Source of the DNA: Candidatus Poriferihabitaceae bacterium
GTDB lineage: Bacteria > Pseudomonadota > Gammaproteobacteria > Arenicellales > Poriferihabitantaceae
Assembly: GCA_965237995.1 (NCBI GenBank)
Contig: CBDEGO010000004.1
Span: 451,780-515,779 of the forward strand
Direction: 5' to 3'
Length of the DNA: 64,000 nucleotides
This document shows positions 1 to 64,000 of the stretch, in pieces (positions within the stretch are counted from its first letter, which is position 1; each line of letters begins with the position of its first letter). The translations under genes and the position numbers were made by a program. Below the pieces are notes generated by a model. The model was not told the origin of the DNA and ran no database searches. It saw only the letters and a list, made by a program, of their open reading frames with translations.

Positions 1-1
1 A

Positions 2-61
2 GAACTTGCCGAATTAACTCAAAGTGGATACGTTCGGTATGAGGAAGCTGGCTATCTATAG
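2..61 (+). CDS. 3' end (19 codons, ...ELAELTQSGYVRYEEAGYL*) of an ORF truncated by the window start
   Basis: Open frame from the window edge to TAG at 59-61, immediately followed by the first attC-like repeat. It is too short to assign a function. Confidence 0.3.
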   Translation, partial: ELAELTQSGYVRYEEAGYL

Positions 62-128
62 CAACCTGAATCCCTTCGGCAAGACAATAATTAAATGGCC
101 GTAAAGGGCAACTCACCGCCCGTTAGGG
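59..128 (+). repeat. attC-like repeat 1
   Basis: TAGCAAC at 59-65. Imperfect stem CCCTTCGGC (72-80) / GCCGTAAAGGG (98-108). GGGCAAC at 106-112, a 9-nt spacer, then GTTAGGG at 122-128. AAC 63-65 can pair with GTT 122-124. Confidence 0.55.
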
Positions 129-168
129 TCGCTATTTATAGCGTAAGAAAAATTCATAACACTAAACT

Positions 169-642
169 ATGATTATTAGAAAAATCGAAGAAAAAGATGC
201 TGATGAAGTCTTTTCGTTAATACAAGCTAAAGCAGAATTCGATGGAGATATTGACTCATTGAAATCTAATAAAGCTAAGCTTAAAGAAGCCTTCTTTGCT
301 CCTATGCCAAAAGCTAGTGCAATAATTGCAGAAGTCGAAGGTAAGGTAATAGGTATGGCGACTTATTACAGCATTTACTCAACCTTTATTGCTAAATCAG
401 GAATATGGCTTGATGATTTGTTTGTCTATGAAGCTTATAGAAAAACAGGAGCAGGTAAAAAACTAATGAGCAAGCTTTGCGATATTGCAGTTGAATCAAA
501 TTGCGGGAGAATTGATTGGTTAGTAGCAGTAGATAATGAAAATGGTCGAGGGTTTTATGAATCTATAGGTGCACAAATATTTGAAGTAGTACGACACTCT
601 CGCCTTGATGAAGAAGCTATCCATAAACTATCGAACAAATAG
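169..642 (+). CDS. GNAT family N-acetyltransferase (cassette 1)
   Basis: 157 aa, a typical GNAT size. The acetyl-CoA motif A region reads YRKTGAGKKLM (R-x-x-G-x-G/A). Confidence 0.8.
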   Translation: MIIRKIEEKDADEVFSLIQAKAEFDGDIDSLKSNKAKLKEAFFAPMPKASAIIAEVEGKVIGMATYYSIYSTFIAKSGIWLDDLFVYEAYRKTGAGKKLMSKLCDIAVESNCGRIDWLVAVDNENGRGFYESIGAQIFEVVRHSRLDEEAIHKLSNK

Positions 643-693
643 CAAAACCCCGACTGCAATGGCTGAAAAGGGCAAAACTGAGACAGGTTAGCT
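640..693 (+). repeat. attC-like repeat 2 (short form)
   Basis: TAG-CAAAAC at 640-648. CCCG (649-652) can pair with GGG (670-672). GGGCAAAAC at 670-678, an 8-nt spacer, then GTTAGCT at 687-693. The architecture matches repeat 8. Confidence 0.45.
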
Positions 694-827
694 AAAAACG
701 ACTGGCTCTGGCATACTCATTTGAGACAGTTATTGGACTTTGAATTGATTTATAACCGTGCATCAAGTTGGTTAATATTTTCCGATAGCAGTCATTCAAC
801 TCGAAGGTTAAATCTTAGGAAAACAAC

Positions 828-1223
828 ATGAAAATAGTACACCATGGCATTATCCTTAATGTTCAGGCATTTGATGAATGCGTAGAGTTTTACAAGGAGT
901 TATTTCAGTTACCTGAGCTTTTTTCAACTGTGGATTATGATTTCAAACTCACCTGCCTAAAATACGGTGATTCATATTTGATGATAGAGTCAGAAGGTGC
1001 TGACATTGCGTATCCTCAAGGTAAAAGCGTCTCTCAGAATCCAACGAAATTGAGATTCAATGTGTTAGATATATATAAAGCACACGAAACAATTATTGCG
1101 TACGGTTTGCGTACAGAGGTCATGCGAAATGACTGGGGCTCAGTAATCAATATCAACGATCCTGACGGAAATCCTATAAGCATAAGAGATGATAAAGGTT
1201 ATCAAGAACAGATTAAAAACTGA
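828..1223 (+). CDS. VOC / glyoxalase-bleomycin resistance family protein (cassette 2)
   Basis: 131 aa. The N-terminal beta-alpha-beta segment HHGIILNVQAFDECVEFYKELF and the C-terminal INDPDGNPISI are typical of the VOC fold. Confidence 0.7.
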   Translation: MKIVHHGIILNVQAFDECVEFYKELFQLPELFSTVDYDFKLTCLKYGDSYLMIESEGADIAYPQGKSVSQNPTKLRFNVLDIYKAHETIIAYGLRTEVMRNDWGSVININDPDGNPISIRDDKGYQEQIKN

Positions 1224-1313
1224 ACGGCTGCTTTTGTTTGCCTAGATATAGACTTGGTTGAAAACAACTATATTTATTGTCATTGGGAATGGCAGAAAAG
1301 GGCGGCGGTCAGT
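1220..1313 (+). repeat. attC-like repeat 3 (degenerate core)
   Basis: CTGAAC at 1220-1225. Stem CTTTTGTTTGCC (1231-1242) / GGCAGAAAAG (1291-1300). AAAAGGGC is followed by GGTCAGT (1307-1313), which is nearly the reverse complement of CTGAAC but reads GGT instead of GTT. Confidence 0.45.
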
Positions 1314-1460
1314 CGATGAAGCCTTAAAGTGGTTTTCCGCCCCTCCTGTAAGCAATAAAATTCAAAACCGTAAGTTTCTCAAATGCTCCCGCTAGTCCAA
1401 TTTCCAAATTGCACCGCAATCGTTGTCAATAAACTAATTTACATACTAATATAAACTGAA

Positions 1461-2081
1461 ATGATCGACTTAATTTCTCTAGGGTCTACAGCGTTAGCAT
1501 TTTTTATTGTTGCAGTAGCACCGGGGCCAGCGACCATTTCAAACGCAACAGTAGCGATGAGTCACGGGCGCAAAGCGGGCTTTAAATATGGTCTAGGCTT
1601 ATCATTTGGATTGGGATTTTGGGGTTTGATCGCTGCAAGTGGGATGGGAGCGGTGTTGCAAGGATCGATATATCTACTGATGGTACTCAAGGTTTTGGGG
1701 GGCTTATATCTTCTTTGGTTGGCGTTCCTTGCTGGCCGCTCAGCGTGGCGTTCTGATACCAAAAGTCCTGTGGAATCTAATAATCAGGGCTGGTTTTTTA
1801 GAGGACTACTGCTCAATTTATCCAATCCTAAAGCTGTTGTTGCTTGGATGGCAGCACTTTCAGTTGGTCTTGACTCGAACGATGGCATCCATGCCGTTGC
1901 TGTCGCCACAGCAGTTTGTATTGGGGTTGGTTTTGCGATCTACGCGCTTTACACAATTCTGTTTTCTATTGGAAGCATGATGCGTGGCTATCAACGCTTC
2001 CGTCGCAGGATTAATGGTATTGTTTCTGGGCTGTTTGCACTTGCTGGGCTTGGTCTAATTCGTTCAGCCTTCACTCGATAA
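1461..2081 (+). CDS. LysE/RhtB family amino-acid exporter (cassette 3)
   Basis: 206 aa, polytopic. The motifs VAPGPA (N-terminal) and NLSNPKAVVAW are characteristic of LysE-type translocators. Confidence 0.8.
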   Translation: MIDLISLGSTALAFFIVAVAPGPATISNATVAMSHGRKAGFKYGLGLSFGLGFWGLIAASGMGAVLQGSIYLLMVLKVLGGLYLLWLAFLAGRSAWRSDTKSPVESNNQGWFFRGLLLNLSNPKAVVAWMAALSVGLDSNDGIHAVAVATAVCIGVGFAIYALYTILFSIGSMMRGYQRFRRRINGIVSGLFALAGLGLIRSAFTR

Positions 2082-2193
2082 ACCTTAGAATTCGCTTCGA
2101 TTAGATATGGAAGAAGTGGCCGCATAGGGTAAAACTGGAACAGATCGCTAGTTTATCGACTGTCTCAAAAGGGCAACTAAGCGACCGTTTGGC
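2077..2193 (+). repeat. attC-like repeat 4
   Basis: GATAAAC at 2077-2083 overlaps the stop codon. CTTAG (2084-2088) pairs with CTAAG (2177-2181). AAAAGGGCAAC is at 2167-2177, followed by a spacer and GTTTGGC at 2187-2193. AAAC/GTTT can also pair. Confidence 0.5.
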
Positions 2194-2236
2194 TTGCTTT
2201 AAAGTGCAGTAAAAATTTGCGTGATTTGTGCTGAGT

Positions 2237-2266
2237 TTGACTTTTTCAATTAGGCAGCAGGATACT
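2237..2266 (+). promoter_or_regulatory. Candidate sigma70-type promoter inside the cassette 4 leader
   Basis: TTGACT (2237-2242), an 18-nt spacer, then GATACT (2261-2266). The segment aligns with the modules at 3040-3068 and 3790-3819. Confidence 0.4.
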
Positions 2267-2392
2267 CGTTAGAGACACTCAAGCGAACGAGAATACAGCC
2301 AATACCACACTCTATAAACCAATACACCTAGTTACTTGCAAATGTATTGCAAGCGTGTCTTGTAGGTAAAAATGAAGCCTAGCTAATATTAG

Positions 2393-2935
2393 ATGGATAG
2401 ATCTAACGCTAACCAGCACGAAGGGATCGTGCGTCAAATAAGAAAACTTGTCCTAGCTTGGGACTCAATGGTTCAAGTTACAGAACTGTTGATGCATATA
2501 GAAAAAAGTGACCTCAACATAGACGACAATTTGTATTCCCCAATGATTTCTGGAGCCGTAACTTCTTATGCTCGTAATTTTGTTAGTTCAGATGGATTAG
2601 GCCCACTCAGCACTTCCTATAAAGATTTTAAAGGAAAAGACGAGTTAGACTCGATACACCAACTAGTAATGACGGCTCGACAAAAAATTTATGGTCATAG
2701 AGATGCTACATATAAGCACCAAGGCTTGGAAAACATCTATGAAATTAAAGTTCGAATACAAAACAATGAACTTGAATTGAAACCCATTCTTGTGGATCTA
2801 TGGCCGGGTCAGATAAATAAATTCAGATTACTTGTTGAGTATCAGAAAGGTAGACTTGAGGAAGAAATTGTAGAAAAAATAGAACGACTCAACATAGTTG
2901 ACCGAGATACTAATAACGAATGGTATACGCTTTGA
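2393..2935 (+). CDS. Hypothetical protein (cassette 4, orphan)
   Basis: A 180-aa ORF with an ATG start and no TM segments. I recognise no motif. The call rests on its length and its position between two attC-like repeats. Confidence 0.5.
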   Translation: MDRSNANQHEGIVRQIRKLVLAWDSMVQVTELLMHIEKSDLNIDDNLYSPMISGAVTSYARNFVSSDGLGPLSTSYKDFKGKDELDSIHQLVMTARQKIYGHRDATYKHQGLENIYEIKVRIQNNELELKPILVDLWPGQINKFRLLVEYQKGRLEEEIVEKIERLNIVDRDTNNEWYTL

Positions 2936-2951
2936 AAGTATCAATAACACA

Positions 2952-3039
2952 CTGAACTGGGACTTGCCACACTGTGTTCTGCAAGCTCCTTGGCTCATTC
3001 GTTAACTGGCTGTTCTGGGCAACTAAGCGCCTGTTGAAC
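2952..3039 (+). repeat. attC-like repeat 5
   Basis: CTGAAC at 2952-2957. ACTTGCC (2962-2968) pairs with GGGCAACT (3017-3024) at 6 of 7 positions. A 9-nt spacer precedes GTTGAAC at 3033-3039, a perfect GTTRRRY. Confidence 0.55.
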
Positions 3040-3068
3040 TTGACTTTAGTAGTAGGCAAAAACATACT
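3040..3068 (+). promoter_or_regulatory. Candidate sigma70-type promoter at the 5' edge of cassette 5
   Basis: TTGACT (3040-3045), a 17-nt spacer, then CATACT (3063-3068). It starts 1 nt after the GTTGAAC core. Confidence 0.45.
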
Positions 3069-3186
3069 CCTCGCAACCATCCACCCATTTTTTCTATCAC
3101 ACGTCGCAATCTAAGTAATAAGCCATTCAAGTCTAGTTTGCTACTAATGATCTGACGGAATTCATGGCTACAAGGTAAATCAAGCT

Positions 3187-3765
3187 ATGCCAAATCTCAT
3201 CATAATTTTTGGACCTCCCGCCTCAGGTAAAGCCGCTGTCGGACATGAATTGGCAGCGTTGACAGGATACAAATTCTTTCATAACCATCTTACTGCCGAC
3301 CCTGCTGCTGCGTTATTTGGCTGGGGGACCGATCAATTTGGGGAAATGACTAACGCTATTCGTGACCTTCTATTTCGAGAAGTTGTTTCTGATAACTCTA
3401 TACTAGGCGTGGTTTTTACAATTGTCTGGGGACTTGATTTACCAGACGACACCAATTGGTTGAAAAACCTATCATCAATGTTTATCAAATCAGGCGGCCA
3501 AGTGTTCTTTGTTGAACTACAAGCTAGTCTACCAACACGAATCGCGCGCGAAGGGACACCATTTCGGGTCACCTTGAAGCCTTATTTACGAGACGTAGAT
3601 GCAGCTCGGTTACGCCAAGTTACTATGGACGAGAACTACAAGATGAACACTGATGGCACCCTTCCCTTTAAATACCCTCATCTTTTAATCAATACAGAGG
3701 AAACAGTGCCAAAGGATGCCGCATTAATTATTGAGAACAACTTCTCACTTTTGAGTAACAACTAG
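3187..3765 (+). CDS. P-loop NTPase, small-molecule/nucleotide kinase-like (cassette 5)
   Basis: 192 aa with an N-terminal Walker A, IIIFGPPASGKAAVG. The single-domain size is typical of AAA_33/CPT-like kinases. Confidence 0.6.
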   Translation: MPNLIIIFGPPASGKAAVGHELAALTGYKFFHNHLTADPAAALFGWGTDQFGEMTNAIRDLLFREVVSDNSILGVVFTIVWGLDLPDDTNWLKNLSSMFIKSGGQVFFVELQASLPTRIAREGTPFRVTLKPYLRDVDAARLRQVTMDENYKMNTDGTLPFKYPHLLINTEETVPKDAALIIENNFSLLSNN

Positions 3766-3789
3766 GGGAAGCCTCAGCACCTGTTGAAC
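3735..3789 (+). repeat. attC-like repeat 6 (overlaps the ORF 3' end)
   Basis: GAACAAC at 3735-3741 lies inside the end of the preceding ORF. CAACTAG spans its stop codon. GTTGAAC is at 3783-3789. The 21 nt CCTGTTGAACTTGACTTTAG are identical to repeat 5. Confidence 0.45.
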
Positions 3790-3819
3790 TTGACTTTAGC
3801 AACGAGCAAGAAACATACT
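3790..3819 (+). promoter_or_regulatory. Candidate sigma70-type promoter at the 5' edge of cassette 6
   Basis: TTGACT (3790-3795), an 18-nt spacer, then CATACT (3814-3819). About 37 of 42 nt are identical to the 3031-3070 segment. Confidence 0.45.
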
Positions 3820-3852
3820 CAATTCGGTTAGCCACAAAGAAGTAATTAGAGA

Positions 3853-4320
3853 ATGTCGGAGTATGTTGCCCAAGTAAGTTGGAGTCGCGGAAGCGAAGAA
3901 TTGTTTATAGACAGCAAATATAGTCGAGGCCATGAATGGAAATTTGATGGCGGAATATCTGTACCCGCTTCTGCCTCTCCGCACGTAGTGCCATTGCCTT
4001 ATTCAGTTGAAAAAAATGTAGACCCCGAAGAAGCATTTGTTGCATCTCTATCGAGTTGCCATATGTTGGGCTTTCTTGCTATTGCCGCAAAGAGGCGATA
4101 TATCATTGACGAATATATAGACCATGCCGTTGGCGTAATGGAAGAAGATCAAGATGGAAGCATCTCAATAACCAAGGTGACACTTAAACCTAAAATTGTG
4201 TTTACAGGGGAACGGCAACCTTCGAAAGAAATGTTGGAAAAGATGCATCACCAATCTCATCAGCATTGCTTTATTGCCAACTCAGTTAAGACTGAAGTCA
4301 TCACTGAGATTGTTAATTAG
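3853..4320 (+). CDS. OsmC/Ohr family peroxiredoxin-like protein (cassette 6)
   Basis: 155 aa. The two conserved Cys contexts, LSSCHM and HQHCFIANS, are typical of the OsmC family. Confidence 0.75.
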   Translation: MSEYVAQVSWSRGSEELFIDSKYSRGHEWKFDGGISVPASASPHVVPLPYSVEKNVDPEEAFVASLSSCHMLGFLAIAAKRRYIIDEYIDHAVGVMEEDQDGSISITKVTLKPKIVFTGERQPSKEMLEKMHHQSHQHCFIANSVKTEVITEIVN

Positions 4321-4340
4321 CTTTTCATCAAATTGAATCG

Positions 4341-4382
4341 CCTTACGGCCAGCAAAAAAGGTAACAACCGAGATAGTTACCG
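4341..4382 (+). repeat. attC-like repeat 7 / hairpin between the OsmC and GNAT ORFs
   Basis: GGCCAGCAAAAAAGGTAAC resembles GGCCGTAAAGGGCAAC of repeat 1. There is a perfect inverted repeat GGTAAC (4360-4365) / GTTACC (4376-4381). GTTACCG occupies the core position. Confidence 0.35.
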
Positions 4383-4383
4383 G

Positions 4384-4848
4384 ATGATGAAGACAACTAA
4401 ACACTCACCCAAAGACCCTGCACTTTCTGATGTGCTGAAGTTGATTCAATCAAGCTTCGCCTATATGGATAACCGTATTGATCCGCCATCATCCATGCAC
4501 AGACTGAGTTTAGATGACATCGCAGCACATTGTAGTAACGGTGAAGTATGGTCAATTGGAACACCGCCAATCGCTTGCCTATTTATGAAGGTGCAATCAG
4601 ACGCATACTATGTGGGAAAGTTAGCAGTGTCCGAAGCGCATAGAGGAAAGGGGCTTGCTAGAACCTTAGTTAATTTAGCAGCAGACAGAGCCAAGAAAAT
4701 GGGGTTACTGTGGTTAGAATTGGAAACACGGATTGAGCTAGTGGAAAATCATGCAACATTCGCGCGGCTTGGTTTTATAAAGACAGCCGAAGCAAGCCAT
4801 TGTGGCTATCAACAACCTACTTACATTGTTATGCGAAAGCCTGTTTAG
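4384..4848 (+). CDS. GNAT family N-acetyltransferase (cassette 7, or the second gene of cassette 6)
   Basis: Motif A reads HRGKGLARTLV. I chose the ATG-ATG at 4384 over the track's TTG at 4333 because the attC-like repeat occupies 4341-4382. The choice of start is uncertain. Confidence 0.7.
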   Translation: MMKTTKHSPKDPALSDVLKLIQSSFAYMDNRIDPPSSMHRLSLDDIAAHCSNGEVWSIGTPPIACLFMKVQSDAYYVGKLAVSEAHRGKGLARTLVNLAADRAKKMGLLWLELETRIELVENHATFARLGFIKTAEASHCGYQQPTYIVMRKPV

Positions 4849-4886
4849 ACTATGCGCCAATTATTAAATCAAAATAATCTTAGGGC

Positions 4887-4922
4887 TTCAACCCGACAAA
4901 CGGGCAACATCAGGCAATAGCT
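4887..4922 (+). repeat. attC-like repeat 8 (terminal, degenerate)
   Basis: TTCAAC at 4887-4892. CCCG/CGGG form a small stem. GGGCAAC is at 4902-4908, followed by a 7-nt spacer and AATAGCT at 4916-4922, where repeat 2 has GTTAGCT. Confidence 0.35.
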
Positions 4923-4987
4923 TACTAAACAACATTCAGACTAGATTTCAATTTGTAAGATCAAACCTCGGCTTTTACAACAAAATG

Positions 4988-6457
4988 CTAGCTGATTGAA
5001 ACAGTCTGCTTTGCTCTCGCCTTGCTATACAGCGCGGGCCGCACAGAGGCATTCATTTCGCACATCGAAACCGCCTGCCATTGCCCATGTTGCTTTACAA
5101 CGCCTTTAAAGGCGCAGGCATCTAAACGCTGTTTTACCGTTGCGCTTTGAGGCTGTGCAATTTGCCCATCACTCATAAAGTTATGCATTACTAAGTTAAA
5201 CCCTTTAGCCTTACCTCTAAGTAAAGCGAACGCGAATGCCAAGCTAAGCTCTCGCTTATAAGCGAGTTCAGCCGCATACAAGACCGACCAAAGAACCACA
5301 CTCGGCCTTCGAATCAAGCCGCCAATTTTCTGCAACAATGAAATACTCGGTTTAGTGCTTTTTGCCCCTAAGCCGCCAAATGTATTCAAGGCACAAGCCC
5401 AAAAGCGTTGACCAATTTTGGTAGAACTACCTAAGTTGGCTACGGTAGCGCCTTTCGGCCAAGCCAAGATAGTGGCCACACTACTGCAATCTTTATGACC
5501 AAATAAAAGGTGACTGCGAGGCAACGTTAACCCTAAGGCGCTGGATAATGCAGCCCACGTTTTTTCTGGCGTCACCGGGCTAGAAGAAGCCAAAGTACGG
5601 CCTACCGCAGCTTCGGTTTGAAAACTGATGGTTCTGCACACATCCATGTTTTCTGGCTTTTGTCTGAGCCAAGATAGTATTTCGCCGACACTATCTATAT
5701 TTTTTTCGGTTACAGTAACCGTTTGCGCGACGACCACTAATTTGCCCGTTTGTTTACGCATCTTAAGTACAAGCTGTACAAACTCATCGCGAAGCGGATT
5801 GAGCTGCGCTTCATGCGTTAAAGATTTAATCGGGTAGCGAGCGCGCCCTGCCATGGTGGTATCGATATGGATACTTAGTTTTCTTAAACCACCAAGAACC
5901 ACTAAATCCTTGAAGAAACCTTGATGTTCAAGCAACCCTTGCCCATGCGTCATTAACATGGGCACTAATCCTTGCTCGTTGGCATAGCGTATCACTTCGA
6001 GTAGCTCGTTTGGCTTACCCGCCCGAAAATACGCATCGACCACATCACCCCCGGTAATTTGAATATTACCACCCACTCCCATTAATCGCCGCTGTGCGTC
6101 TATTTGTTCTTTCATTTGCGCTAGCGGCACAAGCGCTTGATGATTGGCGCCTTTGGGCAAGTAACAATGGCTACAACCAAAAGAACAATAAGATGGCCCC
6201 ATGGTGTACCCACATTGCACCCAGTGCTTACCGACTATCTGATTAGGTTGTTGTAAATCCGCGGGTAACTGTTGCCAACGCTGGTTTAACAATTGCCGTT
6301 TATCACTTGGTAACGGATTCCATAGTGCTTGCCAGTATGGCTTTATTTTCTCTCGAATTCGCTGCCAGCACCCCTGAATTCCTGTCACACAATCACCCAC
6401 CGAACTTAGCCATTCAGTTTGCGTTTTAGAACGAGTTTTTACAATACGTATATTCAT
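4988..6457 (-). CDS. Radical SAM protein, subfamily unassigned
   Basis: 489 aa. It carries the canonical CxxxCxxC cluster motif CSFGCSHCY and a glycine-rich ITGGD segment. The long C-terminal half ends in a Cys-containing tail, CAFKG...SMCEMN. Confidence 0.7.
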   Translation of the reverse strand: MNIRIVKTRSKTQTEWLSSVGDCVTGIQGCWQRIREKIKPYWQALWNPLPSDKRQLLNQRWQQLPADLQQPNQIVGKHWVQCGYTMGPSYCSFGCSHCYLPKGANHQALVPLAQMKEQIDAQRRLMGVGGNIQITGGDVVDAYFRAGKPNELLEVIRYANEQGLVPMLMTHGQGLLEHQGFFKDLVVLGGLRKLSIHIDTTMAGRARYPIKSLTHEAQLNPLRDEFVQLVLKMRKQTGKLVVVAQTVTVTEKNIDSVGEILSWLRQKPENMDVCRTISFQTEAAVGRTLASSSPVTPEKTWAALSSALGLTLPRSHLLFGHKDCSSVATILAWPKGATVANLGSSTKIGQRFWACALNTFGGLGAKSTKPSISLLQKIGGLIRRPSVVLWSVLYAAELAYKRELSLAFAFALLRGKAKGFNLVMHNFMSDGQIAQPQSATVKQRLDACAFKGVVKQHGQWQAVSMCEMNASVRPALYSKARAKQTVSIS

Positions 6458-6481
6458 GATAACTAGGCAGATTTTCCCTCA

Positions 6482-7300
6482 ATGATTCTTGATCAGTTTT
6501 TGAAAGCCTTAAAAACCAGCGCACTTATTTTAGGCTTATTGCTTATCTTCGCGCTTCCTAGTGTCTTTGCCGCAGAAGATAGCGCAGACCTGATTTGGGC
6601 GCAAACACTCGAACAGTACGTAAATGACAAGGGTTTTGTCGATTATGACAGCCTCAGCAAAAACCGAACTGAATTTGATCAATATATTCTAAAACTGCAA
6701 ACCACAGGCCCAACCACCACCCCCGAAAACTATGGCAGCGCTCATTCACAGCTAGCGTATTACATCAATGCTTATAATGCGATGGTGTTTAAAGGCGTGC
6801 TAGACCGAGGACCTGAAAAAGAGAGCGTTTGGAAGGGTTGGATTTCTGGCCTAAACTTCTTTGTTCGCATGGACATTGTCGTTGACGGCAAGAAAACCAA
6901 TTTAAAAAAACTAGAAGACAAAGTGGTTCGCGCGCAGTTTAAAGACCCGCGCATTCATGCCGCTTTAAACTGCGCATCGGTTAGTTGCCCTCGGCTGATT
7001 CAAGAACCGTATGTTGCCGAAAAGCTTGACCAACAACTTGACGATGCAATGCACGAATTCCTTAATAGCGATATGCATGTGTTGGTAAATGCTGAGAAAC
7101 AAACCGTTGGTTTATCGAAAATACTCGATTGGTACGATTCTGATTTTACCGCCTACGAAGCCCAACAAGGTAATACCGCAGGTAGCAAAAATAGCCGCCT
7201 ATTGAATTTCGTGAATCGCTACCGCGATAAGGCGTCGCAAATTCCGATCGACTATAAAGTGCGATTACTTAAGTACGACAAAGGCATCAATGCGCAGTAA
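6482..7300 (+). CDS. DUF547 domain-containing exported protein
   Basis: Signal peptide ...LIFALPSVFAAED. The motif HAALNCASVSCPRL is what I recall as the DUF547 hallmark. Confidence 0.65.
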   Translation: MILDQFLKALKTSALILGLLLIFALPSVFAAEDSADLIWAQTLEQYVNDKGFVDYDSLSKNRTEFDQYILKLQTTGPTTTPENYGSAHSQLAYYINAYNAMVFKGVLDRGPEKESVWKGWISGLNFFVRMDIVVDGKKTNLKKLEDKVVRAQFKDPRIHAALNCASVSCPRLIQEPYVAEKLDQQLDDAMHEFLNSDMHVLVNAEKQTVGLSKILDWYDSDFTAYEAQQGNTAGSKNSRLLNFVNRYRDKASQIPIDYKVRLLKYDKGINAQ

Positions 7301-7324
7301 ACTAAATTCGGAAGTTAAGACAAA

Positions 7325-7657
7325 TTACAACTGCGCGATGGTTATTGCGTATTTAGCTGCACACGCAAACAAGACCACTAGGACTATTGGCTTGGCTTTA
7401 AGTAATACCGAAGGAACACGCGCAGAGCACAACAAATAAGCTGCCGTAATGATCATTACCACCCCTGACACTAAAGCCGCCAAGCCCCAAAACTCGGTTA
7501 AATGTTGCAAGCCATACCATAGCGCATTCCACAGGCCCGCCGCGAGTAGCACCCACCCCACTATAGCACTTAACCAATTCGGCAGCTTGCTCTGCAATAA
7601 AGCCGTAACCAGACCTGCGATCATGCAAGCCGTGACAATTGTTCCCATTGGAAGCAT
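7325..7657 (-). CDS. Small integral membrane protein (hypothetical)
   Basis: 110 aa with four hydrophobic segments. Two overlapping alternative-frame ORFs were rejected in its favour. Confidence 0.45.
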   Translation of the reverse strand: MLPMGTIVTACMIAGLVTALLQSKLPNWLSAIVGWVLLAAGLWNALWYGLQHLTEFWGLAALVSGVVMIITAAYLLCSARVPSVLLKAKPIVLVVLFACAAKYAITIAQL

Positions 7658-7758
7658 ATCAAACCCTCATTAGTAATTCGCCTCGATATTAAGTGACTCC
7701 CTATTCTTAGGCAAGCATCAAGCTTGTCGCTGGGCCTTGTCTGAGCGAGAATAGCGCC

Positions 7759-8796
7759 ATGCAAACATCAAAAATAATTCATACGGTTAGTTGTCATGCT
7801 GAAGGTGAAGTGGGCGACGTTATTGTCGGCGGCGTTCAAACTCCGCCCGGCGACACCATTTGGGAACAATCTCGATGGATTGCCGAAAATCAAAGCCTGC
7901 GTAATTTTATGCTGAACGAACCGCGTGGCGGGGTATTTCGACATATTAATTTACTGGTGCCACCTAAACACCCTGACGCTGATATGGGTTGGATTATCAT
8001 GGAACCGGAAGATACGCCCCCTATGTCGGGTTCTAACTCAATTTGCGTAGCCACTGTCATGTTAGAGACGGGTATTGTGCCCATGGTGGAGCCCATAACG
8101 GAACTGACGTTAGAAGCCCCCGGCGGGCTCGTAAAGATATCAGCACACTGCGAAGGTGGCAAAGTACGGTCAGTTAAAACCTATAATCATGCTTCTTTTG
8201 TTACCGCACTGGACCAAACGCTTGAGGTAGAAGGCATTGGCTCGATACAAGTCGATATTGCATACGGTGGAGACAGCTTCGTTATTGTTGATGCACAAAG
8301 CCTGGACTTCACTTTAACAATGGACGAAGGTCGGTCTATCGCAGAAGTGGGTACTTGGATAACCCAAGCGGCCAATCAGCAGCTGGGCTTTAGCCACCCA
8401 AGCAATACTGATTGGAATCACATCTCGTTTTGCCAACTGACTCTACCGATCACCGAAGAAGGTGGCGTTAAGTCGGGTAAGAATGCAGTCGTAGTTCAAC
8501 CGGGAAAGATAGACCGGTCCCCTACTGGGACAGGCTGCTCCGCGCGCTTGGCGTTATTGCACGCCAAAGGCGAAATAAAAGTGGGTGAGCCGTTTATTGG
8601 GCGTTCAATTATCGATTCGCGCTTTGATTGCAAAATTGAAGCTCTCACCACGGTTGGCGACCTGCCTGCAGTATTACCTTCCTTGCAAGGTCGTGCGTGG
8701 ATTACAGGCACGCATCAACATATGCTCTGCCCTACCGACCCTTGGCCTGAGGGTTACAAGATTTCAGATACTTGGCCAGAGAAACTGATCGTATAG
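7759..8796 (+). CDS. Proline racemase / hydroxyproline epimerase-dehydratase family protein (non-canonical catalytic pair)
   Basis: The N-terminus [24 protein letters not shown] and DRSPTGTG are family hallmarks. PMSGSNS has Ser where the first catalytic Cys sits. [11 protein letters not shown] has Thr where the second Cys sits. Confidence 0.8.
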
Positions 8797-8827
8797 ACCA
8801 AGCATTACAACTCCGATAAAATTGACT

Positions 8828-9934
8828 ATGAACATCTGCGAAATTCACGTTTACCAAAAAGATCTGCACATCGTCGATGGCCCTTACACCATGTCGACCA
8901 TGACATTAGATTCCATCGATACCACTATTGTCAAAATAGTATCAGATAGTAATTTGATTGGCTGGGGAGAAGTGGCGCCACTTGGCCCAAATTATCAGCC
9001 GCAACACGCTTTAGGGGCAAGAGCCGCTATTGCACAAATGTCACCGTGGTTAATTGGTCGTTCTTGTTTAGACTACTTACCGCTACGACGCCATATGGAC
9101 AGTTTGTTAAATGGGCACAACTACGCTAAAGCCGCAATCGAAATCGCGGTGATGGATTTAGTCGGTAAGCACCATGGCGCTCGAGTATGCGACTTATTAG
9201 GTGGCGCGGTGCGTGAGCGCCTACCCGCCTACTACGCTGTGGGCATCGGTAACCCTGTGCAAACGGCACAAACAGCAGTGGAGAAAATAAATACAGGTTA
9301 TAAACGTCTACAATTTAAAATTGGGGGTCGTGACGTAGCCACTGACATAGCGGTTATCAAAGAGGTATGGAAAACCATCGGTGACCAAGCGCAAATTGTG
9401 GTTGATGCAAACCGAGGCTTAACGGCCAGTCAGGCGATGCGCTTTAGCTTAAGTTGCCGCGACATTCCTCTAACCATGGAGCAACCCTGCAATACCATGG
9501 AAGAAGTCAAATCGATTCGACCACAAATATGTCACCCATTAGCCATCGACGAAAACTTAGAAAGCATCAGCGACGTTTTACGCGCGATATCAATGGATGT
9601 TTGCGATGCCTTTGGCCTGAAAATAAGTCGCCTCGGCGGCCTCAGCGCCATGGCAACCGTACGCGATATTTGTGAAGCCCGCTCAATTCCACATAGCATG
9701 GAAGACAGCTGGGGAGGCGATATTACCTCAGCTGCTATTTTGCATATGGCCGCAACAGTTAAGCCAGAAATGCTAGAAGGTGTTTGGACATCAGGAAACT
9801 ATATCGAGGAACACTACGACCCCATCAATGGCATTAAAGTAAATAACGGTTTTTTTGATCTACCCGCTGGGCCTGGGTTGGGCATTACGCCAGATGAAAG
9901 CCGAATTGGCACACTAGTCGCTTCTTATAGCTAA
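8828..9934 (+). CDS. Enolase superfamily, mandelate racemase/muconate lactonizing enzyme family protein
   Basis: Metal-ligand contexts VVDAN, MEQP and AIDEN. General-base contexts QFKIGG and GLKISRLGG. I preferred the ATG at 8828 over the TTG at 8822. Confidence 0.8.
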   Translation: MNICEIHVYQKDLHIVDGPYTMSTMTLDSIDTTIVKIVSDSNLIGWGEVAPLGPNYQPQHALGARAAIAQMSPWLIGRSCLDYLPLRRHMDSLLNGHNYAKAAIEIAVMDLVGKHHGARVCDLLGGAVRERLPAYYAVGIGNPVQTAQTAVEKINTGYKRLQFKIGGRDVATDIAVIKEVWKTIGDQAQIVVDANRGLTASQAMRFSLSCRDIPLTMEQPCNTMEEVKSIRPQICHPLAIDENLESISDVLRAISMDVCDAFGLKISRLGGLSAMATVRDICEARSIPHSMEDSWGGDITSAAILHMAATVKPEMLEGVWTSGNYIEEHYDPINGIKVNNGFFDLPAGPGLGITPDESRIGTLVASYS

Positions 9935-10032
9935 TGGATAATATAGTAAGCGTGCAGTTTCAAGAGATAGTGAGGGTAAAGGGGAAAAACGAGTCTATCG
10001 ATAACACCCCAGAATATTATCTATCAATATAG

Positions 10033-11379
10033 TTACCCCTTCGCTTCAGCGCGCTTTTGATATTTACGTTTTTTGCGCCATAGTCGCAATTTAATCAACG
10101 GCACCATCGCTTTAGAAGTGAGTATTTTGGCGATGCTATAACGCAGCCATTGGTGTTGACCTGTCCACAAAAACATCGACACTAAGCGCTCCATCAGTTT
10201 TTCCTTGGCTGATGCTTCTGGTGTTTGTCTGTCATACGTAGGCACGGCGATGCCTTTGGCTTGCCACCGAGCTAAGCGCAATGGCGCAGTTAAGCCTTTA
10301 CGTTGAGTGCGCATTTTATGGGTTTTATAAGCTGGGTCTTCACTCACGTCTTGTAGCGTTAAAGCCCCTCTTTGCAGGGCCTTTTCTACAATTTGTTGGC
10401 CGCGTTCACTGCGCACCAAGGTTCGAGATTGTGAGTTAAACTTATATTTCCCGTCCTCGTTACGCGTCCACGCATCGCCCACGGCGATATCGGCAAATAG
10501 GTTAGAGCCGTCATAACAAACTTGGCAGCGTTTAGGCAAATAAATACCAATGAGATAATTGTAGGCGCCATCTTTATAGTTGGAGTAATGTACCGCTTGG
10601 GGTGGCTTATCCTTAAAAATTGCGCGCATTTGACCAGGCCACTCACCACCGCGAAATTCAAAATCGGTGATGCTTGATACAGGAATATTCTTGGTTTTAA
10701 GTAATTCAGGCACCACCATCGGCTCGAGCGCACCGCCGCAGTAGGTACCAAAGATAGCGACGATGCGTTCTTGTAGAACTGGGTCGATACTCAAGGCTTC
10801 GCGCAGACCGTGATTATGACAAGGCAAACCCACTACCGCGTATTTCCCCGGCGTATCGCGTATTTCTTGCAACAAGGTGTTGAGCGGAATAATGGTGTAG
10901 CGTGAACCCTGACTAGCAATGATCTCTTGTTTGCTTCGCGCGATAAATGGTTCACCCATCCACGGTTTGTCGGCGCGCATTCGGGTGACCACGCAGCCAT
11001 CTATTTCTCCGTTTTCAAGCATATCAACCGCTAATGCAGAAATAATACCCCCCCCAGTGGCACGAACTCTTAGCGCGTCATCATTAGCATGTCCGATATA
11101 AATATTGGCTGTGTATCCGTCGAAGCTACCGTCGTCATCTTTAGAAAATGTTTGCTGGCTCAGTTTGTTGAAATTGACTTTACCACCCGGGCACACTTCA
11201 CCGCATTTGCCACACGCAGTGCAGGCATCTAGGTCTAAAACGGGGTAATAGTTTTCGTCTAGGGAAATGGCTTTTTCGGGGCAAACCCCTACGCATGTCC
11301 CGCTGCGTGCGCACAGTGATTGGTCGGTAAAACCGATCGAGAGCTTTGCCTTAAGATCAGGGCTAATATTGGTTTGCAC
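10033..11379 (-). CDS. FrhB-like (coenzyme F420 hydrogenase/dehydrogenase beta subunit family) Fe-S flavoprotein
   Basis: N-terminal ferredoxin-type motifs CARSGTCVGVCP and CTACGKCGEVCP are followed by an FrhB-like domain of about 350 aa. It is the last gene of the glycan operon. Confidence 0.65.
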   Translation of the reverse strand: MQTNISPDLKAKLSIGFTDQSLCARSGTCVGVCPEKAISLDENYYPVLDLDACTACGKCGEVCPGGKVNFNKLSQQTFSKDDDGSFDGYTANIYIGHANDDALRVRATGGGIISALAVDMLENGEIDGCVVTRMRADKPWMGEPFIARSKQEIIASQGSRYTIIPLNTLLQEIRDTPGKYAVVGLPCHNHGLREALSIDPVLQERIVAIFGTYCGGALEPMVVPELLKTKNIPVSSITDFEFRGGEWPGQMRAIFKDKPPQAVHYSNYKDGAYNYLIGIYLPKRCQVCYDGSNLFADIAVGDAWTRNEDGKYKFNSQSRTLVRSERGQQIVEKALQRGALTLQDVSEDPAYKTHKMRTQRKGLTAPLRLARWQAKGIAVPTYDRQTPEASAKEKLMERLVSMFLWTGQHQWLRYSIAKILTSKAMVPLIKLRLWRKKRKYQKRAEAKG

Positions 11380-11382
11380 AGG

Positions 11383-13251
11383 CTAACTGACCTTGGCTAT
11401 ATCGAGCAAGCCATATAAAACAAACGACACGGTAGCAAGAGTGAAAAGCAACAGCATAAGAGCGCTAAGCAGGCGCTTATTTAAAACTGATTGAAGCCAA
11501 ACCAGTGTCACACCAAATATGGGCGCCATTGCAAAGTAATAACGACCTTGAGGTTGAAAGTCTACCGTCCAAGACTTGTAGATGGTGATGAGGATTAAAC
11601 CGATAAATAAAGCTAGATTAAGTGCTAATACGCTACGCTGAAATCCGTTACCGCGCACCATAACCTGCCAGATGAGGCTCAGCACCAATAGAGCAAGTAT
11701 TAGCTTGACGAACAAATAATGTAGCTGTGTCGCAGGTAATTCAACGTAGCCATAATTGCCAAAAGCAGATTTAAAAACCGCATTTACCCAGCCGTAGCTA
11801 AGCATGGTTGGAATTGAGATATCTCGCTTATCGAGGCTTAAAGACCAGTTTTGGTCTTCTATCGGCGTACTGGGTTTATAGGCCGTATCGGCAGTTTGTT
11901 CTCGACAGTCAATGACCTTGTCACGGCGGGTAAAATCGTTGACAACGTTTTGACTGAAATGCCAAGTAGAGTAGCCAATTAAGCCAAGCAGGATAATTAC
12001 ACCTAATGATTTAGCCGGCTGTATAAGGTTTTGCCAGTGTTTACGAGATGGCAATGCAAGCAAGGCAGCGCTGGCAAAAAGAAATAAGGTAAAGAAATAA
12101 AAATTCTTCTTCGTTAAAAACAAGAACGTCGCTAAAAATCCTAGCCCAATTAAAGGCAGGATGACTTTATCTACTTTGCCGCTCAGTAATTTTCTGAAAC
12201 TGCTATTTTCACTAATCACTTGGTTACCAATAACAAATGCCGCCAGTAAAGCAGAAGCATCTGAATTGAAATAGCTAAACAAATACCACAATTGCGGGGA
12301 AAGCAACATGGGGGTTAGCAGCAAGCGCGCTTGCGGGTTACGCACCGCTAACAGCAGTAGCAAGGCGAACAAGAGTACGTTGAAAAAACGCAACTTGACG
12401 TATGTTTTAACGGGTATGAAGTCGACTAATTGTAAATAACGTCCAGCGACATAGTACGTTAACTCATCGGCGTTAAGTCGCGAAGTGCCGTATACCGTAT
12501 ACGATGGCAAGGTGTCTTTGGTGCAGACTTGCGGCAAGCTTAGGTTGTTTTCAAAATACTGCGCCGCCGCGATATGCGCGTGCTCATCCGGGTGAGCGTG
12601 CGGTCGGCTGATAATTGCCATAATGGTGATTAACACCAACACTAAGCCCATTGCGTAGGGCACAAAGCTAAAACTGGTTGGAATCAACGGATAAGTTCGC
12701 AACAACAATAGACCAATCGCGACCATAACCGCTAACCTAAACAGATGCGTTAGCCAGCTGTCTGGTTCAGGCTCTAAATTCAAGTCATAGGTAAAATTTG
12801 AATCATGGTCGGTGGCGTAATACACCAAGCCTTCCTGATCGAACTCTAGCAACGCGACTTGATTACGCGCCTTTAAATTCTTGAGCTCTTCTTTGTGTAT
12901 GCGTATCGTTTTATATCCCGCTTGATAGATGTTGATCGCCTTGATACGGAATAGTCCGCGGATGTTGGTCGGGTCGATACGCAAGTGGTCGATATCGCGT
13001 AAGTCGGTGAGTACGGTCGAGTAGGTGTTTCGAGGGCGCGTAAGTTTGATCAAACTCGACTTATTATCGTCGTAAGTTTCGTCCTTATCATGCGCCCAAT
13101 AAATGCGAAAGTTAGTGCTGTGCCCGACATCGATGTCGATCGTCACAAACGCACGGGTGGTCATATACCAATACAAACCCAATGAAACCGTGCAAATCAG
13201 CGCGAATAGTAAAACTTGTGCGCGCGAAAAATCCGACAAGCGTGGCAGCAT
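11383..13251 (-). CDS. Polytopic membrane protein, GT-C/DUF2142-like putative glycosyltransferase
   Basis: 622 aa. One TM segment and a domain of about 150 aa precede more than 10 TM segments. The loop motif HPDEHAHIAAAQYF (PDExxH type) is shared with the ORF at 61669-63465. Confidence 0.5.
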   Translation of the reverse strand: MLPRLSDFSRAQVLLFALICTVSLGLYWYMTTRAFVTIDIDVGHSTNFRIYWAHDKDETYDDNKSSLIKLTRPRNTYSTVLTDLRDIDHLRIDPTNIRGLFRIKAINIYQAGYKTIRIHKEELKNLKARNQVALLEFDQEGLVYYATDHDSNFTYDLNLEPEPDSWLTHLFRLAVMVAIGLLLLRTYPLIPTSFSFVPYAMGLVLVLITIMAIISRPHAHPDEHAHIAAAQYFENNLSLPQVCTKDTLPSYTVYGTSRLNADELTYYVAGRYLQLVDFIPVKTYVKLRFFNVLLFALLLLLAVRNPQARLLLTPMLLSPQLWYLFSYFNSDASALLAAFVIGNQVISENSSFRKLLSGKVDKVILPLIGLGFLATFLFLTKKNFYFFTLFLFASAALLALPSRKHWQNLIQPAKSLGVIILLGLIGYSTWHFSQNVVNDFTRRDKVIDCREQTADTAYKPSTPIEDQNWSLSLDKRDISIPTMLSYGWVNAVFKSAFGNYGYVELPATQLHYLFVKLILALLVLSLIWQVMVRGNGFQRSVLALNLALFIGLILITIYKSWTVDFQPQGRYYFAMAPIFGVTLVWLQSVLNKRLLSALMLLLFTLATVSFVLYGLLDIAKVS

Positions 13252-13253
13252 GC

Positions 13254-13994
13254 TTACTTACGCATCCGAATAACTTTTGCAGGGGTGCCCACCGCGATGG
13301 CATATTCTGGGATATCTTCTGTCACTACCGAACCAGCGCCGATGATTGCACCTGCGCCGATGTTGGTGCCATCATTGACGATCACATGTGCGCCAAGCCA
13401 AACATCGTCGCCAAAGGTGACACCGCCTTTAGAAACCATTTCCTGTTCGGTGATGGGCGTGTCAGTATCTTCAAAGCCGTGGCTTAAGCCGCCAATGTAG
13501 CAACGTCCACCAAATAGGCAATGCTCACCAATGGTTATTTGACTAGAAGTGCCAATGTGGCAATCAGGGCCAATATTACTGCCTGTCCCGATACTGATTG
13601 AACCCCCACGAGTGCGCAGTCGCACGTTTTGCCCAACCAACGATTTATCGTGAATGCGTATTTCGTCGTCACCTTCACCGCGCGCGGAAATTTGCACGTA
13701 ATCATCAATCACACAAGCGGAACCAATAACAACTCGGGCTGGGTTGCGTAAACCAATGTGATGCCCAAAAATAGTCTTTTTACCAACCGACTTGAATAAA
13801 CTAGGGAACAAGACTTTGCGCAGCGCTAAGCCTAATGCGCCTTGAATAGGAGAAATAAACGTGGTGCAAAACTCGTACATAATCAGCGAAAGCACCCTGC
13901 GATTACCGACTTGCAAGTCTTGGTATTTCTTGAAAAAACCGCGATCATCATCTTCCATGATTTTGGAAAATCGGTGGTGTTCGTTGCGGCTCAT
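13254..13994 (-). CDS. Hexapeptide-repeat (LbH) acyl/acetyltransferase
   Basis: The C-terminal half consists of imperfect hexapeptide repeats ([25 protein letters not shown]...[27 protein letters not shown]). Confidence 0.75.
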
Positions 13995-14036
13995 TGCGGT
14001 CTATCGGCTCTGGAAGAGAGGCCAATTATAATAGAA

Positions 14037-15020
14037 TCAGTCTTTGCTGTGGCTAGCAGTTTCAGGCGTGGCGCGCAGTCGCGCGAGATGCACTAAACCG
14101 CCAATAATAGCATTGACAATGGTTTTGAACCGCATCAACAACGCCGTGGCTAAAGCGAGTTCGGGGCTATAGCCAAATAAGATGAATATCGTTGTGTAGG
14201 CGGCTTCCATCACGCCTAAGCCACCGATCGAGACTGGCAGATTCATGATCAACATAATCGCTGGCACCGCGAGCAGCATATCAGTGAAGCGTACACCAGA
14301 GTCAAAGGCTTGCGCGCTAACCCATACGTTAATGACCGCCAACATATAAAACAGGCTAGAAATGCTTACTACGAAGAACAAGGTTTTCTTATCGTTTTTG
14401 TATTCAAAAACTGCTTGGTGAACCAACGATAGCTTTGAGAATATGTTGCCGATGGACGAATGAATCGGACTAAGTAAGTTAGAGACAAAATTAAACACTC
14501 TGACATCTAACACCAACCAAAGCAAAAACAACACCAAGCCAATAACAAATAACAAGCTATTGGTAATGAGTGGGATAGGGTCAGGGTGGGCGATTAATAC
14601 AATGCCAGAAACAGCCGCTAACACCACCATACCGATAAAACGCTCCATGAAAACCGAAGCAAAAGCTTCGTAATTTTCGCCAGTGTGCCGTCCTAAGTCC
14701 CATATTCGGGCCACATCACCACCCATACTGGTGGGCATAAACATGTTGAAAAAACGACCGATATAGTAAAAGCCTAGAAGACGCCAAAGCCCAACCGCAA
14801 TCTGCTTAGACTTAAGTAATATTTGCCAGCGCCAAGAACTGGTGACGTTTAACATCACGCTGATGATTAACGACAAAGCAAAGTAAATTGGGTTGACGTT
14901 TTTTAGCGTTTCTTTAAATCTACCTAAACCTTCAGTGGTATCTAGGCCTGTTTTATGAATAACGTACGCAATTAATCCAAAGCTTATGGCAACCTTCAAA
15001 ATGAAAAACAGCTTCTTCAT
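14037..15020 (-). CDS. UPF0104 / LPG-synthase-TM-like 'flippase-like' membrane protein
   Basis: 327 aa with about 8 TM segments. The N-terminus MKKLFFILKVAISFGLIAYVIHKTGLD and the overall layout are typical of this family. Confidence 0.6.
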   Translation of the reverse strand: MKKLFFILKVAISFGLIAYVIHKTGLDTTEGLGRFKETLKNVNPIYFALSLIISVMLNVTSSWRWQILLKSKQIAVGLWRLLGFYYIGRFFNMFMPTSMGGDVARIWDLGRHTGENYEAFASVFMERFIGMVVLAAVSGIVLIAHPDPIPLITNSLLFVIGLVLFLLWLVLDVRVFNFVSNLLSPIHSSIGNIFSKLSLVHQAVFEYKNDKKTLFFVVSISSLFYMLAVINVWVSAQAFDSGVRFTDMLLAVPAIMLIMNLPVSIGGLGVMEAAYTTIFILFGYSPELALATALLMRFKTIVNAIIGGLVHLARLRATPETASHSKD

Positions 15021-15035
15021 TACAACAATGTGCAG

Positions 15036-16217
15036 TTAGCTCAAATAAGGCTTTAAGAAGGTAGCGGTAAGTTTTGCTTTGCGCTTTTCGTCTTCTGCAA
15101 CCGGCGCCATTTGCGCTGCAACTTCTTTGCGCACTTCCCATAGTTTCTTGATTTGGTTTGCTAAGGAATCCGCGGTTAGATCAGCAAACGGAACCTGCCA
15201 ATCAACCATGCCAACGGTGCGTAAAAAACCGGTGCTTTTAGGGTAAGAAGTTAAGCCTATCATCGGTACGTTAGTCGCTGCGCTGAAAATTAACGGATGG
15301 GTACGCAAGCCGTTGTGCAATTCAAGCCGCTTAATAATGCCGGTAATGACTTCGAAGTTGTATTTAAGGCCTTCATTGCCAAAGATTTTAACGCGTGCTT
15401 TATTGCGCATTTTGGCGATGGTTTGCTCAGTCACAGGCTTGTCCATAATTTGCGTCACGATAAAAATAATATCAACGTCTAACTCGTCGATGACCTTATC
15501 TGCCGCTCCGGCAATATCGCTGCAAAAATCTTCTTGGCTATAGGTGCCGTCCATGCTCCAGTTATCAATGTAAGCATTTACGTTAAAACCGATGGTGCCC
15601 TTGGGGTTGGTAAATAAGCCCTCTTCCTTAATGATTTTGTCCATCACTTCATCTGAAGGGACTTCGGTGTTCATCGCGCAATCGGCGTGAATGGTCAGCT
15701 TAGGATAAGTAACGCCAATATTATCGAAAATCTCTTTAGTGGCTTCATCACGCGTCACAATCTCAACGGTCGCATCCAATACCTTCTGCAACGCCTTCTT
15801 ACCATACGGAAAGTCAATTGGGCCAACAGACACATTGTAAAGGAAAATTGGCACGCCTTTCTTTTTAGCGAAAGGGGCGAACAGTGCGATGGAAGACAGG
15901 TTGTTGAATAGCGGGTTATAAAACTTACGATCAAACAAAATGTTATCGCAAATTAAAATTAAATCGGTATCAGTCATGGCTTTATACATCGGCCAGCCTA
16001 GATTTCGGATGCTAAAATTCCAAGGCATCATCGGCACCGCTTTTACATTCAGGTGTCCATATTCCTGTTCGATATATTTTGCGTTAGTGGTGGGTACATA
16101 AAATTCGAGGTCATCGTAAATGTCAGTGATGTCCCGCAACATATTGCCCAAGATAGCCATATCACCCGCATTGCGGCCCGAATTGTTGCCTAATATCGTT
16201 ACTCTTTTCATTGCCAA
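15036..16217 (-). CDS. Polysaccharide pyruvyl transferase family protein
   Basis: 393 aa. The N-terminal ILGNNSGRNAGDMAILG segment resembles the G-N-x-G-D motif of WcaK/CsaB-type pyruvyl transferases. Confidence 0.65.
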   Translation of the reverse strand: MAMKRVTILGNNSGRNAGDMAILGNMLRDITDIYDDLEFYVPTTNAKYIEQEYGHLNVKAVPMMPWNFSIRNLGWPMYKAMTDTDLILICDNILFDRKFYNPLFNNLSSIALFAPFAKKKGVPIFLYNVSVGPIDFPYGKKALQKVLDATVEIVTRDEATKEIFDNIGVTYPKLTIHADCAMNTEVPSDEVMDKIIKEEGLFTNPKGTIGFNVNAYIDNWSMDGTYSQEDFCSDIAGAADKVIDELDVDIIFIVTQIMDKPVTEQTIAKMRNKARVKIFGNEGLKYNFEVITGIIKRLELHNGLRTHPLIFSAATNVPMIGLTSYPKSTGFLRTVGMVDWQVPFADLTADSLANQIKKLWEVRKEVAAQMAPVAEDEKRKAKLTATFLKPYLS

Positions 16218-16233
16218 TTGTTTGCCTTAAGGG

Positions 16234-17250
16234 TTAGCTAATTAAACCTTGTTCTTTGTACCATTTGGCCGTTTCAGCCAAGCCTGATTCATTATCATGA
16301 ATGAATTCGTAGTCTAACAAGTTCCGTACTTTGGAATTATCGAATTGACGATCTTTTGTGTAAAACCCAACACGGCGCCGATAAATCGGGGGTTGAATGC
16401 CTAAGGGAGTGCAGATGGCTTTGGAAATATCGGCCGCTAGGAAAAATGGCCAAATAGGCAAGCGAATGGTGCGCGGTGTTTTACCGATTGCACGACCAAT
16501 AGACTTGCCCATTTCTATGATTGAAATAGGCTCATCAGCAGCTGCGATAAACACTTCAGACGCCGCTTTGTCGGAGGTCGCAGCAAGCATGAATACGTTC
16601 ACCAAATCCTCGACATGCACTAAGTGATACATACCTTTGCCACCACCTAACATTAGGGTAAAGCCGCGATCAGCCATCTTGAAGAACTTGAGTAAGCGCC
16701 CGTCGCCCGGCCCATAAATCGGCGTGGGCCGCACAATACTATAAGGGAATTGATGCTCAGCAGCATATTCAGCCAGCCATTGCTCGCCTTCTAGCTTGGT
16801 GCGTTGGTATCCATCTCCCGGTGCAAAGCGGTATTCTTCGTCAGCGCGGTCGATTTCAATATGACCATGCACGCCGACGGTAGATACATGCAAAAAGCGC
16901 TTAAACCCTTCGCGGCCAGTAAGATGTTTGGCTAAAATTTGCGTGCTGTAAACGTGGACTTTTCGGTAGTCTTCGTCGGTGGCTTTTTCTTCATTAAAAG
17001 CCGCAGCGACATGGAAAACATAGCTTACGCCTTCAGCAGCTTCAATCAGTACTTTTTCGTCAAAAACTTCGCCGCGTATCCAGGTTATATCGAGATCATT
17101 TAAGCCACTTATATTGGACGATTCACGCGCCACGCAGCGCAAATTAGCCCCTGCACCAGCGAGTTGTCGACACAGCGTTTGGCCCGTGAAGCCAGTTGCA
17201 CCGGTCACTAAGATGGTTTCGCCTTTAAATTTTTGAAGCACGTCTTGCAC
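16234..17250 (-). CDS. NAD-dependent epimerase/dehydratase (extended SDR)
   Basis: Rossmann motif VTGATGFTG at the N-terminus. The catalytic motif YxxxK appears as YQRTK. 338 aa. Confidence 0.85.
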   Translation of the reverse strand: MQDVLQKFKGETILVTGATGFTGQTLCRQLAGAGANLRCVARESSNISGLNDLDITWIRGEVFDEKVLIEAAEGVSYVFHVAAAFNEEKATDEDYRKVHVYSTQILAKHLTGREGFKRFLHVSTVGVHGHIEIDRADEEYRFAPGDGYQRTKLEGEQWLAEYAAEHQFPYSIVRPTPIYGPGDGRLLKFFKMADRGFTLMLGGGKGMYHLVHVEDLVNVFMLAATSDKAASEVFIAAADEPISIIEMGKSIGRAIGKTPRTIRLPIWPFFLAADISKAICTPLGIQPPIYRRRVGFYTKDRQFDNSKVRNLLDYEFIHDNESGLAETAKWYKEQGLIS

Positions 17251-17401
17251 GCGGATTGTTCCCGTATCTAAAAAACACGCGGATTCTACACTAATCAGTG
17301 CAGACGCCCCAGCCTTAAAAGCACCTTAAGAACGTATTAACGAGCCTAATAAACATCAATTCGCCACCTAAGGCGAGCCAGTTATTAGTTACAATCTTGC
17401 G

Positions 17402-18280
17402 GTGCATTATTTATACAAACTATGGCAAGGCAGCGGGCCGTTACATAAAACCTTCTGGCTATACTCAACGGCATCATACTGCGTGATTGTGTTTGGCGGC
17501 TATTATTGCGTAAGCCGTTTGATCCATGAAAGCACTTATCACTGGAGCATTGTGGCTTACTTGTCGTTTTGCCTATTATTTTTCTTGTTTTTGTTCGTAG
17601 GTCTAGTGAGGTCTGCAGGCCGACATATCCAACGGGGTGGCAATGTGCAGTTGGCCTCTATCTATCAAGCGCTAGGACTGTTGGGAGGTTTAGGGATATT
17701 CTACCTTGGTTTAGACGCGATACAATTGGGCACCGATGATTACACACCGCTAAAGCGACCATTTGACGCGAGTGAACGGGCAAGCTACCAATATCAGCTC
17801 AGCGAAAACCAACAAACATTACACTTGAGTGGTCTGCTTAATCTAGGTGCCACCAAAGCGTTTAAAGCTCTGCTCAAGCAGCATACCGACATTTCAACGC
17901 TTAGTTTAGCCAGCGAAGGAGGGCATATTTATGCAGCCAGAGGGGTCGCTAAAGTTGTAGCCGACAATAAGCTGAATACACATGTACCAAGCCATTGCGC
18001 GTCGGCCTGTGTGGTGGTGTTTGCTGCAGGCGTTAAACGTACGCTCGGCCCAAATGCTAAATTGGGGTTTCATCAATACGCTTTTGATACGCATAAAAGC
18101 CTGCCGTTTAATTTACAAGATGAGCAACAAAAAGAACTTGATTTCTATTTGGCTAGAGGTGTATCACCAAACTTTGTAGATAAAGTATTTTCGGTTCCCG
18201 CCTCTCAACTGTGGCAACCTGAGCACGATGAATTGTTACAATCTGGCTTAGTACATGAAATCATACCCACCTCAAATTAA
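17402..18280 (+). CDS. Membrane-anchored hypothetical protein (ClpP/crotonase-like periplasmic domain, COG3904-like)
   Basis: GTG start. Three or four N-terminal TM segments. The C-terminal domain with SEGGHIYAARGVA...CASACVVVFAAG resembles the predicted periplasmic ClpP-fold proteins. Confidence 0.45.
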   Translation: MHYLYKLWQGSGPLHKTFWLYSTASYCVIVFGGYYCVSRLIHESTYHWSIVAYLSFCLLFFLFLFVGLVRSAGRHIQRGGNVQLASIYQALGLLGGLGIFYLGLDAIQLGTDDYTPLKRPFDASERASYQYQLSENQQTLHLSGLLNLGATKAFKALLKQHTDISTLSLASEGGHIYAARGVAKVVADNKLNTHVPSHCASACVVVFAAGVKRTLGPNAKLGFHQYAFDTHKSLPFNLQDEQQKELDFYLARGVSPNFVDKVFSVPASQLWQPEHDELLQSGLVHEIIPTSN

Positions 18281-18292
18281 TTTTAACGTCGA

Positions 18293-18892
18293 TTGATCTA
18301 CCCAGACTTCAGCGGTTTAGTTTTTGACCATACTCAACACCCTTCAATTGAATACCCGGAAGGTGATGTGTGGTTATTTGGCTATGGTTCACTGATGTGG
18401 CGACCCGAATTCGACTATTTAGAATCGGTGTCAGCGCGTCTATATGGCTATCATCGCGCATTTTGTTTATGGTCTATCGAATATCGCGGCGACGTGACTC
18501 AGCCGGGTTTGGTGCTGGGCTTAGACACAGGAGGGTCTTGTGCAGGCCGCGCATTTAAGATTTGTGCTTCAAAAATTGAGCAAATCATTCCCCTGTTGAA
18601 TCGCCGCGAAATGATAACTGGCGCGTATCGCTCCATCACAAAGCCATTGTACTTAGACAATGGTAACTGCGTGAAGGGCGTATCATTAGTGGCAAGGCAT
18701 GGCCACCCTCAATATGTTACACCGCCGCTCACTGCAGACCAAACAGTCGAGATAGTTTTAAAGGCCAATGGCAAAATGGGGCCTAATATTGATTACGTTC
18801 GCAATACCATTACCCACCTACGAGACTTAGGCATTCGAGATGCAGGGATGGAGCGCCTAGCTACAATTTTGCCAACAGAAGATAATGGATAG
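18293..18892 (+). CDS. chaC: ChaC family gamma-glutamylcyclotransferase
   Basis: The hallmark motif WLFGYGSLMWRP is present. 199 aa. The start is a TTG, so the start call is uncertain. Confidence 0.8.
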   Translation: MIYPDFSGLVFDHTQHPSIEYPEGDVWLFGYGSLMWRPEFDYLESVSARLYGYHRAFCLWSIEYRGDVTQPGLVLGLDTGGSCAGRAFKICASKIEQIIPLLNRREMITGAYRSITKPLYLDNGNCVKGVSLVARHGHPQYVTPPLTADQTVEIVLKANGKMGPNIDYVRNTITHLRDLGIRDAGMERLATILPTEDNG

Positions 18893-19931
18893 CCTAAGTC
18901 AAATAGCGCTCGGTAGTTCAGTCGCCTATCTTGTAGGGGGGAGACAAGCACCACGGTTATCACTATTAGCAGGGGCTGTCGTTGGCACCCTACCCGACTT
19001 GGATATCATCGTACAATACGCCGATCCATTGACCAGCACGATCGCGCATCGTACTTGGTCACATTCATGGTTAGCACAAACCGCTGTATCACCATTGCTC
19101 GCTTATGCAGCGAGTATTTACCTCCCAACGCTAAGTTTCAAACGGTGGTGGTTGCTTATTTGGCTGTGCTTAATTACCCACAGTTTACTTGACTGTTTTA
19201 CCATTTACGGCACAGGTGTCTTTTGGCCATTTTCTAGTCAAACAATCATGTGGGGTTCGATATTTATCATCGACCCAGCCTACACTTTGCCCTTGCTAAT
19301 AGGCGTGATAGTGGCTTGGCGGAATCAAACGAATCGCTCTGCTACTCTATGGGTGATGGGCGGCTTGCTAGCAAGCTCGATGTACTTAGCTTGGGGGCTG
19401 TTCGCTCAACAGATGATCAGTGAACGCATGCGCGCGCAACTTGACAAACAAGCAATTTTATCCACTCGCTTTTTTGTCACTCCTACCCCATTTAATTCGT
19501 TACTGTGGCGTGTCGTTGCGATCGACGAGCAGCACTACTACGAAGGGGTCGCTTCTGTGTTTGACGCCGACCCCTCAATTTCTCTCGATCCTTTCCCTAG
19601 GGCACTGCAATCGGTAGATGGATTGGAAAAACTTGAAAAGTTTACTGAATATCAACGATTCACTCATGGCTTTTATGCGCTGGAGAACCAACAAGGTGCA
19701 TTGGTTGTGAAGGATTTGCGCATGGGAATCACTCCATTTTTAATGTTTCAGTTTGAATTTGCACAGGCAATAAGTGGGCGCGCTATTGCTGTGCCTCCGT
19801 CTGTTGCATCGCCCAAGCTCGTTCCGCTATCCGAACTGAAAAAGGCATTTGCTTATATATTGAAACGAGTGTTTAACCAAGCAGAACAAATGCCCGCACT
19901 TCAATTGCCTCCTACGAACAATGCTTCTTGA
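18885..19931 (+). CDS. Membrane-bound metal-dependent hydrolase (YdjM/YbcI, DUF457-like)
   Basis: The N-terminus MDSLSQIALGSSVAYL, His-rich TM loops (HRTWSHSW, THSLLD) and an 8-nt overlap with chaC support the call. Confidence 0.6.
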   Translation: MDSLSQIALGSSVAYLVGGRQAPRLSLLAGAVVGTLPDLDIIVQYADPLTSTIAHRTWSHSWLAQTAVSPLLAYAASIYLPTLSFKRWWLLIWLCLITHSLLDCFTIYGTGVFWPFSSQTIMWGSIFIIDPAYTLPLLIGVIVAWRNQTNRSATLWVMGGLLASSMYLAWGLFAQQMISERMRAQLDKQAILSTRFFVTPTPFNSLLWRVVAIDEQHYYEGVASVFDADPSISLDPFPRALQSVDGLEKLEKFTEYQRFTHGFYALENQQGALVVKDLRMGITPFLMFQFEFAQAISGRAIAVPPSVASPKLVPLSELKKAFAYILKRVFNQAEQMPALQLPPTNNAS

Positions 19932-19955
19932 TCTTGCGTTACAGGTGAACTCTTT

Positions 19956-21833
19956 ATGGCTATGAAGAGGTTAAGGCTAATACGCATTTTCTCGGCAGCA
20001 AGCTTTTTGTTACTGAGTCTACCGGCCTTTGCGAATAACAACGCGGATGCTTCATTGGCGAGACATTGGAACGAAACCTTATTAGAGGCCATTCGATCCG
20101 ATACCGCTAGGCCAACGGTGCATGCCAGAAATTTGTTTCATCTATCTGCTGCTATGTGGGACGCGTGGGCTGCTTACGAAGAAACAGCGAGCCAGGTTTT
20201 TCATCAGGAAAAGGTAACAATCGAGCCAGCGATGAATGTTGATCGCCTCAGAGCGATTACGCTTAGTCAAGCAGCCCACACTTTACTTAGTTCACGTTTT
20301 GTTAGTTCGCCGAATGCCTTAAAAATTCAAGCAGAAATTGATACCGCCTTAGTTATGGCGCGCAAACACTATATCGCCGACAATGCTGATGCGCAGACAG
20401 CACTAGATTTGGGTGATCGTATCGCGCGAACCATCATAAAACATGGGCTATCGGATGGCTCAAATGAGGCCTTTGATTATCAATCACTCAGCTATCAACC
20501 ACTAAACGAAGCGTTAAGACCTGATCAGCGAGGTAACCCTTTATTGGTCGATGCAGACCGTTGGCAGCCGCTTGAATTAGTAGGTTTTGTGGGCCAATCT
20601 GGCATCCCTTCGTCTGGGTACCCACCTTTTGTTGGGCCAGAATGGGGAAGTGTGCAACCCTTTTCTTTATTGCCAGAAGATCGTATTTTAAAACGCCGCA
20701 ATGGGGTTCGCTATTCGGTCTATTTTGACGCAGGGCCGCCGCCAAGTTTAACAGGCACTGAAAACGAAAGAGTGCAGTACCAGCAAGGGTTCAAAGAAGT
20801 GCTGCTCTATAGTGCGCAGCTCGACGCCAATAACGATAAACAGATCAATATTAGTCCCGCAGTGCGGGGCAATAACCCCTTAGGCACTAATGAGGGGGAG
20901 GGTTACACTATAAACCCCGTTACGGGGCGACCTTACGCACCTACACTCGCAAATGCGGCAGATTTTTATCGCGTGCTGGCCGAATTTTGGGCGGATGGCC
21001 CAGATTCGGAAACCCCACCGGGGCATTGGTTTGTGATGTTTAATTTGGTCTCTGACCAAGCTTCGATTGTGGCGCGTTTGGGAGGTCAATACAAAGCCAA
21101 GACACGCTTACAATGGGACTTGCAAGGCTATTTAGCACTGGGCGGAGCCATGCATGATGCAGCGATTGCTGCCTGGAGCCATAAGGGTTGGTATGATTTT
21201 ATTCGTCCCATTTCAGCAATTCGCTATTTGTGTAAATTGGGCCAAAGTACAGACTCTTCATTGCCGAATTATCACCCGCTTGGTATGCCATTACAGACGG
21301 GGTTAGTAGAACTGACCACTAACAGCTCACTTGAATCGGGCAATCGTCACCATCATTTAGCAGAGCAAGGCGTCAAGGAAAATGAGCTGGTGGTTAAAAC
21401 ATGGCGTGGTGCAAGCTACGTAGAAAACCGCAGGCAAGATGTGGCGGGAGTCGGGTGGATCGCCTGTGGAGATTGGTGGCCCTACCAGCGGCCCAACTTT
21501 GTTACTCCGCCGTTTGCAGGTTACGTATCTGGCCACAGTACATTTAGCCGTGCAGCGGCTGAAATTTTAACTTTGCTGACAGAATCGGCTTATTTTCCGG
21601 GTGGCTTGGGCATATTTACCATCAGGCAAAATAAGTTTCTAGTGTTTGAGCGCGGCCCTTCGCAAGACGTAAAACTGCAATGGGCAACCTATCAAGATGC
21701 TGCAGATGATTCCGCCATTTCAAGAATTTATGGAGGCATTCATCCACGGATAGATGATATTCCAGGGCGACTGATTGGGTATAAAGTAGGACATCGCGCC
21801 TACAAAAAAGCGCTAAGCTATTTTCCGAAGTAA
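19956..21833 (+). CDS. Exported PAP2-superfamily / vanadium-dependent haloperoxidase-like protein
   Basis: Signal peptide ...LLSLPAFANN. The three PAP2/VHPO motifs are present: K-x6-RP (HKGWYDFIRP), SGH (YVSGHSTFS) and SR-x5-H-x3-D (SRIYGGIHPRIDD). Confidence 0.7.
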   Translation: MAMKRLRLIRIFSAASFLLLSLPAFANNNADASLARHWNETLLEAIRSDTARPTVHARNLFHLSAAMWDAWAAYEETASQVFHQEKVTIEPAMNVDRLRAITLSQAAHTLLSSRFVSSPNALKIQAEIDTALVMARKHYIADNADAQTALDLGDRIARTIIKHGLSDGSNEAFDYQSLSYQPLNEALRPDQRGNPLLVDADRWQPLELVGFVGQSGIPSSGYPPFVGPEWGSVQPFSLLPEDRILKRRNGVRYSVYFDAGPPPSLTGTENERVQYQQGFKEVLLYSAQLDANNDKQINISPAVRGNNPLGTNEGEGYTINPVTGRPYAPTLANAADFYRVLAEFWADGPDSETPPGHWFVMFNLVSDQASIVARLGGQYKAKTRLQWDLQGYLALGGAMHDAAIAAWSHKGWYDFIRPISAIRYLCKLGQSTDSSLPNYHPLGMPLQTGLVELTTNSSLESGNRHHHLAEQGVKENELVVKTWRGASYVENRRQDVAGVGWIACGDWWPYQRPNFVTPPFAGYVSGHSTFSRAAAEILTLLTESAYFPGGLGIFTIRQNKFLVFERGPSQDVKLQWATYQDAADDSAISRIYGGIHPRIDDIPGRLIGYKVGHRAYKKALSYFPK

Positions 21834-21835
21834 GC

Positions 21836-22180
21836 TTAGAAAAATAACAGTGGCAGTAAGCCAATTAGACAACCGATAATAATGCCGATGGTCTCAGCGG
21901 CTACAGTTTGAGTGCGTGACAAGTCGCCATCCACAACAGGGGGTAATTTTAAATGGACAAGTTTTTCAACCCAGCGCCCAGATAAAATACCGATTGCATC
22001 AGAAAAAGTATTGCCAAGCCCAGCCGCAAGTAGCGTATTAGAAACTCCCATAGAGCGAAAAAAGCTGTCAATTTGCTCCCCAAACATAATCATCAAAAAA
22101 TTATCGATGAAACCAAACACAATGAACGCAGTGGCAATCGAAATAACTCGATTGAAAGTGGTTCTATGTTGGGGAGACAT
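21836..22180 (-). CDS. Small 3-TM membrane protein (TMEM65/DUF-type, hypothetical)
   Basis: 114 aa with a Gly-rich TM segment, LLAAGLGNTFSDAIGILSG. It starts 19 nt downstream of the ribH2-like gene on the same strand. Confidence 0.5.
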   Translation of the reverse strand: MSPQHRTTFNRVISIATAFIVFGFIDNFLMIMFGEQIDSFFRSMGVSNTLLAAGLGNTFSDAIGILSGRWVEKLVHLKLPPVVDGDLSRTQTVAAETIGIIIGCLIGLLPLLFF

Positions 22181-22199
22181 AATAGTTTACCAGTGGAGC

Positions 22200-22694
22200 T
22201 TAACTAACCTGGCTCAAGCGCGGTTCACGTAGCGCACATAAATTCTCTAGCACCTGAATACTTGAGCGCGCAGCTTCTTTGCCTTTGTTTAGAAAATGAG
22301 CGAAGAAAAAATCGTGATGTTCAGATGCTTGTGAGAAAAGATGCGGCGTTAATACCACGGACATAATCGGTATTTCAGCATCAAGTTGTACACGCATCAT
22401 CGCATCTAACACCGTGGAAGCGACGAAATCGTGGCGATAAATATCACCATCGACAATCAATCCAGCTGCGACAATTAACTGATAACGCTGCGTAGCTGCG
22501 AGTAACTTGCACTGTAGCGGAATTTCTAAACTGCCCGGCACTTGGATGACATCAATAAGTGAGTGGTCAATACCAGCTTCTTGCATTTCGGCATTAAAGC
22601 CGAGCCGTGCTTGCTCAACGATGTCGTGATGCCACAAGGCTTCTACGTAGGCAATACGTTTGGCGGGTTCTAATAATGGATTCGATTGGTTCAT
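22200..22694 (-). CDS. ribH: 6,7-dimethyl-8-ribityllumazine synthase, type II (RibH2-like)
   Basis: VPGSLEIPL, IVAAGLIVDG and VVLTPHLFSQASEHHDFFFAHFLNKGKEAA match the lumazine synthase fold with the RibH2-type C-terminus. I preferred the ATG at 22694 over the GTG at 22760. Confidence 0.8.
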   Translation of the reverse strand: MNQSNPLLEPAKRIAYVEALWHHDIVEQARLGFNAEMQEAGIDHSLIDVIQVPGSLEIPLQCKLLAATQRYQLIVAAGLIVDGDIYRHDFVASTVLDAMMRVQLDAEIPIMSVVLTPHLFSQASEHHDFFFAHFLNKGKEAARSSIQVLENLCALREPRLSQVS

Positions 22695-22785
22695 TTTTTT
22701 AAATAGTAAGTGAAACACAATCGGGACACGCGGCCGTTCTTTTGCAACAGCTTCAGACACACAGCCATTACAAACAGAAACAAAC

Positions 22786-22931
22786 CATCTCTTTCGTCCG
22801 GACTATACCGTCGGCTTCGGATTCACACCGAATCTGCTGACCTTTCTTCATGAAGAAAGCGCTCGCGGGCTGAGACTTAATGATTAATAAGCCATTACCG
22901 CCGGTGGGGAATTACACCCCGCCCCGAGATG
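22786..22931 (-). ncRNA. FMN riboswitch (RFN element)
   Basis: The minus strand reads CATCTCGGGGCGGGGTGTAATTCCCCACCGGCGGTAA...AGCCCGCGAGCGC...GGTCAGCAGATTCGGTGTGAATCCGAAGCCGACGGTATAGTCCGGACGAAAGAGATG. All conserved RFN blocks are present. P1 is formed by CATCTC/GAGATG. Confidence 0.92.
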
Positions 22932-22954
22932 AATGTGGCTATCGCCACGCGGTT

Positions 22955-22982
22955 ATTATACTCAAAACCTCTTAGGGTTAAA
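22955..22982 (-). promoter_or_regulatory. Candidate promoter for the FMN riboswitch-ribH2 transcript
   Basis: On the minus strand, TTTAAC (22982-22977), a 16-nt spacer, then TATAAT (22960-22955). The -10 element ends about 24 nt upstream of P1. Confidence 0.4.
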
Positions 22983-23112
22983 GCACGAGAGCTACGATAA
23001 TCTAAAGCATAATTTGCCACGCTACCAAGTGTTGTTTAAGAAATTTGGTTTTGCGTTGCAATCGGAGTCATAATACGCAGGTTAATAACCCTTGTTCATC
23101 CATCAGTTTATG

Positions 23113-24234
23113 AGAATCGAAGAAGACAATAAACTCGATTACAACAGCGTACTCATTCGTCCCAAACGCAGCACCTTGGGTAGCCGAAAAGAAGTGGACC
23201 TATATCGTGAGTTTAGCTTTAGAAACGTTAACCTTGACCCAGATAGTACGCACTATAACGGAGTCCCTTTAATGGCCGCGAACATGGATGGAGTGGGCAC
23301 CTTCGAGATGGCGGATGCACTCAGTGAGCATGGACTATTTACTTGTTTAGTAAAAAATTACCCCGCAGACGCACTCATTACCTATTTTGATAAAAAGAAT
23401 ACGCAGCGCAGAGAAAACGTGGCCTACTCAATGGGCATCGCTAAAGCTGATATGGAGAAATTTAGACAAGTTTATGAAGCTAACAGTACCCAACTAAAAT
23501 ATGTCTGTGTCGACGTGGCGAATGGTTATTCTGAACGATTTTCTGATTTCATCAAACAACTTAGAGAGACTTGCCTAGATATCGTCATTATCGCAGGTAA
23601 TGTAGTCACGGGAGAGATGACTGAAGAACTTATTCTAAGTGGGGCAGACATCGTCAAAGTTGGTATCGGGCCAGGTAGCGTATGCACCACACGGATTCAG
23701 ACCGGCGTAGGTTTTCCGCAGCTTTCTGCCGTTATCGAATGCGCCGACGCAGCCCATGGCTTAGGCGGCCATGTGATAGCCGACGGCGGTTGTACCTGTC
23801 CGGGCGATGTTGCTAAAGCATTTGCGGCAGGAGCCGACTTTGTGATGTTAGGGGGTATGCTCGCAGGCCATGACGAAGGCGGCGGAGAAGTCATCGCTAA
23901 ATATTACAAGACAGGCGAAGTACAAAAAACCAAAGACGGCTGGCAAGATAGCGTTGAAGAGCGTAAATTTGTACAGTTTTATGGCATGAGTTCACAAGCC
24001 GCCAATGATAAGCACTTTGGAGGCTTAAAGGAATATCGCTCGTCTGAAGGGCGTGAAGTATTAGTGCCGTATCGCGGTGAAGTTGATGTGACGGTAATGG
24101 ATATACTAGGTGGGATACGCAGCACGTGCACCTATGCAGGCGCTAAGAAGCTGAAATGGCTAAGTAAATGTACGACTTTTGTTAAAACAGCTCAGCAATT
24201 TAATGCCATCTTTGCAGGTTCCGATAAGAGTTAG
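23113..24234 (+). CDS. guaC: GMP reductase
   Basis: [23 protein letters not shown] and [11 protein letters not shown]...[22 protein letters not shown] are near-identical to the enterobacterial GuaC I recall. There is an insertion of about 18 aa before FYGMSS. I chose the start at MRIEE. Confidence 0.9.
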
Positions 24235-24396
24235 ACAAAAATCAAAAGCCACGAATGTATCCATAAATTAATGATCATTAACAATAATGAAGCCAAGTTG
24301 CAGTAACAAATTGTTATGAATATGTGATTCATTGATTTTCTAAGCCCGTCATAATGACTCGTACTAAACTATATAAAAAAGCACCACCAAAGGCCT

Positions 24397-25098
24397 ATGA
24401 AGAATAAAGTTTTAGTTATAGAGGATGACCCAGACATTTCGAATTTGTTACAAATGCACCTTCGCGATGCCGATTTTGAGGTTAAGCATACCAATGCAGG
24501 CGATAAGGGTGTATTGTTTTATAAGGCATGGAAACCTGATCTAATTATCCTGGACATCATGTTGCCGGGCATGGATGGTTTAAGTGTTTGTCGCGAGATT
24601 CGCAAGCAAAGCGAATCGGTTTCAATCCTAATACTAACGGCTAAATCAACAGAATTAGACCGTGTATTGGGTTTGGAGATGGGCGCAGACGACTATTTGA
24701 CTAAACCATTTAGCCTAGCCGAATTAATGGCTAGAGTGAAAGCGCTTTTTCGCAGAACTAAAGCGCTATCCCAATTTAACGAAGACACCGCCCCGCCCTC
24801 CATACTAGACCGAGGGCGTCTGCAAGTCGACTCGGAAAAACACATTGCATCTATTGATAACAAAGTGGTTGAGTTGACCGCGCGTGAGTTCAACCTGCTA
24901 TGGTTTTTAGCTCAATACCCAGGTCGAGTCTACACCCGCGCACAACTGCTAGATGCTGTTTGGGGTTACGACCATGATGGCTATGAGCATACTGTCAACA
25001 CACACATTAATCGGTTACGAATTAAGATAGAAAAGGACGCGGCTAAGCCGGAATTTGTGCAAACAGTTTGGGGTGTAGGTTATAAGTTCGCTGAATGA
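24397..25098 (+). CDS. OmpR-family response regulator
   Basis: Receiver domain (VLVIEDD, LIILDIMLPGMDG, LTAKS) followed by a winged-helix domain (RVYTRAQLLDAVWG...VWGVGYKF). Confidence 0.9.
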   Translation: MKNKVLVIEDDPDISNLLQMHLRDADFEVKHTNAGDKGVLFYKAWKPDLIILDIMLPGMDGLSVCREIRKQSESVSILILTAKSTELDRVLGLEMGADDYLTKPFSLAELMARVKALFRRTKALSQFNEDTAPPSILDRGRLQVDSEKHIASIDNKVVELTAREFNLLWFLAQYPGRVYTRAQLLDAVWGYDHDGYEHTVNTHINRLRIKIEKDAAKPEFVQTVWGVGYKFAE

Positions 25099-26570
25099 AG
25101 TTTAGATACTCCCTATTTGCCAAGCTGTCTCTTGGCTTATTAATTTTACTGCTTTCTATCGGCATGATATACGCCGTATTAAGCTCGATTGTGGCGAAGA
25201 ATTACGTTGAGCAATTGAATCAAGACTTACACCGTTCATTAGCGGACAATTTGGTTGCGGATAAAAATCTAGTTTCGGAAGGCGAGATTAATCAGCTTGC
25301 TCTACAAGAAACATTTCGTCAGTACATGGTGGTTAATCCGAGTATAGAAATATATCTCTTAGATTTGCAGGGCAAGCTAATTGCCTACTCGGCTGATCCG
25401 GGCGTAGTAAAACGCGATAGAGTATCGTTGCGACCCATATTTTCTTTTTTAGATGGTACAGAACAATACCCAATGGGTGACGATCCGCGTAGCCACGATA
25501 AGCGCAAGCCATTTTCGGTGACTACTGTGCCGAGCCCAGATAAAGCTGAGGGTTATTTGTACGTGGTGTTACGCGGGGAGCAATACGAGAAGATAGAGCA
25601 ATTAGCGCAAGAGAGCTATTTCCTGCGATTTAGTGGTTGGGCTGTTTTTATAAGCTTAGCGCTAGGCTTGCTCGCTGGGCTGCTGGTGTTTTACTTCCTA
25701 ACTAGACGACTGCGCAACTTTAGTAAGCAAATAGAGGCCTTTGAGCGCAGTGGAGCCACCCATGAAACACGCTCTTCTATGAATGAAAAAGGCGATGAAA
25801 TCGACCAAATAAACCATACGTTTACAAACATGGCGGAGCGCATCCGAGCGCAGATCGGTCAGCTTGAGGCAAAAGATACCGAACGTAGACAGTTAGTGGC
25901 ACAAATATCGCATGATTTACGCACACCACTTGCTTCTATGCTGGGCTATATTGAATCGCTAGAGTTGAAGAAAGCAAGCCTTACAGAAGCTGAAAAAGAG
26001 TCATTTTTAGCCGTAGCTCACAAACAGGGTCGGCGTTTAAGTCGAATGATTGAAGCCTTGTTTGAACTATCCAGCTTGGAAGCGCAGGAAACTGAACCAA
26101 CCATTGAAACATTTGCACCCGCCGAATGGCTTTATGATGTCGCGCAAAAACATAAGCTTAGGGTTGAAAAACATGGTTTACGTATAGAGGTAGATGTTCA
26201 AGAGCAAGGCTTACTCGCATTAGCAGATTTATCGCTGTTAGAACGAGTAATGGATAATCTAATAGATAATGCCATTAGCCACGCGAAAGCAACGGGAACC
26301 TTAAGTTTAAGTTTAACTACAGAAGGCGATAAAGTCGCTATTAGCGTGACGGATCAGGGGCAAGGGATTTCAGAAAACGAGCTAAAGAATTTGTTTGAAC
26401 CTTTCGTTACTACTGATGGCCCTACCAAACATGATGCTCAACAGCGTCATGCTGGCTTAGGTTTGGCCATAGCTAAACGCATCATGCACATACTGGATGG
26501 TGACATTGTGGCTAAAAGTGAACCAGATTATGGTACGGTGTTTACCTTGTGCATACCGAAGTTTCATTAA
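25095..26570 (+). CDS. Sensor histidine kinase (periplasmic sensor, HAMP, HisKA, HATPase)
   Basis: Two TM segments flank a loop of about 150 aa. The H-box is SHDLRTPLASM. The N, G1 and G2 boxes are DNLIDNAISH, DQGQGI and GLGLAIAKR. ATGA start/stop overlap with the response regulator gene. Confidence 0.85.
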   Translation: MKFRYSLFAKLSLGLLILLLSIGMIYAVLSSIVAKNYVEQLNQDLHRSLADNLVADKNLVSEGEINQLALQETFRQYMVVNPSIEIYLLDLQGKLIAYSADPGVVKRDRVSLRPIFSFLDGTEQYPMGDDPRSHDKRKPFSVTTVPSPDKAEGYLYVVLRGEQYEKIEQLAQESYFLRFSGWAVFISLALGLLAGLLVFYFLTRRLRNFSKQIEAFERSGATHETRSSMNEKGDEIDQINHTFTNMAERIRAQIGQLEAKDTERRQLVAQISHDLRTPLASMLGYIESLELKKASLTEAEKESFLAVAHKQGRRLSRMIEALFELSSLEAQETEPTIETFAPAEWLYDVAQKHKLRVEKHGLRIEVDVQEQGLLALADLSLLERVMDNLIDNAISHAKATGTLSLSLTTEGDKVAISVTDQGQGISENELKNLFEPFVTTDGPTKHDAQQRHAGLGLAIAKRIMHILDGDIVAKSEPDYGTVFTLCIPKFH

Positions 26571-26698
26571 CTCTAAGGTTTTGGCGGGTTTTAGAGTGAA
26601 AAAATGCGTCTGTTATAATTTTGTTACAACTACGTGAAGTACATGTCACAAAAACTAACTATAGTGTTGCCTGAAAGATCAATTTTAGTGGAGAGAAC

Positions 26699-27886
26699 AT
26701 GAATCAATTTATAGAAAACATCAAATACAAACCTTTGTTGGTTGCGTGGACGGGGATTGCCATAGCGTGCTTGTTAACGGTTGGACAAACCAATGCGAAA
26801 GCAGAAGGTAAGGCCGCCGAGGCCATTTTTGCGGGTGGTTGTTTTTGGTGCATCGAAGCAAGCATGGAGAAAATCGAAGGCGTTACAGAAGCTATTTCCG
26901 GCTATACCGGCGGGACGATTGAGCAGCCGACGTATAAGCAAGTAGGCGGCGGTAAGACTAATCATACCGAAGCCGTTAAGGTGATCTATAACCCTGAACA
27001 AGTCAGCTATGATGAGCTACTGGATGCATTTTGGAAGCAGTTTGACCCAACTGATGCGGGAGGTTCGTTCGTAGATCGTGGTCGCCAGTATCGCCCAGGC
27101 ATTTTTTACGCGTCTGAAGAGCAGCGTCAATTAGCCATTGCTTCGCGCGATGCATTAGATGCAACGGGTCGCTTTGATAAACCGATCGCTACGGAAATCA
27201 CCGAACTTACAAAGTTTTGGGATGCTGAAAAATACCATCAGGATTATTACAAAACTAATCCAGTTCGATATAACTACTATCGGTTTGGTTCGGGCCGCGA
27301 TCAATGGTTAGAAAAAACCTGGGGTGAAGAGCTACACACCAAGTCGAAGAAAAAAACAATTGAAGACAAAGAAACGGTTGCAAACACTGAAACCGATGAG
27401 ATGAAGGTCGCTACTGCCTCAATGACTGAAGAACAACTTAAACAAAAGTACCAAAAGCCATCAGATGACGAGCTTAAAGAGAAACTAACGCCTATTCAAT
27501 ATCGTGTAACGCAACATGAAGGTACGGAACGTCCGTACAAAAATGATTACCACGACAATAAAGAGGCCGGTATTTACGTTGATATCGTGTCGGGCGAGCC
27601 ACTTTTCTCATCGGTCGATAAATTCGATTCCGGAACTGGTTGGCCAAGTTTTGATCGGCCTATTGATGATCAATTTGTGGTGAAGAAGACAGACTACAAA
27701 CTGATTTTACCCCGCACAGAAGTACGTAGTAAATATGGTGACTCCCATCTTGGACATGTATTTAAAGACGGCCCTTCAACAACAGGCTTGCGCTATTGCA
27801 TCAATTCTGCATCGCTTCGCTTTATTCCTGATGAAGAATTAGAAAAGGAAGGTTACGGTCAGTACATGGCACAATTTTCAAAATAG
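26699..27886 (+). CDS. msrAB: Exported bifunctional methionine sulfoxide reductase MsrA-MsrB fusion
   Basis: An N-terminal signal/anchor is followed by the MsrA active site GGCFWC, a charged linker of about 60 aa, and MsrB motifs (GWPSF, HLGHVF, RYCINS). Confidence 0.9.
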
Positions 27887-27924
27887 CCATTGAGTTAACG
27901 ATTTACACATTAGGGCTTAGCGAG

Positions 27925-28698
27925 ATGAACATAAAGAGATGCTTTGCAACAAAGGGCTTAACCTTATTATCTGCAATGGTTTTATTAAGTGGGTACACCT
28001 CAGTTAATGCAGAATCTCAGACCTTTAAAAGCGGTAAAAATATTGCATCAGTGGTGGAGCTATATACCTCTGAAGGTTGCAGTAGTTGCCCTCCAGCTGA
28101 TGAATATCTTAGCCGTTTAGAGGCTAATTTAGGCGAAGAAGCTGAGTTGATTCCTTTGGCCTTTCACGTCGACTACTGGAATTACTTAGGTTGGGAAGAT
28201 CCTTTTTCTAAAGCAGAATATACCAAGCGGCAACGTCGTTTAGGTGCACTGAATAAACAGCGTACCATCTACACGCCAGAATTTATCGTAGATGGCAAAG
28301 AGTCGCGTCACCGCACCATTGGTGAAAATGTTCGTCTATCGAATGAGAGTGAAGCCAAAGCCGATATTCAGTTGCAGTTAGACCAATCGGTCACGCCAAG
28401 ACAAGCGAAGATCACTGTAGACAATATAGCCAAGCGTAGTGGCAGTGTGCTTTATGTGGCACTGTATGAAAGTGACATTACACGGCGGATTGAAAATGGA
28501 GAAAATCGTGGAAGAACGCTGCACCATGACTATGTAGTACGTGATTTACAAGGCCCAAAGCGCGTTAAAAATGGCGACACCTTATCTTTTAATTTACCGA
28601 TAAAAGAAGACTGGGTTACTGACAATATGGGCGTAGTCGTGATGGTTAAATCAAGCCACACTGGCGAAACCTTACAAGCCCTGCGCGCTGCCTTATAA
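27925..28698 (+). CDS. DUF1223 domain-containing exported thiol-redox-like protein
   Basis: A signal peptide is followed by ELYTSEGCSSCPPAD and HVDYWNYLGW, motifs I associate with DUF1223. Confidence 0.65.
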   Translation: MNIKRCFATKGLTLLSAMVLLSGYTSVNAESQTFKSGKNIASVVELYTSEGCSSCPPADEYLSRLEANLGEEAELIPLAFHVDYWNYLGWEDPFSKAEYTKRQRRLGALNKQRTIYTPEFIVDGKESRHRTIGENVRLSNESEAKADIQLQLDQSVTPRQAKITVDNIAKRSGSVLYVALYESDITRRIENGENRGRTLHHDYVVRDLQGPKRVKNGDTLSFNLPIKEDWVTDNMGVVVMVKSSHTGETLQALRAAL

Positions 28699-28783
28699 AC
28701 TTCACCTGTAACGAGGATATGGGTAAACCTGTAGTGTGCTGCCTGTACCAGCATAGATAGTAAAGGCCATCAGTAAGAATTAG

Positions 28784-29875
28784 CTATTTGGTAATAAGGT
28801 AAGCGTATTCGCGCGGCCAGTTAACCCAAATAGTCTGCCCTGTCTCAAGATGAATTTCATCTAATTCCTTTTGCTGTTTCTGGATTTTAAGCTCTACCCC
28901 TTCGTCCGTTTCTACCAACAAACTCACTACTGTCCCAATAAATTCTTCACTAATGAGTTTGCACTTAAACGTATTGGATTCTGCTGCTGTTGGTTCACTA
29001 CTAGCGATATTTAAACGGTCCGCGCTGATAACAATTTCAGCGTGATCGCCCACTTTCAAATTTTTTGATTTTTGCGCCGCAATCTCCACAGAACCAAGTT
29101 CCGTTTCAATAAGCACGGTAGTATCGCCAACTTCAGAAATCTCGCCAGATAAAATATTATTTGAGCCAACGAACTCAGCGACAAACCGTGAAGCCGGTTC
29201 ACGGAAAACTTGCTGCGGGGTGCCGATTTGTTCGATTACGCCTTTACTCATGATGATAACTCTGTCCGCCATCGCGAAAGCTTCCGACTGGCTATGCGTC
29301 ACGTAAACAAAAGTAATACCGAGTTCTTTCTGTAAACGCGACAACACGCCTTGCATGCGTACAACTAGGTTTGCATCAAGTGCGCTAAGTGGCTCGTCTA
29401 GCAATAATACCGGGGGTTCGGTGACTAATGCTCTCGCGAGCGCGACGCGTTGGCGTTGGCCTCCGGATAGCATATCCACTGGCCGCTCTGCGAATTCGGC
29501 GATCTCCATGCGTTCTAGCCATTTCATCGCGCGCTGCCTGCGTTCAGCAGCTTCTATGCCGCGCATCTTTAGCCCAAATTCCACATTCTCAATGACGTTT
29601 AAAAACGGAAATAAAGCTAGGGATTGCCACACCAGCGGCGTATCACGTTCAGAAGGCTTTAGCTCGTTAATACGATTACCGTCTAGACGAATTTCTCCTT
29701 CACTGGGTGTTTCAAGACCCGCCAGCATTCTTAACGTGGTAGTTTTTCCGCAACCACTGGAGCCCATAATCGCCAAAAATTCGCCTTTCTCGATATGAAA
29801 ACTCATTTGCTCAACCGCAACAGACTCTCCGAAGCGCTTAATGATACTGTCGAAAATAATTTGCGGTTCAGACAT
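28784..29875 (-). CDS. ABC transporter ATP-binding protein (PotA-like, C-terminal TOBE-type domain)
   Basis: Walker A GSSGCGKTT, signature LSGGQRQRVALARAL, Walker B LLLDEPLSALD. Confidence 0.9.
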   Translation of the reverse strand: MSEPQIIFDSIIKRFGESVAVEQMSFHIEKGEFLAIMGSSGCGKTTTLRMLAGLETPSEGEIRLDGNRINELKPSERDTPLVWQSLALFPFLNVIENVEFGLKMRGIEAAERRQRAMKWLERMEIAEFAERPVDMLSGGQRQRVALARALVTEPPVLLLDEPLSALDANLVVRMQGVLSRLQKELGITFVYVTHSQSEAFAMADRVIIMSKGVIEQIGTPQQVFREPASRFVAEFVGSNNILSGEISEVGDTTVLIETELGSVEIAAQKSKNLKVGDHAEIVISADRLNIASSEPTAAESNTFKCKLISEEFIGTVVSLLVETDEGVELKIQKQQKELDEIHLETGQTIWVNWPREYAYLITK

Positions 29876-30671
29876 AAGGTGTTTTCTTGGGTGTTCGGAG
29901 AATAAGAATAGTTTGCGCGATAATGATTAAGGTCATCGAAGTCAAAAACACAAATGTACCAATTGCGTTAATTTGCGGGTCAGTCGTACCTTGCAAAATT
30001 TCTAGAATGAGTACAGGAATAGTTTTATTTAGCCCCGATACAAACCAAGCGACTGCAAACTCATCAAAGGAGACCGCCATAGTTAAGCAGACGGATGAAA
30101 TCAGCGCGGGTTTTACAAACGGAATGATCACCGCTCGCATCGTACTCCATTCGCTGGCACCTAGATTCCACGCAGCTGATTCGAGATCTGGGTCCATTTG
30201 CTGCAAACGCAAGCGGATGATCGCCATAGCAAACGGAGCGCAAAGGACGGTGTGCGCAATAACGATCGTCCACAATCTGCCAGAAATACCTATCTTAGAA
30301 AACCAAGCTAGCATCGCTAACGCTAAGATGATAAGCGGAATCGTCGGCGGCAACAAAGCCAGTGCGAGATAGCTGTTCTTACCTTTAAACTGATAACGAA
30401 AATCGGTGTAGGCAGTGCAAAAACCAATAAACGTGGCAATCACACTAGTGCAAGTAGCGACGACTAAACTTTTCTTGGCGGCCTTCCAAACGTCGGGATC
30501 TGCGAATATATTTTCGTACCATTGCCAAGTAAATGACCCTAGTGGGATTGAAGGAAACCGATCAGAGTTAAATGAAAAAATAATGCTGGTGATGATCGGT
30601 GCAAACACAAATAAGAATATTAACCCTAAGTAAGCCAGTAGAGCGAAACGAACAGTGCGATCAATATTCAT
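29868..30671 (-). CDS. ABC transporter permease (PotC-like)
   Basis: Six TM segments with an EAA-type loop, ESAAWNLGASEWSTMRAVIIP. I chose the ATG at 30671 (MNIDRT...), which avoids overlap with the upstream permease. Confidence 0.8.
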   Translation of the reverse strand: MNIDRTVRFALLAYLGLIFLFVFAPIITSIIFSFNSDRFPSIPLGSFTWQWYENIFADPDVWKAAKKSLVVATCTSVIATFIGFCTAYTDFRYQFKGKNSYLALALLPPTIPLIILALAMLAWFSKIGISGRLWTIVIAHTVLCAPFAMAIIRLRLQQMDPDLESAAWNLGASEWSTMRAVIIPFVKPALISSVCLTMAVSFDEFAVAWFVSGLNKTIPVLILEILQGTTDPQINAIGTFVFLTSMTLIIIAQTILILRTPKKTPYV

Positions 30672-30678
30672 TTCGACT

Positions 30679-31539
30679 CTAGCGCTTCTTACTGTAGGCC
30701 AATTTGATGGCGGTAAAGGCCACAACCATTAGCGTTAACATCATCATCACTGCAATCACTGCCGCCCTAGGCCACTGTTGACCAGACTTGGTAGTATCTA
30801 TAATAAGTATAGTTAAAGTGGGCGGTTTGGAGCCGCCCAAATAATAAGGTGCGACGAAATCACCAAATGACATAATAAAGCAAAAAACTGCGCCAATAAT
30901 TAAGCCCACTTTGGCCGAGGGTAATATCACTTTTAAAATGACTTTCAGCCTGCTCGCACCTAAGTTTTGCGCCGCTTCAATTAGATTACGATCTACATTG
31001 GCCATCGAAATAGTTTGTAGAATGATCACTAAAGGCAGAGTGAGCGTCATATAGCCAATTAGAGTGCCGAATTGGGTGTTCAGCATTTTGTAGGGACCAA
31101 GCCCAATATTGGCTAGCAAGGCATTAATCACTCCCGATTCAGCCAGTATGACAAACCATGAAAAGGTGCGTACTAAGTAGCTGGTGAAAAATGGAATAAT
31201 TAACAAAAAGATGATCCAGCGCCGCGTGCTTTCAGAGACTTTAAACGCTAAGCCGTAAGAAGCTGGAAAGGCCAGACACGAAGCCACAACGGTGGCTAGC
31301 GTCGCCATTGCAAAGGTATAGAAATAAGCATCCCAGAAATAATCTTTACTGAACATTTTGATCCAGTTTTTCATTTCGAATGCTTCGACCATGCGGTAGT
31401 TCTTTACCAAGAAAAAACTCATTGCCACCATAAACAATAGTGGCCCCACAAAAAATAACACCTGCCAGATGATCATAGGCAAGCGCCATGTCATGGCATA
31501 GAGATCAAATCTTGATTGCTTCACCTTAGGTGCGGACAT
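30679..31539 (-). CDS. ABC transporter permease (PotB-like)
   Basis: EAA-type loop EAAQNLGASRLKVILKVILP. The start is either the ATG at 31539 or the TTG at 31578, so it is uncertain. Confidence 0.8.
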   Translation of the reverse strand: MSAPKVKQSRFDLYAMTWRLPMIIWQVLFFVGPLLFMVAMSFFLVKNYRMVEAFEMKNWIKMFSKDYFWDAYFYTFAMATLATVVASCLAFPASYGLAFKVSESTRRWIIFLLIIPFFTSYLVRTFSWFVILAESGVINALLANIGLGPYKMLNTQFGTLIGYMTLTLPLVIILQTISMANVDRNLIEAAQNLGASRLKVILKVILPSAKVGLIIGAVFCFIMSFGDFVAPYYLGGSKPPTLTILIIDTTKSGQQWPRAAVIAVMMMLTLMVVAFTAIKLAYSKKR

Positions 31540-31595
31540 TGAATCTACAGATGCTAGATGTTGGTCTATTCGGCGCAACCGATTTATACAAAATA

Positions 31596-31648
31596 ATAGA
31601 TGGCCGTAGCCATCTATTGCAAGTGTTGTTGCGGCTTATTCGAGCCGC
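31596..31648 (-). terminator. Intercistronic hairpins after the binding-protein gene (possible attenuator/stabiliser)
   Basis: A 9-bp perfect stem ATAGATGGC/GCCATCTAT (31596-31617) is followed on the minus strand by TATTTTGT. A second 6-bp stem GCGGCT/AGCCGC lies at 31631-31648. Confidence 0.45.
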
Positions 31649-31667
31649 ACGACATAAGCCTGACAAA

Positions 31668-32816
31668 TTAGGCGTTTTTGTACTCAGACCAAAAATCATT
31701 CCATGTTTCTAAGTCTTGTTGCTTAGGTAGGCCGCGGTAGTGAATTTTACCCTCGTTGATTAACGCGACAGGGTCGTTCACCGCGCCAGTTACTTGGCCA
31801 GTACGTTGCGCTTCTTTAGGGTCAACTTCGTTGAGCATTTTACGGCCAGAATTCGTCACCGCGAAACCGGGATAACCCAGCATTTGCGCCGTCTTCACCT
31901 GCCCTGGCGCTGAAATCGTATATTCAAGATACTTCTTTACGATGTCTTTTTTGGTGGAAGTAGACACAATGCTATAAGACTCTGTCCACTGAATGCCGCC
32001 TTCTTTGGGTACTACAGAGCTTACCGGTGCGCCATCGCGCTCTAGAATGCCGGTTACCCAATCACCAATTCCGACCATGGCAAGCATTTCGCCATTCTTA
32101 AGCCCAGCGAAGGTGCCGCCAAAATCAAAATAACCGCCAACCTGAGACTTAAGCGATAAAGTCTTATCTTGAACTGCTTGCCATGCATCTGAGGAAATAT
32201 CGAATGGCCCTGGATTGTTATTGCCATTTAATAAGCTGATTTGCCCAAGAGAAGGTAGGTGCCAATCAAAGTGACCCACTTTACCTTTTAGCTTAGGGTC
32301 CCAAAAAACGTCGTAGGACATCGCTTCTTCCTTTGAGATTTCGTTTTTATTATAAGACACACCTAAATGTCCGTAACGACTGATTAAAGAATACAATTTG
32401 CCCTCTTTCCAATGACCAGAGAAATTTCTGAAGTCGTCATGCATCAAATCATCCATTGGATAATCCGCTGGATTAAGCTCGTCCACTAATTCTGAATCAA
32501 TTAATAACTGCGCGTACTCTGCATCGGTATGAATCAGATCAAATGTGCCCGGGGGGTTTTGCGCTAGCGCGGCTAACATGTTGTCACCACCCGCATAATA
32601 TTTAGGCACGAACTTCACATTATTCGCAGCTTCAAACTCTGCCACCATGTCAGGTTCTGCTGTGCCGTACCAACCAAGCATATTGATTTCAGTGGGTTCT
32701 GCATAAGCTTTGTTAGAGGTGATAATCATCGGCATGGCTAAAGCGCCAGTCGCTAAAGTCGATGATTTTAAAAACTTTCTTCTGCTGATGTTGCTAGTGA
32801 ATTTTGACTGACTCAT
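31668..32816 (-). CDS. Periplasmic solute-binding protein (PotD/PotF-like) with a Tat-type signal
   Basis: Twin-arginine leader SRRKFLKSSTLATGALAMP...AYA. Size and sequence are typical of a family-1 extracellular solute-binding protein. Confidence 0.8.
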   Translation of the reverse strand: MSQSKFTSNISRRKFLKSSTLATGALAMPMIITSNKAYAEPTEINMLGWYGTAEPDMVAEFEAANNVKFVPKYYAGGDNMLAALAQNPPGTFDLIHTDAEYAQLLIDSELVDELNPADYPMDDLMHDDFRNFSGHWKEGKLYSLISRYGHLGVSYNKNEISKEEAMSYDVFWDPKLKGKVGHFDWHLPSLGQISLLNGNNNPGPFDISSDAWQAVQDKTLSLKSQVGGYFDFGGTFAGLKNGEMLAMVGIGDWVTGILERDGAPVSSVVPKEGGIQWTESYSIVSTSTKKDIVKKYLEYTISAPGQVKTAQMLGYPGFAVTNSGRKMLNEVDPKEAQRTGQVTGAVNDPVALINEGKIHYRGLPKQQDLETWNDFWSEYKNA

Positions 32817-32902
32817 AGTTTTATTTCTCTACTGATGATGAATGGGTTGCGCCATTTACTGCGCGCAAACTGCTGCTGGCCTCTATCGTGTTATGCTATG
32901 CT

Positions 32903-33532
32903 TTACCCAATTTCAGGGAAGCAATCTTCTGCTTTGAATGACGCAAAACTATCCAGCGTTTGCCGATTACATTGCTCTTGAATAGCTGAACCACGTATCA
33001 CGCAGGATGACATTTTATAGTTGGCGTACATCTTAGCGCTGGCTTCGTTATCTTCGATGCATACAGCTGCAATTCCAGCCACTATACCGCCTTGTCGCTC
33101 AACTAATTCAATACCTGAAGTCATGGTTCCGCCGGTCTCAATCCACTGGTCAACAAGTAACACGCGCGTACCTTTGGCAAAAGCAGGCTTACGCATTTCC
33201 ATCGATTCAGTTTGACCAGAGTAATTAGTCATCGGCACAACATCGAATTCTACGGGAATCTTACCGCCTTTGCGAATGGTCAAAAAACCTTTGCGCAATT
33301 TGGTTGCCATGCCCGCACCTAGCACGAACCCAGCCGCGTCAAACCCTGCCACTACATCAATTTCACTCGCGTCAAAGGGCTTTAGCAAATCATCCATCAT
33401 TGCGTGGAATGAATCGGCGTTGATATAAGCTGAAGATGGATCAAGCCAAGCGTATTTTTCACCGCGAGAACGCGGAGCCATCAAGTCTAAGTACCATCTA
33501 TCGCTACGATCATTTGTTTCGCTATTGCTCAT
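32903..33532 (-). CDS. Adenine-phosphoribosyltransferase-like type I PRTase
   Basis: The APRT-like core reads GFDAAGFVLGAGMATKLRKGFLTIRKGGKIP. The PRPP loop is VLLVDQWIETGGTM. Confidence 0.7.
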   Translation of the reverse strand: MSNSETNDRSDRWYLDLMAPRSRGEKYAWLDPSSAYINADSFHAMMDDLLKPFDASEIDVVAGFDAAGFVLGAGMATKLRKGFLTIRKGGKIPVEFDVVPMTNYSGQTESMEMRKPAFAKGTRVLLVDQWIETGGTMTSGIELVERQGGIVAGIAAVCIEDNEASAKMYANYKMSSCVIRGSAIQEQCNRQTLDSFASFKAEDCFPEIG

Positions 33533-34268
33533 CGTTATTTATGTTCTCTAATAGGTTGTCTAGGAGGGCAGCGTCCAAATTATAAAAATCGCCCGGTTGG
33601 CTAATGCCAGTCGCCACAAGAATGGCGTCTAAATGTTGTGCATAGCTAGCAACATTCTCCGGAGTAATTCCAGAGGCAAGCCCTAAGCTACACTCGTCGA
33701 TGTGATTTCGAAAGAGTGTCACTTTGTCTACACCCGCTTCAACGCCCGTTGCAGTACCAGAAGTCGTGACGACATCCATCCACTTAGCGGCAATTGTGGC
33801 AGAAACAGGCCAATCGGTTTCTTTTACTTCGCGCTGCTTTTTAAAGACCGTGCCACCAAAATAAATGCCTGACCAACCGCATTGTTTTTTAACAGCTAAG
33901 GATTCAGCCGCTTCTGGCTGATCGTTTACATCACAGCTCTCGTCAATTCTAGCATCATCGGCCCAATAGCCATCGATTCGACAGCCTTCATCTTCCAGTT
34001 CGGCGAGTATTGGAAAAGCAATGTTACCAGGTACCGCTAAAAAATTCAGGCCAAGCCAAATGTTCGGATAAGCTACGCGCACCGCTTTAACAATCGGTAG
34101 AAAAGGTTCGACCCCAAAGTCATGATTAATCAGAAAAACCCCCGCAACGCCTTTGTTGATAGCCAGTTCAACATTTCTCAAAGCTTGTTCGGTGTCGAGA
34201 ACATGAATCACCGGAAATACAGCAGGGCCATCGACCTTGAAGGTTTTTTTGAAATCAAGTCGATGCAT
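33522..34268 (-). CDS. BtpA/SgcQ-like TIM-barrel protein
   Basis: FPVIHVLD near the N-terminus and a C-terminal phosphate-binding-like segment, LGLASGITPENV...AILVATGIS. The family assignment is by eye only. Confidence 0.45.
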   Translation of the reverse strand: MHRLDFKKTFKVDGPAVFPVIHVLDTEQALRNVELAINKGVAGVFLINHDFGVEPFLPIVKAVRVAYPNIWLGLNFLAVPGNIAFPILAELEDEGCRIDGYWADDARIDESCDVNDQPEAAESLAVKKQCGWSGIYFGGTVFKKQREVKETDWPVSATIAAKWMDVVTTSGTATGVEAGVDKVTLFRNHIDECSLGLASGITPENVASYAQHLDAILVATGISQPGDFYNLDAALLDNLLENINNDEQ

Positions 34269-34621
34269 ATTCGAGTAAAAGTGGGCGATTAAATTACGAC
34301 AGTTAAGTTAGTCAGTATAGCGTCTAAGGTCTGTAGACACTTCACATTGGCAACGACAGGAAACGACATACAAGTGCCGACATGCCCTGATAATTTTGCA
34401 CTAATTTATCATACCGTATAGCGATTAACTTGAGTTCTTCAATCTAGCCCATACCGCTTCAACCAAATAACAACATTTGCGTAAGCGCCCATCCAGGCCA
34501 TTACCATCAATAATCAGATTATTTTTACTGGGAATTCACTCCACCCTAAAACCTAGCGCGGAGTGGACAAACCCGCCGTCAACCCCGTTGGACTAATCGC
34601 GTTTTAGTACTGGTGAACCCA

Positions 34622-35434
34622 CTAAAACAACGAAGCACTCAATTCGTCAATCGCCTGTAGCATTTCAGGGTCGTCTGTCAATGCTTGGGTAATTGCTCCT
34701 TGGCATGCAGTAACAGGGTCTATTCCGGTTTCTATTAGCTTCGCAGCATGCACTAGTAGGCGCGTACTCGCCCCTTCATCCAAACCATTACCTTTAAGGT
34801 TTCTGGTCATTCGCGCAAACTTCACTAATTGTTTAGCCGTATTGGAATCCACCCGAGATTCCTTTTCAACAATTCCTTGCTCTAGCTCTGCGTCAGGATA
34901 ATCAAACTCAATACCAATGAATCGTTGCCGCGTACTTTGCTTAAGGTCTTTAAGTACGCTTTGATATCCTGGGTTATACGAAATTGCTAAGCAAAACTCG
35001 TCGGACGCTTGCAGCAATTCACCCGTTTTCTCGATCGGTAGTACTCGCCTGTCATCCGCCAAGGGGTGAATCACAACGGTGGTATCTTTACGCGCCTCAA
35101 CCACTTCATCTAAGTAGCAAATGCCGCCAGCCCGCACTGCTCGGGCTAATGGCCCATCCGTCCACTTAGTTTCACCACCAATGATGAGGTAGCGCCCAAC
35201 TAAATCTGAGGAGGTTAGATCATCATGGCAAGACACCGTTATTAGCGGGCGTTTTAATCGCCAAGCCATATGCTCCATAAAGCGGCTCTTGCCACAACCT
35301 GTAGGCCCTTTGAGTAGAACAGGAATGCCATTTTTATAAGCGGCTTCGAACAGCTCAATTTCGTCACCCTGCGCCGAGTAAAATGGCTCGTCGGCAATCA
35401 TATAAGCATCAACACCGCTTTGTTTGGTTGTCAT
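34622..35434 (-). CDS. CbbQ/NirQ/NorQ/GpvN-family MoxR-type AAA+ ATPase
   Basis: [45 protein letters not shown] and [21 protein letters not shown] closely match the CbbQ/NorQ proteins I recall. I chose the start at MTTKQ. Confidence 0.8.
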
Positions 35435-35754
35435 CACTACTGAATTTATCAAGAACAAGTAAGCGTGAATAATAGGTTTTAGTGCTGTCAAAAGCCACCT
35501 GAAACTGATGTCTAAATTAACTTAGCACCATAACCATTCGTGAAATACTCAGTACTTTGAAAAACCTACGATTAAGTATTAAAGACCGAAATGAGGCAAT
35601 GGCACCCTATTGCATAGCCCATCGAAATCAGAAAGTTCCGGCAGCGGCTACAGCTCATAGCATTGAGAGAACAGACTAAATCTTCCAAAATAGCTTGATT
35701 AATTACTTTCACCCCGCACCTTAAGCATTCACTAGAAGAAGATTGACTCTAAGC

Positions 35755-36141
35755 ATGAGTAACGTTATTGAACTAACCCAAGAAAACTTCTCTGAAGTTA
35801 TTGATGGAAACAAAATCGTCATCGTTGATTTTTGGGCACCTTGGTGTGGCCCATGTAAGTCATTTGCGCCCACTTTTGAAGCTGCCGCGGAAAAAAATGA
35901 CGGCATCGTATTTGCCAAGGTGAATACAGAAGACCAGCAAGAGTTAGGAGCGATGTTTCAAATTCGTTCTATTCCAACTCTTATGGTCTTTAAAGAGCAA
36001 ATCGTTGTGTTCTCTCAACCAGGGGCCATGCCTGCTTCTGGCCTTGATGAGTTAGTCGCAAACGCAGCTGGACTAGATATGGACATGGTACGCGAACAAA
36101 TCGCAGCAAAAGACGCTGAGAACGTTAAGGAAAGTGCATAG
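35755..36141 (+). CDS. Thioredoxin (with a C-terminal extension of about 20 aa)
   Basis: The active site reads FWAPWCGPCK. I chose the ATG at 35755 (MSNVIEL...) over the TTG at 35743. Confidence 0.9.
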   Translation: MSNVIELTQENFSEVIDGNKIVIVDFWAPWCGPCKSFAPTFEAAAEKNDGIVFAKVNTEDQQELGAMFQIRSIPTLMVFKEQIVVFSQPGAMPASGLDELVANAAGLDMDMVREQIAAKDAENVKESA

Positions 36142-36220
36142 TTAATCCGAGCTACGGTCAGAAGATAGTTGGCTAACTTCCTTCCGCCCCTAGGTGGAAT
36201 ATAAGTAAATATGAACTAGG

Positions 36221-36586
36221 CTAAGCGAAGAATATAACGCCTAGCCAAATCACCAAAAATAGCATCATTGCCATAAACACAGCCGCTGAGCCCATGTCCT
36301 TAGCGGCGCCGCTCAAAGGGTGGACTTCGTCACTCACTCTGTCTACCACTGCTTCAATTCCAGAGTTAAGCAATTCTGTCACTAACACTAAAAAAGCAGG
36401 TATTAATAGCAATAGCACCTGCTCAGTGGAATCTCCAATCCAACAAGCTGCAGCAACTACAAATGGCAATAACCAGCATTCTTCTCTAAATGCGGCTTCG
36501 TGCGTGTAGGCATACTTAAGCCCTTGCCATGAATAACCCGCCGCGTCGATAATTCGCGGTAAGCCCTTTTTGCCCGGTTTTGGCAT
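36221..36586 (-). CDS. dgkA: Diacylglycerol kinase
   Basis: 121 aa with 3 TM segments. The N-terminus RIIDAAGYSWQGLKYAYTHEAAFREE is typical of DgkA. Confidence 0.9.
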   Translation of the reverse strand: MPKPGKKGLPRIIDAAGYSWQGLKYAYTHEAAFREECWLLPFVVAAACWIGDSTEQVLLLLIPAFLVLVTELLNSGIEAVVDRVSDEVHPLSGAAKDMGSAAVFMAMMLFLVIWLGVIFFA

Positions 36587-36597
36587 AATATTATTAT

Positions 36598-37416
36598 CTA
36601 GTTATTGTAAGCGCTAAGATAGCAAATCCACGCGGCATCTGCATCTCCCATCTTGCTCTCTTGATATAGACCATTGCCTTCACCTGTTTGCTTATCTGTA
36701 CCCTCCCAGTAGACTTTAACTTGCTCAAAACCTGCTTCTATTAATAGCTCTTGCAATTCAGGAAGTGTCCACAGACGCCAAGCATAGCTAAAAGCCTTAT
36801 CTATCCTTGAGCCATCTTTAAACTCAAAATGAATATAGCACTGCATTGCACCACTAATTGGGTTGTAACTCGCCTGTTCCCAAATATACGTATATGAAAG
36901 CCCTCCGTATTCACATTCAGTTTCTTCGATGATCTCCTTATAAGATTCATATCCGCCGTAGGCATCAATAAATAACACGCCATCTTCACTAAGAGAATGC
37001 CGTACGCTGTTAAAGTAGCCCCTTAAAGAATCTCGCGTATCAAATAACTGATAACTGAAATTCATCGCTAAAATAATTTGCGCTGGCTCCAACTCCACCA
37101 CCTTAACGTCGTCGCACTGCAAATGCAGGCTTGAAGCTTGGTCTTGGGCTAAACTGCTTAAATGGTTCTTGCGCGACCAAGCTAATACGGCTGGATCGTT
37201 ATCTACCCCTATGGCCATATTTGTAGGACGCCGCTTTACCCATTCAATACTGGTCTGTGCGGTGCCGCAGAAGTCTTCACGCAACAACTCCGCTTGGTAA
37301 CCGCGAATGCGCTTAAAAGTAGCGTCTACCATATCAATTTCAGCTTCGACACATTGCACCGCCGCTTCATAAAGATGATGCTTGTCTACGGTATCTGCAA
37401 TTGATTTCGCTATCAT
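36598..37416 (-). CDS. Class I SAM-dependent methyltransferase
   Basis: 272 aa. LREDFCGTA is a motif I variant, with DNDP following it. The overall layout fits a methyltransferase fold. Confidence 0.65.
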   Translation of the reverse strand: MIAKSIADTVDKHHLYEAAVQCVEAEIDMVDATFKRIRGYQAELLREDFCGTAQTSIEWVKRRPTNMAIGVDNDPAVLAWSRKNHLSSLAQDQASSLHLQCDDVKVVELEPAQIILAMNFSYQLFDTRDSLRGYFNSVRHSLSEDGVLFIDAYGGYESYKEIIEETECEYGGLSYTYIWEQASYNPISGAMQCYIHFEFKDGSRIDKAFSYAWRLWTLPELQELLIEAGFEQVKVYWEGTDKQTGEGNGLYQESKMGDADAAWICYLSAYNN

Positions 37417-37447
37417 GCAGACAGGCTATGTTTACAGCAGACCACTG

Positions 37448-38713
37448 TTAGCTATGAATATGGCTCCACGCACGGTAAGCCCGCATGTGTCCGATGGGTT
37501 CATGTACACGAATAACGTCTACACCTTGCGCACACAAAGCCATACTCACGCCTAAGGTTTCGAGATCTCTGTCGCCATAATTAATTTTGGCGAACCCGTT
37601 CATAAATGACTTACGTGAATGGCCTACCAATAGTCGATGCCCTAATTGACGCAGCGCAGCGCAACTTCTAAGTAACTGCTGGTTTTGCAAATTGGTTTTA
37701 CCAAAACCAATACCTGGGTCAAACAACATGTCATTACTATTCATTCCCGCGGCGTTCCATTGCCGTTGCTTCTGCGTTAGCCAATCACTTAGCTGGTCTA
37801 CACTATCTTTGGTAGGGTCTAAGTGATCGCTGGGAATAACTGGCACGCTGGTACTGTGCATCGCCACAGCCTGAATGTTGTTGTCCATCACTAGTTGTTG
37901 CAATTTCGCGTTGTTAAGCCCGGTTACATCATTAAGCCAGTTCATCCCGTAAGCGAGCGCTTTTTGTGCCACTTCAACATGTCGCGTATCAATAGAAATA
38001 AGAGGCTTAAAATAGTGTGGGTCTATCAACTCTTTGATCATAGCTAAAGCAGGTTGCAGCCTCTGCCACTCTTCATTCGGTGTCAGCGCTTGTGCATTTG
38101 GCCGAGTTGACTCCGCCCCAATATCGAACAGCTGGACACCTTCTTCGATCCAATCACAGAGCTTTTGTTGTAGCGCATCTTGGTCGTCAGAAACGCCTCC
38201 GTCAGAAAATGAATCCGGCGTTACATTGACGATACCCATCCATAACGGAATGGGGGTAAGTTCTAAGCTATGTTGGTAAATGGTTTTTCCCTCAACCAAC
38301 AAACTAGGATTTAAATGCAACAAAGGTGTTATCACAAAAGGGCGCTGCAAGCAGGCCAAATGCGGAATGTTTAGGCCTTCCGTACTCACTGAAACACCCT
38401 CCCAGACCAGAATATCAATATCAATCGGCCTCGGTGACCATTGTGACGCATTCAAATCACGCCCGCATTGCGCTTCAATTTGCTTAACCAAACGCAGTAG
38501 TTGCTCGGGGGAATGCTCGCACTGCCCTTGTATCGCTAAATTTAAAAAGGGCTTATTCCATTTTGGGTCTGCATCGGGCTTTAACCAAGCTGGAGATTCA
38601 ACGATTGGCGAAACCTGCGTGACCACAAACTTCTGCTGCTTTAGCAATTCTATCGCTTTAGCTAAGTTCTTTTTACGATCGCCCTGATTAGAACCTAATC
38701 CTAAATAAATCAC
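37448..38713 (-). CDS. folKP: Bifunctional HPPK-DHPS (FolK-FolP fusion)
   Basis: The N-terminal HPPK part has YLGLGSNQGD and PRPIDIDIL. The C-terminal DHPS part has MGIVNVTPDSFSDGG, DIGAESTRP, SIDT, DPGIGFGK and GHSRKSF. Confidence 0.85.
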   Translation of the reverse strand: MIYLGLGSNQGDRKKNLAKAIELLKQQKFVVTQVSPIVESPAWLKPDADPKWNKPFLNLAIQGQCEHSPEQLLRLVKQIEAQCGRDLNASQWSPRPIDIDILVWEGVSVSTEGLNIPHLACLQRPFVITPLLHLNPSLLVEGKTIYQHSLELTPIPLWMGIVNVTPDSFSDGGVSDDQDALQQKLCDWIEEGVQLFDIGAESTRPNAQALTPNEEWQRLQPALAMIKELIDPHYFKPLISIDTRHVEVAQKALAYGMNWLNDVTGLNNAKLQQLVMDNNIQAVAMHSTSVPVIPSDHLDPTKDSVDQLSDWLTQKQRQWNAAGMNSNDMLFDPGIGFGKTNLQNQQLLRSCAALRQLGHRLLVGHSRKSFMNGFAKINYGDRDLETLGVSMALCAQGVDVIRVHEPIGHMRAYRAWSHIHS

Positions 38714-38843
38714 GACTGTAGCTTTTCGCGTGCACTACTTTGGATGTCCGTTTTCGAACACTGGGTAGCACCAACGCACTTATCAGCCAAGCCTGCTGCA
38801 ATTTGATCATGTTTATCTAGCTTTAATCGCTCAATATTCACGT

Positions 38844-39899
38844 CTAGTTACGCTGCGAATAGGCGTGCACCTCATCCACCATTGCTTTTACATTTTCAGG
38901 GTCAATGCCTGGATGAATGCCATGGCCCAAATTAAAAATATGGCCATCACCTGCCCCGAAATCATCTAATACCTTCCTGACTTCTTTTCGCACCGTATCT
39001 GGGCCTGCGTATAACACTGTTGGGTCCATATTGCCTTGCAAAGCCACACCGGCACCCAGTCTTGATCTCGCATTTGCGAGTGGTGTCGTCCAATCTAAAC
39101 TCAGGGCATCACAACCTGTTGCAGCAATGGATTCTAGCCACTGACCACCGCCTTTAGTAAACAGCACGATTGGAGTTGATTGCGTAATAGGGTCGCTTTT
39201 TAAAGCCTGCACAATTTGCCGCATGTAAGACAAAGAAAACTCTTGATAACACGTAGTGGACAACAGCCCTCCCCAAGTATCAAAAACCATAAGGGCCTGC
39301 GCACCCGCCACAACCTGCGCTTTTAAATAACTAATGACCGCTTCAGTTACTTTACCTAACAATTTATTCGCCGCAGTCGGCTCTTTAAAGATCATACCTT
39401 TGGCATATTTGAAGTCTTTACTGCTACCGCCTTCAACCATGTAAGTCATCAATGTCCACGGGCTGCCCGTAAAACCTATGAGCGGCACCTTATCATTTAA
39501 TTCATGCCGAATGAGCTTGACTGCATCAAACACATAAGCCAGCTCACTATCTACGTCGAGTTTAGCTAAGGCATCTATCTGCTTAGTCGAACGGATAGGG
39601 TCAGAAAATACAGGGCCTACACCTTCATTGAGAGACAAGCCCAAGCCCATAGCATCGGGAATAGTCAGAATATCTGAGAATAAAATAGCCGCGTCTAACT
39701 CAAAACGTTCAAGCGGTTGCAAGGTGACCTCACAGGCCAATTCTGGGGTTTTGCACAGTGTTAGAAAGTCTCCGGCTTTTTCTCTGGTTGCGCGATACTC
39801 AGGTAAATACCGACCTGCTTGGCGCATCATCCATACGGGTGTGCAGTCTACTGGCTCGCAAGCTAACGCTTTTAAAAAGCGGTCATTTTTTACTGTCAT
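38844..39899 (-). CDS. hemE: Uroporphyrinogen decarboxylase
   Basis: The signature [16 protein letters not shown] is present. 351 aa. Confidence 0.95.
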
Positions 39900-39918
39900 T
39901 TTAACAAACCGATAAAAG

Positions 39919-41373
39919 TTAGCGCGGGAGTTGACTATCGCCCATTAAATAAACATCTACCGAGCGCGCAGCCTGCCGCCCTTCACGGATTGCCCACACA
40001 ACCAAAGACTGCCCTCTACGAGTGTCTCCAGTCGCAAATACGCCTTCGACTGACGAATGATAGGCCAGTTCTCCTTCTGTGCTGGCTTCGACATTGCCGC
40101 GACCATCAAAGTTCACGTCCAATTCTTTTAACATACCCGCTTGTACCGGGTGTACAAACCCCATCGCCAAGGTCACTAAATCAGCCTTAATTTCAAACTC
40201 GGACCCCGCTATTTCAGACATTTGCCAAGCGCCTTTATCGTCTTGCTTCCAATCTACCTTGACGCAATCGACGTGCGTTAATTGTCCTTTTTCATTACCG
40301 ACGAAACGCTTGGTTAAGATGCCCCACATACGCTCGCAGCCTTCTTCTTGTGATGAAGAAGTGCGCATCTTATTCGGCCAATCAGGCCAGACTAGCCCTT
40401 TATCTTCTTGCTCTGGAGGCTGTGGCATTATTTCAATTTGCGTGATGCTTGCTGCGCCGTGACGTCCCGACGTACCTATGCAATCCGACCCAGTATCACC
40501 ACCACCAATCACTAACACGTGCTTATCTTTAGCAGAAATGACCTGCTCGGCCGCGTTATCATCTCCCTGCACCCAAGCAGTGTTACGACGTAAGAAGTCC
40601 ATGGCGAAATGAACGCCATTTAAATCACGGCCTTCAATAGGTAGGTCACGCGGTTTTTCTGAACCACTCGCCAATACGATTGCGTCAAACTTGCGCCATA
40701 GCTTCCACACGGGCAGATCGACGCCCACATGGGTGTTGGTATGAAAATGTACGCCTTCGCGGCGCATCTGACTCATCCGCCGATCTATTACCGCTTTATC
40801 TAATTTGAAATCAGGGATGCCGTAGCGTAATAAGCCACCAATTCTCGCTTGTTTTTCATAGACATCAACTTGATGTCCAGCGCGCGCTAACTGCTGCGCA
40901 CAAGCCAAGCCCGCTGGGCCTGACCCAATAATCGCAACACGCTTTCCGCTACGGTGTTTTGCAATGCGCGGCTCAACCCAATTATTTTCCCACCCTTTTT
41001 CAATAATGGCTTGTTCAATCGTCTTAATTGTTACAGGCTCATTAGTGATATTCAGTGTGCACGACTCCTGACAGGGCGCAGGACAAATGCGACCCGTGAA
41101 TTCAGGAAAATTGTTAGTTGAATGTAACTGATCTAATGCCTCTCGCCATTGACCGTTGTAGACTAAATCATTCCAATCAGGGATTTGGTTATCTACTGGG
41201 CAACCCGTATGGCAATAAGGTATACCGCAATCCATACAGCGTGCACCCTGCGCTGAGACTTCTTCATCTGAAAAGTTGATTACAAACTCTTTAAAGTGTT
41301 TTAGCCGCTCGTCAACAGGGGCGTAACCACGCTCGTTTCGCGGTATTTCGATAAATCCGGTTGGCTTTCCCAT
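39919..41373 (-). CDS. gltD: Glutamate synthase small subunit
   Basis: An N-terminal Fe-S Cys cluster (CMDCGIPYC) and dinucleotide folds ([24 protein letters not shown]). It abuts gltB. Confidence 0.95.
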
Positions 41374-44300
41374 TACACACCCTCCTTAACTGGAGCATCT
41401 GAGAGCGAAGCTTGCGCCCGTTCTAACAATGCACGTTTATAATCTATCGGCATCACCTTGATGAACTGCTGTTTTGACTCTTGCCAGTTATCCAAAATGC
41501 GGCTAGCAACTGGGCTATTGGTATAATTTTTATGACGCAAAATAAGGTGCTTCAAGCGGTTTTCATCAAACCGCGTTAGCTCCTCAGCCACTTGCTGATC
41601 ACTCGCCTCTTGGAACTGCATATCAGCAAGTGATTCAAGCTCTACCATTTCCGTGTTACATCGAGACTTAAACAAACCAGATTGGTCGAAAACATAAGCC
41701 ATACCACCAGACATACCGGCAGCAAAGTTTCGACCCGTTTCGCCCAAACAAACCATAATGCCACCTGTCATGTATTCACAGCCATGGTCACCAACGCCTT
41801 CTACTACAGCCGTTGCTCCTGAGTTGCGTACACAAAAACGTTCACCGGCTACGCCGTTGAAGTAAGCTTCTCCAGCAATCGCACCGTATAGCACGGTATT
41901 ACCTACGATAATATTTTCTTCGGGTTTGGTAATGGCGCACTGGGCATTAGGGTAAATAATGATGCGGCCACCAGACAAGCCTTTGCCAACATAATCGTTA
42001 CCTTCACCCTCAAGTTCGATAGTTACGCCTCGCGCAAGCCAAGCCGCAAGTGACTGGCCCGCTCTACCCTGCGCCTTGATGTGAATAGTATCGTCAGCCA
42101 AGCCTTTGTGGCCGTATCGCTTAGCCACTTCGCCAGAAATCATCGCTCCGATAGTACGATTGTAATTATGCACTTGAGTTTGTATTTGCACGGGCGTGCC
42201 ATTTTCAAGTGCATCTTGTGCTTGCTTAATTAATGTATGATCTAACGCTTTGTCTAAACCGTGATCTTGGTCGATTTCGCGGCGAATACCGATAGAATCG
42301 TCAACCTTTGGCTTAGTAAGCAAACGAGTAAAGTCCAAACCTTGTGCTTTCCAGTGGTTGATCGCTTTGCGAGAATCAAGGCATTGAAATTGCCCGGTCA
42401 TTTCGTCCATTGTGCGAAACCCAAGTTTCGCCATCAGCTCACGCACTTCTTCGGCCACGAAGAAAAAGTAATTAACCACATGTTCTGGTTGCCCTGTAAA
42501 ACGTTTACGTAATTCGGGATCTTGCGTCGCCACGCCAACAGGGCAAGTATTTAGATGACACTTACGCATCATAATGCAGCCTTCTGCAATCAGCGGCGCA
42601 GTTGCAAAACCAAATTCATCAGCGCCTAACAAAGCGCCAATCACCACATCTCTTCCGGTTCGAATGCCACCGTCTACTTGCACTGCAATTCGATTGCGTA
42701 GATTATTCATGACCAAGGTTTGATGCGTCTCAGATAGGCCGATCTCCCATGGCGAACCTGCGTGTTTAATTGACGTTAATGGGCTTGCGCCTGTCCCTCC
42801 GTCATAGCCCGCGATGGTGACATGGTCAGCATGTGCCTTAGACACGCCAGCCGCCACAGTGCCCACACCAACCTCTGAAACCAACTTAACGGAGATGCGC
42901 GCCTGTGGATTGACGTTTTTTAAATCGTGAATTAGTTGCGCTAAGTCTTCTATCGAATAAATATCGTGATGCGGAGGCGGTGAAATCAAACCTACTCCTG
43001 GAGTTGAATGACGCACATTAGCGATGCGTTGGTCGACTTTATGGCCAGGCAATTGTCCACCTTCGCCAGGCTTTGCACCTTGCGCCATCTTGATTTGAAT
43101 ATCGTCGGCGTTGACTAAATATTCTGTTGTCACACCAAATCTTCCAGAGGCAACTTGCTTGATCGCTGAGCGCTCCGGATTGGGTGAGCCATCTTTAAGC
43201 GGATTAAAACGCGCTGCTTCCTCACCGCCTTCACCCGTATTCGAGCGCCCTCCAATCTGATTCATTGCAACCGCCAGCGTTGAATGCGCTTCGTAAGAAA
43301 TGGAACCAAAAGACATAGCTCCCGTTGAAAAACGCTTTACGATTTCTTGCGCCGATTCAACTTCGTCCAATGAAACCGGCTTTGGTGCATAGTTGAACTT
43401 AAACAAGCCACGCAAATTAAGCATACGCGCCTGTTGCTCATTCATCTGCTTGGAAAACGCCTTAAAGCTACTCCAGTCATTACCGCGCACTGCGTGCTGC
43501 AACGCTGAAACTGATTCAGGCGTCCAAGCATGTTGCTCGCCACGTAAACGCATAGCGTAATCGCCACCGACGTCGAGATGCTTGCTGTAAATTGGGTTGT
43601 GGCTATAGGCATTTTGATGCCATTGGAAGGTTTCTTGTGCAATTTCTTCTAGGCCAGCGCCCTCTACGGTGGTCGCGGTGCCAGTGAAATACTTAGCGAC
43701 AAACTCAGTTGACAAACCAATTGCATCAAATATTTGCGCTCCGCAATAGGACTGATAGGTAGAAATACCCATCTTTGACATCACTTTCTTTAATCCTTTA
43801 CCTAATGCTTTGATGTAACGATCACGTGCGTCTTCAAAGCTGAGTTCTTTGGTTAAGTTACCCAGTTCCGACTGAATGGTGTCTAGTGCTAGATAGGGGT
43901 TAATCGCTTCTGCTCCATAACCTGCCAGCGTCGCAAAATGATGCACTTCGATCGCTGCCCCGGTTTCAACCACCAAACCAGTTTGTGTGCGCAAACCCTT
44001 TCGAATTAAATGATGATGTACCGCTGCCGTTGCGAGTAAAGAAGGAATCGCGATGTGATCACTGTCAAGCCAACGATCAGACAAAATAAGAATATTATTA
44101 CCTTTGAGCACCAGCGACTCAGCCTTTCTACAAATGGCGCCTAAGGCAGGCTTCATCCCTGCTGAGCCTTTGTCTGCAGGATAGCAAATATCTATTGTGC
44201 GAGTTAAAAAAGCATCCGTTCGGTCTTCAATCTTACGAATTGCTTCTAGTTCACTATTAGTTAGTATCGGCTGACGTACTTCCAAGCGCATCGACTTTCC

Positions 44301-45971
44301 ACCCGAATCGCGATCAAGCAAATTAGGACGCGGCCCGATTAGCGATACTAAAGACATCACAACATCTTCACGTATCGGATCGATAGGCGGGTTGGTGACT
44401 TGCGCGAAGTTTTGCTTAAAGTAAGTGGACAGGTGCTTTGACTTGGAAGACAACACAGAAGGTGGCACGTCTGTTCCCATTGAACCGGTGGCTTCCATCC
44501 CAGTTTCCAGCATAGGCCGTAGCAAAAATTTGACGTCCTCTTGCGTGTAACCAAATGCTTGTTGCGTATTCAACAGCGTTTTTTTGCCCGGTGCCATGGC
44601 ACCCACCACGCTTGGCAATTGGTGAACATTCATTTGTGCTTGATCTAACCAATCTTGAAACGGTTGAGACTGAGCCAAATCCGACTTAAGTTCACTGTCA
44701 TCGACAATCCGACCTTGCTCCAAGTCGATTAAAAACATTTTGCCCGGTTGTAAGCGCCATTTCTTTACGATTTTTTCTTCAGGTATATCCAATACGCCAA
44801 CTTCAGAGGCCATCACGCACAAGTCGTCATCTGTAATGATGTATCGTGCTGGACGTAAGCCATTTCGGTCTAAGGTTGCACCAATTTGACGCCCGTCAGT
44901 AAACGCCACAGCGGCTGGTCCATCCCATGGTTCCATTAACGCAGCATGGTATTCATAAAAGGCGCGCAGATCTTTATCCATCAACGGATTATTCGACCAT
45001 GCTTCCGGAATCAACATCATCATCGCATGGGTAAGAGAATAACCCGACAAGGTTAATAGCTCTAGGGTATTGTCAAAACACGCTGAATCAGATTGACTAT
45101 CGTCAATCAACGGCCACACTTTTTCTAGATCATCACCGAATAGATCGCTTGCCATAGAGTGACGACGTGCCGCCATCCAGTTCTTATTACCACGAACCGT
45201 ATTAATTTCACCATTATGCGCGATCATCCTGTAAGGATGCGATAACTGCCACGTCGGAAATGTATTGGTAGAAAATCGCTGATGCACCAACGCCATCGCA
45301 GACACCACACTTGAGTCGAGTAAATCAACGTAGTATTCACCCACCTGATCGGCCATTAATAAGCCTTTATAATTGACAGTGCGAGATGAAAATGAGGTGA
45401 AATAGACTTGATTGCTCCCGGACCAGTTGGCTGTACGTAACTGGTTTTCAATCAGCTTGCGAACCACAAATATTTTTCTCTCAAACGCATCTTGATCAAT
45501 ACAATGATCTGCGCGACCTACAAATAATTGTTTGATGCTGGGCTCAGTTGGTTTTACCGACTCACCAAGCCCTTCGTTCTCAACCGGCACTTCACGCCAA
45601 CCCAATAGTGTTTGGCCTTCATCAATGACCACTTTTTCAATGAGCTCCTGCGCCAAGGCTTGCTCTTCGGCATCTTTAGGCAAGAATACAAAACCAACCG
45701 CATACTCACCTAATTTAGGCAGTGCAAAATCTGTATTAGATCGAAAGAACGTATCAGGAAGCTGAATTAAGATTCCAGCACCATCACCTGCTTTTGGGTC
45801 AGCGCCTACCGCTCCGCGGTGCTCAATGCGCTTTAGGATATCTAAGCCCATGCTAACAATATCATGAGTTTGGTTTCCCTTAATGTTAGCAACAAAGCCA
45901 ACACCACAAGCGTCGTGTTCGTTAGCGGGATCGTATAGACCTTGTTTAGATGGAAGACCGTACTGGCTCAT
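41373..45971 (-). CDS. gltB: Glutamate synthase large subunit
   Basis: Ntn-amidotransferase N-terminus EHDACGVGF, followed by FMN/3Fe-4S and GXGXG domains. About 1532 aa. I chose the ATG at 45971, which has AGG 6 nt upstream. Confidence 0.95.
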
Positions 45972-46082
45972 GGATAACCTCATTATTCTTTTAAGTGACG
46001 TGAAGCTGGGCTTTATAAATACTGTTCAGCTTAACATTCAGCCGTGATGCCCAACGCACCGTTCACCCTATTTAACTGCGAT

Positions 46083-46106
46083 AAAAAAGGCCGTCCTGAG
46101 ACGGCC
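46083..46106 (-). terminator. Rho-independent terminator
   Basis: On the minus strand, stem GGCCGTC, loop TCAG, stem GACGGCC, then TTTTTT. It lies immediately downstream of the 46131-46508 gene. Confidence 0.8.
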
Positions 46107-46130
46107 TTTAAAATTTGTTTTTCGGACCGC

Positions 46131-46508
46131 CTACTGGCTAGGCACTAATTTAGGATTCCAGAACAATTGCCCTTTATCCTTAATTTCTCTATTAATTTCT
46201 TTTCGGGTCCAATCGCGAATCTGATCGCTGTAACCCTCTTTCATCACTCTTAAGCGAAAGGCACCCGCCTTTTTAAACTGCTTTTTAGATATTCTACGCT
46301 TAATATCGATTGGTGTTTTCCCAAGGAATACCCAATCGGTACCCGCACCTTTGGCAGGACGTTGAATTTGGTAAGTCACATAAGCACCGAGTGGGTCAGA
46401 TTGCACCACCACAGGCACGCTTTTTGTACCTCCACAAGCTACCAGAAAACTACCAAGGAACAGCAGTATTAAAACTTTCGTATATTTAACCATGTTAGAC
46501 AGTTGCAC
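46131..46508 (-). CDS. PEGA-like lipoprotein (hypothetical)
   Basis: Lipobox FLVACGG. VVVQSDPLGAYVTY...FLGKTPIDIK...KEGYSD resembles a PEGA domain. It is paralogous to the upstream ORF. Confidence 0.5.
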   Translation of the reverse strand: MQLSNMVKYTKVLILLFLGSFLVACGGTKSVPVVVQSDPLGAYVTYQIQRPAKGAGTDWVFLGKTPIDIKRRISKKQFKKAGAFRLRVMKEGYSDQIRDWTRKEINREIKDKGQLFWNPKLVPSQ

Positions 46509-46516
46509 CTTTTAAA

Positions 46517-46843
46517 TTAATTGAGCTTTTCTAGGTTCATTTCAATCGACTGCGCGTTTTTAATCGCCGCATCACGCGTCTTATATCTGAGTGAAACCCA
46601 AAATGATGTTGTTTTATCAGCGTAACCGTCTTTTTGGACGCGAATGTTAACAAACTTTCGTTCATCTCCTTCTTTCCAGCGACTAATAAAAGGTGTCACA
46701 CCTAATAGCGTGCCTTCATTAATGTCCACTACTTCAGCCCCACTAGGGTTGGACTCTATCAACGCTGCGCCGTGATGGGCACAACTCGCGAGCCCTAAAA
46801 CGCTAGCTAATAACAAGATTTTCTTTAGTTGGGAAACACCCAT
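46517..46843 (-). CDS. PEGA-like lipoprotein (hypothetical)
   Basis: Lipobox LGLASCA. IESNPSGAEVVDINEGTLLGVTPF...KDGYAD. I chose the start at MGVSQLKK (46843). Confidence 0.5.
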   Translation of the reverse strand: MGVSQLKKILLLASVLGLASCAHHGAALIESNPSGAEVVDINEGTLLGVTPFISRWKEGDERKFVNIRVQKDGYADKTTSFWVSLRYKTRDAAIKNAQSIEMNLEKLN

Positions 46844-46931
46844 ATATCGTTCTCTTTCGAATGCACAATTTGCGAGCCCTAAGATAACCAATTTAGCCTG
46901 AATATTCAATTAATATCACTGCTTTACGCCT

Positions 46932-48014
46932 TTATAGAACAAAAGCATTTAAAGTTTGCATCAATAGTTTTTTATCTACTTCATTGGTTACATGAGTCTT
47001 TCCTAGCTGCTCAAACAGCACAAAATTAAGTTGCCCGTGTTCTGTTTTTTTGTCTACAGCCATTAAACTGTGTAATTGCTCAGCGGTGACATCGCCTACA
47101 CCCGTTACCGGTAATTGAGCTGCATCCAGTATCTGTTTAACCCTAGCCACATCATCGGTTGATATTGACCCTAACCTTTTTGATAGATCTGCTGCCATCA
47201 GCATACCTAAGCCCACCGCTTCACCATGTAACCATTGCCCATAACCTTTAGCATTTTCGATAGCGTGACCAAAAGTATGGCCTAAGTTCAGCAAGGCTCG
47301 CACACCCTGTTCTTTCTCATCGGCAGCAACAACGTGTGCTTTAGCTTGGCAGGATCGCTCTATGATATAAGTTAAAGCCTTCTTATCTCTGAGCATGATA
47401 GCGTCGATGTTAGATTCTATCCATTGTAAAAACTCAATATCACCTAGCAAGCCATATTTAATCACTTCAGCCAACCCTGCTGAGAATTGACGCTGATCAA
47501 GCGTTGCTAAAGTATTAATATCAATAATGACTGCTTTGGGTTGATAAAAAGCCCCAATCATATTTTTGCCGAGCACGTGATTTACCCCTGTTTTCCCACC
47601 CACAGAGGAGTCAACTTGCGATAACAAAGTGGTGGGGGCTTGGATAAAGTCGACCCCTCTAAGGTAACAAGCTGCGCTAAATCCAACCAGATCTCCCGTT
47701 ACTCCACCACCCAGCGCAATAACGGTCGTTTTTCTGTCACACGATGCTTCAAGCATCGACGAGATCACTTTTTCAACCGTTGCTAAACTTTTAGTGGGCT
47801 CACCGTCTGGTAACACTAATGTCGTGATATCAGCAGATTCAGCAAGCGTTGCACATAGCTTGTCCAAATAGAGTGGAGCGACGACTTCATTCGAAATAAT
47901 AAAAACACGATGCCCGCGAATGTGGGGAACGAATAGATGGCTGTGATCTAGCAGGTCTGAACCAATATGAATAGGGTAGCTACGTGCGCCGAGGTCGATA
48001 TTAAGAGTGTTCAT
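46932..48014 (-). CDS. aroB: 3-dehydroquinate synthase
   Basis: ALGGGVTGDLVGFSAACYLRGVDFIQAPTTLLSQVDSSVGGKTGVN is typical of AroB. 360 aa. Confidence 0.95.
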   Translation of the reverse strand: MNTLNIDLGARSYPIHIGSDLLDHSHLFVPHIRGHRVFIISNEVVAPLYLDKLCATLAESADITTLVLPDGEPTKSLATVEKVISSMLEASCDRKTTVIALGGGVTGDLVGFSAACYLRGVDFIQAPTTLLSQVDSSVGGKTGVNHVLGKNMIGAFYQPKAVIIDINTLATLDQRQFSAGLAEVIKYGLLGDIEFLQWIESNIDAIMLRDKKALTYIIERSCQAKAHVVAADEKEQGVRALLNLGHTFGHAIENAKGYGQWLHGEAVGLGMLMAADLSKRLGSISTDDVARVKQILDAAQLPVTGVGDVTAEQLHSLMAVDKKTEHGQLNFVLFEQLGKTHVTNEVDKKLLMQTLNAFVL

Positions 48015-48513
48015 TTAAACTGTGTTGAATTCGCTTTGCCATTTGAAACGCCGTCCCTTTACCAACAGGCACAACATAATTAGCTGCAGCAGTATACATG
48101 GGCTCCCTTTCAATGAGTAAACCACGCAGTTTCTCCTTCGGGTTTTCGGTTTGCAATAGCGGGCGGTTGTGGCAATTTCGTAATCTAGACCACAGCGTTC
48201 CGAGCGATGCTCGCAGATAGACGACGTCTCCCGACTCTGATAAGAGCTTTCTATTCTCAGACTGAGTCACCATGCCGCCGCCTGTCGCCACCACCCCACT
48301 GTACTGCGTTGCCAATTCGGCTAACAGCTTTGTTTCGCGTTTTCTAAAGCCTTCTTCGCCTTCGATATCGAAAATATGGCCAACCGTAACACCGTTGCGC
48401 TTTTCGAGCTCCTGATCGGTATCGATAAAGGACTCACCTAAAAGTTTAGCTAACTTTCGGCCTATGGTAGTTTTACCCACTCCCATCATGCCGATTAAAT
48501 AAATATTAGCCAT
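48001..48513 (-). CDS. aroK: Shikimate kinase
   Basis: Walker A GMMGVGKTTIGR. FRKRE and GGG motifs are present. 170 aa. It overlaps the aroB start. Confidence 0.95.
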   Translation of the reverse strand: MANIYLIGMMGVGKTTIGRKLAKLLGESFIDTDQELEKRNGVTVGHIFDIEGEEGFRKRETKLLAELATQYSGVVATGGGMVTQSENRKLLSESGDVVYLRASLGTLWSRLRNCHNRPLLQTENPKEKLRGLLIEREPMYTAAANYVVPVGKGTAFQMAKRIQHSLNEHS

Positions 48514-48603
48514 CTGCTTGATCTAATAACATGTAAATAAATGAGTGCCATAGTAATAGATATAAGTACGCCCGTAATTAAAAAATTGCGCTGTTGCTTA
48601 ACT

Positions 48604-50811
48604 TTAAAATTCGGGCTTAATCAATCTAGGCGTGAGAAAAATCAATAACTCGGTTCTGTTATCTCTTTTCGTCTTCTTTTTGAACAAATTCCCTAGGATA
48701 GGTATGTCACCTAAAATTGGAGTTTTAGTAACAGATTCACCTTGAGACTGCTGGTAAATGCCACCGATCACAATGGTTTCACCGTTCTTCAAAAGTGTTT
48801 GCGTGACAATACGCTTTGTATTTAATGTGGTATCTCCAGAAAAGGTATCATTAGTGATATTCACATCTAGAATAATTTCTTCATCTGGCGTCACCTGTGG
48901 AGTCACGGTTAAACCTAACACCGCTTTTTTAATCACGGGCTCTCCACCTGATGTGCCAAACACACGTTCTTGCCCTTGTTCTATACGCGCCTCGTGTTTT
49001 TCAGTGGTGGTTATCTTCGGGTTAGCAATAACCTTGCCCTTACCCTCTGCTTGTAAAGCTGAAAGCTCTAAGTCGAGCAAATGCAAATAGCCCGCACCCA
49101 CTTTGGCAATTTGAAACGCATATCTGGCGGCCGTTTCACTACCAAGTGAATCGGCGCCTAAATTCACGCTGAGTGAATCGGGGTACAGCACTTCATTGTC
49201 GGTTCTCAGTCCGCTATTACCTTCGATGGAACCACTGCCAAAAACCGTTCCTAAACCATTATTATTACCAGACCCTAGGAAACGTGCATTCTCTGTCACG
49301 CGCGTAAAGCCAATGCGTGCCCCTAAACTCCTGCTAAAGTCATCCGTTGCTTCCACGATACGAGTCTCAATTTGTATCTGACGAACAGGTACATCCAGTT
49401 TAGCCACCAGTTTTCGGACTTCCTTAATCTTGGTAACGGTATCTTGAATTAAAATCGTATTTGTTCTTGCATCAACCGAAACGGACCCACGTCCAGAAAT
49501 CAGTGAATTATCAACGTTAACAACACTATTTCGAGTAATGGTCGTAGGTTCAGCGCCTTGCTCAAAGGTACCGGTTGCTGGATTAAAAAAGTTTGAATCG
49601 GTCCCTGTTCTAAACTCTGTTTGCTGGTCATCAGAAGTGGATACGGACTCGGTTGACTTCAATAAGGTAGCAATATCCTCAGCTTTAGCATAGTTCACTC
49701 GAATTAATTCAGTGACTAGTGGCTCTAATTCCGTCACCCTTTTTTTTGATTGAAACAACGCTAGCTCTTGTTTCGCTAATTCATCAGTGGGCGCAATACG
49801 AATCACATTACCTTTTTGTCTCATACTCAGATTCTTGGTCTGTAATATGAGATCTAAAGCTTGATCCCAAGGCACCTCATTTAAACGTAGCGATAAATCT
49901 CCATCGACCGAGTCCGAAGTAATTAGATTGAGCCCCGTAAAGTCTGCGATCACTTGCAACGCTGCGCGTACTGGAATGCGCTGGAAGCTCAAGGACAACT
50001 TATCTCCGTTATAGCCCGCCTGCTGCTGAGTTATAGCCTTCAGTTCTAATTCACTGATCGCGCTCACTTCGATAACGAATTGGTGGTCATTTTGAGTCAC
50101 CGTCTTACGGTACTCTCCAGTCGGTGTTACCACCATTCTTACGTCTTGACCATTTTGAAATAGATCGACAGTACTTACCGGTGTTGCAAAATCGACCACA
50201 TCTAATCGCTTTTCCAGTGCCTCGTTAACCGTACTGCGCTTAAAGTCGGCAATCAATTCGCCCGTTTCTTCCTTAAAATCCACAACTACGTTTGGCGAAC
50301 CTAACGAAACGATTATCTTACCGCTGCCCGAAGGCGTTCGGCGAAAATCAACGTCTGTAATCGAAGGTGAGGACGTACTACGTTGTTCACTACTTGCGTC
50401 AACAAGCTTCTGGACTAACCGCTTATTCTGCGAAAGTGTATGCGTCGAACTATCCACCACCAAACGCAAACCAGTAGCCTGCTTATCCAGCTTAAACGCA
50501 ACGGATTTCGACAAGTTTAATATCAATCTCAGCTTATCTTGACCCTCTAACAGCAAGACACTTTCGATGACACTTCTATCAACCTTAATAAGTTTTTGCT
50601 GCGTTTTATTTTCCACCCCAAACAGGTCAACAACTATTCGGTTCGGGTCGGCCATAACAAAATGTTGAACCTCTACATCTTTGTCACTTAACGTTAGATC
50701 TATCGCCGAATTTCCATCTGTGAGATGCTTTGCCTGCACCAGCGTCAAATCACTAGCTGTTGCAGCTCCAACCAATGCAGTGCTTAACACAACACCAAAC
50801 AGTATCTTCAT
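48604..50811 (-). CDS. pilQ: Type IV pilus secretin
   Basis: AMIN-like N-terminal repeats and a C-terminal secretin domain ending TKTPILGDIPILGNLFKKK...LLIFLTPRLI. I chose the start at the signal peptide MKILFGVV. Confidence 0.9.
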   Translation of the reverse strand: MKILFGVVLSTALVGAATASDLTLVQAKHLTDGNSAIDLTLSDKDVEVQHFVMADPNRIVVDLFGVENKTQQKLIKVDRSVIESVLLLEGQDKLRLILNLSKSVAFKLDKQATGLRLVVDSSTHTLSQNKRLVQKLVDASSEQRSTSSPSITDVDFRRTPSGSGKIIVSLGSPNVVVDFKEETGELIADFKRSTVNEALEKRLDVVDFATPVSTVDLFQNGQDVRMVVTPTGEYRKTVTQNDHQFVIEVSAISELELKAITQQQAGYNGDKLSLSFQRIPVRAALQVIADFTGLNLITSDSVDGDLSLRLNEVPWDQALDLILQTKNLSMRQKGNVIRIAPTDELAKQELALFQSKKRVTELEPLVTELIRVNYAKAEDIATLLKSTESVSTSDDQQTEFRTGTDSNFFNPATGTFEQGAEPTTITRNSVVNVDNSLISGRGSVSVDARTNTILIQDTVTKIKEVRKLVAKLDVPVRQIQIETRIVEATDDFSRSLGARIGFTRVTENARFLGSGNNNGLGTVFGSGSIEGNSGLRTDNEVLYPDSLSVNLGADSLGSETAARYAFQIAKVGAGYLHLLDLELSALQAEGKGKVIANPKITTTEKHEARIEQGQERVFGTSGGEPVIKKAVLGLTVTPQVTPDEEIILDVNITNDTFSGDTTLNTKRIVTQTLLKNGETIVIGGIYQQSQGESVTKTPILGDIPILGNLFKKKTKRDNRTELLIFLTPRLIKPEF

Positions 50812-50943
50812 GACACTGCATGTTGCACTTGTACTTTTCACTACGACACCGCCTGATCGCGCAGGGTTATTTGCCTCGACATGAAACTGCATTTGAATTC
50901 AATGAGTTGCTCTAAAATATTGTAATGACAAGTTATAGTCTAT

Positions 50944-51489
50944 CTATTTCGGCAAGGCAACTGCCACTATCCTTTTTTCCAACTCGCCACCTTCTGCTTG
51001 GACTGTTTCTTCTACCTTTATGCTCCCTTCAACAACTTCTAGTATTTCACCTAAATTGGTCCCAAGGTAGTTGCCTTTGCTAACGCGGTGGACAGTACCG
51101 TCTGGCGCCATAATAATGGCCCATCGCGTTCCATCTAGAGTAAGTGTTCCTGCCATTTCTAACGAGTCTAATGGGAAAAACTCCAGCGCCTCACGGTCAC
51201 GGCTTAGTTCTGCTATCAACGGAGCAACCTTCTTCTTGAGCGCCTCTTTCTGTTCTGGTAGTACGTTAATGATAGAAAATGGATTGCCTTCAAAGGCCGC
51301 GGCATACTGATAAGACTCAGCAGGCTCTACCACAGGCAAGGGCTCAACTTTGGGTACGACTGAGCTTTTAGTTTTATTTACAAACTCTTCTAAGTCTTTA
51401 GTTCCTTTCACTTTGTCGCATCCAGCGACAAACAGGCATAGGAGAGAGAAAACAAGAAATCGCTTACTTTTATCGTTACGCATCATCAT
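50944..51489 (-). CDS. pilP: Type IV pilus assembly lipoprotein PilP
   Basis: Lipobox LFVAGC. Its size and its position between pilO and pilQ fit PilP. Confidence 0.8.
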   Translation of the reverse strand: MMMRNDKSKRFLVFSLLCLFVAGCDKVKGTKDLEEFVNKTKSSVVPKVEPLPVVEPAESYQYAAAFEGNPFSIINVLPEQKEALKKKVAPLIAELSRDREALEFFPLDSLEMAGTLTLDGTRWAIIMAPDGTVHRVSKGNYLGTNLGEILEVVEGSIKVEETVQAEGGELEKRIVAVALPK

Positions 51490-51490
51490 A

Positions 51491-52144
51491 TTATTCTATC
51501 GCCTTGTCACTAGAAGCTGCCTCAACTTCAGCTTCATTGTAGTGGTAGGTAAATAAGTTGGCTTTAAAGGTAAGCGGTATATCTTCGATCGCAACATTAT
51601 CATCTTCGCTGAACGTCGTTCGCTGCATTTCTAGGTCTCCAATCGTTACTACTCGTTGGAAGTTCGCGATGTCACTCACAAAACTTGCTAATTGGTGATA
51701 GGTCCCCGACGCCTCAATTTGTATAGGCAACTCTACGTAAAAGCCTTTTTCTGATGCATCAGAAGGTTTGAACCGCTTAAATTCTAGCCCTCTTTCTTTA
51801 CCAGCTTGAGATATATCCGTGAGCAAAGCCGGCACCTCATTGCGGTTAGGTAGTTGGCGCAGCAATGCTTTAAATCGGTCTTCAATTTCTACCATCTGTA
51901 GCTCATAAGCGGGTAAATTTACCGCTAATTTTTGCCTCGCCAGAAACTCTTCTTTCAGTTTTATTTCTTGTGCTTGTGCCAACCGCAACCGCTCTAGCTT
52001 TGGCTTATAGAACAAACTGTAACCGCCATACAAGAGCATAATGCCGACTAAAATGGACGACAGCACTTTTAACCAATAGGGCCAAGAGGATAACTCGGAA
52101 AAATCCATTTCCTGCAAGCTTTCTGTGTAGTCTTGCAAGGCCAT
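51491..52144 (-). CDS. pilO: Type IV pilus assembly protein PilO
   Basis: A single TM segment, a coiled coil and a ferredoxin-like C-terminal domain. It sits in the conserved position in the operon. Confidence 0.85.
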   Translation of the reverse strand: MALQDYTESLQEMDFSELSSWPYWLKVLSSILVGIMLLYGGYSLFYKPKLERLRLAQAQEIKLKEEFLARQKLAVNLPAYELQMVEIEDRFKALLRQLPNRNEVPALLTDISQAGKERGLEFKRFKPSDASEKGFYVELPIQIEASGTYHQLASFVSDIANFQRVVTIGDLEMQRTTFSEDDNVAIEDIPLTFKANLFTYHYNEAEVEAASSDKAIE

Positions 52145-52740
52145 TAGTTATGCTGTTCGCTAGCTGAGCTAGAAAGACTTTCCGTAACCGTCAACTCGAA
52201 TTGACTGAGTTTATTGTTGTCTCTGTCTGTCACATTCACAACGGACAAATCAGACTTTCCAAACCACAAAGAGGAATCTAGCCGATTCATAAGCTCAGAG
52301 ACTCTTGCATTTGACTGGGCTCGACCGATCAACTTAATCTGATCATTCTGCTTAGACATCACGTCAAGAGTGACGCCCCGAGGTAATTTCCTTACCATAT
52401 CATCGAACACATGCACAATTTGGACACGATTGTCTTGTAAATTTTGCACAATTTCGATTCGAGACAGTAACTCTTTCTTCTTTTCTTTGAGCGCCTCGCT
52501 ACTGCGAATCTGTGTATTAATTTTCGCGTTCTGCTTGCTCAAGTACTGATTTCTTGCGTCTTGATCATTAACTAAGCTTGAAACCGCAGACAACATAAGA
52601 AACACCGCAGCGACACATATTAACCAATAGAAAATACTTACCCCCAGTAATCGCTTATCTCTCCTTTGCCTTCTTTTCTCCCTCCAGGGCAGTAAATTTA
52701 CCGTATCCACGTTAGGTCTTTCCACATCGCTAGGCCACAT
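52144..52740 (-). CDS. pilN: Type IV pilus assembly protein PilN
   Basis: The N-terminal VNLLPWRE motif binds PilM. One TM segment. The start may be the GTG at 52710 rather than the ATG at 52740. Confidence 0.85.
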   Translation of the reverse strand: MWPSDVERPNVDTVNLLPWREKRRQRRDKRLLGVSIFYWLICVAAVFLMLSAVSSLVNDQDARNQYLSKQNAKINTQIRSSEALKEKKKELLSRIEIVQNLQDNRVQIVHVFDDMVRKLPRGVTLDVMSKQNDQIKLIGRAQSNARVSELMNRLDSSLWFGKSDLSVVNVTDRDNNKLSQFELTVTESLSSSASEQHN

Positions 52741-53765
52741 GCATGCGCTAATTGAGGCGCCAGCCTATTTAGCTTTTTAATATCAAGTCGGCCCGCTTTT
52801 TTTAAATCCGTCATCGGATTCATGAATCTAACGTCAGTACGCAGTTTCTTAGAGAGAATGCTTTCTATTTCAGGCACCTGCATACATCCACCAGCTAACA
52901 ACACCTTAGCGATTTGCCCAGTTGCTCCAGAAGACTTGAAAGCATACATGACTCTTTCAATTTCTTTCAAGAATAACTTAACAAAAGGTTTTAGCACCTG
53001 CCTCTTATAACCTTTAGGCATACGTTGACTATACAAAGCTTGGTGCGCTTTGTCGTTACTAAGGCCATAGTGTGACGCAAAGCCATCAACTAAACTACTG
53101 GCTCCAAACGCCTCATCGCGGTGATAAACCATGTTATCGCCAGAGAAAACATAAAACCGAGTTGTTGACATTCCTACATCGATAATAGCGGTCAGATCGC
53201 TTGTTGATCCGCTTACGAAATCCTCTGGGTCCGCCGTAGCCGCTCTGAACAGCGCCTGATTTGAAACATCAATCGCATGAGGCTCCAACCCAGCAAGCTC
53301 AAGACACTCCGTAACGCTCTCTACCGTCTGTTTCCGGCAAGTAGTGACAACTAACTCGTCTTCTGCATCACTTGAATGCGCTTCATCGATATAAAAATCT
53401 AGGCTTAGCTCTTCCATGGGATAGGGAACAAATTTATCCACCTCAAGTTCTACCCATTGCTCAAGTTCGCGCGCTCGCATGCCTTTTTGCGCCCTAAGAC
53501 GCTTCACAATGACATCTGAGTAACCAACAGAAGCAACCGCTGATACACACGATAGGTTATTTTGCTTCAACGCTATTTGAATAATATCAGCCACCTGTGA
53601 GACGTCAACCACTCTTCCTTCAACGATCAGGCCTCTTGGCACTGGTTCGATATGAAATTTATCTAACTTAAAGTGCTTGTTCATATGCGCAAGCTGAACC
53701 AACTTTATCGATGATTCACCTATATCAACACCGAGAACACTCTTTTTGTTGCTCAATCCAAACAA
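52698..53765 (-). CDS. pilM: Type IV pilus assembly ATPase-like protein PilM
   Basis: Actin-like fold, starting LGVDIGESSIKLV. It is the first gene of pilMNOPQ. Confidence 0.9.
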   Translation of the reverse strand: MFGLSNKKSVLGVDIGESSIKLVQLAHMNKHFKLDKFHIEPVPRGLIVEGRVVDVSQVADIIQIALKQNNLSCVSAVASVGYSDVIVKRLRAQKGMRARELEQWVELEVDKFVPYPMEELSLDFYIDEAHSSDAEDELVVTTCRKQTVESVTECLELAGLEPHAIDVSNQALFRAATADPEDFVSGSTSDLTAIIDVGMSTTRFYVFSGDNMVYHRDEAFGASSLVDGFASHYGLSNDKAHQALYSQRMPKGYKRQVLKPFVKLFLKEIERVMYAFKSSGATGQIAKVLLAGGCMQVPEIESILSKKLRTDVRFMNPMTDLKKAGRLDIKKLNRLAPQLAHACGLAMWKDLTWIR

Positions 53766-53910
53766 TGTACAATCCTTAAGTCAGACCTCTAAAATTTTAC
53801 GACACACCTCTGGAAGCTGCAATTAGCAATTTACTTTGCGTTGTTTTATCTATAACGTGCCTTACTATCGTATTTATATGGAAAACTTGTAAGCTACCAG
53901 CTTTAGCTTT

Positions 53911-55737
53911 CTATTTCTCGGGTCCTTTACTTACCCGACCAGCGCGCTTTCTATCACTTTCTGATAATAGCTTCTTACGTATTCTCACATTAGCCGGGGT
54001 GATTTCAACCAATTCATCGTCCTCGATTAACTCAAGTGCAGATTCTAGAGTAATCTGCATGGGCGGCTCTAAAACAATACTATCGTCTTTACCTGAAGCG
54101 CGCACGTTAGTCAGTTGCTTGCCCTTAAGCGGGTTCACCACTAAATCGTTTCGCCTTGAATGAATGCCGATGACTTGGCCTTCATAGACTTCAGCGCCAT
54201 GACCGAGCATCAACTTGCCTCTTTCTTGCAGATTCCATAAAGCATAAGCCAGCGCTTTACCCGTAACCATCGAAATTAAAGCGCCATTACGTCGCCCCGA
54301 AAACTCTCCTTCCACCACCGGCGCGTACTGGCTAAAAACGTGATTAATCAATCCAGTACCCGAAGTAAGCGTCATGAAATCAGTTTGAAAGCCAATTAGG
54401 CCTCTAGCTGGCATAAAGTAAACCAGCCTAACGCGCCCTTTACCATCAGGTTGCATGTCTCTAAGTTCACCTTTTCGCGCACCAATGGCCTCCATAACTG
54501 CACCTTGATTCACTTCTTCAATATCAATGTCTACATCTTCAAATGGCTCGCAGCGCACACCATCGACTTCGCGATAGATAACTTGTGGTCGTGACACCGC
54601 AATTTCAAATCCTTCCCTACGCACGGTCTCCAGCAAAATAGATAGATGCAACTCGCCCCTTCCTGCCACCTCAAACATATCAGGATTAGGCGTGGGAGAA
54701 ACCCGTAAGGCCACATTATGAATAAGCTCTTTGTCTAAGCGTTCAAGAATTTGCCTTGAGGTCACAAACTTGCCTTCTTTGCCACTAAACGGGGACGTAT
54801 TTACTTGAAACATCATCGTTACGGTTGGCTGGTCCACCGTTAACGCTGGCAGTGCTTGTGGAGCAGCCGGGTCGCAAAGTGTGTCGGAAATAGATAATTC
54901 TTCAATACCTGTGACAGCGATAATATCGCCTGCTTGCGCAGTTTCCACTTCCACGCGCTGCAACCCGTGAAACCCCAAAATTTGTAACACGCGTGCGTTG
55001 CGCTTTTTACCTTCGCTATCCACCACTGCAATCGGTGAATTGCGTTTTATCTTACCGTTTCGTACCCGCCCGATACCAATCACCCCAACAAAATTAGAGT
55101 AGTCTACCGAAGATATTTGCATTTGAAACGGTGCGTCAATATCAACATCTGGCTCAGGCGCATGATCGACTACCGCCTGAAATAAGATATCCATACTGTC
55201 AGTACGTACATCTGCATCAAGCGTTGCATAGCCTTCTATCGCTGAGGCATAAACAACTGGAAAATCTAATTGCTCATCAGTACCGCCCAATCGATCAAAT
55301 AAATCAAACGTTTGGTCAACGACCCAGTCTGGCCTCGCGCCATCACGGTCAATCTTGTTGACGACAACGATGGGGCGCAAACCATGCTCAAATGCCTTCT
55401 GAGTAACAAATCGTGTTTGTGGCATCGGCCCTTCTACTGCGTCAACTAGCAACAGCACACTGTCAACCATCGACAAAACCCGTTCGACTTCTCCGCCAAA
55501 GTCGGCGTGACCCGGCGTATCAACAATATTGATCCGATAATCGTTCCACTTAAGCGCAGTATTCTTAGAAAGAATCGTTATACCGCGTTCTTTTTCAAGA
55601 TCGTTTCCATCCATCACGCGCTCAACGGGGCCAAATCGATCACCTAGTGTGCCGGACTGTTGTAACAAACGGTCTACCAACGTGGTTTTTCCGTGGTCAA
55701 CATGCGCGATGATGGCAATATTTCTTAGATCTTTCAT
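53911..55737 (-). CDS. typA: Translational GTPase TypA/BipA
   Basis: G motifs [21 protein letters not shown] and NKID. 608 aa. Confidence 0.95.
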
Positions 55738-55926
55738 ACGAAACTGTAAGCGCGCACAGCCGAAGGCAGCCGCAAAATAAAATGGGCGCCGATTGTATGC
55801 GATTTAACGAATTAAAGTATGTGTATTCTCCAACCATACATAGCTAAATCCGTTACTTCACGCTACGCTGCAAATCAACCACAGTTTTGATGGCTGCCGT
55901 GCCCTACTTCAGACTCGCTTATCGCC

Positions 55927-58379
<2,453 letters not shown>

Positions 58380-58418
58380 AAATCCAAAATTAACCTTTAA
58401 AAAACGATAAATTAGTTA

Positions 58419-59363
58419 ATGAATGCCTCGCCATTAGTCAGCATTGTAATGCCTGCTTACAACCACGAAAAATTCGTTGGTGAAGCGATTGACAGCGTAT
58501 TGAACCAAACTTGGCAACATTTAGAGCTCATCATTATTGACGATGGCTCAACCGATAAAACTGCCGATATTGTAAAGGCTTATGACGATCCACGGGTACA
58601 CTATTTTTATCAAGATAACCAAGATGCCTACAACGCGCTTAATGCCGGTTTAGAAAAAACTAACGGCGGCTTTATCGGTATTATCAATTCTGACGACGTA
58701 TTTCATACTTCGCGCATAGAGACCTTACTCGCGCTAATGAGCGAACATAACGCACAAGCTATTTTCTCTGATGTATCACCGATAGACGCTGAAAGCGCTC
58801 CCCTGAGTGATCCGGAATTTGGCTGGAATAACTGGCACCACGCTAATCGGCGTTTTTATGCACGTCACGACCGAGATATTTACCAAGGTTTTTTGCACGG
58901 GAATTTAATGGTCACCACATCAAACTTACTGATGAGCGCTGCGGCTAAAGACACCATCGGCGGCTTTGCCCCCTATCGTTACCTACACGACTACGACTAC
59001 CTATTTCGCTTGCTCAATGCGTTCCCAGAGCAAGTTCACTATGCGGAAGAGGCAGTATTATTAAATTATCGAATTCACGGTAACAATACCATTAGCGAAG
59101 CGGCTATTACTGGGCGCGAGCAAGATCAAGAAATTATTCGCAATGCTGTGTTGGCGCAATTACCCGCTGCAACCCACGCACGAGCTAATGTCGGTATCGA
59201 CCGCTTAATCACACTTGAACTCGAACTTATGGAGGTGCGCAAGCAACTCAATCCACAGGTGGAAAACGCGCCTAAAGGCAAGTTAACAGATGACACGCCC
59301 ACCCGTGATTTAGCGGCGCTAATTGTAAAACGACTGCTTTCGAAAATAGGCCTGCGTCGCTAG
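58419..59363 (+). CDS. Family 2 glycosyltransferase
   Basis: VSIVMPAYNHEKFVGEAIDSVLNQT...LIIIDDGSTD and a DxD-type segment, NSDDV. Confidence 0.85.
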   Translation: MNASPLVSIVMPAYNHEKFVGEAIDSVLNQTWQHLELIIIDDGSTDKTADIVKAYDDPRVHYFYQDNQDAYNALNAGLEKTNGGFIGIINSDDVFHTSRIETLLALMSEHNAQAIFSDVSPIDAESAPLSDPEFGWNNWHHANRRFYARHDRDIYQGFLHGNLMVTTSNLLMSAAAKDTIGGFAPYRYLHDYDYLFRLLNAFPEQVHYAEEAVLLNYRIHGNNTISEAAITGREQDQEIIRNAVLAQLPAATHARANVGIDRLITLELELMEVRKQLNPQVENAPKGKLTDDTPTRDLAALIVKRLLSKIGLRR

Positions 59364-59378
59364 GACAGTTTAAGAACC

Positions 59379-61427
59379 ATGCAGAGTTATTACGATTGGC
59401 AAAGCCTTATTAAGCAGGCAAACCAGCAGCTAGATCAGTTTGACGTCATTAGTTTTGATGTGTTTGACACGCTGTTTATTCGCAGAGTGCCCGACCCGAA
59501 CATGATCAAAATTCCAGTGGCACAAATGATTAGCAATGCAGCTAATCAACTCGGGATTCATATTACACCCCGTGAAGTGCGTCAATTACGAAACAAAATC
59601 GAACAACAGCATCGCGATCGCAACGGTCAGTCGCACCCCGACTTTGAAGCGCGGTACGACGATTTCATGCAAGAAGTGCTTGAGCATGTTTTTGGTTCTG
59701 CTTTGCCATCAACGCTATTTAAACAAGTAGCCCAATTCGAAACCGACATGGAAAGCAGTATGATCGTGGTGCGCCAAGAAGCACTCGAGTGGATCAAACA
59801 GCTGCATAACAAAGGCAAACGACTGCTGCTCATTTCTGACATTTATCTAGGCGCAAAATATATTCAAGCTATCGCAACAAACAAAGGCATATTCGATTAT
59901 TTTGAAGCGATTATTTCTTCGGCTGACACCTTTAAGGCCAAAGCCTCAGGAGCAGCTTGGCCGATGATAGAACAGCAGTATAGTTTACCTAAAGATAAAT
60001 GGCTACATATCGGAGACAATGCGCACTCTGATTACAATAAGCCGATTGAATTTGGCATTCAAGCGTTGCACTTGCGTGACATCGGCGAGCATCATCGCCT
60101 ATCTCTAGCTACGCGCTACAACTATTACGCTTCGCAACGCGATTTCTGGAAAGGCCGGAACCAGCTGCAATGGATGTTGCCATTAGAGCATGAAAATAAA
60201 GATAAGCCCCCCTTGTATACGGATGGCTTTGGATTCTTTGGATACCTCATTAGCTTTTTTATTCACCGCCTAATGGAGCGCTGCAAAGACGAAGACATTG
60301 AACGCGTTTACTTTTGCGCTCGCGAAGGTTGGCTGTTCAAACAAGTATGGGATGCGATGACACCTTGGTTCTTCCCACTAGGTAACGCTCCAAAAGCCAG
60401 CTATCTTTACATTAGCCGAATGGGTGTGGCGTCCGCCGCTTGCGCGCATCAGGGGCTTTCCCCGCTGAACGCCCATGTGGCGCGATTCCCAGCAGGAAAT
60501 CGAGATTTTAAGGATATTTGCCGAATATTTAAATTAGACGCTGAAACTCTAGCTCCGCATTTAGCAAAGTATGATCTAAAAACAGATGACCCAATTGGCT
60601 TTAATTCTGCCGACTACGATCAATCAGCCGATGAGAAGTTTGCGCATGTCTTGGATGATGAAGCCTTTCAATCTGCGGTAAAACAACAAACAAATGCAGA
60701 CAACCAAGCGTTTCAACTTTATTTAGAAAGCGAAGATTTTTTCGAGCAAGACAAAGTCGCCTTGGTAGACATCGGCTGGTTAGGCACCATTCAGCATTAT
60801 CTTTCTGACGCCATAGAACCGCGCAAAGACAAGCCCCGTATTTTTGGGTTCACCCTCGGCGCCATTCGCGCAACGCCTTATCGCAATGATTTCAATAATA
60901 GCTTAGAAGGCTTGGTTTACGACGCTCATCGTTTAAGCTTTTATACGTCGATGACGAACACCATCAAACCTGTTCTAGAAGAAATTTGTCGTGCGCCTCA
61001 CCCAACTTTAGTGGCATACAAGATTGTAGGCGGCAAGCCAAAACTAGAGTTTCGCGATACCAGCGACGCGGTAGGCCAAGGGGAAATTAAACAAAGCGAG
61101 TACTATAAACCCCTGCATGAAGGCATTATCGCCTGTGCAAAACGGTATGCGCCTGCAACGCAAATATACAACTATAATACAGGCGAATTGAAGGCGTGGT
61201 TAAACTTTATGTATTTGGCAAAAGTGGCTTTCCCTAAAACTCAAGAAATTCAACGTGTGCGGCATGAAGCCCATCAAGACGATTTCTCAGGTCAACATCA
61301 ACCGGCTAAAAAGGCTGTTAAACAAGACCAAACTTTATGGACAATGAGTCACAGCAAGCTTAAATTTAACCCATTCACGCGGGTATTGTGGTTCATTGAT
61401 AATGCCTATCGTTTCCTAAAAGCATGA
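59379..61427 (+). CDS. Large HAD-superfamily (COG5610-like) hydrolase-domain protein
   Basis: HAD motifs I (ISFDVFDTLFIRR), II (LLLISDIY) and III/IV (K...HIGDNAHSDY) lie in the first 230 aa or so. An uncharacterised C-terminal region of about 450 aa follows. Confidence 0.6.
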   Translation: MQSYYDWQSLIKQANQQLDQFDVISFDVFDTLFIRRVPDPNMIKIPVAQMISNAANQLGIHITPREVRQLRNKIEQQHRDRNGQSHPDFEARYDDFMQEVLEHVFGSALPSTLFKQVAQFETDMESSMIVVRQEALEWIKQLHNKGKRLLLISDIYLGAKYIQAIATNKGIFDYFEAIISSADTFKAKASGAAWPMIEQQYSLPKDKWLHIGDNAHSDYNKPIEFGIQALHLRDIGEHHRLSLATRYNYYASQRDFWKGRNQLQWMLPLEHENKDKPPLYTDGFGFFGYLISFFIHRLMERCKDEDIERVYFCAREGWLFKQVWDAMTPWFFPLGNAPKASYLYISRMGVASAACAHQGLSPLNAHVARFPAGNRDFKDICRIFKLDAETLAPHLAKYDLKTDDPIGFNSADYDQSADEKFAHVLDDEAFQSAVKQQTNADNQAFQLYLESEDFFEQDKVALVDIGWLGTIQHYLSDAIEPRKDKPRIFGFTLGAIRATPYRNDFNNSLEGLVYDAHRLSFYTSMTNTIKPVLEEICRAPHPTLVAYKIVGGKPKLEFRDTSDAVGQGEIKQSEYYKPLHEGIIACAKRYAPATQIYNYNTGELKAWLNFMYLAKVAFPKTQEIQRVRHEAHQDDFSGQHQPAKKAVKQDQTLWTMSHSKLKFNPFTRVLWFIDNAYRFLKA

Positions 61428-61666
61428 AACCAACCGATTCAAATTATGATTTTGCTGGCTTGAACAGCCGCAGAGTATTGACCAACTTTTTACGATGGAA
61501 AGTCATGCCTTTTGGGTTTCTAGGCAAAGGCCCCGGTGTTGTTTGGCTGCTAAACATTGCGCTTCGTCATGGCTTTGGCAAAGCGATTGCAACAGTGCAA
61601 ATAAAACACGAAAAACCATTGGCTAACATGCGACGCTGGTTGAACAAGCTAATAAAGTCTAAATAA
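61424..61666 (+). CDS. Small basic hypothetical protein
   Basis: 80 aa. ATGA overlap with the upstream stop, and it ends 2 nt before the next gene, which suggests translational coupling. No motif recognised. Confidence 0.35.
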   Translation: MKPTDSNYDFAGLNSRRVLTNFLRWKVMPFGFLGKGPGVVWLLNIALRHGFGKAIATVQIKHEKPLANMRRWLNKLIKSK

Positions 61667-61668
61667 AA

Positions 61669-63465
61669 GTGCTCTCACTTAAAAAAGCCGCCATCAGCGG
61701 CATGATCGTATTCCTTAGTTGCCTGCTGTATTTTTCTGCAGGTGTTCAATTGATCCCTGACTCCGCTGGCCCTGATATGGACGCGCATTTAGATATCACG
61801 CGATTTATCAGCGAACAAGGTCGCCTGCCTGTGCTTCCGAAAGAGGCTGACATGCTGCACATCAGCTCAGGTGGCACTACACGCGCAACGCGCCCCCCTT
61901 TTGCATACATTGTGGGAGCGATCACCGCCAAGTTAGCACCTAGCTCGATTCACTTAAGCAACGCTTATGCCCTCGGTTCAGCCCTACTGATGGCGTTGTG
62001 CGTACTCGTTACATTTATCACTGTAGTGATGCTCTATCGACGAATCAGTTACGGCTTATTAGCCGCTACTATAATGGCCTTAATGCCGCAATTTAGCTTT
62101 ATTGCAAGCTATATTAATGATGACAGCAGTGCCATTTTTGCCGGCAGTTTGTTAACGGCAAGCATCGCCTTATTGGTTATCTACAAACTAAATCACGCGA
62201 TCGTCGCCTTCGTCGCCTTTAGCTGCGGGATCACTATTTTGTCTAAACTAAGTGCTTGGCTGCTATTACCGTTTGTTGGTTTGGCCGCACTGCTACACCT
62301 GCGTAATATCGGGCAACACTTTATCGTTTACGCACTATTGTTTTCTGCGGTATTTGTAGCAAGTGGTGCGTGGTGGCCGATCAGCAATATGTTACGTTAT
62401 GGTTTTGACGACCCCATTATGTTCGGCGTTGCAAATGCCTTGATTGAACAATTCGATAACAACCCGAACAACAATAACATTGGTTTTGCAGCGCAGGGCC
62501 AAACTTATTTCTCTTTGCTCATCGGCAATTATATGGGGTTTGTGGACAATACTTATCAGTCTACAGTTGGGTATTTAGACCAACTTCGCCTCCGATTAAC
62601 ACCGATCCAATATAGGTTCTATTTACCCATTTTCGCTATGGGTATCATTGCCTATTTAGTTCGTTTTTTCCCTCGACTTTTCTTTTCATCTAGCTCAGGT
62701 GTAGCACAAGACAGCAATAGAAATGCATTGCTATTGGAAACGTTGCTTGTACTCGCCATGCTATTCCAGGTACTGATGTACACACGCTTTAATCTACAAC
62801 AAGATATTCAGGTTCAAGGCAAATACTTGCTCCCTGCCTTTCCAGCAATCATGCTGTTATTTATTTCTGCATTAGATGCCCTACTGAAGCTTGTTAAACA
62901 GGTTTGGAACGGGCTATCAGCCAAGGTATTTAATTTCAACGTCGCAGCTACTGTTAGTTGCTTGACACTTTGTATAGCAGTGGTGGGCGTGCATACGCAT
63001 GCATTGGCTTTACATGTATTGCCTTTTTACCAGCCTCCAGCCATTCAGCTTAGCATTGAAGCTTTTCAGCCGATTGATTTATCAAACGACAATGTAATCA
63101 GAGACTTACGTGGCGCAGAACTCAAGGTCGAAGATCAGCACTGGATTTTTAACTCAAAAAAAGGCGGCGCTTATATCACTTTACATCCCACAATTTGCAC
63201 GCTGTTTGGCCCATCAACGCTCATACGAATCAGCCTGGATGCCGATCATGCCGACTACCTTAAATTTTTCTTCAATGAAGGACTGGGTCACGTTGAAAAA
63301 CACTCGGGTAAAACACATTACAAAGCCGGAGAAAGCACGTCAATATTTAGTCTAAAACATAATCACTGCCAAAATTTGCGCATCGACATCATGCGCAACC
63401 CAGGTACGGTTATTGTCGAAGAGATTGCCTTTGCCCAGTTCACCCATGTTCCTAAATACCGTTAA
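61669..63465 (+). CDS. Polytopic membrane protein, GT-C/DUF2142-like putative glycosyltransferase
   Basis: 598 aa with at least 10 TM segments and a C-terminal soluble domain. The loop motif GPDMDAHLDITRFI resembles HPDEHAHIAAAQYF in the 11383-13251 ORF. GTG start. Confidence 0.5.
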   Translation: MLSLKKAAISGMIVFLSCLLYFSAGVQLIPDSAGPDMDAHLDITRFISEQGRLPVLPKEADMLHISSGGTTRATRPPFAYIVGAITAKLAPSSIHLSNAYALGSALLMALCVLVTFITVVMLYRRISYGLLAATIMALMPQFSFIASYINDDSSAIFAGSLLTASIALLVIYKLNHAIVAFVAFSCGITILSKLSAWLLLPFVGLAALLHLRNIGQHFIVYALLFSAVFVASGAWWPISNMLRYGFDDPIMFGVANALIEQFDNNPNNNNIGFAAQGQTYFSLLIGNYMGFVDNTYQSTVGYLDQLRLRLTPIQYRFYLPIFAMGIIAYLVRFFPRLFFSSSSGVAQDSNRNALLLETLLVLAMLFQVLMYTRFNLQQDIQVQGKYLLPAFPAIMLLFISALDALLKLVKQVWNGLSAKVFNFNVAATVSCLTLCIAVVGVHTHALALHVLPFYQPPAIQLSIEAFQPIDLSNDNVIRDLRGAELKVEDQHWIFNSKKGGAYITLHPTICTLFGPSTLIRISLDADHADYLKFFFNEGLGHVEKHSGKTHYKAGESTSIFSLKHNHCQNLRIDIMRNPGTVIVEEIAFAQFTHVPKYR

Positions 63466-63470
63466 GTGTA

Positions 63471-64000
63471 ATGACTGAGATCAACGCCAGCCTCGACACC
63501 ATAAAGCCAGACCGTTTTAGCTCTTCAGATGAATATGCGGCGCGCTTTTCAGGTGATTGGGGTGCCTACTTAGTCTGGGCACAAAATAGAATTGTAGAAC
63601 CAATGCTGTCTGCCAGCGGCACACGCGTGTTAGACATTGGCGGCGGTCACGGACAGCTGATCTCTAGTTACCAAAACGCCCAACTGGAAGCCACTATTTT
63701 TGGCAGCGACGAACGCTGTTTCGGACAAATTGATCAAGCTGCTCAACCCTGCATCACGGGTGATTTAACCTCGCTCCCGTTAGACGACAAATTATTCGAC
63801 AGCGTAGTTTCAGTTAGGATGATTCCCCACTTAGACGAGTGGCAACGCGTCATCGACGAAATGTGTCGCGTCTCTAGCGATCGCGTCATAATAGAGTACC
63901 CACCCAAGGTAAGCTTTAACGCATTGACCCCGATATTATTTGGGGCTAAGAAGAAATTCGAAAAAAACACCCGCCCGTACACCTTGTTCAGTCATAAAGA
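63471..64000 (+). CDS. Class I SAM-dependent methyltransferase (3'-truncated by the window end; absent from the ORF track)
   Basis: My manual translation from the ATG at 63471 is open to the window end: MTEINASLDTIKPDRF...GTRVLDIGGGHGQLIS...FDSVVSVRMIPHL. VLDIGGGHG is SAM motif I. Confidence 0.7.
   Translation, partial: MTEINASLDTIKPDRFSSSDEYAARFSGDWGAYLVWAQNRIVEPMLSASGTRVLDIGGGHGQLISSYQNAQLEATIFGSDERCFGQIDQAAQPCITGDLTSLPLDDKLFDSVVSVRMIPHLDEWQRVIDEMCRVSSDRVIIEYPPKVSFNALTPILFGAKKKFEKNTRPYTLFSHK

Follow-up and report, generated by a model that had tools for sequence, protein, structure and literature searches.

The spacers of a cassette-like gene cluster contain a short modular intergenic repeat, present in about 40 copies in one genome, whose central part is a promoter-like block of the form TTGACT, a 17- or 18-nt spacer and C/GATACT. 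The reading that we favor, with modest confidence and on the strength of sequence comparison, is that this block is a sigma70-type promoter carried on the repeat and portable between genes. The window, which is the whole 64,000-nt stretch of DNA that was analysed, corresponds to C4:451780–515779 of a 3.32-Mb genome with 44% GC. An earlier note on the window had described the block in three places and proposed that it is a promoter module fused to the 5' edge of cassettes. Inspection of the sequence recovered all of the strings it quoted, at positions within one base of those given, and the block proved to be a real, reused, promoter-like module with 37–39 genomic copies, a recurrence above chance. 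The module assorts independently of both of its neighbors: with the same genes on either side, it can be present, missing or replaced by another subtype.

In the window, where all elements described here lie on the plus strand, a consensus scan found the pattern TTGACT-N17/18-[C/G]ATACT three times, as had been reported. In the first of two type A copies (3040–3068), the −35 hexamer TTGACT (3040–3045) and the −10 hexamer CATACT (3063–3068) are separated by 17 nt, and the copy lies upstream of a gene for a 192-aa P-loop kinase-like protein (3187–3765), for which an exact-sequence look-up gave no record. The second (3790–3819) has TTGACT (3790–3795), an 18-nt spacer and CATACT (3814–3819), and is placed 33 nt upstream of an OsmC-like gene (3853–4320). 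The likeness of the segments around them, 3031–3070 and 3779–3820, stands, but counting gives 35 of 41 aligned bases rather than the claimed 37 or so of 42. Both blocks begin right after a GTTRRRY-like core, GTTGAAC at 3033–3039 and 3783–3789, in agreement with the earlier description. The first core belongs to the left part of the repeat (3004–3039), which reads AACTGGCTGTTCTGGGCAAC-TAAGCGCCT-GTTGAAC against a consensus of ATGGCYGAAAAGGGCAAC-TAAGCGCCC-GTTGAGC and also holds a breakpoint at GGGCAA|, while the second belongs to a degenerate left part (3773–3789) that overlaps the end of the kinase-like gene.

The third copy, of type B/C (2237–2266), consists of TTGACT (2237–2242), an 18-nt spacer and GATACT (2261–2266). 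The left part of this element, repeat 4, reads GACTGTCTCAAAAGGGCAACTAAGCGACC-GTTTGGC (2156–2193), and a 43-nt extra segment (2194–2236) lies between the upstream core and the module; the same combination of extra segment and module occurs at C5:51195, in a congener (G003) and in a genome of another genus (G010). On its other side, the copy is followed by the right junction and right part, C-G|TTAGAGACACTCAAGC (2267–2285), which is the RTTWGAGAC motif where identity starts in the duplicated gene C3:107948–108730 / C5:43162–43945 described below. Two more elements vary this plan: at 655–718 a left part (AATGGCTGAAAAGGGCAA) is joined to a type D module (AACTGAGACAGGTTAGCTAAAAACGACTGGCTCTGGCATACTC, 677–718) with a weak −35 hexamer, TTAGCT, and at 91–127 a left part without a promoter module (AATGGCCGTAAAGGGCAACTCACCGCCCGTTAGGG) is followed by a GNAT gene. 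CATACT was found at 712–717 and 1442–1447, just as claimed. The latter occurrence falls within a separate promoter-like stretch before the LysE gene (1423–1452; CG-TTGTCA-N18-TAATAT), and a lone match to 9 of the 12 promoter-consensus positions is common, with 8 in 5 kb versus 11.4 expected from shuffles.

A converged iterated nhmmer search, seeded with 2991–3080, gave 37 copies of the repeat in the genome, spread over four contigs and both strands. With a sequence-only covariance model the count was 39. Identity among the own-genome matches is 81–88% over 47–63 nt. The copies are grouped in about 17 genomic clusters, among them six copies at C4:446281–455552 (the window's cluster), six in C2:178–189 kb and four in C5:41–44 kb. 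Each full copy is built from a left part, ATGGCYG-AAAA-GGGCAAC-TAAGCGCCC, a promoter module that extends from the GTTGAGC/GTTGACT core to CATACTC, and a loosely kept right part, RTTWGAGACRG-YCATTC. The 5' half of the consensus reads (TTGA)ATGGCYG-AAAA-GGGCAAC-TAAGCGCCC-GTTGAGC and leads into the promoter module, and the 3' half reads TTGACT-TTGGCAACCGTCAAAAA-CATACT-C-RTTWGAGACRG-YCATTC. Information content peaks on CTTGACTTT and CAAAAACATACT, followed by GGGCAA, and is low in the spacer. The exact pattern TTGACT-N17-[CG]ATACT occurs 19 times genome-wide versus 3 in the reversed control, and the N18 form 5 times versus 0, while hexamer spacings of 13–15 and 19–22 nt yield 0–1 occurrences each. 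The right-part motif GTCATTCAA shows no genome-wide enrichment (39 versus 33 in the control). In the type B subtype, CG-TTGACT-TTTCAATCTGGCAGTAG-GATACT, to whose kind the window copy at 2237–2266 belongs, the hexamers and the 17-nt spacing are the same as in type A, with about 8 of 17 spacer bases in common by our own count.

Two features expected of a sigma70 promoter are found in this family. Hexamers at 17 ± 1 nt are kept more strongly than the spacer between them, and a co-oriented ORF lies downstream of 33 of the 37 copies, its start 7–171 nt from the −10 hexamer, which is a 5'-UTR distance; a co-oriented ORF also lies upstream of 34 of the 37. Small, unrelated genes flank the copies (GNAT, glyoxalase, LysE, P-loop kinases, OsmC, RidA, YCII, GST, GFA, GrpB, MarC, the D-Ala-D-Ala ligase Ddl and Zn-ADH, with several lacking a Pfam match), and the downstream proteins belong to unrelated Pfam families. 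From this arrangement we infer that the module fires as a promoter. The repeat fills the spacers of the approximately 17 clusters, in which the accessory genes are small, co-oriented and functionally unrelated, and would thereby provide each gene with its own transcription start, which would not depend on one upstream promoter. Copies with weak hexamers also exist, such as the TTAGCT of type D and the copy at C4:258349, in which the −10 hexamer is broken by a 1-nt deletion. An alternative-sigma regulon of the RpoE-like type (GAACTT...TCAAA) was considered and rejected for its spacing of 14 and for the lack of conservation in the TCAAA part.

Conservation is also seen outside the hexamers, in the TTT that follows the −35, in an A-tract ahead of the −10 and in GGGCAAC, and this could fit a protein-binding or recombination role just as well. 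On that basis, the block might not be a promoter at all and might instead serve as a binding or recombination site for an array-building protein, or as an RNA-level element in a polycistronic transcript, given that the modular breakpoints fall at GTT-type cores and that the arrays are strictly co-oriented, which makes read-through possible. We regard this as unlikely. No recombinase gene adjoins any cluster in searches with PF00589, PF01797 and TIGR02249; the repeat has no match in Rfam and no conserved structure; and neither of the two conserved blocks is an inverted copy of the other. The hexamers and their 17-nt pattern are, moreover, what a promoter predicts.

We next consider the repeat in relation to the integron of the same genome. 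A single integron integrase is encoded (C2:66557–67504; TIGR02249, 426 bits), and the attC sites beside intI have the textbook form YTAACAA...GGGAC...GCCCCTTAGCTCAACGTTA. This canonical family has 23 copies, located near intI and in separate clusters such as C2:546–552 kb, and the canonical sites found by nhmmer are all at least 58 kb from every module copy. A diverged member was identified in the window at 2935–3007, after a 180-aa ORF. It is 76% similar to the attC at C2:547994, with a pairwise score of 59 versus a shuffled maximum of 38, and its R' box, GTTAACT (3001–3007), abuts the left part of the next repeat. It is the sole canonical attC in these clusters; the same sensitive pairwise test revealed no diverged canonical attC upstream of the other 36 copies.

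An attC site is recognized as an imperfect hairpin of 57–141 nt formed from the R''-L'' and L'-R' boxes. The consensus structure of the repeat contains 0 pairs in RNAalifold, and the single-stranded DNA fold z values are about −1 to +1 on both strands; among canonical attC controls, the best-folding site reached z = −5 and three others were near shuffled. The duplex between the left and right ends has an energy of −5.25 kcal/mol, compared with −5.20 for shuffled and −5.68 for non-cognate ends (permutation p = 0.87). A naive R''/R' scan detected no folding pair in the window spacers; what it returned for the window was coding-region matches and one perfect 7-mer pair (2077–2157) that does not fold, and its output for the canonical array was too noisy to use. 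An attC is also expected to carry RYYYAAC and GTTRRRY cores at its two ends; in the repeat, GGGCAAC is located 9 nt upstream of the GTTGAAC/GTTGAGC core, and this core pair spans 23 nt only. That the repeats are attC sites, as the earlier note supposed, is thus not demonstrable, because they do not fold, their end complementarity equals that of shuffled sequences and the family stands apart from the canonical attC; a normal attC is not supported. Two specific hairpins were also rejected. One, an 85-nt attC-like or MITE-like hairpin from the ends TTGAATGGCYG...CRGYCATTCAA, has a cognate duplex energy equal to that of shuffled and non-cognate ends and gave no structure in RNAalifold. The other, a short hairpin attC (GGCYGAAAAGGGC / GCCCGTTGAGC), has 4 + 2 bp, too short for two integrase-binding boxes.

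As an alternative, the earlier note had itself considered a longer attC with the block in its interior. Put as the variable-loop interior of a long, lineage-specific attC whose true crossover lies downstream, this alternative draws on the position of the repeat after each gene, as for an attC in a cassette array, on the cassette-like gene content, on the presence of intI in the genome and on the GTT that follows CATACTC in several copies, where one duplicated gene starts exactly. Sedentary integrons, in which near-identical attC sites occur within one array, provide a further point in its favor. The longer element, however, has no hairpin potential above shuffled, whether judged by consensus pairs, fold energies or left-right complementarity, and the breakpoints at GGGCAA| and the GTTGAGC core would lie within such an attC. 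In addition, short forms that lack the block exist after the same gene, and the window spacers contain no R''/R' pair with a folding interior. We therefore consider a long attC highly improbable, and the promoter module remains the preferred reading of the block.

Whether the module moves with the attC or with the cassette, as the earlier note had asked, was addressed by comparing duplicated genes. One case is a 785-nt gene unit that is 97.7% identical between C3:107948–108730 and C5:43162–43945. Upstream of this unit, the module is of type B in C3 and of type A in C5, and identity begins directly downstream of the −10, at ATACTC|GTTAGAGAC (also written ATACTC-G|TTAGAGAC). At the other end, identity stops at GGGCAA|, beyond which C3 has the module-less short form and C5 a full module. 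The type D module offers a second case, with near-identical copies at C2:696755 (98%) and C3:78701 (95%), both relative to the window copy. The three are different upstream of GGGCAA and diverge again right after CATACTC (718). Two AAA33 kinase paralogues, 83% identical, share sequence from ATTCG|TTGAR on, with a degenerate module upstream of one and the left part only upstream of the other. The window GNAT gene has a duplicate at C3:672951–673541; the left break between the two lies near |GGGCAAC, and the right one follows GAGAC. Taken over the window-type duplicated pairs, breaks occur at CATACTCG|TT, at GGGCAA| and near GAGAC|. In a control, a duplicated canonical cassette, identity begins sharply at G|TTATAAC.

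The breakpoints of the module are therefore GGGCAA| or a GTT core on the left and the position directly after the −10 (CATACTC|) on the right. Because duplicated genes show breakpoints on both sides, the module travels with neither neighboring gene. Type B modules are bounded on the left by the −35 hexamer itself (CG|TTGACT), which reduces the exchangeable piece essentially to a minimal promoter. The claim that the module is fused to the downstream cassette does not hold, given the second breakpoint after the −10, the different module types before the same gene at two loci and the one module type before three unrelated sequences. Stated as a rival, namely that the module belongs to the 5' edge of every downstream cassette and is carried along with it, this view can point to at least five copies without a left part, in which family similarity starts at the CCG|TTGAGC core and the sequence upstream is unrelated, and to an orthologous gene in G010 and G000 (78% identity) with a module before both. 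Yet the module subtypes differ in that very pair, as they do between the two loci of the 785-nt unit, where only the sequence after the −10 is identical, and one subtype precedes three unrelated downstream sequences. We judge movement with the downstream cassette to be quite improbable, and return to the module as a portable piece that appears to have spread by reuse and not by common descent of whole regions.

At several junctions the break is G|TT, as integrase activity on simple or secondary sites would allow. Other junctions read differently (CATACTC|GAAAC and CATACTC|AAAGC), and the breaks at GGGCAA| do not fit a single crossover point. Breakpoints at the edges of a conserved block may partly reflect selection and not movement; real exchange is favored over selection alone because of the 97.7% identical gene pair and the near-identical type D triple. 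Movement could be due to the integrase, if it used the GTT cores as simple or secondary sites, or to homologous exchange among the repeats, which accounts for the junctions equally well. A more far-reaching proposal is that a second, attC-less cassette system exists beside the normal integron, in which the integron integrase, working on simple or secondary sites, or another recombinase would shuffle GTT-bounded, very short double-stranded modules (left parts, minimal promoters from −35 to −10 and gene units). We hold this to be distinctly unlikely; if it were true, it would yield arrays in which every gene receives its own standard promoter.

The distribution of the repeat among genomes is patchy. 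Four of the 61 genomes of the family match the model, with 39 copies in the genome studied here, 11 in G010, which belongs to another genus, and one each in G003 and G031. The integrase gene intI is present in all five genomes tested, including two congeners without the repeat, so that the occurrence of the repeat is not tied to that of the integrase. The window's cluster begins directly after recQ and stops before a radical SAM gene. In the congener G003, the same pair of genes is 4.5 kb apart and encloses other genes in mixed orientation with no repeats, which identifies the window's cluster as a lineage-specific accessory region. An exact-pattern scan of species genomes returned mostly chance matches, together with three Arenicella MAGs and one unclassified gammaproteobacterial MAG. 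In three of these four MAGs the model match is significant (E = 3e-5 to 5e-12); the remaining one, the third Arenicella MAG, gave a weak partial match only (E = 0.005). These matches suggest that the organism studied here is Arenicella-like. Two metagenome contigs carry five and two copies, and in one of them, the 11-kb contig L097, five copies lie between co-oriented genes. The copies from the other genus, the MAGs and the metagenome contigs keep TTGACT/TTTACT and CATACT. No match to the repeat was found in the plasmid collection.

How genes far from Pc are expressed in large cassette arrays is an open question of integron biology, and experimental proof of gene-less promoter cassettes is only recent. 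The module family, which is easy to recognize by sequence, would be well suited for testing promoters as portable units, what moves them, and cassette-like arrays without a folded attC. Should the module turn out to be inactive, the family would still be an undescribed repeat that marks hot spots of accessory genes in Arenicella-like bacteria. The general idea of promoter cassettes and promoter reuse is already known. What differs here is one short module in about 40 copies, with breakpoints that frame the −35 to −10 region, in arrays without a folded attC beside a normal integron.

Comparison with known systems places the repeat close to several of them. Like attC/CALIN clusters, it is positioned after each small co-oriented gene, has GTTRRRY-like cores and is associated with cassette-like content. 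Unlike them, it has no bottom-strand hairpin or L boxes, its partner cores are only 9 nt apart, and it forms a family separate from the genome's 23 canonical attC sites. Correia elements of Neisseria and ERIC are also short intergenic repeats able to supply promoters to their neighbors. Those elements possess terminal inverted repeats, and Correia elements are in addition flanked by a TA target duplication and found in either orientation, whereas the terminal complementarity of the present repeat equals that of shuffled sequences and its orientation follows the genes in 33–34 of 37 copies. No target-site duplication is visible in the flanks of the aligned copies, and the pair of features that defines a Correia-like MITE, terminal inverted repeats with target-site duplication, is thus not seen.

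Cassettes with their own promoters are established (PMC11014356, PMC6557892), and gene-less cassettes with promoter activity have been described in Vibrio superintegrons (Blanco et al. 2024, PMC11014356) and in Treponema and the oral metagenome (Tansirichaiya et al. 2019, PMC6557892); Blanco et al. found that the promoters of gene-less cassettes are not identifiable in silico (PMC11014356). The present modules resemble them as ORF-less units between cassette-type genes, with promoters (here predicted) on the sense strand that would make distal genes independent of Pc. Gene-less promoter cassettes are, however, ordinary cassettes, crossover-bounded units with their own attC and each with its own sequence, whereas here one 35–55-nt module with breakpoints on both sides is repeated in about 40 copies that lack an attC and are remote from intI and the canonical attC clusters. 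A further parallel is offered by the putative mobile promoters, for which reuse before non-homologous genes was surveyed by Matus-Garcia, Nijveen and van Passel (2012, PMC3575422) with a definition of at least 80% identity over at least 50 nt upstream of non-homologous genes. The repeat falls within this definition, with 81–88% identity over 47–63 nt and unrelated downstream Pfam families. In both cases similar upstream sequences precede non-homologous genes, some of them across genera, and the mobilisation route is unsettled in the survey as well (PMC3575422). The families in that survey are mostly pairs (PMC3575422), whereas the family described here has about 40 members that occur in arrays, with breakpoints mapped on both sides of the −35 to −10 region.

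Directly after a 180-aa orphan ORF (2393-2935) in the window's array, in which copies of the intergenic repeat lie between co-oriented small accessory genes, a diverged attC of the canonical family, the genuine integron attC family of this genome, was found at 2935-3007, with its R' (GTTAACT) adjoining the next repeat. None of the module clusters yielded another canonical attC, so the 180-aa ORF has the appearance of a genuine integron cassette that has ended up in an array of the non-canonical kind.

Outside the window, contig C2 carries a complete integron (C2:66557-77000) consisting of intI, with a 336-aa frame, followed by a short series of attC sites of the canonical family. Its attI-proximal region is partly repeated, with C2:67703-68053 occurring again at C2:76481-76832. 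The first canonical cassette, which encodes a GNAT protein, is present twice in the genome, at C2:68050-68611 and on contig C3 at C3:852352-852913. The C3 copy has an attI-like palindromic sequence, TAATGTTATCTAGGACARRGTCCTTGATAACGAACTGTTA, on either side, and on the right this copy is bounded not by R' but by the palindromic R'' (GTTATAA|C). The 157-aa GNAT gene of the window is also duplicated together with its flanking repeat parts, and the two copies (94-684 in the window and C3:672951-673541) share 99% identity, lie on separate contigs, and differ in their downstream contexts.

Degenerate parts of the repeat were also observed in the window. A degenerate short-form copy, AGTGGCCGCATAGGGTAAAACTGGAACAGATCG, occupies 2115-2150, immediately before the repeat-4 element (left part at 2156-2193, module at 2237-2266), and the two form a tandem that no ORF interrupts; tandem elements are likewise seen at 655-735. 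The array ends at 4860-4985 in a degenerate left-part-like sequence, with AACGGGCAAC at approximately 4899-4908, which precedes a convergent radical SAM gene.

Upstream of the window on contig C4, recQ (C4:443777-445574) is called as two overlapping ORFs of 347 and 269 aa, and its counterpart in a congener is a single 597-aa frame; the split could reflect a frameshift or an ORF-calling artefact. In the part of the array that shortly precedes the window, C4:447741-447890 holds a partial copy of a 715-nt dispersed repeat, which occurs in this genome at C3:86007-86731 and in at least eight other places with 80-99% identity and may be IS- or MITE-like.

Follow-up and report, generated by a model that had tools for sequence, protein, structure and literature searches.

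Organization of the six-gene operon

The window (the whole 64,000-nucleotide stretch of DNA analysed) contains six co-directional open reading frames on the minus strand at 10033-17250 (locus A). The intergenic gaps are 16, 15, 42, 2 and 3 nt. In gene order, they encode:

16234..17250, minus strand: extended SDR of the NAD-dependent epimerase/dehydratase family, 338 aa (PF01370, 2.9e-33)
15036..16217, minus strand: PEP-dependent pyruvyl transferase of the PS_pyruv_trans family (PyrT), 393 aa (PF04230, 61.8 bits, cut-off 25.3)
14037..15020, minus strand: stand-alone LPG_synthase_TM polytopic protein (UPF0104, MprF flippase-domain-like), 327 aa (PF03706, 6.7e-47)
13254..13994, minus strand: left-handed beta-helix (LbH) O-acetyltransferase, WbbJ/WcaF-like, 246 aa (PF00132, 1e-13, hexapeptide repeats)
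11383..13251, minus strand: MP622, predicted GT-C-fold glycosyltransferase of an uncharacterised DUF2142-like family, 622 aa (AF2 model, homologue profile)
10033..11379, minus strand: FrhB-like Fe-S flavoprotein, 448 aa (PF04432, 2.6e-30; PF04422, 8.3e-22; 2x[4Fe-4S] domain)

A sequence-only reading had described six minus-strand genes spaced by 2-42 nt. The ORF coordinates agree with this layout, and its domain assignments are reproduced by Pfam and NCBIfam profile searches and, for MP622, by a structure model. Three of the six genes start with GTG or TTG, so their precise starts are uncertain. The flanking genes are unrelated metabolic genes. Within the annotated parts of the window (about 3-33 kb and 48.6-64 kb), none of the genes encodes a phosphoglycosyl transferase, Wzx, Wzy or Wza/Wzc protein or a polysaccharide ABC exporter; that reading had noted the absence of such genes from the operon. 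TM segments are predicted in none of the four soluble enzymes; the two remaining proteins, MP622 and the flippase-like protein, are polytopic.

The SDR carries the motifs TGATGFTG (GxxGxxG) and YQRTK (YxxxK) and is the candidate sugar epimerase or oxidoreductase. Its best NCBIfam match, HpnA, scores 121 bits, far under the cut-off of 367. The SDR and pyruvyl transferase genes are direct neighbours in L002, L009, L023, L028, L040/L041 and L096; in L057 a single called ORF lies between them. PyrT is the product of the sole PF04230 gene of the genome and falls below the NCBIfam equivalog cut-offs for CsaB and WcaK. Because it has no predicted TM segment, we read it as cytoplasmic. The characterised PF04230 enzymes CsaB and WcfO are cytoplasmic and use lipid-linked saccharides as substrates (PMC6801904). 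The best matches of the acetyltransferase are NF007240 (WbbJ) and NF007797 (WcaF), each under its cut-off. The LPG_synthase_TM protein exceeds the cut-off of TIGR00374 ('flippase-like') and is the candidate flippase of the system. MprF, its characterised relative, flips a glycerophospholipid; we know of no LPG_synthase_TM protein that has been shown to flip polyprenyl-linked sugars.

MP622 and the FrhB-like protein

MP622 has no Pfam match at E<=0.01. A homologue search gave 60 sequences, of which five have precomputed matches to PF09913 (DUF2142). The motif P221-D222-E223-x2-H226 is invariant among 47 homologues, as are Q566, Q568, G569 and R570. The AF2 model (pLDDT 89.8) confidently suggests a GT-C-fold glycosyltransferase with a periplasmic beta-sandwich. 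Its top Foldseek matches are EmbB/EmbA, ArnT, Pmt4 and ALG9/12/6 (probability about 1), with EmbB the best single match, but TM-scores against solved GT-C structures are low (0.28-0.41). The predicted N-terminal beta-sandwich (residues about 33-160) resembles the CBM entry 2xhh.

In addition to a 2x[4Fe-4S] domain and both FrhB domains (N and C), the FrhB-like protein has a C-terminal extension of about 100 aa that is basic and conserved. Orthologues at least 50% identical occur across phyla, with invariant Cys residues and the motifs FRGGEWPG and SNYKDGAYNY. The closest PDB relatives are 8riu_B, Fsr, FrhB and HCAR. CofE is absent from this genome in a search that was positive for archaeal control genomes, and therefore the protein cannot be F420-dependent here. 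Its link with the pyruvyl transferase, which had been noted from gene adjacency, also holds at the phyletic level. Of 12 genomes, the same 4 contain orthologues of both FrhB and PyrT and the other 8 contain neither, and PF04230 is present in 10/10 FrhB-positive versus 12/20 FrhB-negative Verrucomicrobiota genomes tested, although these samples are small and phylogenetically clumped. Four FrhB paralogues directly adjoin a PF04230 gene. In L001, however, two transposases destroy the pyruvyl transferase gene and FrhB is intact.

Partner genes at other loci

The window also carries partner genes 41 kb further downstream, from 58.4 kb onward (locus B), which continue just beyond its end; another lies on a second contig. 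The first entry below, next to locus B, is a candidate only:

56841..58379, minus strand: polytopic membrane protein divergent from the GT2 gene, 512 aa, about ten hydrophobic segments
58419..59363, plus strand: soluble GT2 glycosyltransferase (PF00535, 2.8e-33)
59379..61427, plus strand: HAD-domain protein with the predicted fold of a PRPP-dependent polysaccharide ribofuranosyltransferase (gPRT + phosphatase; AF2 model and Foldseek)
61669..63465, plus strand: GTC598, second GT-C-like protein, distant MP622 paralogue (hhalign; weak PF02366, PMT)
63471..64000, plus strand: SAM methyltransferase, 239 aa, extending past the window end (PF08241; full ORF from the genome)
L097:195-1367: GT4 glycosyltransferase, generic best matches
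L097:1318-3003: GlpD-like flavoprotein (DAO+DAO_C), 141 bits against an equivalog cut-off of 360
C2:323801-324781: GtrB-like polyprenyl-phosphate glycosyltransferase (GT2), two C-terminal TM segments

L006 has, directly upstream of its MP622 homologue, a GT2 that is 53% identical to the locus B GT2, and orthologues hold this place across L006-L010 and in L012. The ribofuranosyltransferase-like protein shows 41% identity to the L006 protein adjoining the MP622 homologue; its AF2 model (pLDDT 77) matches 7shg best (E 3e-23, TM 0.51/0.57), together with 8a0c. GTC598 aligns with the MP622 profile (probability 92, E 6e-7), the motifs PDxxxH and QxQGKY being common to both, and in L024 and L028 its homologues hold the GT-C place next to the flippase-like gene and FrhB. 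The GT4, methyltransferase and DAO genes form a contiguous trio in L076 and L078, and GT4/DAO occur together with FrhB, SDR and PyrT in L028 and L033. The 512-aa polytopic protein has no Pfam or NCBIfam match and no similarity to the MP622 profile. Judged by eye, it has an ArnT-like N-terminal motif and is possibly a third GT-C-like protein, a candidate only.

The C2 GtrB-like GT2 is 58-60% identical to those of the Desulfobulbaceae clusters. In this genome it is unlinked to the operon, and its connection is through synteny in other genomes only. In L006, L010 and L012 the GtrB-like GT2 gene is the second gene after the flippase-like gene. The gene between them encodes an LPG_synthase_TM-PD40 fusion, confirmed by Pfam in L006 and represented by same-sized ORFs in L010 and L012.

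Conservation and merged clusters

Conservation of the exact set, proposed as a check by the sequence-only reading, is partial. All six genes recur in two related genomes (L001 and L002) and five of the six, in the same order, in L013 (FrhB 56% identical), but many FrhB loci lack the rest. Of 40 dereplicated FrhB-orthologue loci, 17 include one or more further members of the set, but among the 25 loci having at least 9 kb of sequence, 14 contain none of the other genes. The commonest neighbour of the FrhB orthologue is the flippase-like gene (12 of 40 dereplicated loci).

Single clusters that unite subsets of genes from the different loci occur in Desulfobulbaceae genomes and on several metagenome contigs. 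In Desulfobulbaceae the GT2, ribofuranosyltransferase-like, MP622, flippase-like and GtrB-like GT2 genes are contiguous. L028 combines GTC598-like, flippase-like, FrhB, GlpD-like, GT4, SDR and PyrT genes in one cluster, and L023, L040/41, L057 and L009 have similar clusters. With so many glycosyltransferases, the merged clusters fit oligosaccharide assembly and single-sugar decoration equally well.

The annotated neighbour genes of the merged clusters include no Wzx, Wzy, ABC or Wza export genes, and a phosphoglycosyl transferase is absent from every cluster examined. The system is enlarged yet still non-canonical, not part of a wzx/wzy or ABC-dependent cluster. The view of the operon as a self-sufficient module that decorates an existing glycan without glycosyltransferases of its own has to be given up, since orthologues of the genes contiguous with MP622 and flippase-like genes elsewhere sit at locus B and C2.

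Proposed pathway and alternatives

We propose an Arn/Gtr-like periplasmic glycosylation system that is split over three loci and in which the operon provides tailoring, flipping and transfer, and we give this reading a probability of roughly 0.55. A lipid-linked sugar would be made at the cytoplasmic face, with the GtrB-like GT2 on C2 as the candidate enzyme, and the locus B GT4, GT2 and ribofuranosyltransferase-like proteins would build or extend either this sugar or the acceptor glycan. The SDR would alter the sugar configuration, PyrT would attach a PEP-derived three-carbon acid and the hexapeptide transferase would O-acetylate the sugar. The decorated lipid-linked sugar may then cross the inner membrane via the MprF-type flippase-like protein. 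In the periplasm, the beta-sandwich of MP622 would hold the acceptor glycan and the PDExxH loop would transfer the sugar.

A different use of the same parts is block transfer or polymerisation. Here a housekeeping WecA-type enzyme from another locus would start an oligosaccharide on undecaprenyl diphosphate, and the GT4, GT2 and ribofuranosyltransferase-like enzymes would build it up. Its decoration would fall to PyrT, the LbH protein and the methyltransferase. The LPG_synthase_TM protein would substitute for Wzx, and MP622 and GTC598 would not be single-sugar transferases but would act in the manner of an oligosaccharyltransferase, a ligase or a polymerase. PglB, AglB and STT3 are GT-C-fold enzymes that transfer en bloc. 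The four to six glycosyltransferases per merged cluster and the lack of a Wzx, Wzy or ABC exporter among the genes annotated there are in line with such a route, as are the undecaprenyl-diphosphate-linked di- or oligosaccharides used by characterised PF04230 enzymes (PMC6801904). However, the GtrB-like GT2, syntenic with flippase-like genes in at least four clusters and conserved here, has two C-terminal TM helices, a hallmark of single-sugar polyprenyl-phosphate donors. The best MP622 folds are also those of single-sugar transferases (Emb, ArnT, PMT, ALG), with no oligosaccharyltransferase among the 50 best matches listed. [quoted passage not shown]

For the FrhB-like protein we envisage an F420-independent redox step on the PyrT product, ahead of O-acetylation, most likely reduction of an enolpyruvyl ether to a lactyl ether. 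Its co-occurrence with PyrT across genomes fits a MurB-like reductase, and by this analogy lactyl-ether formation is plausible. Alternatively, the protein could be a DprE1-like oxidase untied to the pyruvyl group, the PyrT product being an ordinary ketal. With or without the SDR, it would epimerise or oxidise a polyprenyl-phosphate-linked sugar, e.g. ribofuranose, before flipping; lipid-linked pentofuranoses are diversified by DprE1/E2 and SDR epimerases (PMC11127046). The FrhB orthologues of L020 and L051 each have a divergently oriented neighbour encoding a UbiA-family protein (345/315 bits on PRK08238) that scores 169/172 bits on decaprenyl-phosphate phosphoribosyltransferase models versus at most 54 on other UbiA subfamilies. 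On Kiritimatiellota-like contigs, the FrhB neighbour is a polyprenyl-phosphate phosphoribosyltransferase-like UbiA gene instead of PyrT. These neighbours above all keep a DprE1-like role open, and the SDR directly adjoining FrhB without PyrT in L033, L034, L063 and L067, the ribofuranosyltransferase-like gene of the system and the EmbB match of MP622 point the same way. We nevertheless think it improbable. FrhB presence tracks PyrT, not the SDR: FrhB-less Desulfobulbaceae clusters hold SDR homologues, which at about 35-39% identity are possibly not orthologues. A close phosphoribosyltransferase-like UbiA was not found in this genome, and FrhB paralogues adjoin PF04230 genes. HCAR and BciB, FrhB-family enzymes with non-F420 substrates, are reductases.

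In a glycerolipid route, the GT4 would glycosylate diacylglycerol or a phospholipid head group, which would then be pyruvylated and acetylated. The MprF-type protein would flip this glycerolipid, like its characterised relative, and the GT-C enzymes would extend it outside to form a lipoglycan, much as mycobacteria do along the PIM/LM/LAM pathway. This route draws on the PF03706 flippase domain of MprF, the recurring GlpD-like glycerol-3-phosphate dehydrogenase homologue and GT4, and the Emb fold matches, but is very unlikely given the low GlpD-like score, the generic GT4 matches, the lack of any lipid-anchor enzyme or PatA-type acyltransferase among the genes seen, and the short distance between flippase-like and GtrB-like GT2 genes, which speaks for a polyprenyl carrier.

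Our preferred reading, periplasmic glycosylation from a lipid-linked donor, extends the Arn/Gtr analogy drawn earlier, which is supported by the cytoplasmic tailoring enzymes, the flippase-like protein and a GT-C-fold enzyme with a predicted periplasmic catalytic loop. The proposed system also resembles the three-component pentofuranose pathways, whose published design pairs a CBM-bearing GT-C enzyme with a lipid-linked donor and an SDR epimerase in the cytoplasm (PMC11127046). A GT-C enzyme with a CBM-like domain, an SDR and a lipid-linked donor would be combined here too.

Organization and conservation of the six-gene operon

Six open reading frames lie on the minus strand between 10033 and 17250, separated by spacers of 16, 15, 42, 2 and 3 nt. 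ORF calls and domain matches give the same six genes, with the same domains, as the sequence-only reading had described. In order they are:

16234..17250, minus strand, extended SDR (PF01370) with intact GxxGxxG and YxxxK motifs
15036..16217, minus strand, PF04230 pyruvyl transferase (PyrT)
14037..15020, minus strand, stand-alone LPG_synthase_TM (PF03706) or TIGR00374 'flippase-like' protein
13254..13994, minus strand, LbH hexapeptide acetyltransferase, WbbJ/WcaF-like
11383..13251, minus strand, 622-residue protein with a predicted GT-C fold (MP622)
10033..11379, minus strand, FrhB-like Fe-S flavoprotein

None of the four soluble enzymes (SDR, PyrT, FrhB-like and LbH) has a transmembrane (TM) segment. 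GC content is not anomalous, and the genes flanking the operon are unrelated: a radical SAM enzyme, DUF547, proline-racemase-family and enolase-superfamily proteins, ChaC, YdjM, a PAP2/haloperoxidase-like protein, RibH and others. Promoter-like sites are fewer than in shuffled sequence and terminator-like sites no more frequent, and these scans are uninformative. A hopanoid link through the best matches HpnA and HpnL was rejected at the level of orthology, since HpnA scores 121 (cut-off 367) and HpnL 44 (cut-off 196).

The YdjM-domain gene (18885-19931, plus strand) is 1.6 kb from the operon. In L014 (7415-7972) and L015, two of the loci collected from other genomes and metagenome contigs (L numbers), a YdjM-domain gene lies directly upstream of a gene for a 681-aa PMT_2-like GT-C protein; this gene overlaps the FrhB orthologue, and lpxB and lpxI adjoin. 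The presence of YdjM-domain genes near both sets may be a coincidence or may mark a recurring partner.

Comparative genomics, which the sequence-only reading had proposed as a check on the exact set, shows that two related Candidatus Poriferihabitaceae genomes (L001 and L002) share all six genes and their order, with PyrT wrecked in L001. In L001, the most closely related genome (region 5396-8074), the PyrT gene is cut to its last ~112 codons and the remnant is flanked by two DDE transposase genes, while the other five genes, FrhB included, are intact. In L013, a 5-Mb genome, this order is kept for the PyrT, flippase-like, LbH, MP622 and FrhB genes, and FrhB is 56% identical. An FrhB profile picked out 64 loci in metagenomes. 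At least one further member of the set is present in 17 of the 40 dereplicated FrhB-orthologue loci. Among the 25 FrhB loci of at least 9 kb, the flippase-like gene occurs in nine, PyrT in eight, SDR in seven, LbH in six, and MP622 and a GT4 in five each, and 14 contain none of these; ORFs in fetched loci come from our own simple caller, which in GC-rich contigs may overlook genes or get their lengths wrong. The locus counts therefore describe a recurrent but loosely linked module that is found in several phyla.

MP622 and the flippase-like protein

MP622 has no Pfam match at E ≤ 0.01 and no detectable sequence match to solved structures. Its 60 homologues are mostly unnamed, and five of them carry a precomputed match to PF09913 (DUF2142). 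Two motifs are invariant in an alignment of 47 homologues, P221-D222-E223-x2-H226 and Q566-x-Q568-G-R570. The AlphaFold model is confident (pLDDT 89.8, pTM 0.87) and shows TM1 followed by a beta-sandwich (residues ~33-160) and then by a multi-helix membrane body, with the P-D-E-x2-H loop placed after TM3. From our own reading of the positive-inside rule, both the beta-sandwich and this loop are predicted to face the periplasm. Foldseek matches the model to the GT-C glycosyltransferases EmbB/EmbA, ArnT, Pmt4, ALG9/12/6 and Pmt1/2 with probability ~1 and modest TM-scores of 0.28–0.41, and the beta-sandwich resembles a carbohydrate-binding module. Because the model gives GT-C matches, the loop is invariant and a few homologues carry DUF2142, the earlier description of this protein as GT-C/DUF2142-like with a PDExxH loop is supported. 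MP622 is predicted to belong to an uncharacterised GT-C family, and it would provide the transferase with a periplasmic catalytic loop that three-component glycosylation systems require.

In L019 (10394-13568), L040/L041 and L071 the MP622 homologue is in two pieces, a ~190-aa protein, which by its length is roughly the N-terminal TM1 and beta-sandwich, and a ~446-aa membrane body. The two pieces flank the flippase-like gene, which is on the opposite strand. Only the N-terminal piece is visible in L027, a short contig. A cultured organism, Desulforhopalus singaporensis DSM 12130, carries an MP622 homologue and, at a separate place in its genome, a ribofuranosyltransferase-like gene; it has neither an FrhB nor a PyrT orthologue.

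In the flippase-like protein (327 aa), PF03706 spans residues 7-307, end to end, and there is no synthase domain. MprF-like lipid aminoacylation was rejected because the C-terminal aminoacyl-PG synthase domain is absent. The operon proteins have no match to the known flippase families GtrA, SMR and MATE, and the PF03706/TIGR00374 protein is the only candidate. A flippase of known type (GtrA, ArnE/F, MATE or SMR), as required in three-component systems, was not found in the operon.

Partner genes at two further loci

To the sequence-only reading the six genes looked like a decorating module. Comparison with genomes in which the genes are contiguous rejects a self-contained six-gene module: partners lie 41 kb away and on another contig. 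In Desulfobulbaceae the MP622 homologue lies within a single cluster of ~20 kb, together with genes for an AsnB-like amidotransferase, an SDR, an AT3 acyltransferase, a GT2, a HAD-domain protein of 685 aa, two flippase-like proteins (one a fusion with PD40 repeats), a GT2 of GtrB/ArnC architecture (two TM helices at the C-terminus) and more GT2s. Orthologues of this cluster are scattered in the genome of the window over two further loci, B and C, and only such comparison reveals them. Locus B comprises:

58419..59363, plus strand, GT2, 53% identical to the protein of the Desulfobulbaceae cluster L006
59379..61427, plus strand, HAD-domain protein (HAD by Pfam), 682 aa, 41% identical to the L006 protein
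61669..63465, plus strand, GTC598, a 598-aa distant paralogue of MP622 (hhalign probability 92), with PDxxxH and QxQGKY motifs in common
63471..64000, plus strand, methyltransferase, following GTC598
just past the window end, GT4 and GlpD-like DAO+DAO_C flavoprotein (L097 1318-3003)

The model of the HAD-domain protein was built from 9 sequences and has a pLDDT of only 77. Its top Foldseek match is 7shg (E 3e-23, TM 0.51/0.57, ~650 columns), and the Hib capsule multienzyme Bcs3 (8a0c/8a0m) follows with E ~1e-17. The protein is predicted to have the two-domain gPRT and HAD phosphatase fold of PRPP-dependent polysaccharide ribofuranosyltransferases, and this predicted fold would imply a ribofuranose-containing glycan in the organism. 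A pentofuranose-type UbiA donor synthase was sought in the genome of the window and gave only a weak match over ~75 of 307 residues.

In L028, L033, L076, L078 and L012 the GlpD-like flavoprotein is found again alongside the system's GT4 and methyltransferase; the three genes are contiguous in L076 and L078. Divergent from the locus B GT2 is a gene for a 512-aa polytopic membrane protein without a family match:

56841-58379, minus strand, P512

An N-terminal stretch of P512 resembles, by eye, the first-loop motif of ArnT/GT39-type GT-C enzymes. P512 has no profile similarity to MP622 and was rejected as its relative.

Locus C lies on contig C2 of the same genome:

C2:323801-324781, GtrB-like GT2 with two C-terminal TM segments

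This GT2 is 58-60% identical to proteins of Desulfobulbaceae (L006, L010 and L012) and of the FrhB loci L054/L055. Its counterparts in these loci are close to flippase-like genes, and a second GT2 follows it, in the order seen in the Desulfobulbaceae and L054/L055 clusters. No polyprenyl-phosphate sugar synthase is encoded in the operon or the window. The locus C GT2 is a candidate for this enzyme of the system, linked to it solely by synteny in other genomes. Directly downstream of the two GT2s, a 588-aa protein (C2:321024-322790, minus strand) has an N-terminal GT2 domain, seemingly fused to a C-terminal region that looks Rossmann/SDR-like by eye.

PyrT and the FrhB-like flavoprotein

PyrT matches PF04230 with 61.8 bits (cut-off 25.3) over profile positions 1-277 of 280 and is the sole PF04230 gene of the genome. 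It falls short of orthology to CsaB (TIGR03609, 71 bits against a cut-off of 213) and to WcaK (two models, 28 bits with a cut-off of 399 and 20 bits with a cut-off of 727), and no match to solved structures is detectable by sequence. Like the ketal pyruvyl transferases of the family (CsaB, WcfO, WcaK and Pvg1p), it has the family domain and lacks TM segments, and a cytoplasmic location is predicted. The characterised enzymes CsaB and WcfO are cytoplasmic and act on lipid-linked saccharides before export (PMC6801904). Unlike them, PyrT is coupled to an FrhB-like flavoprotein, both phyletically and by gene order.

The FrhB-like protein is a stand-alone protein of 448 aa with the architecture 2x[4Fe-4S]-FrhB_N-FrhB_C (PF04422, 77.6 bits; PF04432, 105.7 bits; 2x[4Fe-4S] dicluster domains). 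Orthologues at least 50% identical occur across phyla and share invariant cysteines and a conserved basic C-terminal extension of ~100 aa. The relatives with solved structures are flavin and electron-transfer modules: the F420 reductase module of CODH (8riu), Fsr, FrhB and HCAR, the 7-hydroxymethyl chlorophyll a reductase (5dqr). As in these, FrhB N and C domains are joined to a ferredoxin-like 2x[4Fe-4S] domain, and conserved cysteines are present for one more cluster. The protein differs in its stand-alone form with a basic extension and in its genomic partners, which are genes for glycans and lipid-linked sugars. It also differs in its genome, which lacks CofE. This F420 ligase (PF01996) was not found in the genome of the window, rated 100% complete, while three archaeal control genomes were positive; F420 is therefore an unlikely substrate. 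The protein reaches no NCBIfam equivalog cut-off for either FrhB or FpoF. A role as an F420-dependent hydrogenase or dehydrogenase subunit was rejected, with neither CofE nor hydrogenase partner genes present. One weak FrhB relative is all that was found in 400 other Pseudomonadota genomes (401 with that of the window), and the family is sporadic in this phylum.

FrhB and PyrT orthologues are both present in the same four of 12 genomes, on different contigs in one of them, and both absent from the other eight; this sample consists of genomes reached through MP622 or FrhB. In a Verrucomicrobiota sample, PF04230 occurs in 10 of 10 FrhB-positive and 12 of 20 FrhB-negative genomes tested, and four FrhB paralogues directly adjoin a PF04230 gene. 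One-sided Fisher values calculated by hand are ~0.002 for the 12 genomes and ~0.02 for Verrucomicrobiota, in samples that are small and phylogenetically non-independent. SDR homologues (~35-39% identical, perhaps not orthologues) are present in Desulfobulbaceae clusters without FrhB. This limited evidence suggests that FrhB may track PyrT rather than SDR.

With MurA and MurB, enolpyruvyl transfer is followed by flavin-dependent reduction to a lactyl ether. The co-occurrence of FrhB and PyrT fits a similar conversion of an enolpyruvyl ether to a lactyl ether, an idea put forward in the sequence-only reading. By this analogy PyrT would transfer a PEP-derived carboxyvinyl group and the flavoprotein would reduce it. 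The folds are unrelated, however, PF04230 not being MurA nor FrhB MurB, and the electrons would come from Fe-S/ferredoxin rather than, as in MurB, from NADPH. A literature search on FrhB or F420 paired with pyruvyl transferase or carboxyethyl returned no paper giving a shared function.

Several observations tell against a simple FrhB-PyrT pairing. FrhB most often neighbors the flippase-like gene and genes for large polytopic proteins, and in L001 FrhB outlives the loss of PyrT. In two related Kiritimatiellota-like contigs, one from an assembly annotated as Kiritimatiellaeota and one a metagenome contig with the same gene order, a phosphoribosyltransferase-like UbiA gene is divergent from FrhB:

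L020 7992-8915 and L051 8924-9841, minus strand, UbiA-family gene matching the HAD-UbiA model PRK08238 and decaprenyl-phosphate phosphoribosyltransferase models

The scores are 345 bits on PRK08238 and 169 bits on the decaprenyl-phosphate phosphoribosyltransferase models, just under the cut-offs, against at most 54 for other UbiA subfamilies. Through this neighbor, FrhB of Kiritimatiellota-like genomes is putatively connected with the chemistry of lipid-linked pentofuranoses. Because of these neighbors, the UbiA partner and the PyrT loss in L001, the FrhB-like protein may instead be DprE1-like and act on a lipid-linked sugar.

In Candidatus Electrothrix marina the FrhB homologue that adjoins an SDR gene and a PyrT gene is itself split in two ORFs (L009 16440-17761), and a second FrhB copy has an in-frame TAA (G408:C38:21789-22772). 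The split ORF and the TAA could be decay or assembly errors.

Proposed mechanism and comparison with known systems

Gene content, fold and co-occurrence are what the analysis shows; substrates, order of steps, flippase assignment and FrhB chemistry we infer by analogy with the pentofuranose three-component pathway. A lipid-linked sugar would be made first, with the GtrB-like GT2 as candidate enzyme. The SDR would reconfigure this sugar, PyrT would add a PEP-derived acid, and the FrhB-like protein would process the product of PyrT, most likely by reduction to a lactyl ether. After O-acetylation, the MprF-type flippase-like protein would flip the decorated lipid-linked sugar and MP622 would transfer it to the glycan that serves as acceptor. 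Enzymes of locus B would construct or lengthen this acceptor or the donor. In a more novel reading, SDR, PyrT, FrhB-like reductase and LbH would decorate the polyprenyl-phosphate monosaccharide donor itself, not a finished glycan; a stand-alone UPF0104 protein would flip this donor, decorated with, for instance, a lactyl ether and an acetyl group, and an uncharacterised GT-C family would deliver it. We give this more novel reading a probability of roughly one in five.

In the main alternative, an oligosaccharide would be assembled on undecaprenyl diphosphate and flipped, and the GT-C proteins would then transfer it en bloc or polymerise it. This would explain the many glycosyltransferases of clusters in which genes of the operon and of locus B are merged. 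In L028, GTC598-like, flippase-like, FrhB, GlpD-like, GT4, SDR and PyrT genes are found together, and similar merging is seen in L023, L024, L033/34, L040/41, L057 and L068. The annotated neighbors in the merged and Desulfobulbaceae clusters include no Wzx, Wzy, Wza/Wzc, polysaccharide ABC exporter or phosphoglycosyl transferase, several ORFs there being without a family match or left unscanned.

In Arn and Gtr systems, a GT2 with C-terminal TM helices loads polyprenyl phosphate, the product is sometimes tailored (ArnD) and flipped, and a GT-C enzyme transfers the sugar. Donor decoration as proposed here would follow the same logic; ArnT is among the best fold matches of MP622, and a GtrB-like GT2 is present in the genome. 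The system differs in having no ArnE/F or GtrA homologue, in the location of the donor-making GT2 on another contig and in its tailoring, which would involve a PEP-derived acid, an acetyl group and an Fe-S flavoprotein.

In the pentofuranose pathway the lipid-phosphate donor is made in the cytoplasm, where an optional SDR epimerase acts on it; the other parts are a flippase and a GT-C enzyme that has a carbohydrate-binding domain (PMC11127046). In Citrobacter youngae O1/O2 these parts are the PPPRS ORF15, the SDR epimerase ORF13, a MATE flippase and the GT136 GT-C enzyme ORF12 with its CBM (PMC11127046). The present system likewise has a predicted GT-C fold, to which a domain of carbohydrate-binding type is added on the predicted periplasmic side, a GalE-like SDR in the cytoplasm and a dedicated membrane protein as candidate flippase, and within the module it is independent of Wzx/Wzy. 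PRPP-type ribofuranose chemistry is predicted in the wider system, and a phosphoribosyltransferase-like UbiA adjoins FrhB elsewhere. The beta-sandwich of MP622, however, is N-terminal, between TM1 and TM2, whereas the domain of ORF12 is C-terminal, and the candidate flippase is an LPG_synthase_TM protein rather than MATE. A soluble enzyme of predicted gPRT+HAD type and an unlinked GtrB-like GT2 are found in place of a UbiA-type donor synthase, and PyrT, the acetyltransferase and the FrhB-like flavoprotein are additions. By analogy, the system would work like the Arn, Gtr and GT136 pathways, with no flippase of a known family and with a candidate donor synthase only through an unlinked gene.

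Implications

Periplasmic GT-C glycosylation is a main source of surface-antigen diversity, and its known versions use few donor synthases and flippases. This system would add a new DUF2142-like GT-C family whose N-terminal part has a domain of sugar-binding type, a new type of candidate flippase in the very common, unassigned MprF-like UPF0104 proteins, and an unusual set of donor-tailoring enzymes; the literature searched describes no tailoring by PyrT, FrhB and LbH on such a pathway. The operon is less odd than it first looked because its partners exist, and it is a caution for genome mining that so seemingly self-contained a gene set has them 41 kb off and on a second contig. If the donor-decorating reading is true, it would give a first function to stand-alone UPF0104 proteins, as polyprenyl-sugar flippases, and to the GT-C family of MP622, and it would provide genes for lactyl-ether sugars. 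The operon groups an FrhB-like protein with defined partners in a genome lacking F420, a defined gene set that bears on the lactyl-ether idea. The operon thereby offers a defined setting for testing three unassigned protein families.

Follow-up and report, generated by a model that had tools for sequence, protein, structure and literature searches.

A widespread marine operon coupling a Pot-like ABC importer to a phosphoribosyltransferase and a (β/α)8 barrel, with a candidate role in the salvage of a nitrogen-rich heterocycle

The six tightly packed minus-strand ORFs found at positions 28784–34621 of the 64,000-nt stretch of Candidatus Poriferihabitaceae contig CBDEGO010000004.1 analysed here (the window) are one instance of a module that is horizontally mobile and widespread amongst marine bacteria, and encode a barrel protein, a phosphoribosyltransferase (PRTase), a substrate-binding protein (SBP), two permeases and an ATPase. 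On balance, we favour the view that the operon takes up a cytosine- or creatinine-like heterocycle which the PRTase traps with PRPP, and that the phosphate-binding barrel then processes the ribotide. The initial annotation had proposed import of a base-like or amine compound followed by phosphoribosylation and further conversion, and this holds up in outline given the co-conservation of the genes, 30 barrel–PRTase fusions, PRPP synthetase genes at three loci, and a pyrimidine neighbourhood.

The barrel ORF (33522–34268; 248 aa) overlaps the PRTase ORF (32903–33532; 209 aa) by 11 nt (33522–33532), and is followed by the SBP ORF (31668–32816; 382 aa), a PotB-like permease (30679–31578), a PotC-like permease (29868–30725), and a PotA-like ATPase (28784–29875) which shares 8 nt with the preceding ORF (29868–29875), all on the minus strand; the close packing and both overlaps reported earlier are therefore borne out by the ORF coordinates. 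An SBP, two BPD_transp_1 permeases and an ATPase in one operon identify a type I binding-protein-dependent ABC importer. The PotB-like permease scores 123 bits against the PotB model (cutoff 348) and has orthologs with 58–82% identity in 65/83 loci, while the PotC-like permease scores 173 bits against the PotC model (cutoff 326), has orthologs in the same number of loci, and probably starts at an internal ATG, residue 19 of the ORF as listed (about 30671). The ATPase combines ABC_tran (128.8 bits) with a C-terminal TOBE_2 domain (30.7 bits) and reaches 334 bits against the PotA model (cutoff 482).

Judged by its sequence, the SBP has a PotD fold without the polyamine pocket. It matches SBP_bac_8 (75.7 bits) but falls outside PotD/PotF, with 45.3 bits against the PotD equivalog (cutoff 582), and in an alignment to PotD at 20–25% identity the residues E36, D168 and E171 are replaced by G, W and S and D257 by E, leaving only W34, W255 and Y293 of the acidic and aromatic residues which we take, from PotD structures, to bind polyamines. 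A phylogenetic tree placed the SBP in a 51-member clade of PRTase-linked proteins (support 100/100), separated by a long branch and sister to creatininase-linked SBPs belonging to importers within creatininase/creatinase/sarcosine-oxidase clusters. The Tat signal recognised in the initial annotation is present at residues 11–17 (S-R-R-K-F-L-K), and the leader SRRKFLKSSTLATGALAMPMIITSNKAYA, with its twin-arginine motif, hydrophobic stretch and A-x-A site, predicts export by this route. Nothing indicating a cofactor was found to back the further suggestion that such a leader hints at a cofactor-bound or pre-folded receptor, and the signal characterises the SBP family as a whole: a strict regular expression detects the twin-arginine motif in 42 of 54 orthologs, with most of the remainder carrying RR or KR variants, and it also occurs in the relatives from creatinine contexts.

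The PRTase is a type I enzyme, APRT-like but not an APRT. It scores 42.5 bits against Pribosyltran (PF00156, gathering cutoff 26.3), and the PRPP loop VLLVDQWIETGGT is invariant in an alignment of 15 diverse members of the family, which also has its own N- and C-terminal extensions. Among characterised proteins APRTs are nearest to it (E 5e-18), but it reaches only 88.2 bits against the apt model TIGR01090 (cutoff 185.85) and 97.9 bits against the best apt model, NF002634 (cutoff 170). When aligned, the APRT loop ESYQLEYG of 4m0k pairs with MTNYSGQT, and the family conserves N-Y-S-G-(R/Q)-T where APRT has SY-LEYG, which we take to be the APRT catalytic flexible loop with its Glu-Tyr, assuming the residue roles from APRT structures. 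A canonical apt (>200 bits) co-occurs with the PRTase in 13/24 carrier genomes and is absent from 11/24 and from the genome of the window. Neither gene was found in any of eight congeners, so apt is dispensable in this genus. The possibility that the PRTase is simply the sole housekeeping apt was rejected on the sub-cutoff scores, the 13 carriers which also have a true apt, and the congeners which have neither gene. It should be noted that no characterised member of the PRTase, barrel or SBP clades was found in the searchable literature.

The barrel is a distant BtpA/SgcQ relative which falls outside that family, scoring 27.5 bits against BtpA (PF03437; just below the cutoff of 30) and 28.4 bits against TIGR00259 (cutoff 153.4), with profile matches confined to its C-terminal third, although many of its homologs bear a precomputed PF03437 label. 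The AlphaFold (AF2) model is a (β/α)8 barrel (pLDDT 90.5, pTM 0.89), and while sequence and profile searches found no relative in the PDB, the nearest Foldseek structures are TrpA, RPE, MfnB, PcrB, KDPGal aldolase and OMPDC (TM ≤0.70, identity ≤16%; probability 1.00 to TrpA, RPE, MfnB, PcrB and OMPDC). The conserved ASGIT and ATGI after strands 7 and 8 form Gly-rich predicted phosphate-binding loops, and the predicted model and these motifs together place the protein in the ribulose-phosphate-binding (β/α)8 fold and suggest that it binds phosphate. The barrel gene lies directly upstream of the PRTase gene in 80/83 loci, and the two are fused in frame and at full length in 30 loci (an AF2 model of the fusion showed no confident domain packing, pTM 0.58). 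The barrel is the partner of the PRTase, whose product is its likely substrate. No biochemical characterisation of this branch of BtpA/SgcQ was found in the literature.

The PRTase family is carried by about 490 species, with sponge symbionts, Arenicellales, SAR116, Rhodobacterales and Hyphomicrobiales prominent among the 80 best loci listed, and Tara Oceans assemblies are rich in the proteins of the module. An orthologous SBP is present in 71/83 loci and both permeases in 65/83, in two layouts, and the association of barrel–PRTase and importer spans at least five bacterial orders; the gene set is thus conserved together elsewhere, which the initial annotation had left in question. The module is an accessory one, missing from 8/8 congeners and located at a synteny break.

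Genes of pyrimidine metabolism accompany the module in many of these genomes. An Fcy1-type cytosine deaminase (E 2.6e-48 to yeast cytosine deaminase structures) is found nearby in 37 loci and CodA (794 bits, cutoff 438) in eight, with upp in 26/83, URC1-like genes in 25/83 and DUF1688/URC4 in 22/83; in gamma-type loci the deaminase, upp and URC genes surround the module on the same strand. CodA-type deaminases accept both creatinine and cytosine. A PRPP synthetase gene directly follows the PRTase gene in one locus (L105), follows that of the ATPase in another (L029), and is separated from the PRTase gene by about 8.5 kb in a third (L030). The genome of the window has canonical pyrE and pyrF, its sole codA has an in-frame stop, and tblastn found no match to URC1 or URC4, so that the URC pathway is not recognised there. 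In Azospirillum brasilense the URC1–URC4–upp–ABC–CodA locus has a BMP-type transporter and lacks the barrel–PRTase pair, and RB-TnSeq in strain Sp245 has shown that cytosine deaminase and the adjoining ABC operon are needed for growth on cytosine as a nitrogen source (10.1101/072470).

Two strong hairpins had been reported between the SBP and permease genes, and folding of the intercistronic region 3' of the SBP gene (31579–31667, minus strand) agrees with this (MFE −30.9 kcal/mol, z = −4.5, with 0/200 shuffles folding as well); the second hairpin (31618–31595) is terminator-like, its 10-bp stem leading into a U-rich tail. Across the family, a stable hairpin recurs within the 90 nt past the SBP stop (median z −3.1, with 36/53 loci below −2), without sequence conservation amongst the 53 loci, and we regard it as an ordinary stoichiometry device which would shift the balance from membrane components towards binding protein. 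The 353 intergenic nucleotides that separate the operon from the cbbQ-like gene (34269–34621, minus strand) contain no ORF of 60 aa or more, as noted previously, and the longest on the coding strand is 26 aa. A regulatory RNA had been suggested here, but the region gave no match to Rfam 15 covariance models at E up to 10, shows no excess structure (z = −0.23), and has no similarity to the leader of the closest ortholog, L090 (PRTase 91% identical); the barrel gene is also not the first of the operon in many relatives. No sigma-70 or sigma-54 consensus was matched on the coding strand, and the region presumably holds the terminator of the cbbQ-like gene and the operon promoter.

In the pathway we propose, the Tat-exported SBP would capture a small heterocycle that is rich in nitrogen, neutral or cationic, and of the same kind as cytosine and creatinine, most likely cytosine or a close pyrimidine analogue, and the PotB/C/A-like transporter would bring it in. 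The dedicated PRTase would then use PRPP to trap it as a 5'-phosphoribosyl derivative, and the barrel would bind the 5'-phosphate of this product and perform a second conversion, the result of which may enter pyrimidine nucleotide salvage or, where URC1/URC4 are present, nitrogen-yielding catabolism; here we infer both the ligand class and the direction of the PRTase reaction. Since a deaminase and upp suffice for cytosine, and A. brasilense has URC without the pair, a pure cytosine route would not account for the pair. We raise, tentatively and as the lesser chance, the idea that the pair catalyses chemistry without described precedent. The PRTase might be the first found in nature to act on cytosine (or another aminopyrimidine), with a further step at the nucleotide level, or a cyclic ureide, for instance N-methylhydantoin derived from creatinine, might be opened after activation by PRPP in a nucleotide-level catabolism parallel to URC.

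It is rather unlikely, in our judgement, that creatinine itself is imported, converted to N-methylhydantoin by a CodA/Fcy1-type deaminase, ribosylated by the PRTase and opened as an activated ring by the barrel, joined by URC1/URC4 or a PuuE-like amidohydrolase where these are present. Such a route would be the nucleotide-level counterpart of the ATP-dependent N-methylhydantoinase route, would parallel URC for uracil, and would explain the need for a PRTase besides upp. It is consistent with the sister relationship between the SBP clade and the SBPs of unambiguous creatinine clusters (creatininase, M24 creatinase, sarcosine oxidase, hydantoinase), with which the putative pocket columns are almost identical, and with the PuuE-like enzyme adjoining the module in 23/83 loci, as PuuE opens the hydantoin ring. 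The genome of the window has creatinase and soxB but no creatininase, and many carriers are sponge symbionts, which have been reported to use creatinine (PMC6742649, PMC11812461). However, creatininase, creatinase and hydantoinase are found in 0/83 PRTase-linked loci, the SBPs of these loci form their separate long-branched clade, the neighbouring upp, URC1 and URC4 genes indicate uracil, and 14/25 carriers also have a creatininase-family gene, so that there is no complementarity. No chemistry of this kind has been described, and we know of no Fcy1-type deaminase that acts on creatinine, which also counts against the route.

Purine salvage, in which a divergent but functional adenine or purine PRTase replaces the missing apt and the transporter imports adenine or another purine, strikes us as improbable. 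The kinship with APRTs and the apt-less genomes described above would fit, and a different Pot-annotated ABC system in SAR116 has been named a purine transporter from its context (PMC11698098), but that system differs in gene order and adjoins xanthine dehydrogenase. The apt scores, the altered catalytic loop, the carriers with both genes and the congeners with neither all argue against it, as do neighbours which are pyrimidine rather than purine genes and an obligatory barrel partner without a role in adenine salvage. It is more improbable still that these are the PotABCD-like genes of an ordinary polyamine importer lying beside two unrelated enzymes by chance. Among named models, those for Pot proteins score best with each of the four transporter proteins, and spermidine/putrescine appears in the database annotations, but every Pot equivalog score is far under its cutoff, key acidic PotD residues are replaced, the barrel–PRTase association is kept across orders and in both layouts, and the sister clades of the SBP belong to creatinine clusters.

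The distinctive proteins of the module are labelled in databases as "adenine phosphoribosyltransferase", "BtpA/SgcQ" and "spermidine/putrescine-binding protein", and identification of the ligand would correct this widespread misannotation and give one branch of the BtpA/SgcQ family its first assigned reaction. The cross-feeding of nucleobases or creatinine as nitrogen sources in the sea would also gain a further route, with carriers including SAR116, roseobacters and dominant sponge symbionts. If true, either form of unprecedented chemistry would define a new way for abundant marine bacteria and sponge symbionts to scavenge nitrogen. As many genomes co-transcribe the pair with URC1/URC4, knowing the ligand may also shed light on as yet uncharacterised steps of the URC pathway, and the module is testable, as cultured carriers exist (Rhodovulum sp. 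P5 is an example) and the proteins are small and likely to be soluble.

Coupling a base transporter to a PRTase is the established logic of the upp-uraA and xpt-pbuX operons, and the combination is less novel than the initial annotation supposed. In these operons a free-base transporter likewise shares a transcript with a PRPP-dependent type I PRTase, by which the base is trapped as a nucleotide, but the transporter is an NCS2 permease rather than an SBP-dependent ABC system of PotD fold, and there is no counterpart of the obligatory, often fused TIM barrel or of the APRT-like PRTase clade. In 22–26/83 loci the module is flanked on one strand by cytosine deaminase/upp and by URC1–URC4 of the URC set (URC1 GTP-cyclohydrolase-II-like, URC4/DUF1688, URC6/UPRT), and we propose that ureide-ring phosphoribosylation is an entry step common to both, although URC1/URC4 are absent from the genome of the window and the A. 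brasilense URC locus differs in its transporter and lack of the pair. The creatinine clusters of Mesorhizobium, Paracoccus aminovorans, Brucella anthropi, Leisingera and Azoarcus plasmids have an orthologous SBP–permease–permease–ATPase unit (47–57% SBP identity) with the Tat signal and near-identical residues in the putative pocket, and a divergent LysR regulator is often shared as well. In contrast, they encode creatininase, creatinase and sarcosine oxidase with no PRTase or barrel, and their SBPs have Phe/Leu at position 281 where those linked to the PRTase have Tyr. UMP synthase, the OPRT–OMP decarboxylase fusion, also has a type I PRTase and a ribulose-phosphate-binding-type barrel working one after the other, fused in many lineages, but the barrel of the module is similar to OMPDC by fold only and not at sequence level, the genome of the window has its canonical pyrE and pyrF, and the acidic putative SBP pocket would argue against an anionic ligand such as orotate. 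Finally, PotABCD and PotFGHI have the same ABC architecture, SBP fold family and TOBE-bearing ATPase, whereas the SBP of the module is Tat-signalled and its genomic context is that of nucleobase or creatinine metabolism.

All six minus-strand ORFs reported in the initial annotation were recovered at 28784–34268, with overlaps of 11 nt and 8 nt as claimed, and Pfam and NCBIfam models identified a type I phosphoribosyltransferase (PRTase), an SBP_bac_8 binding protein (SBP), two BPD_transp_1 permeases and an ABC ATPase with a TOBE_2 domain. The operon proteins all scored far under the curated cutoffs of the equivalog models for apt, PotA, PotB, PotC, PotD and BtpA. We note that the two permease ORFs as listed (29868–30725 and 30679–31578) both have TTG starts and a mutual overlap of 47 nt; the internal ATG codons at residue 19 (PotC-like ORF) and residue 14 (PotB-like ORF) make likelier starts, and with these the gap between the two genes would be 7 nt.

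The six genes form a genuine functional unit, which is both conserved and mobile. A pattern scan using one genome per species placed the PRTase family in 490 species, and thousands of barrel and PRTase homologs are found in marine metagenomes, many sharing a contig. Prominent among the 80 loci listed are the sponge symbionts Ca. Spongiihabitans and Poriferihabitaceae, Arenicellales, SAR116, Rhodobacterales and Hyphomicrobiales. Carriers in culture include Rhodovulum sp. P5 (plasmid pRGUI01) and Pseudohalocynthiibacter aestuariivivens RR4-35. The gene set is kept together elsewhere, as a tblastn comparison of 83 loci placed the barrel immediately upstream of the PRTase on the same strand in 80, with an orthologous SBP (54–86% identity) in 71 and both permeases in 65 (most of the missing partners fall at contig ends). 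Two layouts recur, one colinear as in the window, and the other with barrel–PRTase divergent from the transporter genes and often a LysR regulator in between. The barrel and PRTase form a single full-length open frame of 441–486 aa in 30 loci (L015:4181–5548 is one example), and this Rosetta-stone fusion argues that the two act together. Amongst relatives the distribution is patchy, with the module carried by 2/10 sister genera and 1/12 other families of the order. Literature on BtpA/SgcQ with PRTase, URC1/URC4/DUF1688, ribosylurea, or creatinine with PRTase provided no description of it. It should be noted that at L001:8001–8888 and in L041 the tblastn barrel match covers only ~74–84 C-terminal residues, fused in-frame to the PRTase. 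In L001, where the product measures 295 aa, a divergent SBP gene occupies the space upstream, and most of the barrel may have been lost in this lineage; the short match in L041 may simply be a contig-end cut.

The window's own genome has no apt over cutoff, the operon PRTase being the top apt-like match (88 bits vs 185.85) and a Bacillus-type Xpt (contig C3, 642645–643040) the second best, so that, taken alone, this genome would lead one to suspect a stand-in apt. We rejected the idea that the PRTase is the only housekeeping apt, because canonical apt (>200 bits) co-occurs in 13/24 other carrier genomes, neither this PRTase nor canonical apt is found in any of eight same-genus genomes, and the segment aligned to the APRT catalytic SY-LEYG loop is TNYSGQT. 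The eight congeners lacking both indicate that apt is dispensable in the genus and that the operon is an acquired accessory (across the whole genus, G000 and G025–G032, canonical apt exceeds the TIGR01090 cutoff in none). Conserved extensions at both the N- and the C-terminus are also unique to the family, and its PRPP loop is intact and invariant, which argues for an active enzyme, probably with a base specificity other than that of APRT; plain adenine salvage is an unlikely role for the operon. Polyamine import is similarly unlikely. When the SBP was aligned to full-length PotD and the published spermidine-binding residues (W34, E36, D168, E171, W255, D257 and Y293) were mapped onto the alignment, W34, W255 and Y293 were retained and D257 was replaced by Glu, with Gly, Trp and Ser in place of E36, D168 and E171. 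As judged from this alignment, the SBP pocket is not a polyamine pocket.

For the transporter, the most telling lead came from a tblastn search of plasmids, which surfaced orthologous SBP–permease–permease–ATPase units (47–57% SBP identity), often with LysR, in creatinine-catabolism clusters, where the transporter is accompanied by creatininase and an M24 creatinase-type gene in Paracoccus aminovorans, Brucella anthropi, Leisingera caerulea and Azoarcus; in the Mesorhizobium cluster sarcosine oxidase comes next too. Some relatives adjoin a CDA-fold deaminase alone, and others an amidase, a polysaccharide-deacetylase-type enzyme and a DUF1989 protein. This third context (DUF1989 being urea-carboxylase-associated) is seen on Variovorax and Leisingera methylohalidivorans plasmids (L100 and L103), and suggests that a sister transporter handles a further substrate, again a cyclic ureide or amidine. 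A maximum-likelihood tree placed all 51 PRTase-linked SBPs (51/51) in one clade (100/100), sister to the main creatininase-linked clade. The putative pocket columns are near-identical in the two groups and rich in Trp, Tyr, His, Asp and Glu, a composition that would fit a neutral or cationic N–H-donor ligand, and position 281 differs consistently, being Tyr in the PRTase-linked clade vs Phe/Leu elsewhere. The SRRKFLK Tat motif is present in the SBP as described (the mature protein would span residues ~40–382), and had been considered unusual for a PotD/F-type binding protein; the signal is common to the whole SBP family, relatives included, and is therefore not specific to it. We also considered the SAR116 ‘purine ABC transporter’ of Braakman et al. 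2025 (PMC11698098) and rejected it as the same system, as it has the order ATPase–SBP–permease–permease and adjoins xanthine dehydrogenase; it is probably a paralogous family.

The genes found around the module were counted by clustering the ORFs of all 83 loci and annotating recurrent clusters. These include Fcy1-type cytosine deaminases in 37/83 loci (E 2.6e-48 to yeast cytosine deaminase structures vs 4e-18 to TadA), CodA-type cytosine deaminases in eight (over the NCBIfam cutoff), upp in 26 (over cutoff), a URC1-like GTP cyclohydrolase II in 25 (PRK07198, 738 bits), DUF1688/URC4 in 22 (Pfam label on L006), a PuuE-like deacetylase in 23 (same family as the enzyme of the amidase/DUF1989 context, with 60–69% identity) and a LysR regulator in 18. 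The yeast uracil-catabolism pathway, of which the intermediate steps are uncharacterised (PMC7530994), is built around URC1, URC4 and UPRT, and the S. pombe URC orthologs are uracil-induced (PMC2174524). In gamma-type loci a divergent upp is followed on one strand by one or two CDA-fold genes, barrel–PRTase, SBP, two permeases, ATPase, URC1 and URC4, and in L010, which is without the transporter, the fused barrel–PRTase is followed directly by URC1–URC4. PRPP synthetase lies directly 3' of the PRTase in L105, after the module ATPase in L029 and, as a third copy, ~8.5 kb from the PRTase in L030, which supports genuine PRPP consumption. The best-supported reading is that the operon imports a heterocycle resembling cytosine or creatinine (preferably cytosine itself or a near analogue), which the dedicated PRTase would trap using PRPP and on which the barrel would carry out a second step, with the product passing to pyrimidine salvage or, in other genomes, to URC catabolism. 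The strongest competing reading is a PRPP-activated route through creatinine and N-methylhydantoin, with the creatininase-linked SBPs as the sister group; however, creatininase, creatinase and hydantoinase genes were found in 0/83 PRTase-linked loci. We found no complementarity between the module and creatininase, as 14/25 carriers have both.

Two features of these loci can be added. Where gamma-type loci have two CDA-fold genes in tandem upstream of barrel–PRTase, the second gene is a clear Fcy1-type cytosine deaminase, and the first (L031:7271–7684 and equivalents in L010, L015, L025, L037 and L048), seemingly without the PCxxC zinc-ligand motif by eye, may be an inactive partner subunit. 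In L020 (11049–12011 and 13941–15293), and likewise L022, a GST-like gene separates URC1 from URC4, and URC4 is followed by an ammonium-transporter gene, which fits a nitrogen-scavenging operon.

The barrel protein has a weak Pfam match to BtpA (27.5 bits, under the cutoff of 30), and sequence and profile searches found no relatives in the PDB. Its AlphaFold model is a confident (beta/alpha)8 barrel (pLDDT 90.5) with TrpA, RPE, MfnB, PcrB, KDPGal aldolase and OMPDC as Foldseek neighbours (TM ≤0.70, identity ≤16%), which places it among the ribulose-phosphate-binding barrels. Strands 7 and 8 are followed by the conserved loops ASGIT and ATGI, which look like the standard phosphate site and are a putative equivalent. 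As the PRTase is the sole nearby enzyme making a phosphate ester, we infer that the barrel would act on the 5'-phosphoribosyl product. In an AF2 model of a natural barrel–PRTase fusion the domains are confident and the linker disordered (pTM 0.58). Replacement of UMP synthase or orotate salvage was rejected; canonical pyrE and pyrF are present in the window's own genome, so the pair is no substitute for UMP synthase, and the acidic SBP pocket disfavours an anionic ligand.

The same genome has upp and no URC1, URC4 or PuuE-like gene. Its sole codA homolog (contig C5, 5133–6410, outside the window; 53% identical to a module-linked CodA) is interrupted at codon 130 by an in-frame TAG, ahead of which the sequence is locally scrambled, and the adjoining phzF-like gene (C5:6501–7344) is frameshifted; this may be gene decay or assembly error (indels). 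In L090, the closest relative, phzF and an amidohydrolase flank the module itself. A creatinase-like M24 gene (59% identical to the Mesorhizobium one) adjoins soxB, encoding the sarcosine oxidase beta subunit (63%), ~245 kb upstream of the window on the same contig (C4:206211–208678), and no creatininase-family gene was found in the genome. The block folKP, methyltransferase, dgkA, trx and cbbQ is syntenic with congeners up to the exact cbbQ 3' end and the DNA beyond is rearranged, with no clean insertion site or simple empty site amongst the rearranged blocks. The cbbQ/norQ-like AAA+ gene (34622–35491) and upstream block are syntenic in all congeners examined (83–88% identity); no VWA partner follows cbbQ, as in the congener G027, and a 60% identical paralog lies at C6:282203–282991.

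The 353 nt leader (34269–34621) contains no ORFs of at least 60 aa, as first reported, and a regulatory RNA was proposed for it. This is unsupported, and a riboswitch was rejected: Rfam gave no match at E up to 10, shuffled sequences fold equally well, and the leader does not align with that of L090 (PRTase 91% identical), where the flanks differ as well. No sigma-54 or sigma-70 consensus match or plausible leader peptide was found in it, and in many relatives other genes stand ahead of the barrel. The two hairpins described after the SBP gene were confirmed (31579–31667; MFE -30.9 kcal/mol, z = -4.5), and a stable hairpin directly 3' of this gene recurs in the family (median z -3.1; z < -2 in 36/53 loci) without conservation of sequence. 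Such hairpins are commonly used to keep the binding protein in excess over the membrane subunits.

An analogue with experimental backing is in Azospirillum brasilense, where RB-TnSeq of Sp245 showed a cytosine deaminase and the adjacent ABC operon to be required for using cytosine as nitrogen source (10.1101/072470). The corresponding Sp7 locus, URC1–URC4–upp–BMP-type SBP–ATPase–permease–permease–CodA, has the same gene grammar as the gamma-type loci but uses another transporter family and is without the barrel and PRTase, showing that URC catabolism can do without these two; the pair and the Pot-like importer travel as one unit. We rejected the A. brasilense transporter as an ortholog as it is BMP-type; as an analogue, it supports cytosine as the kind of cargo that importers in such operons may carry. 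The logic of coupling a transporter to a PRTase is already known; the clades to which the transporter and the PRTase belong are uncharacterised, and so, most of all, is the reaction of the barrel.
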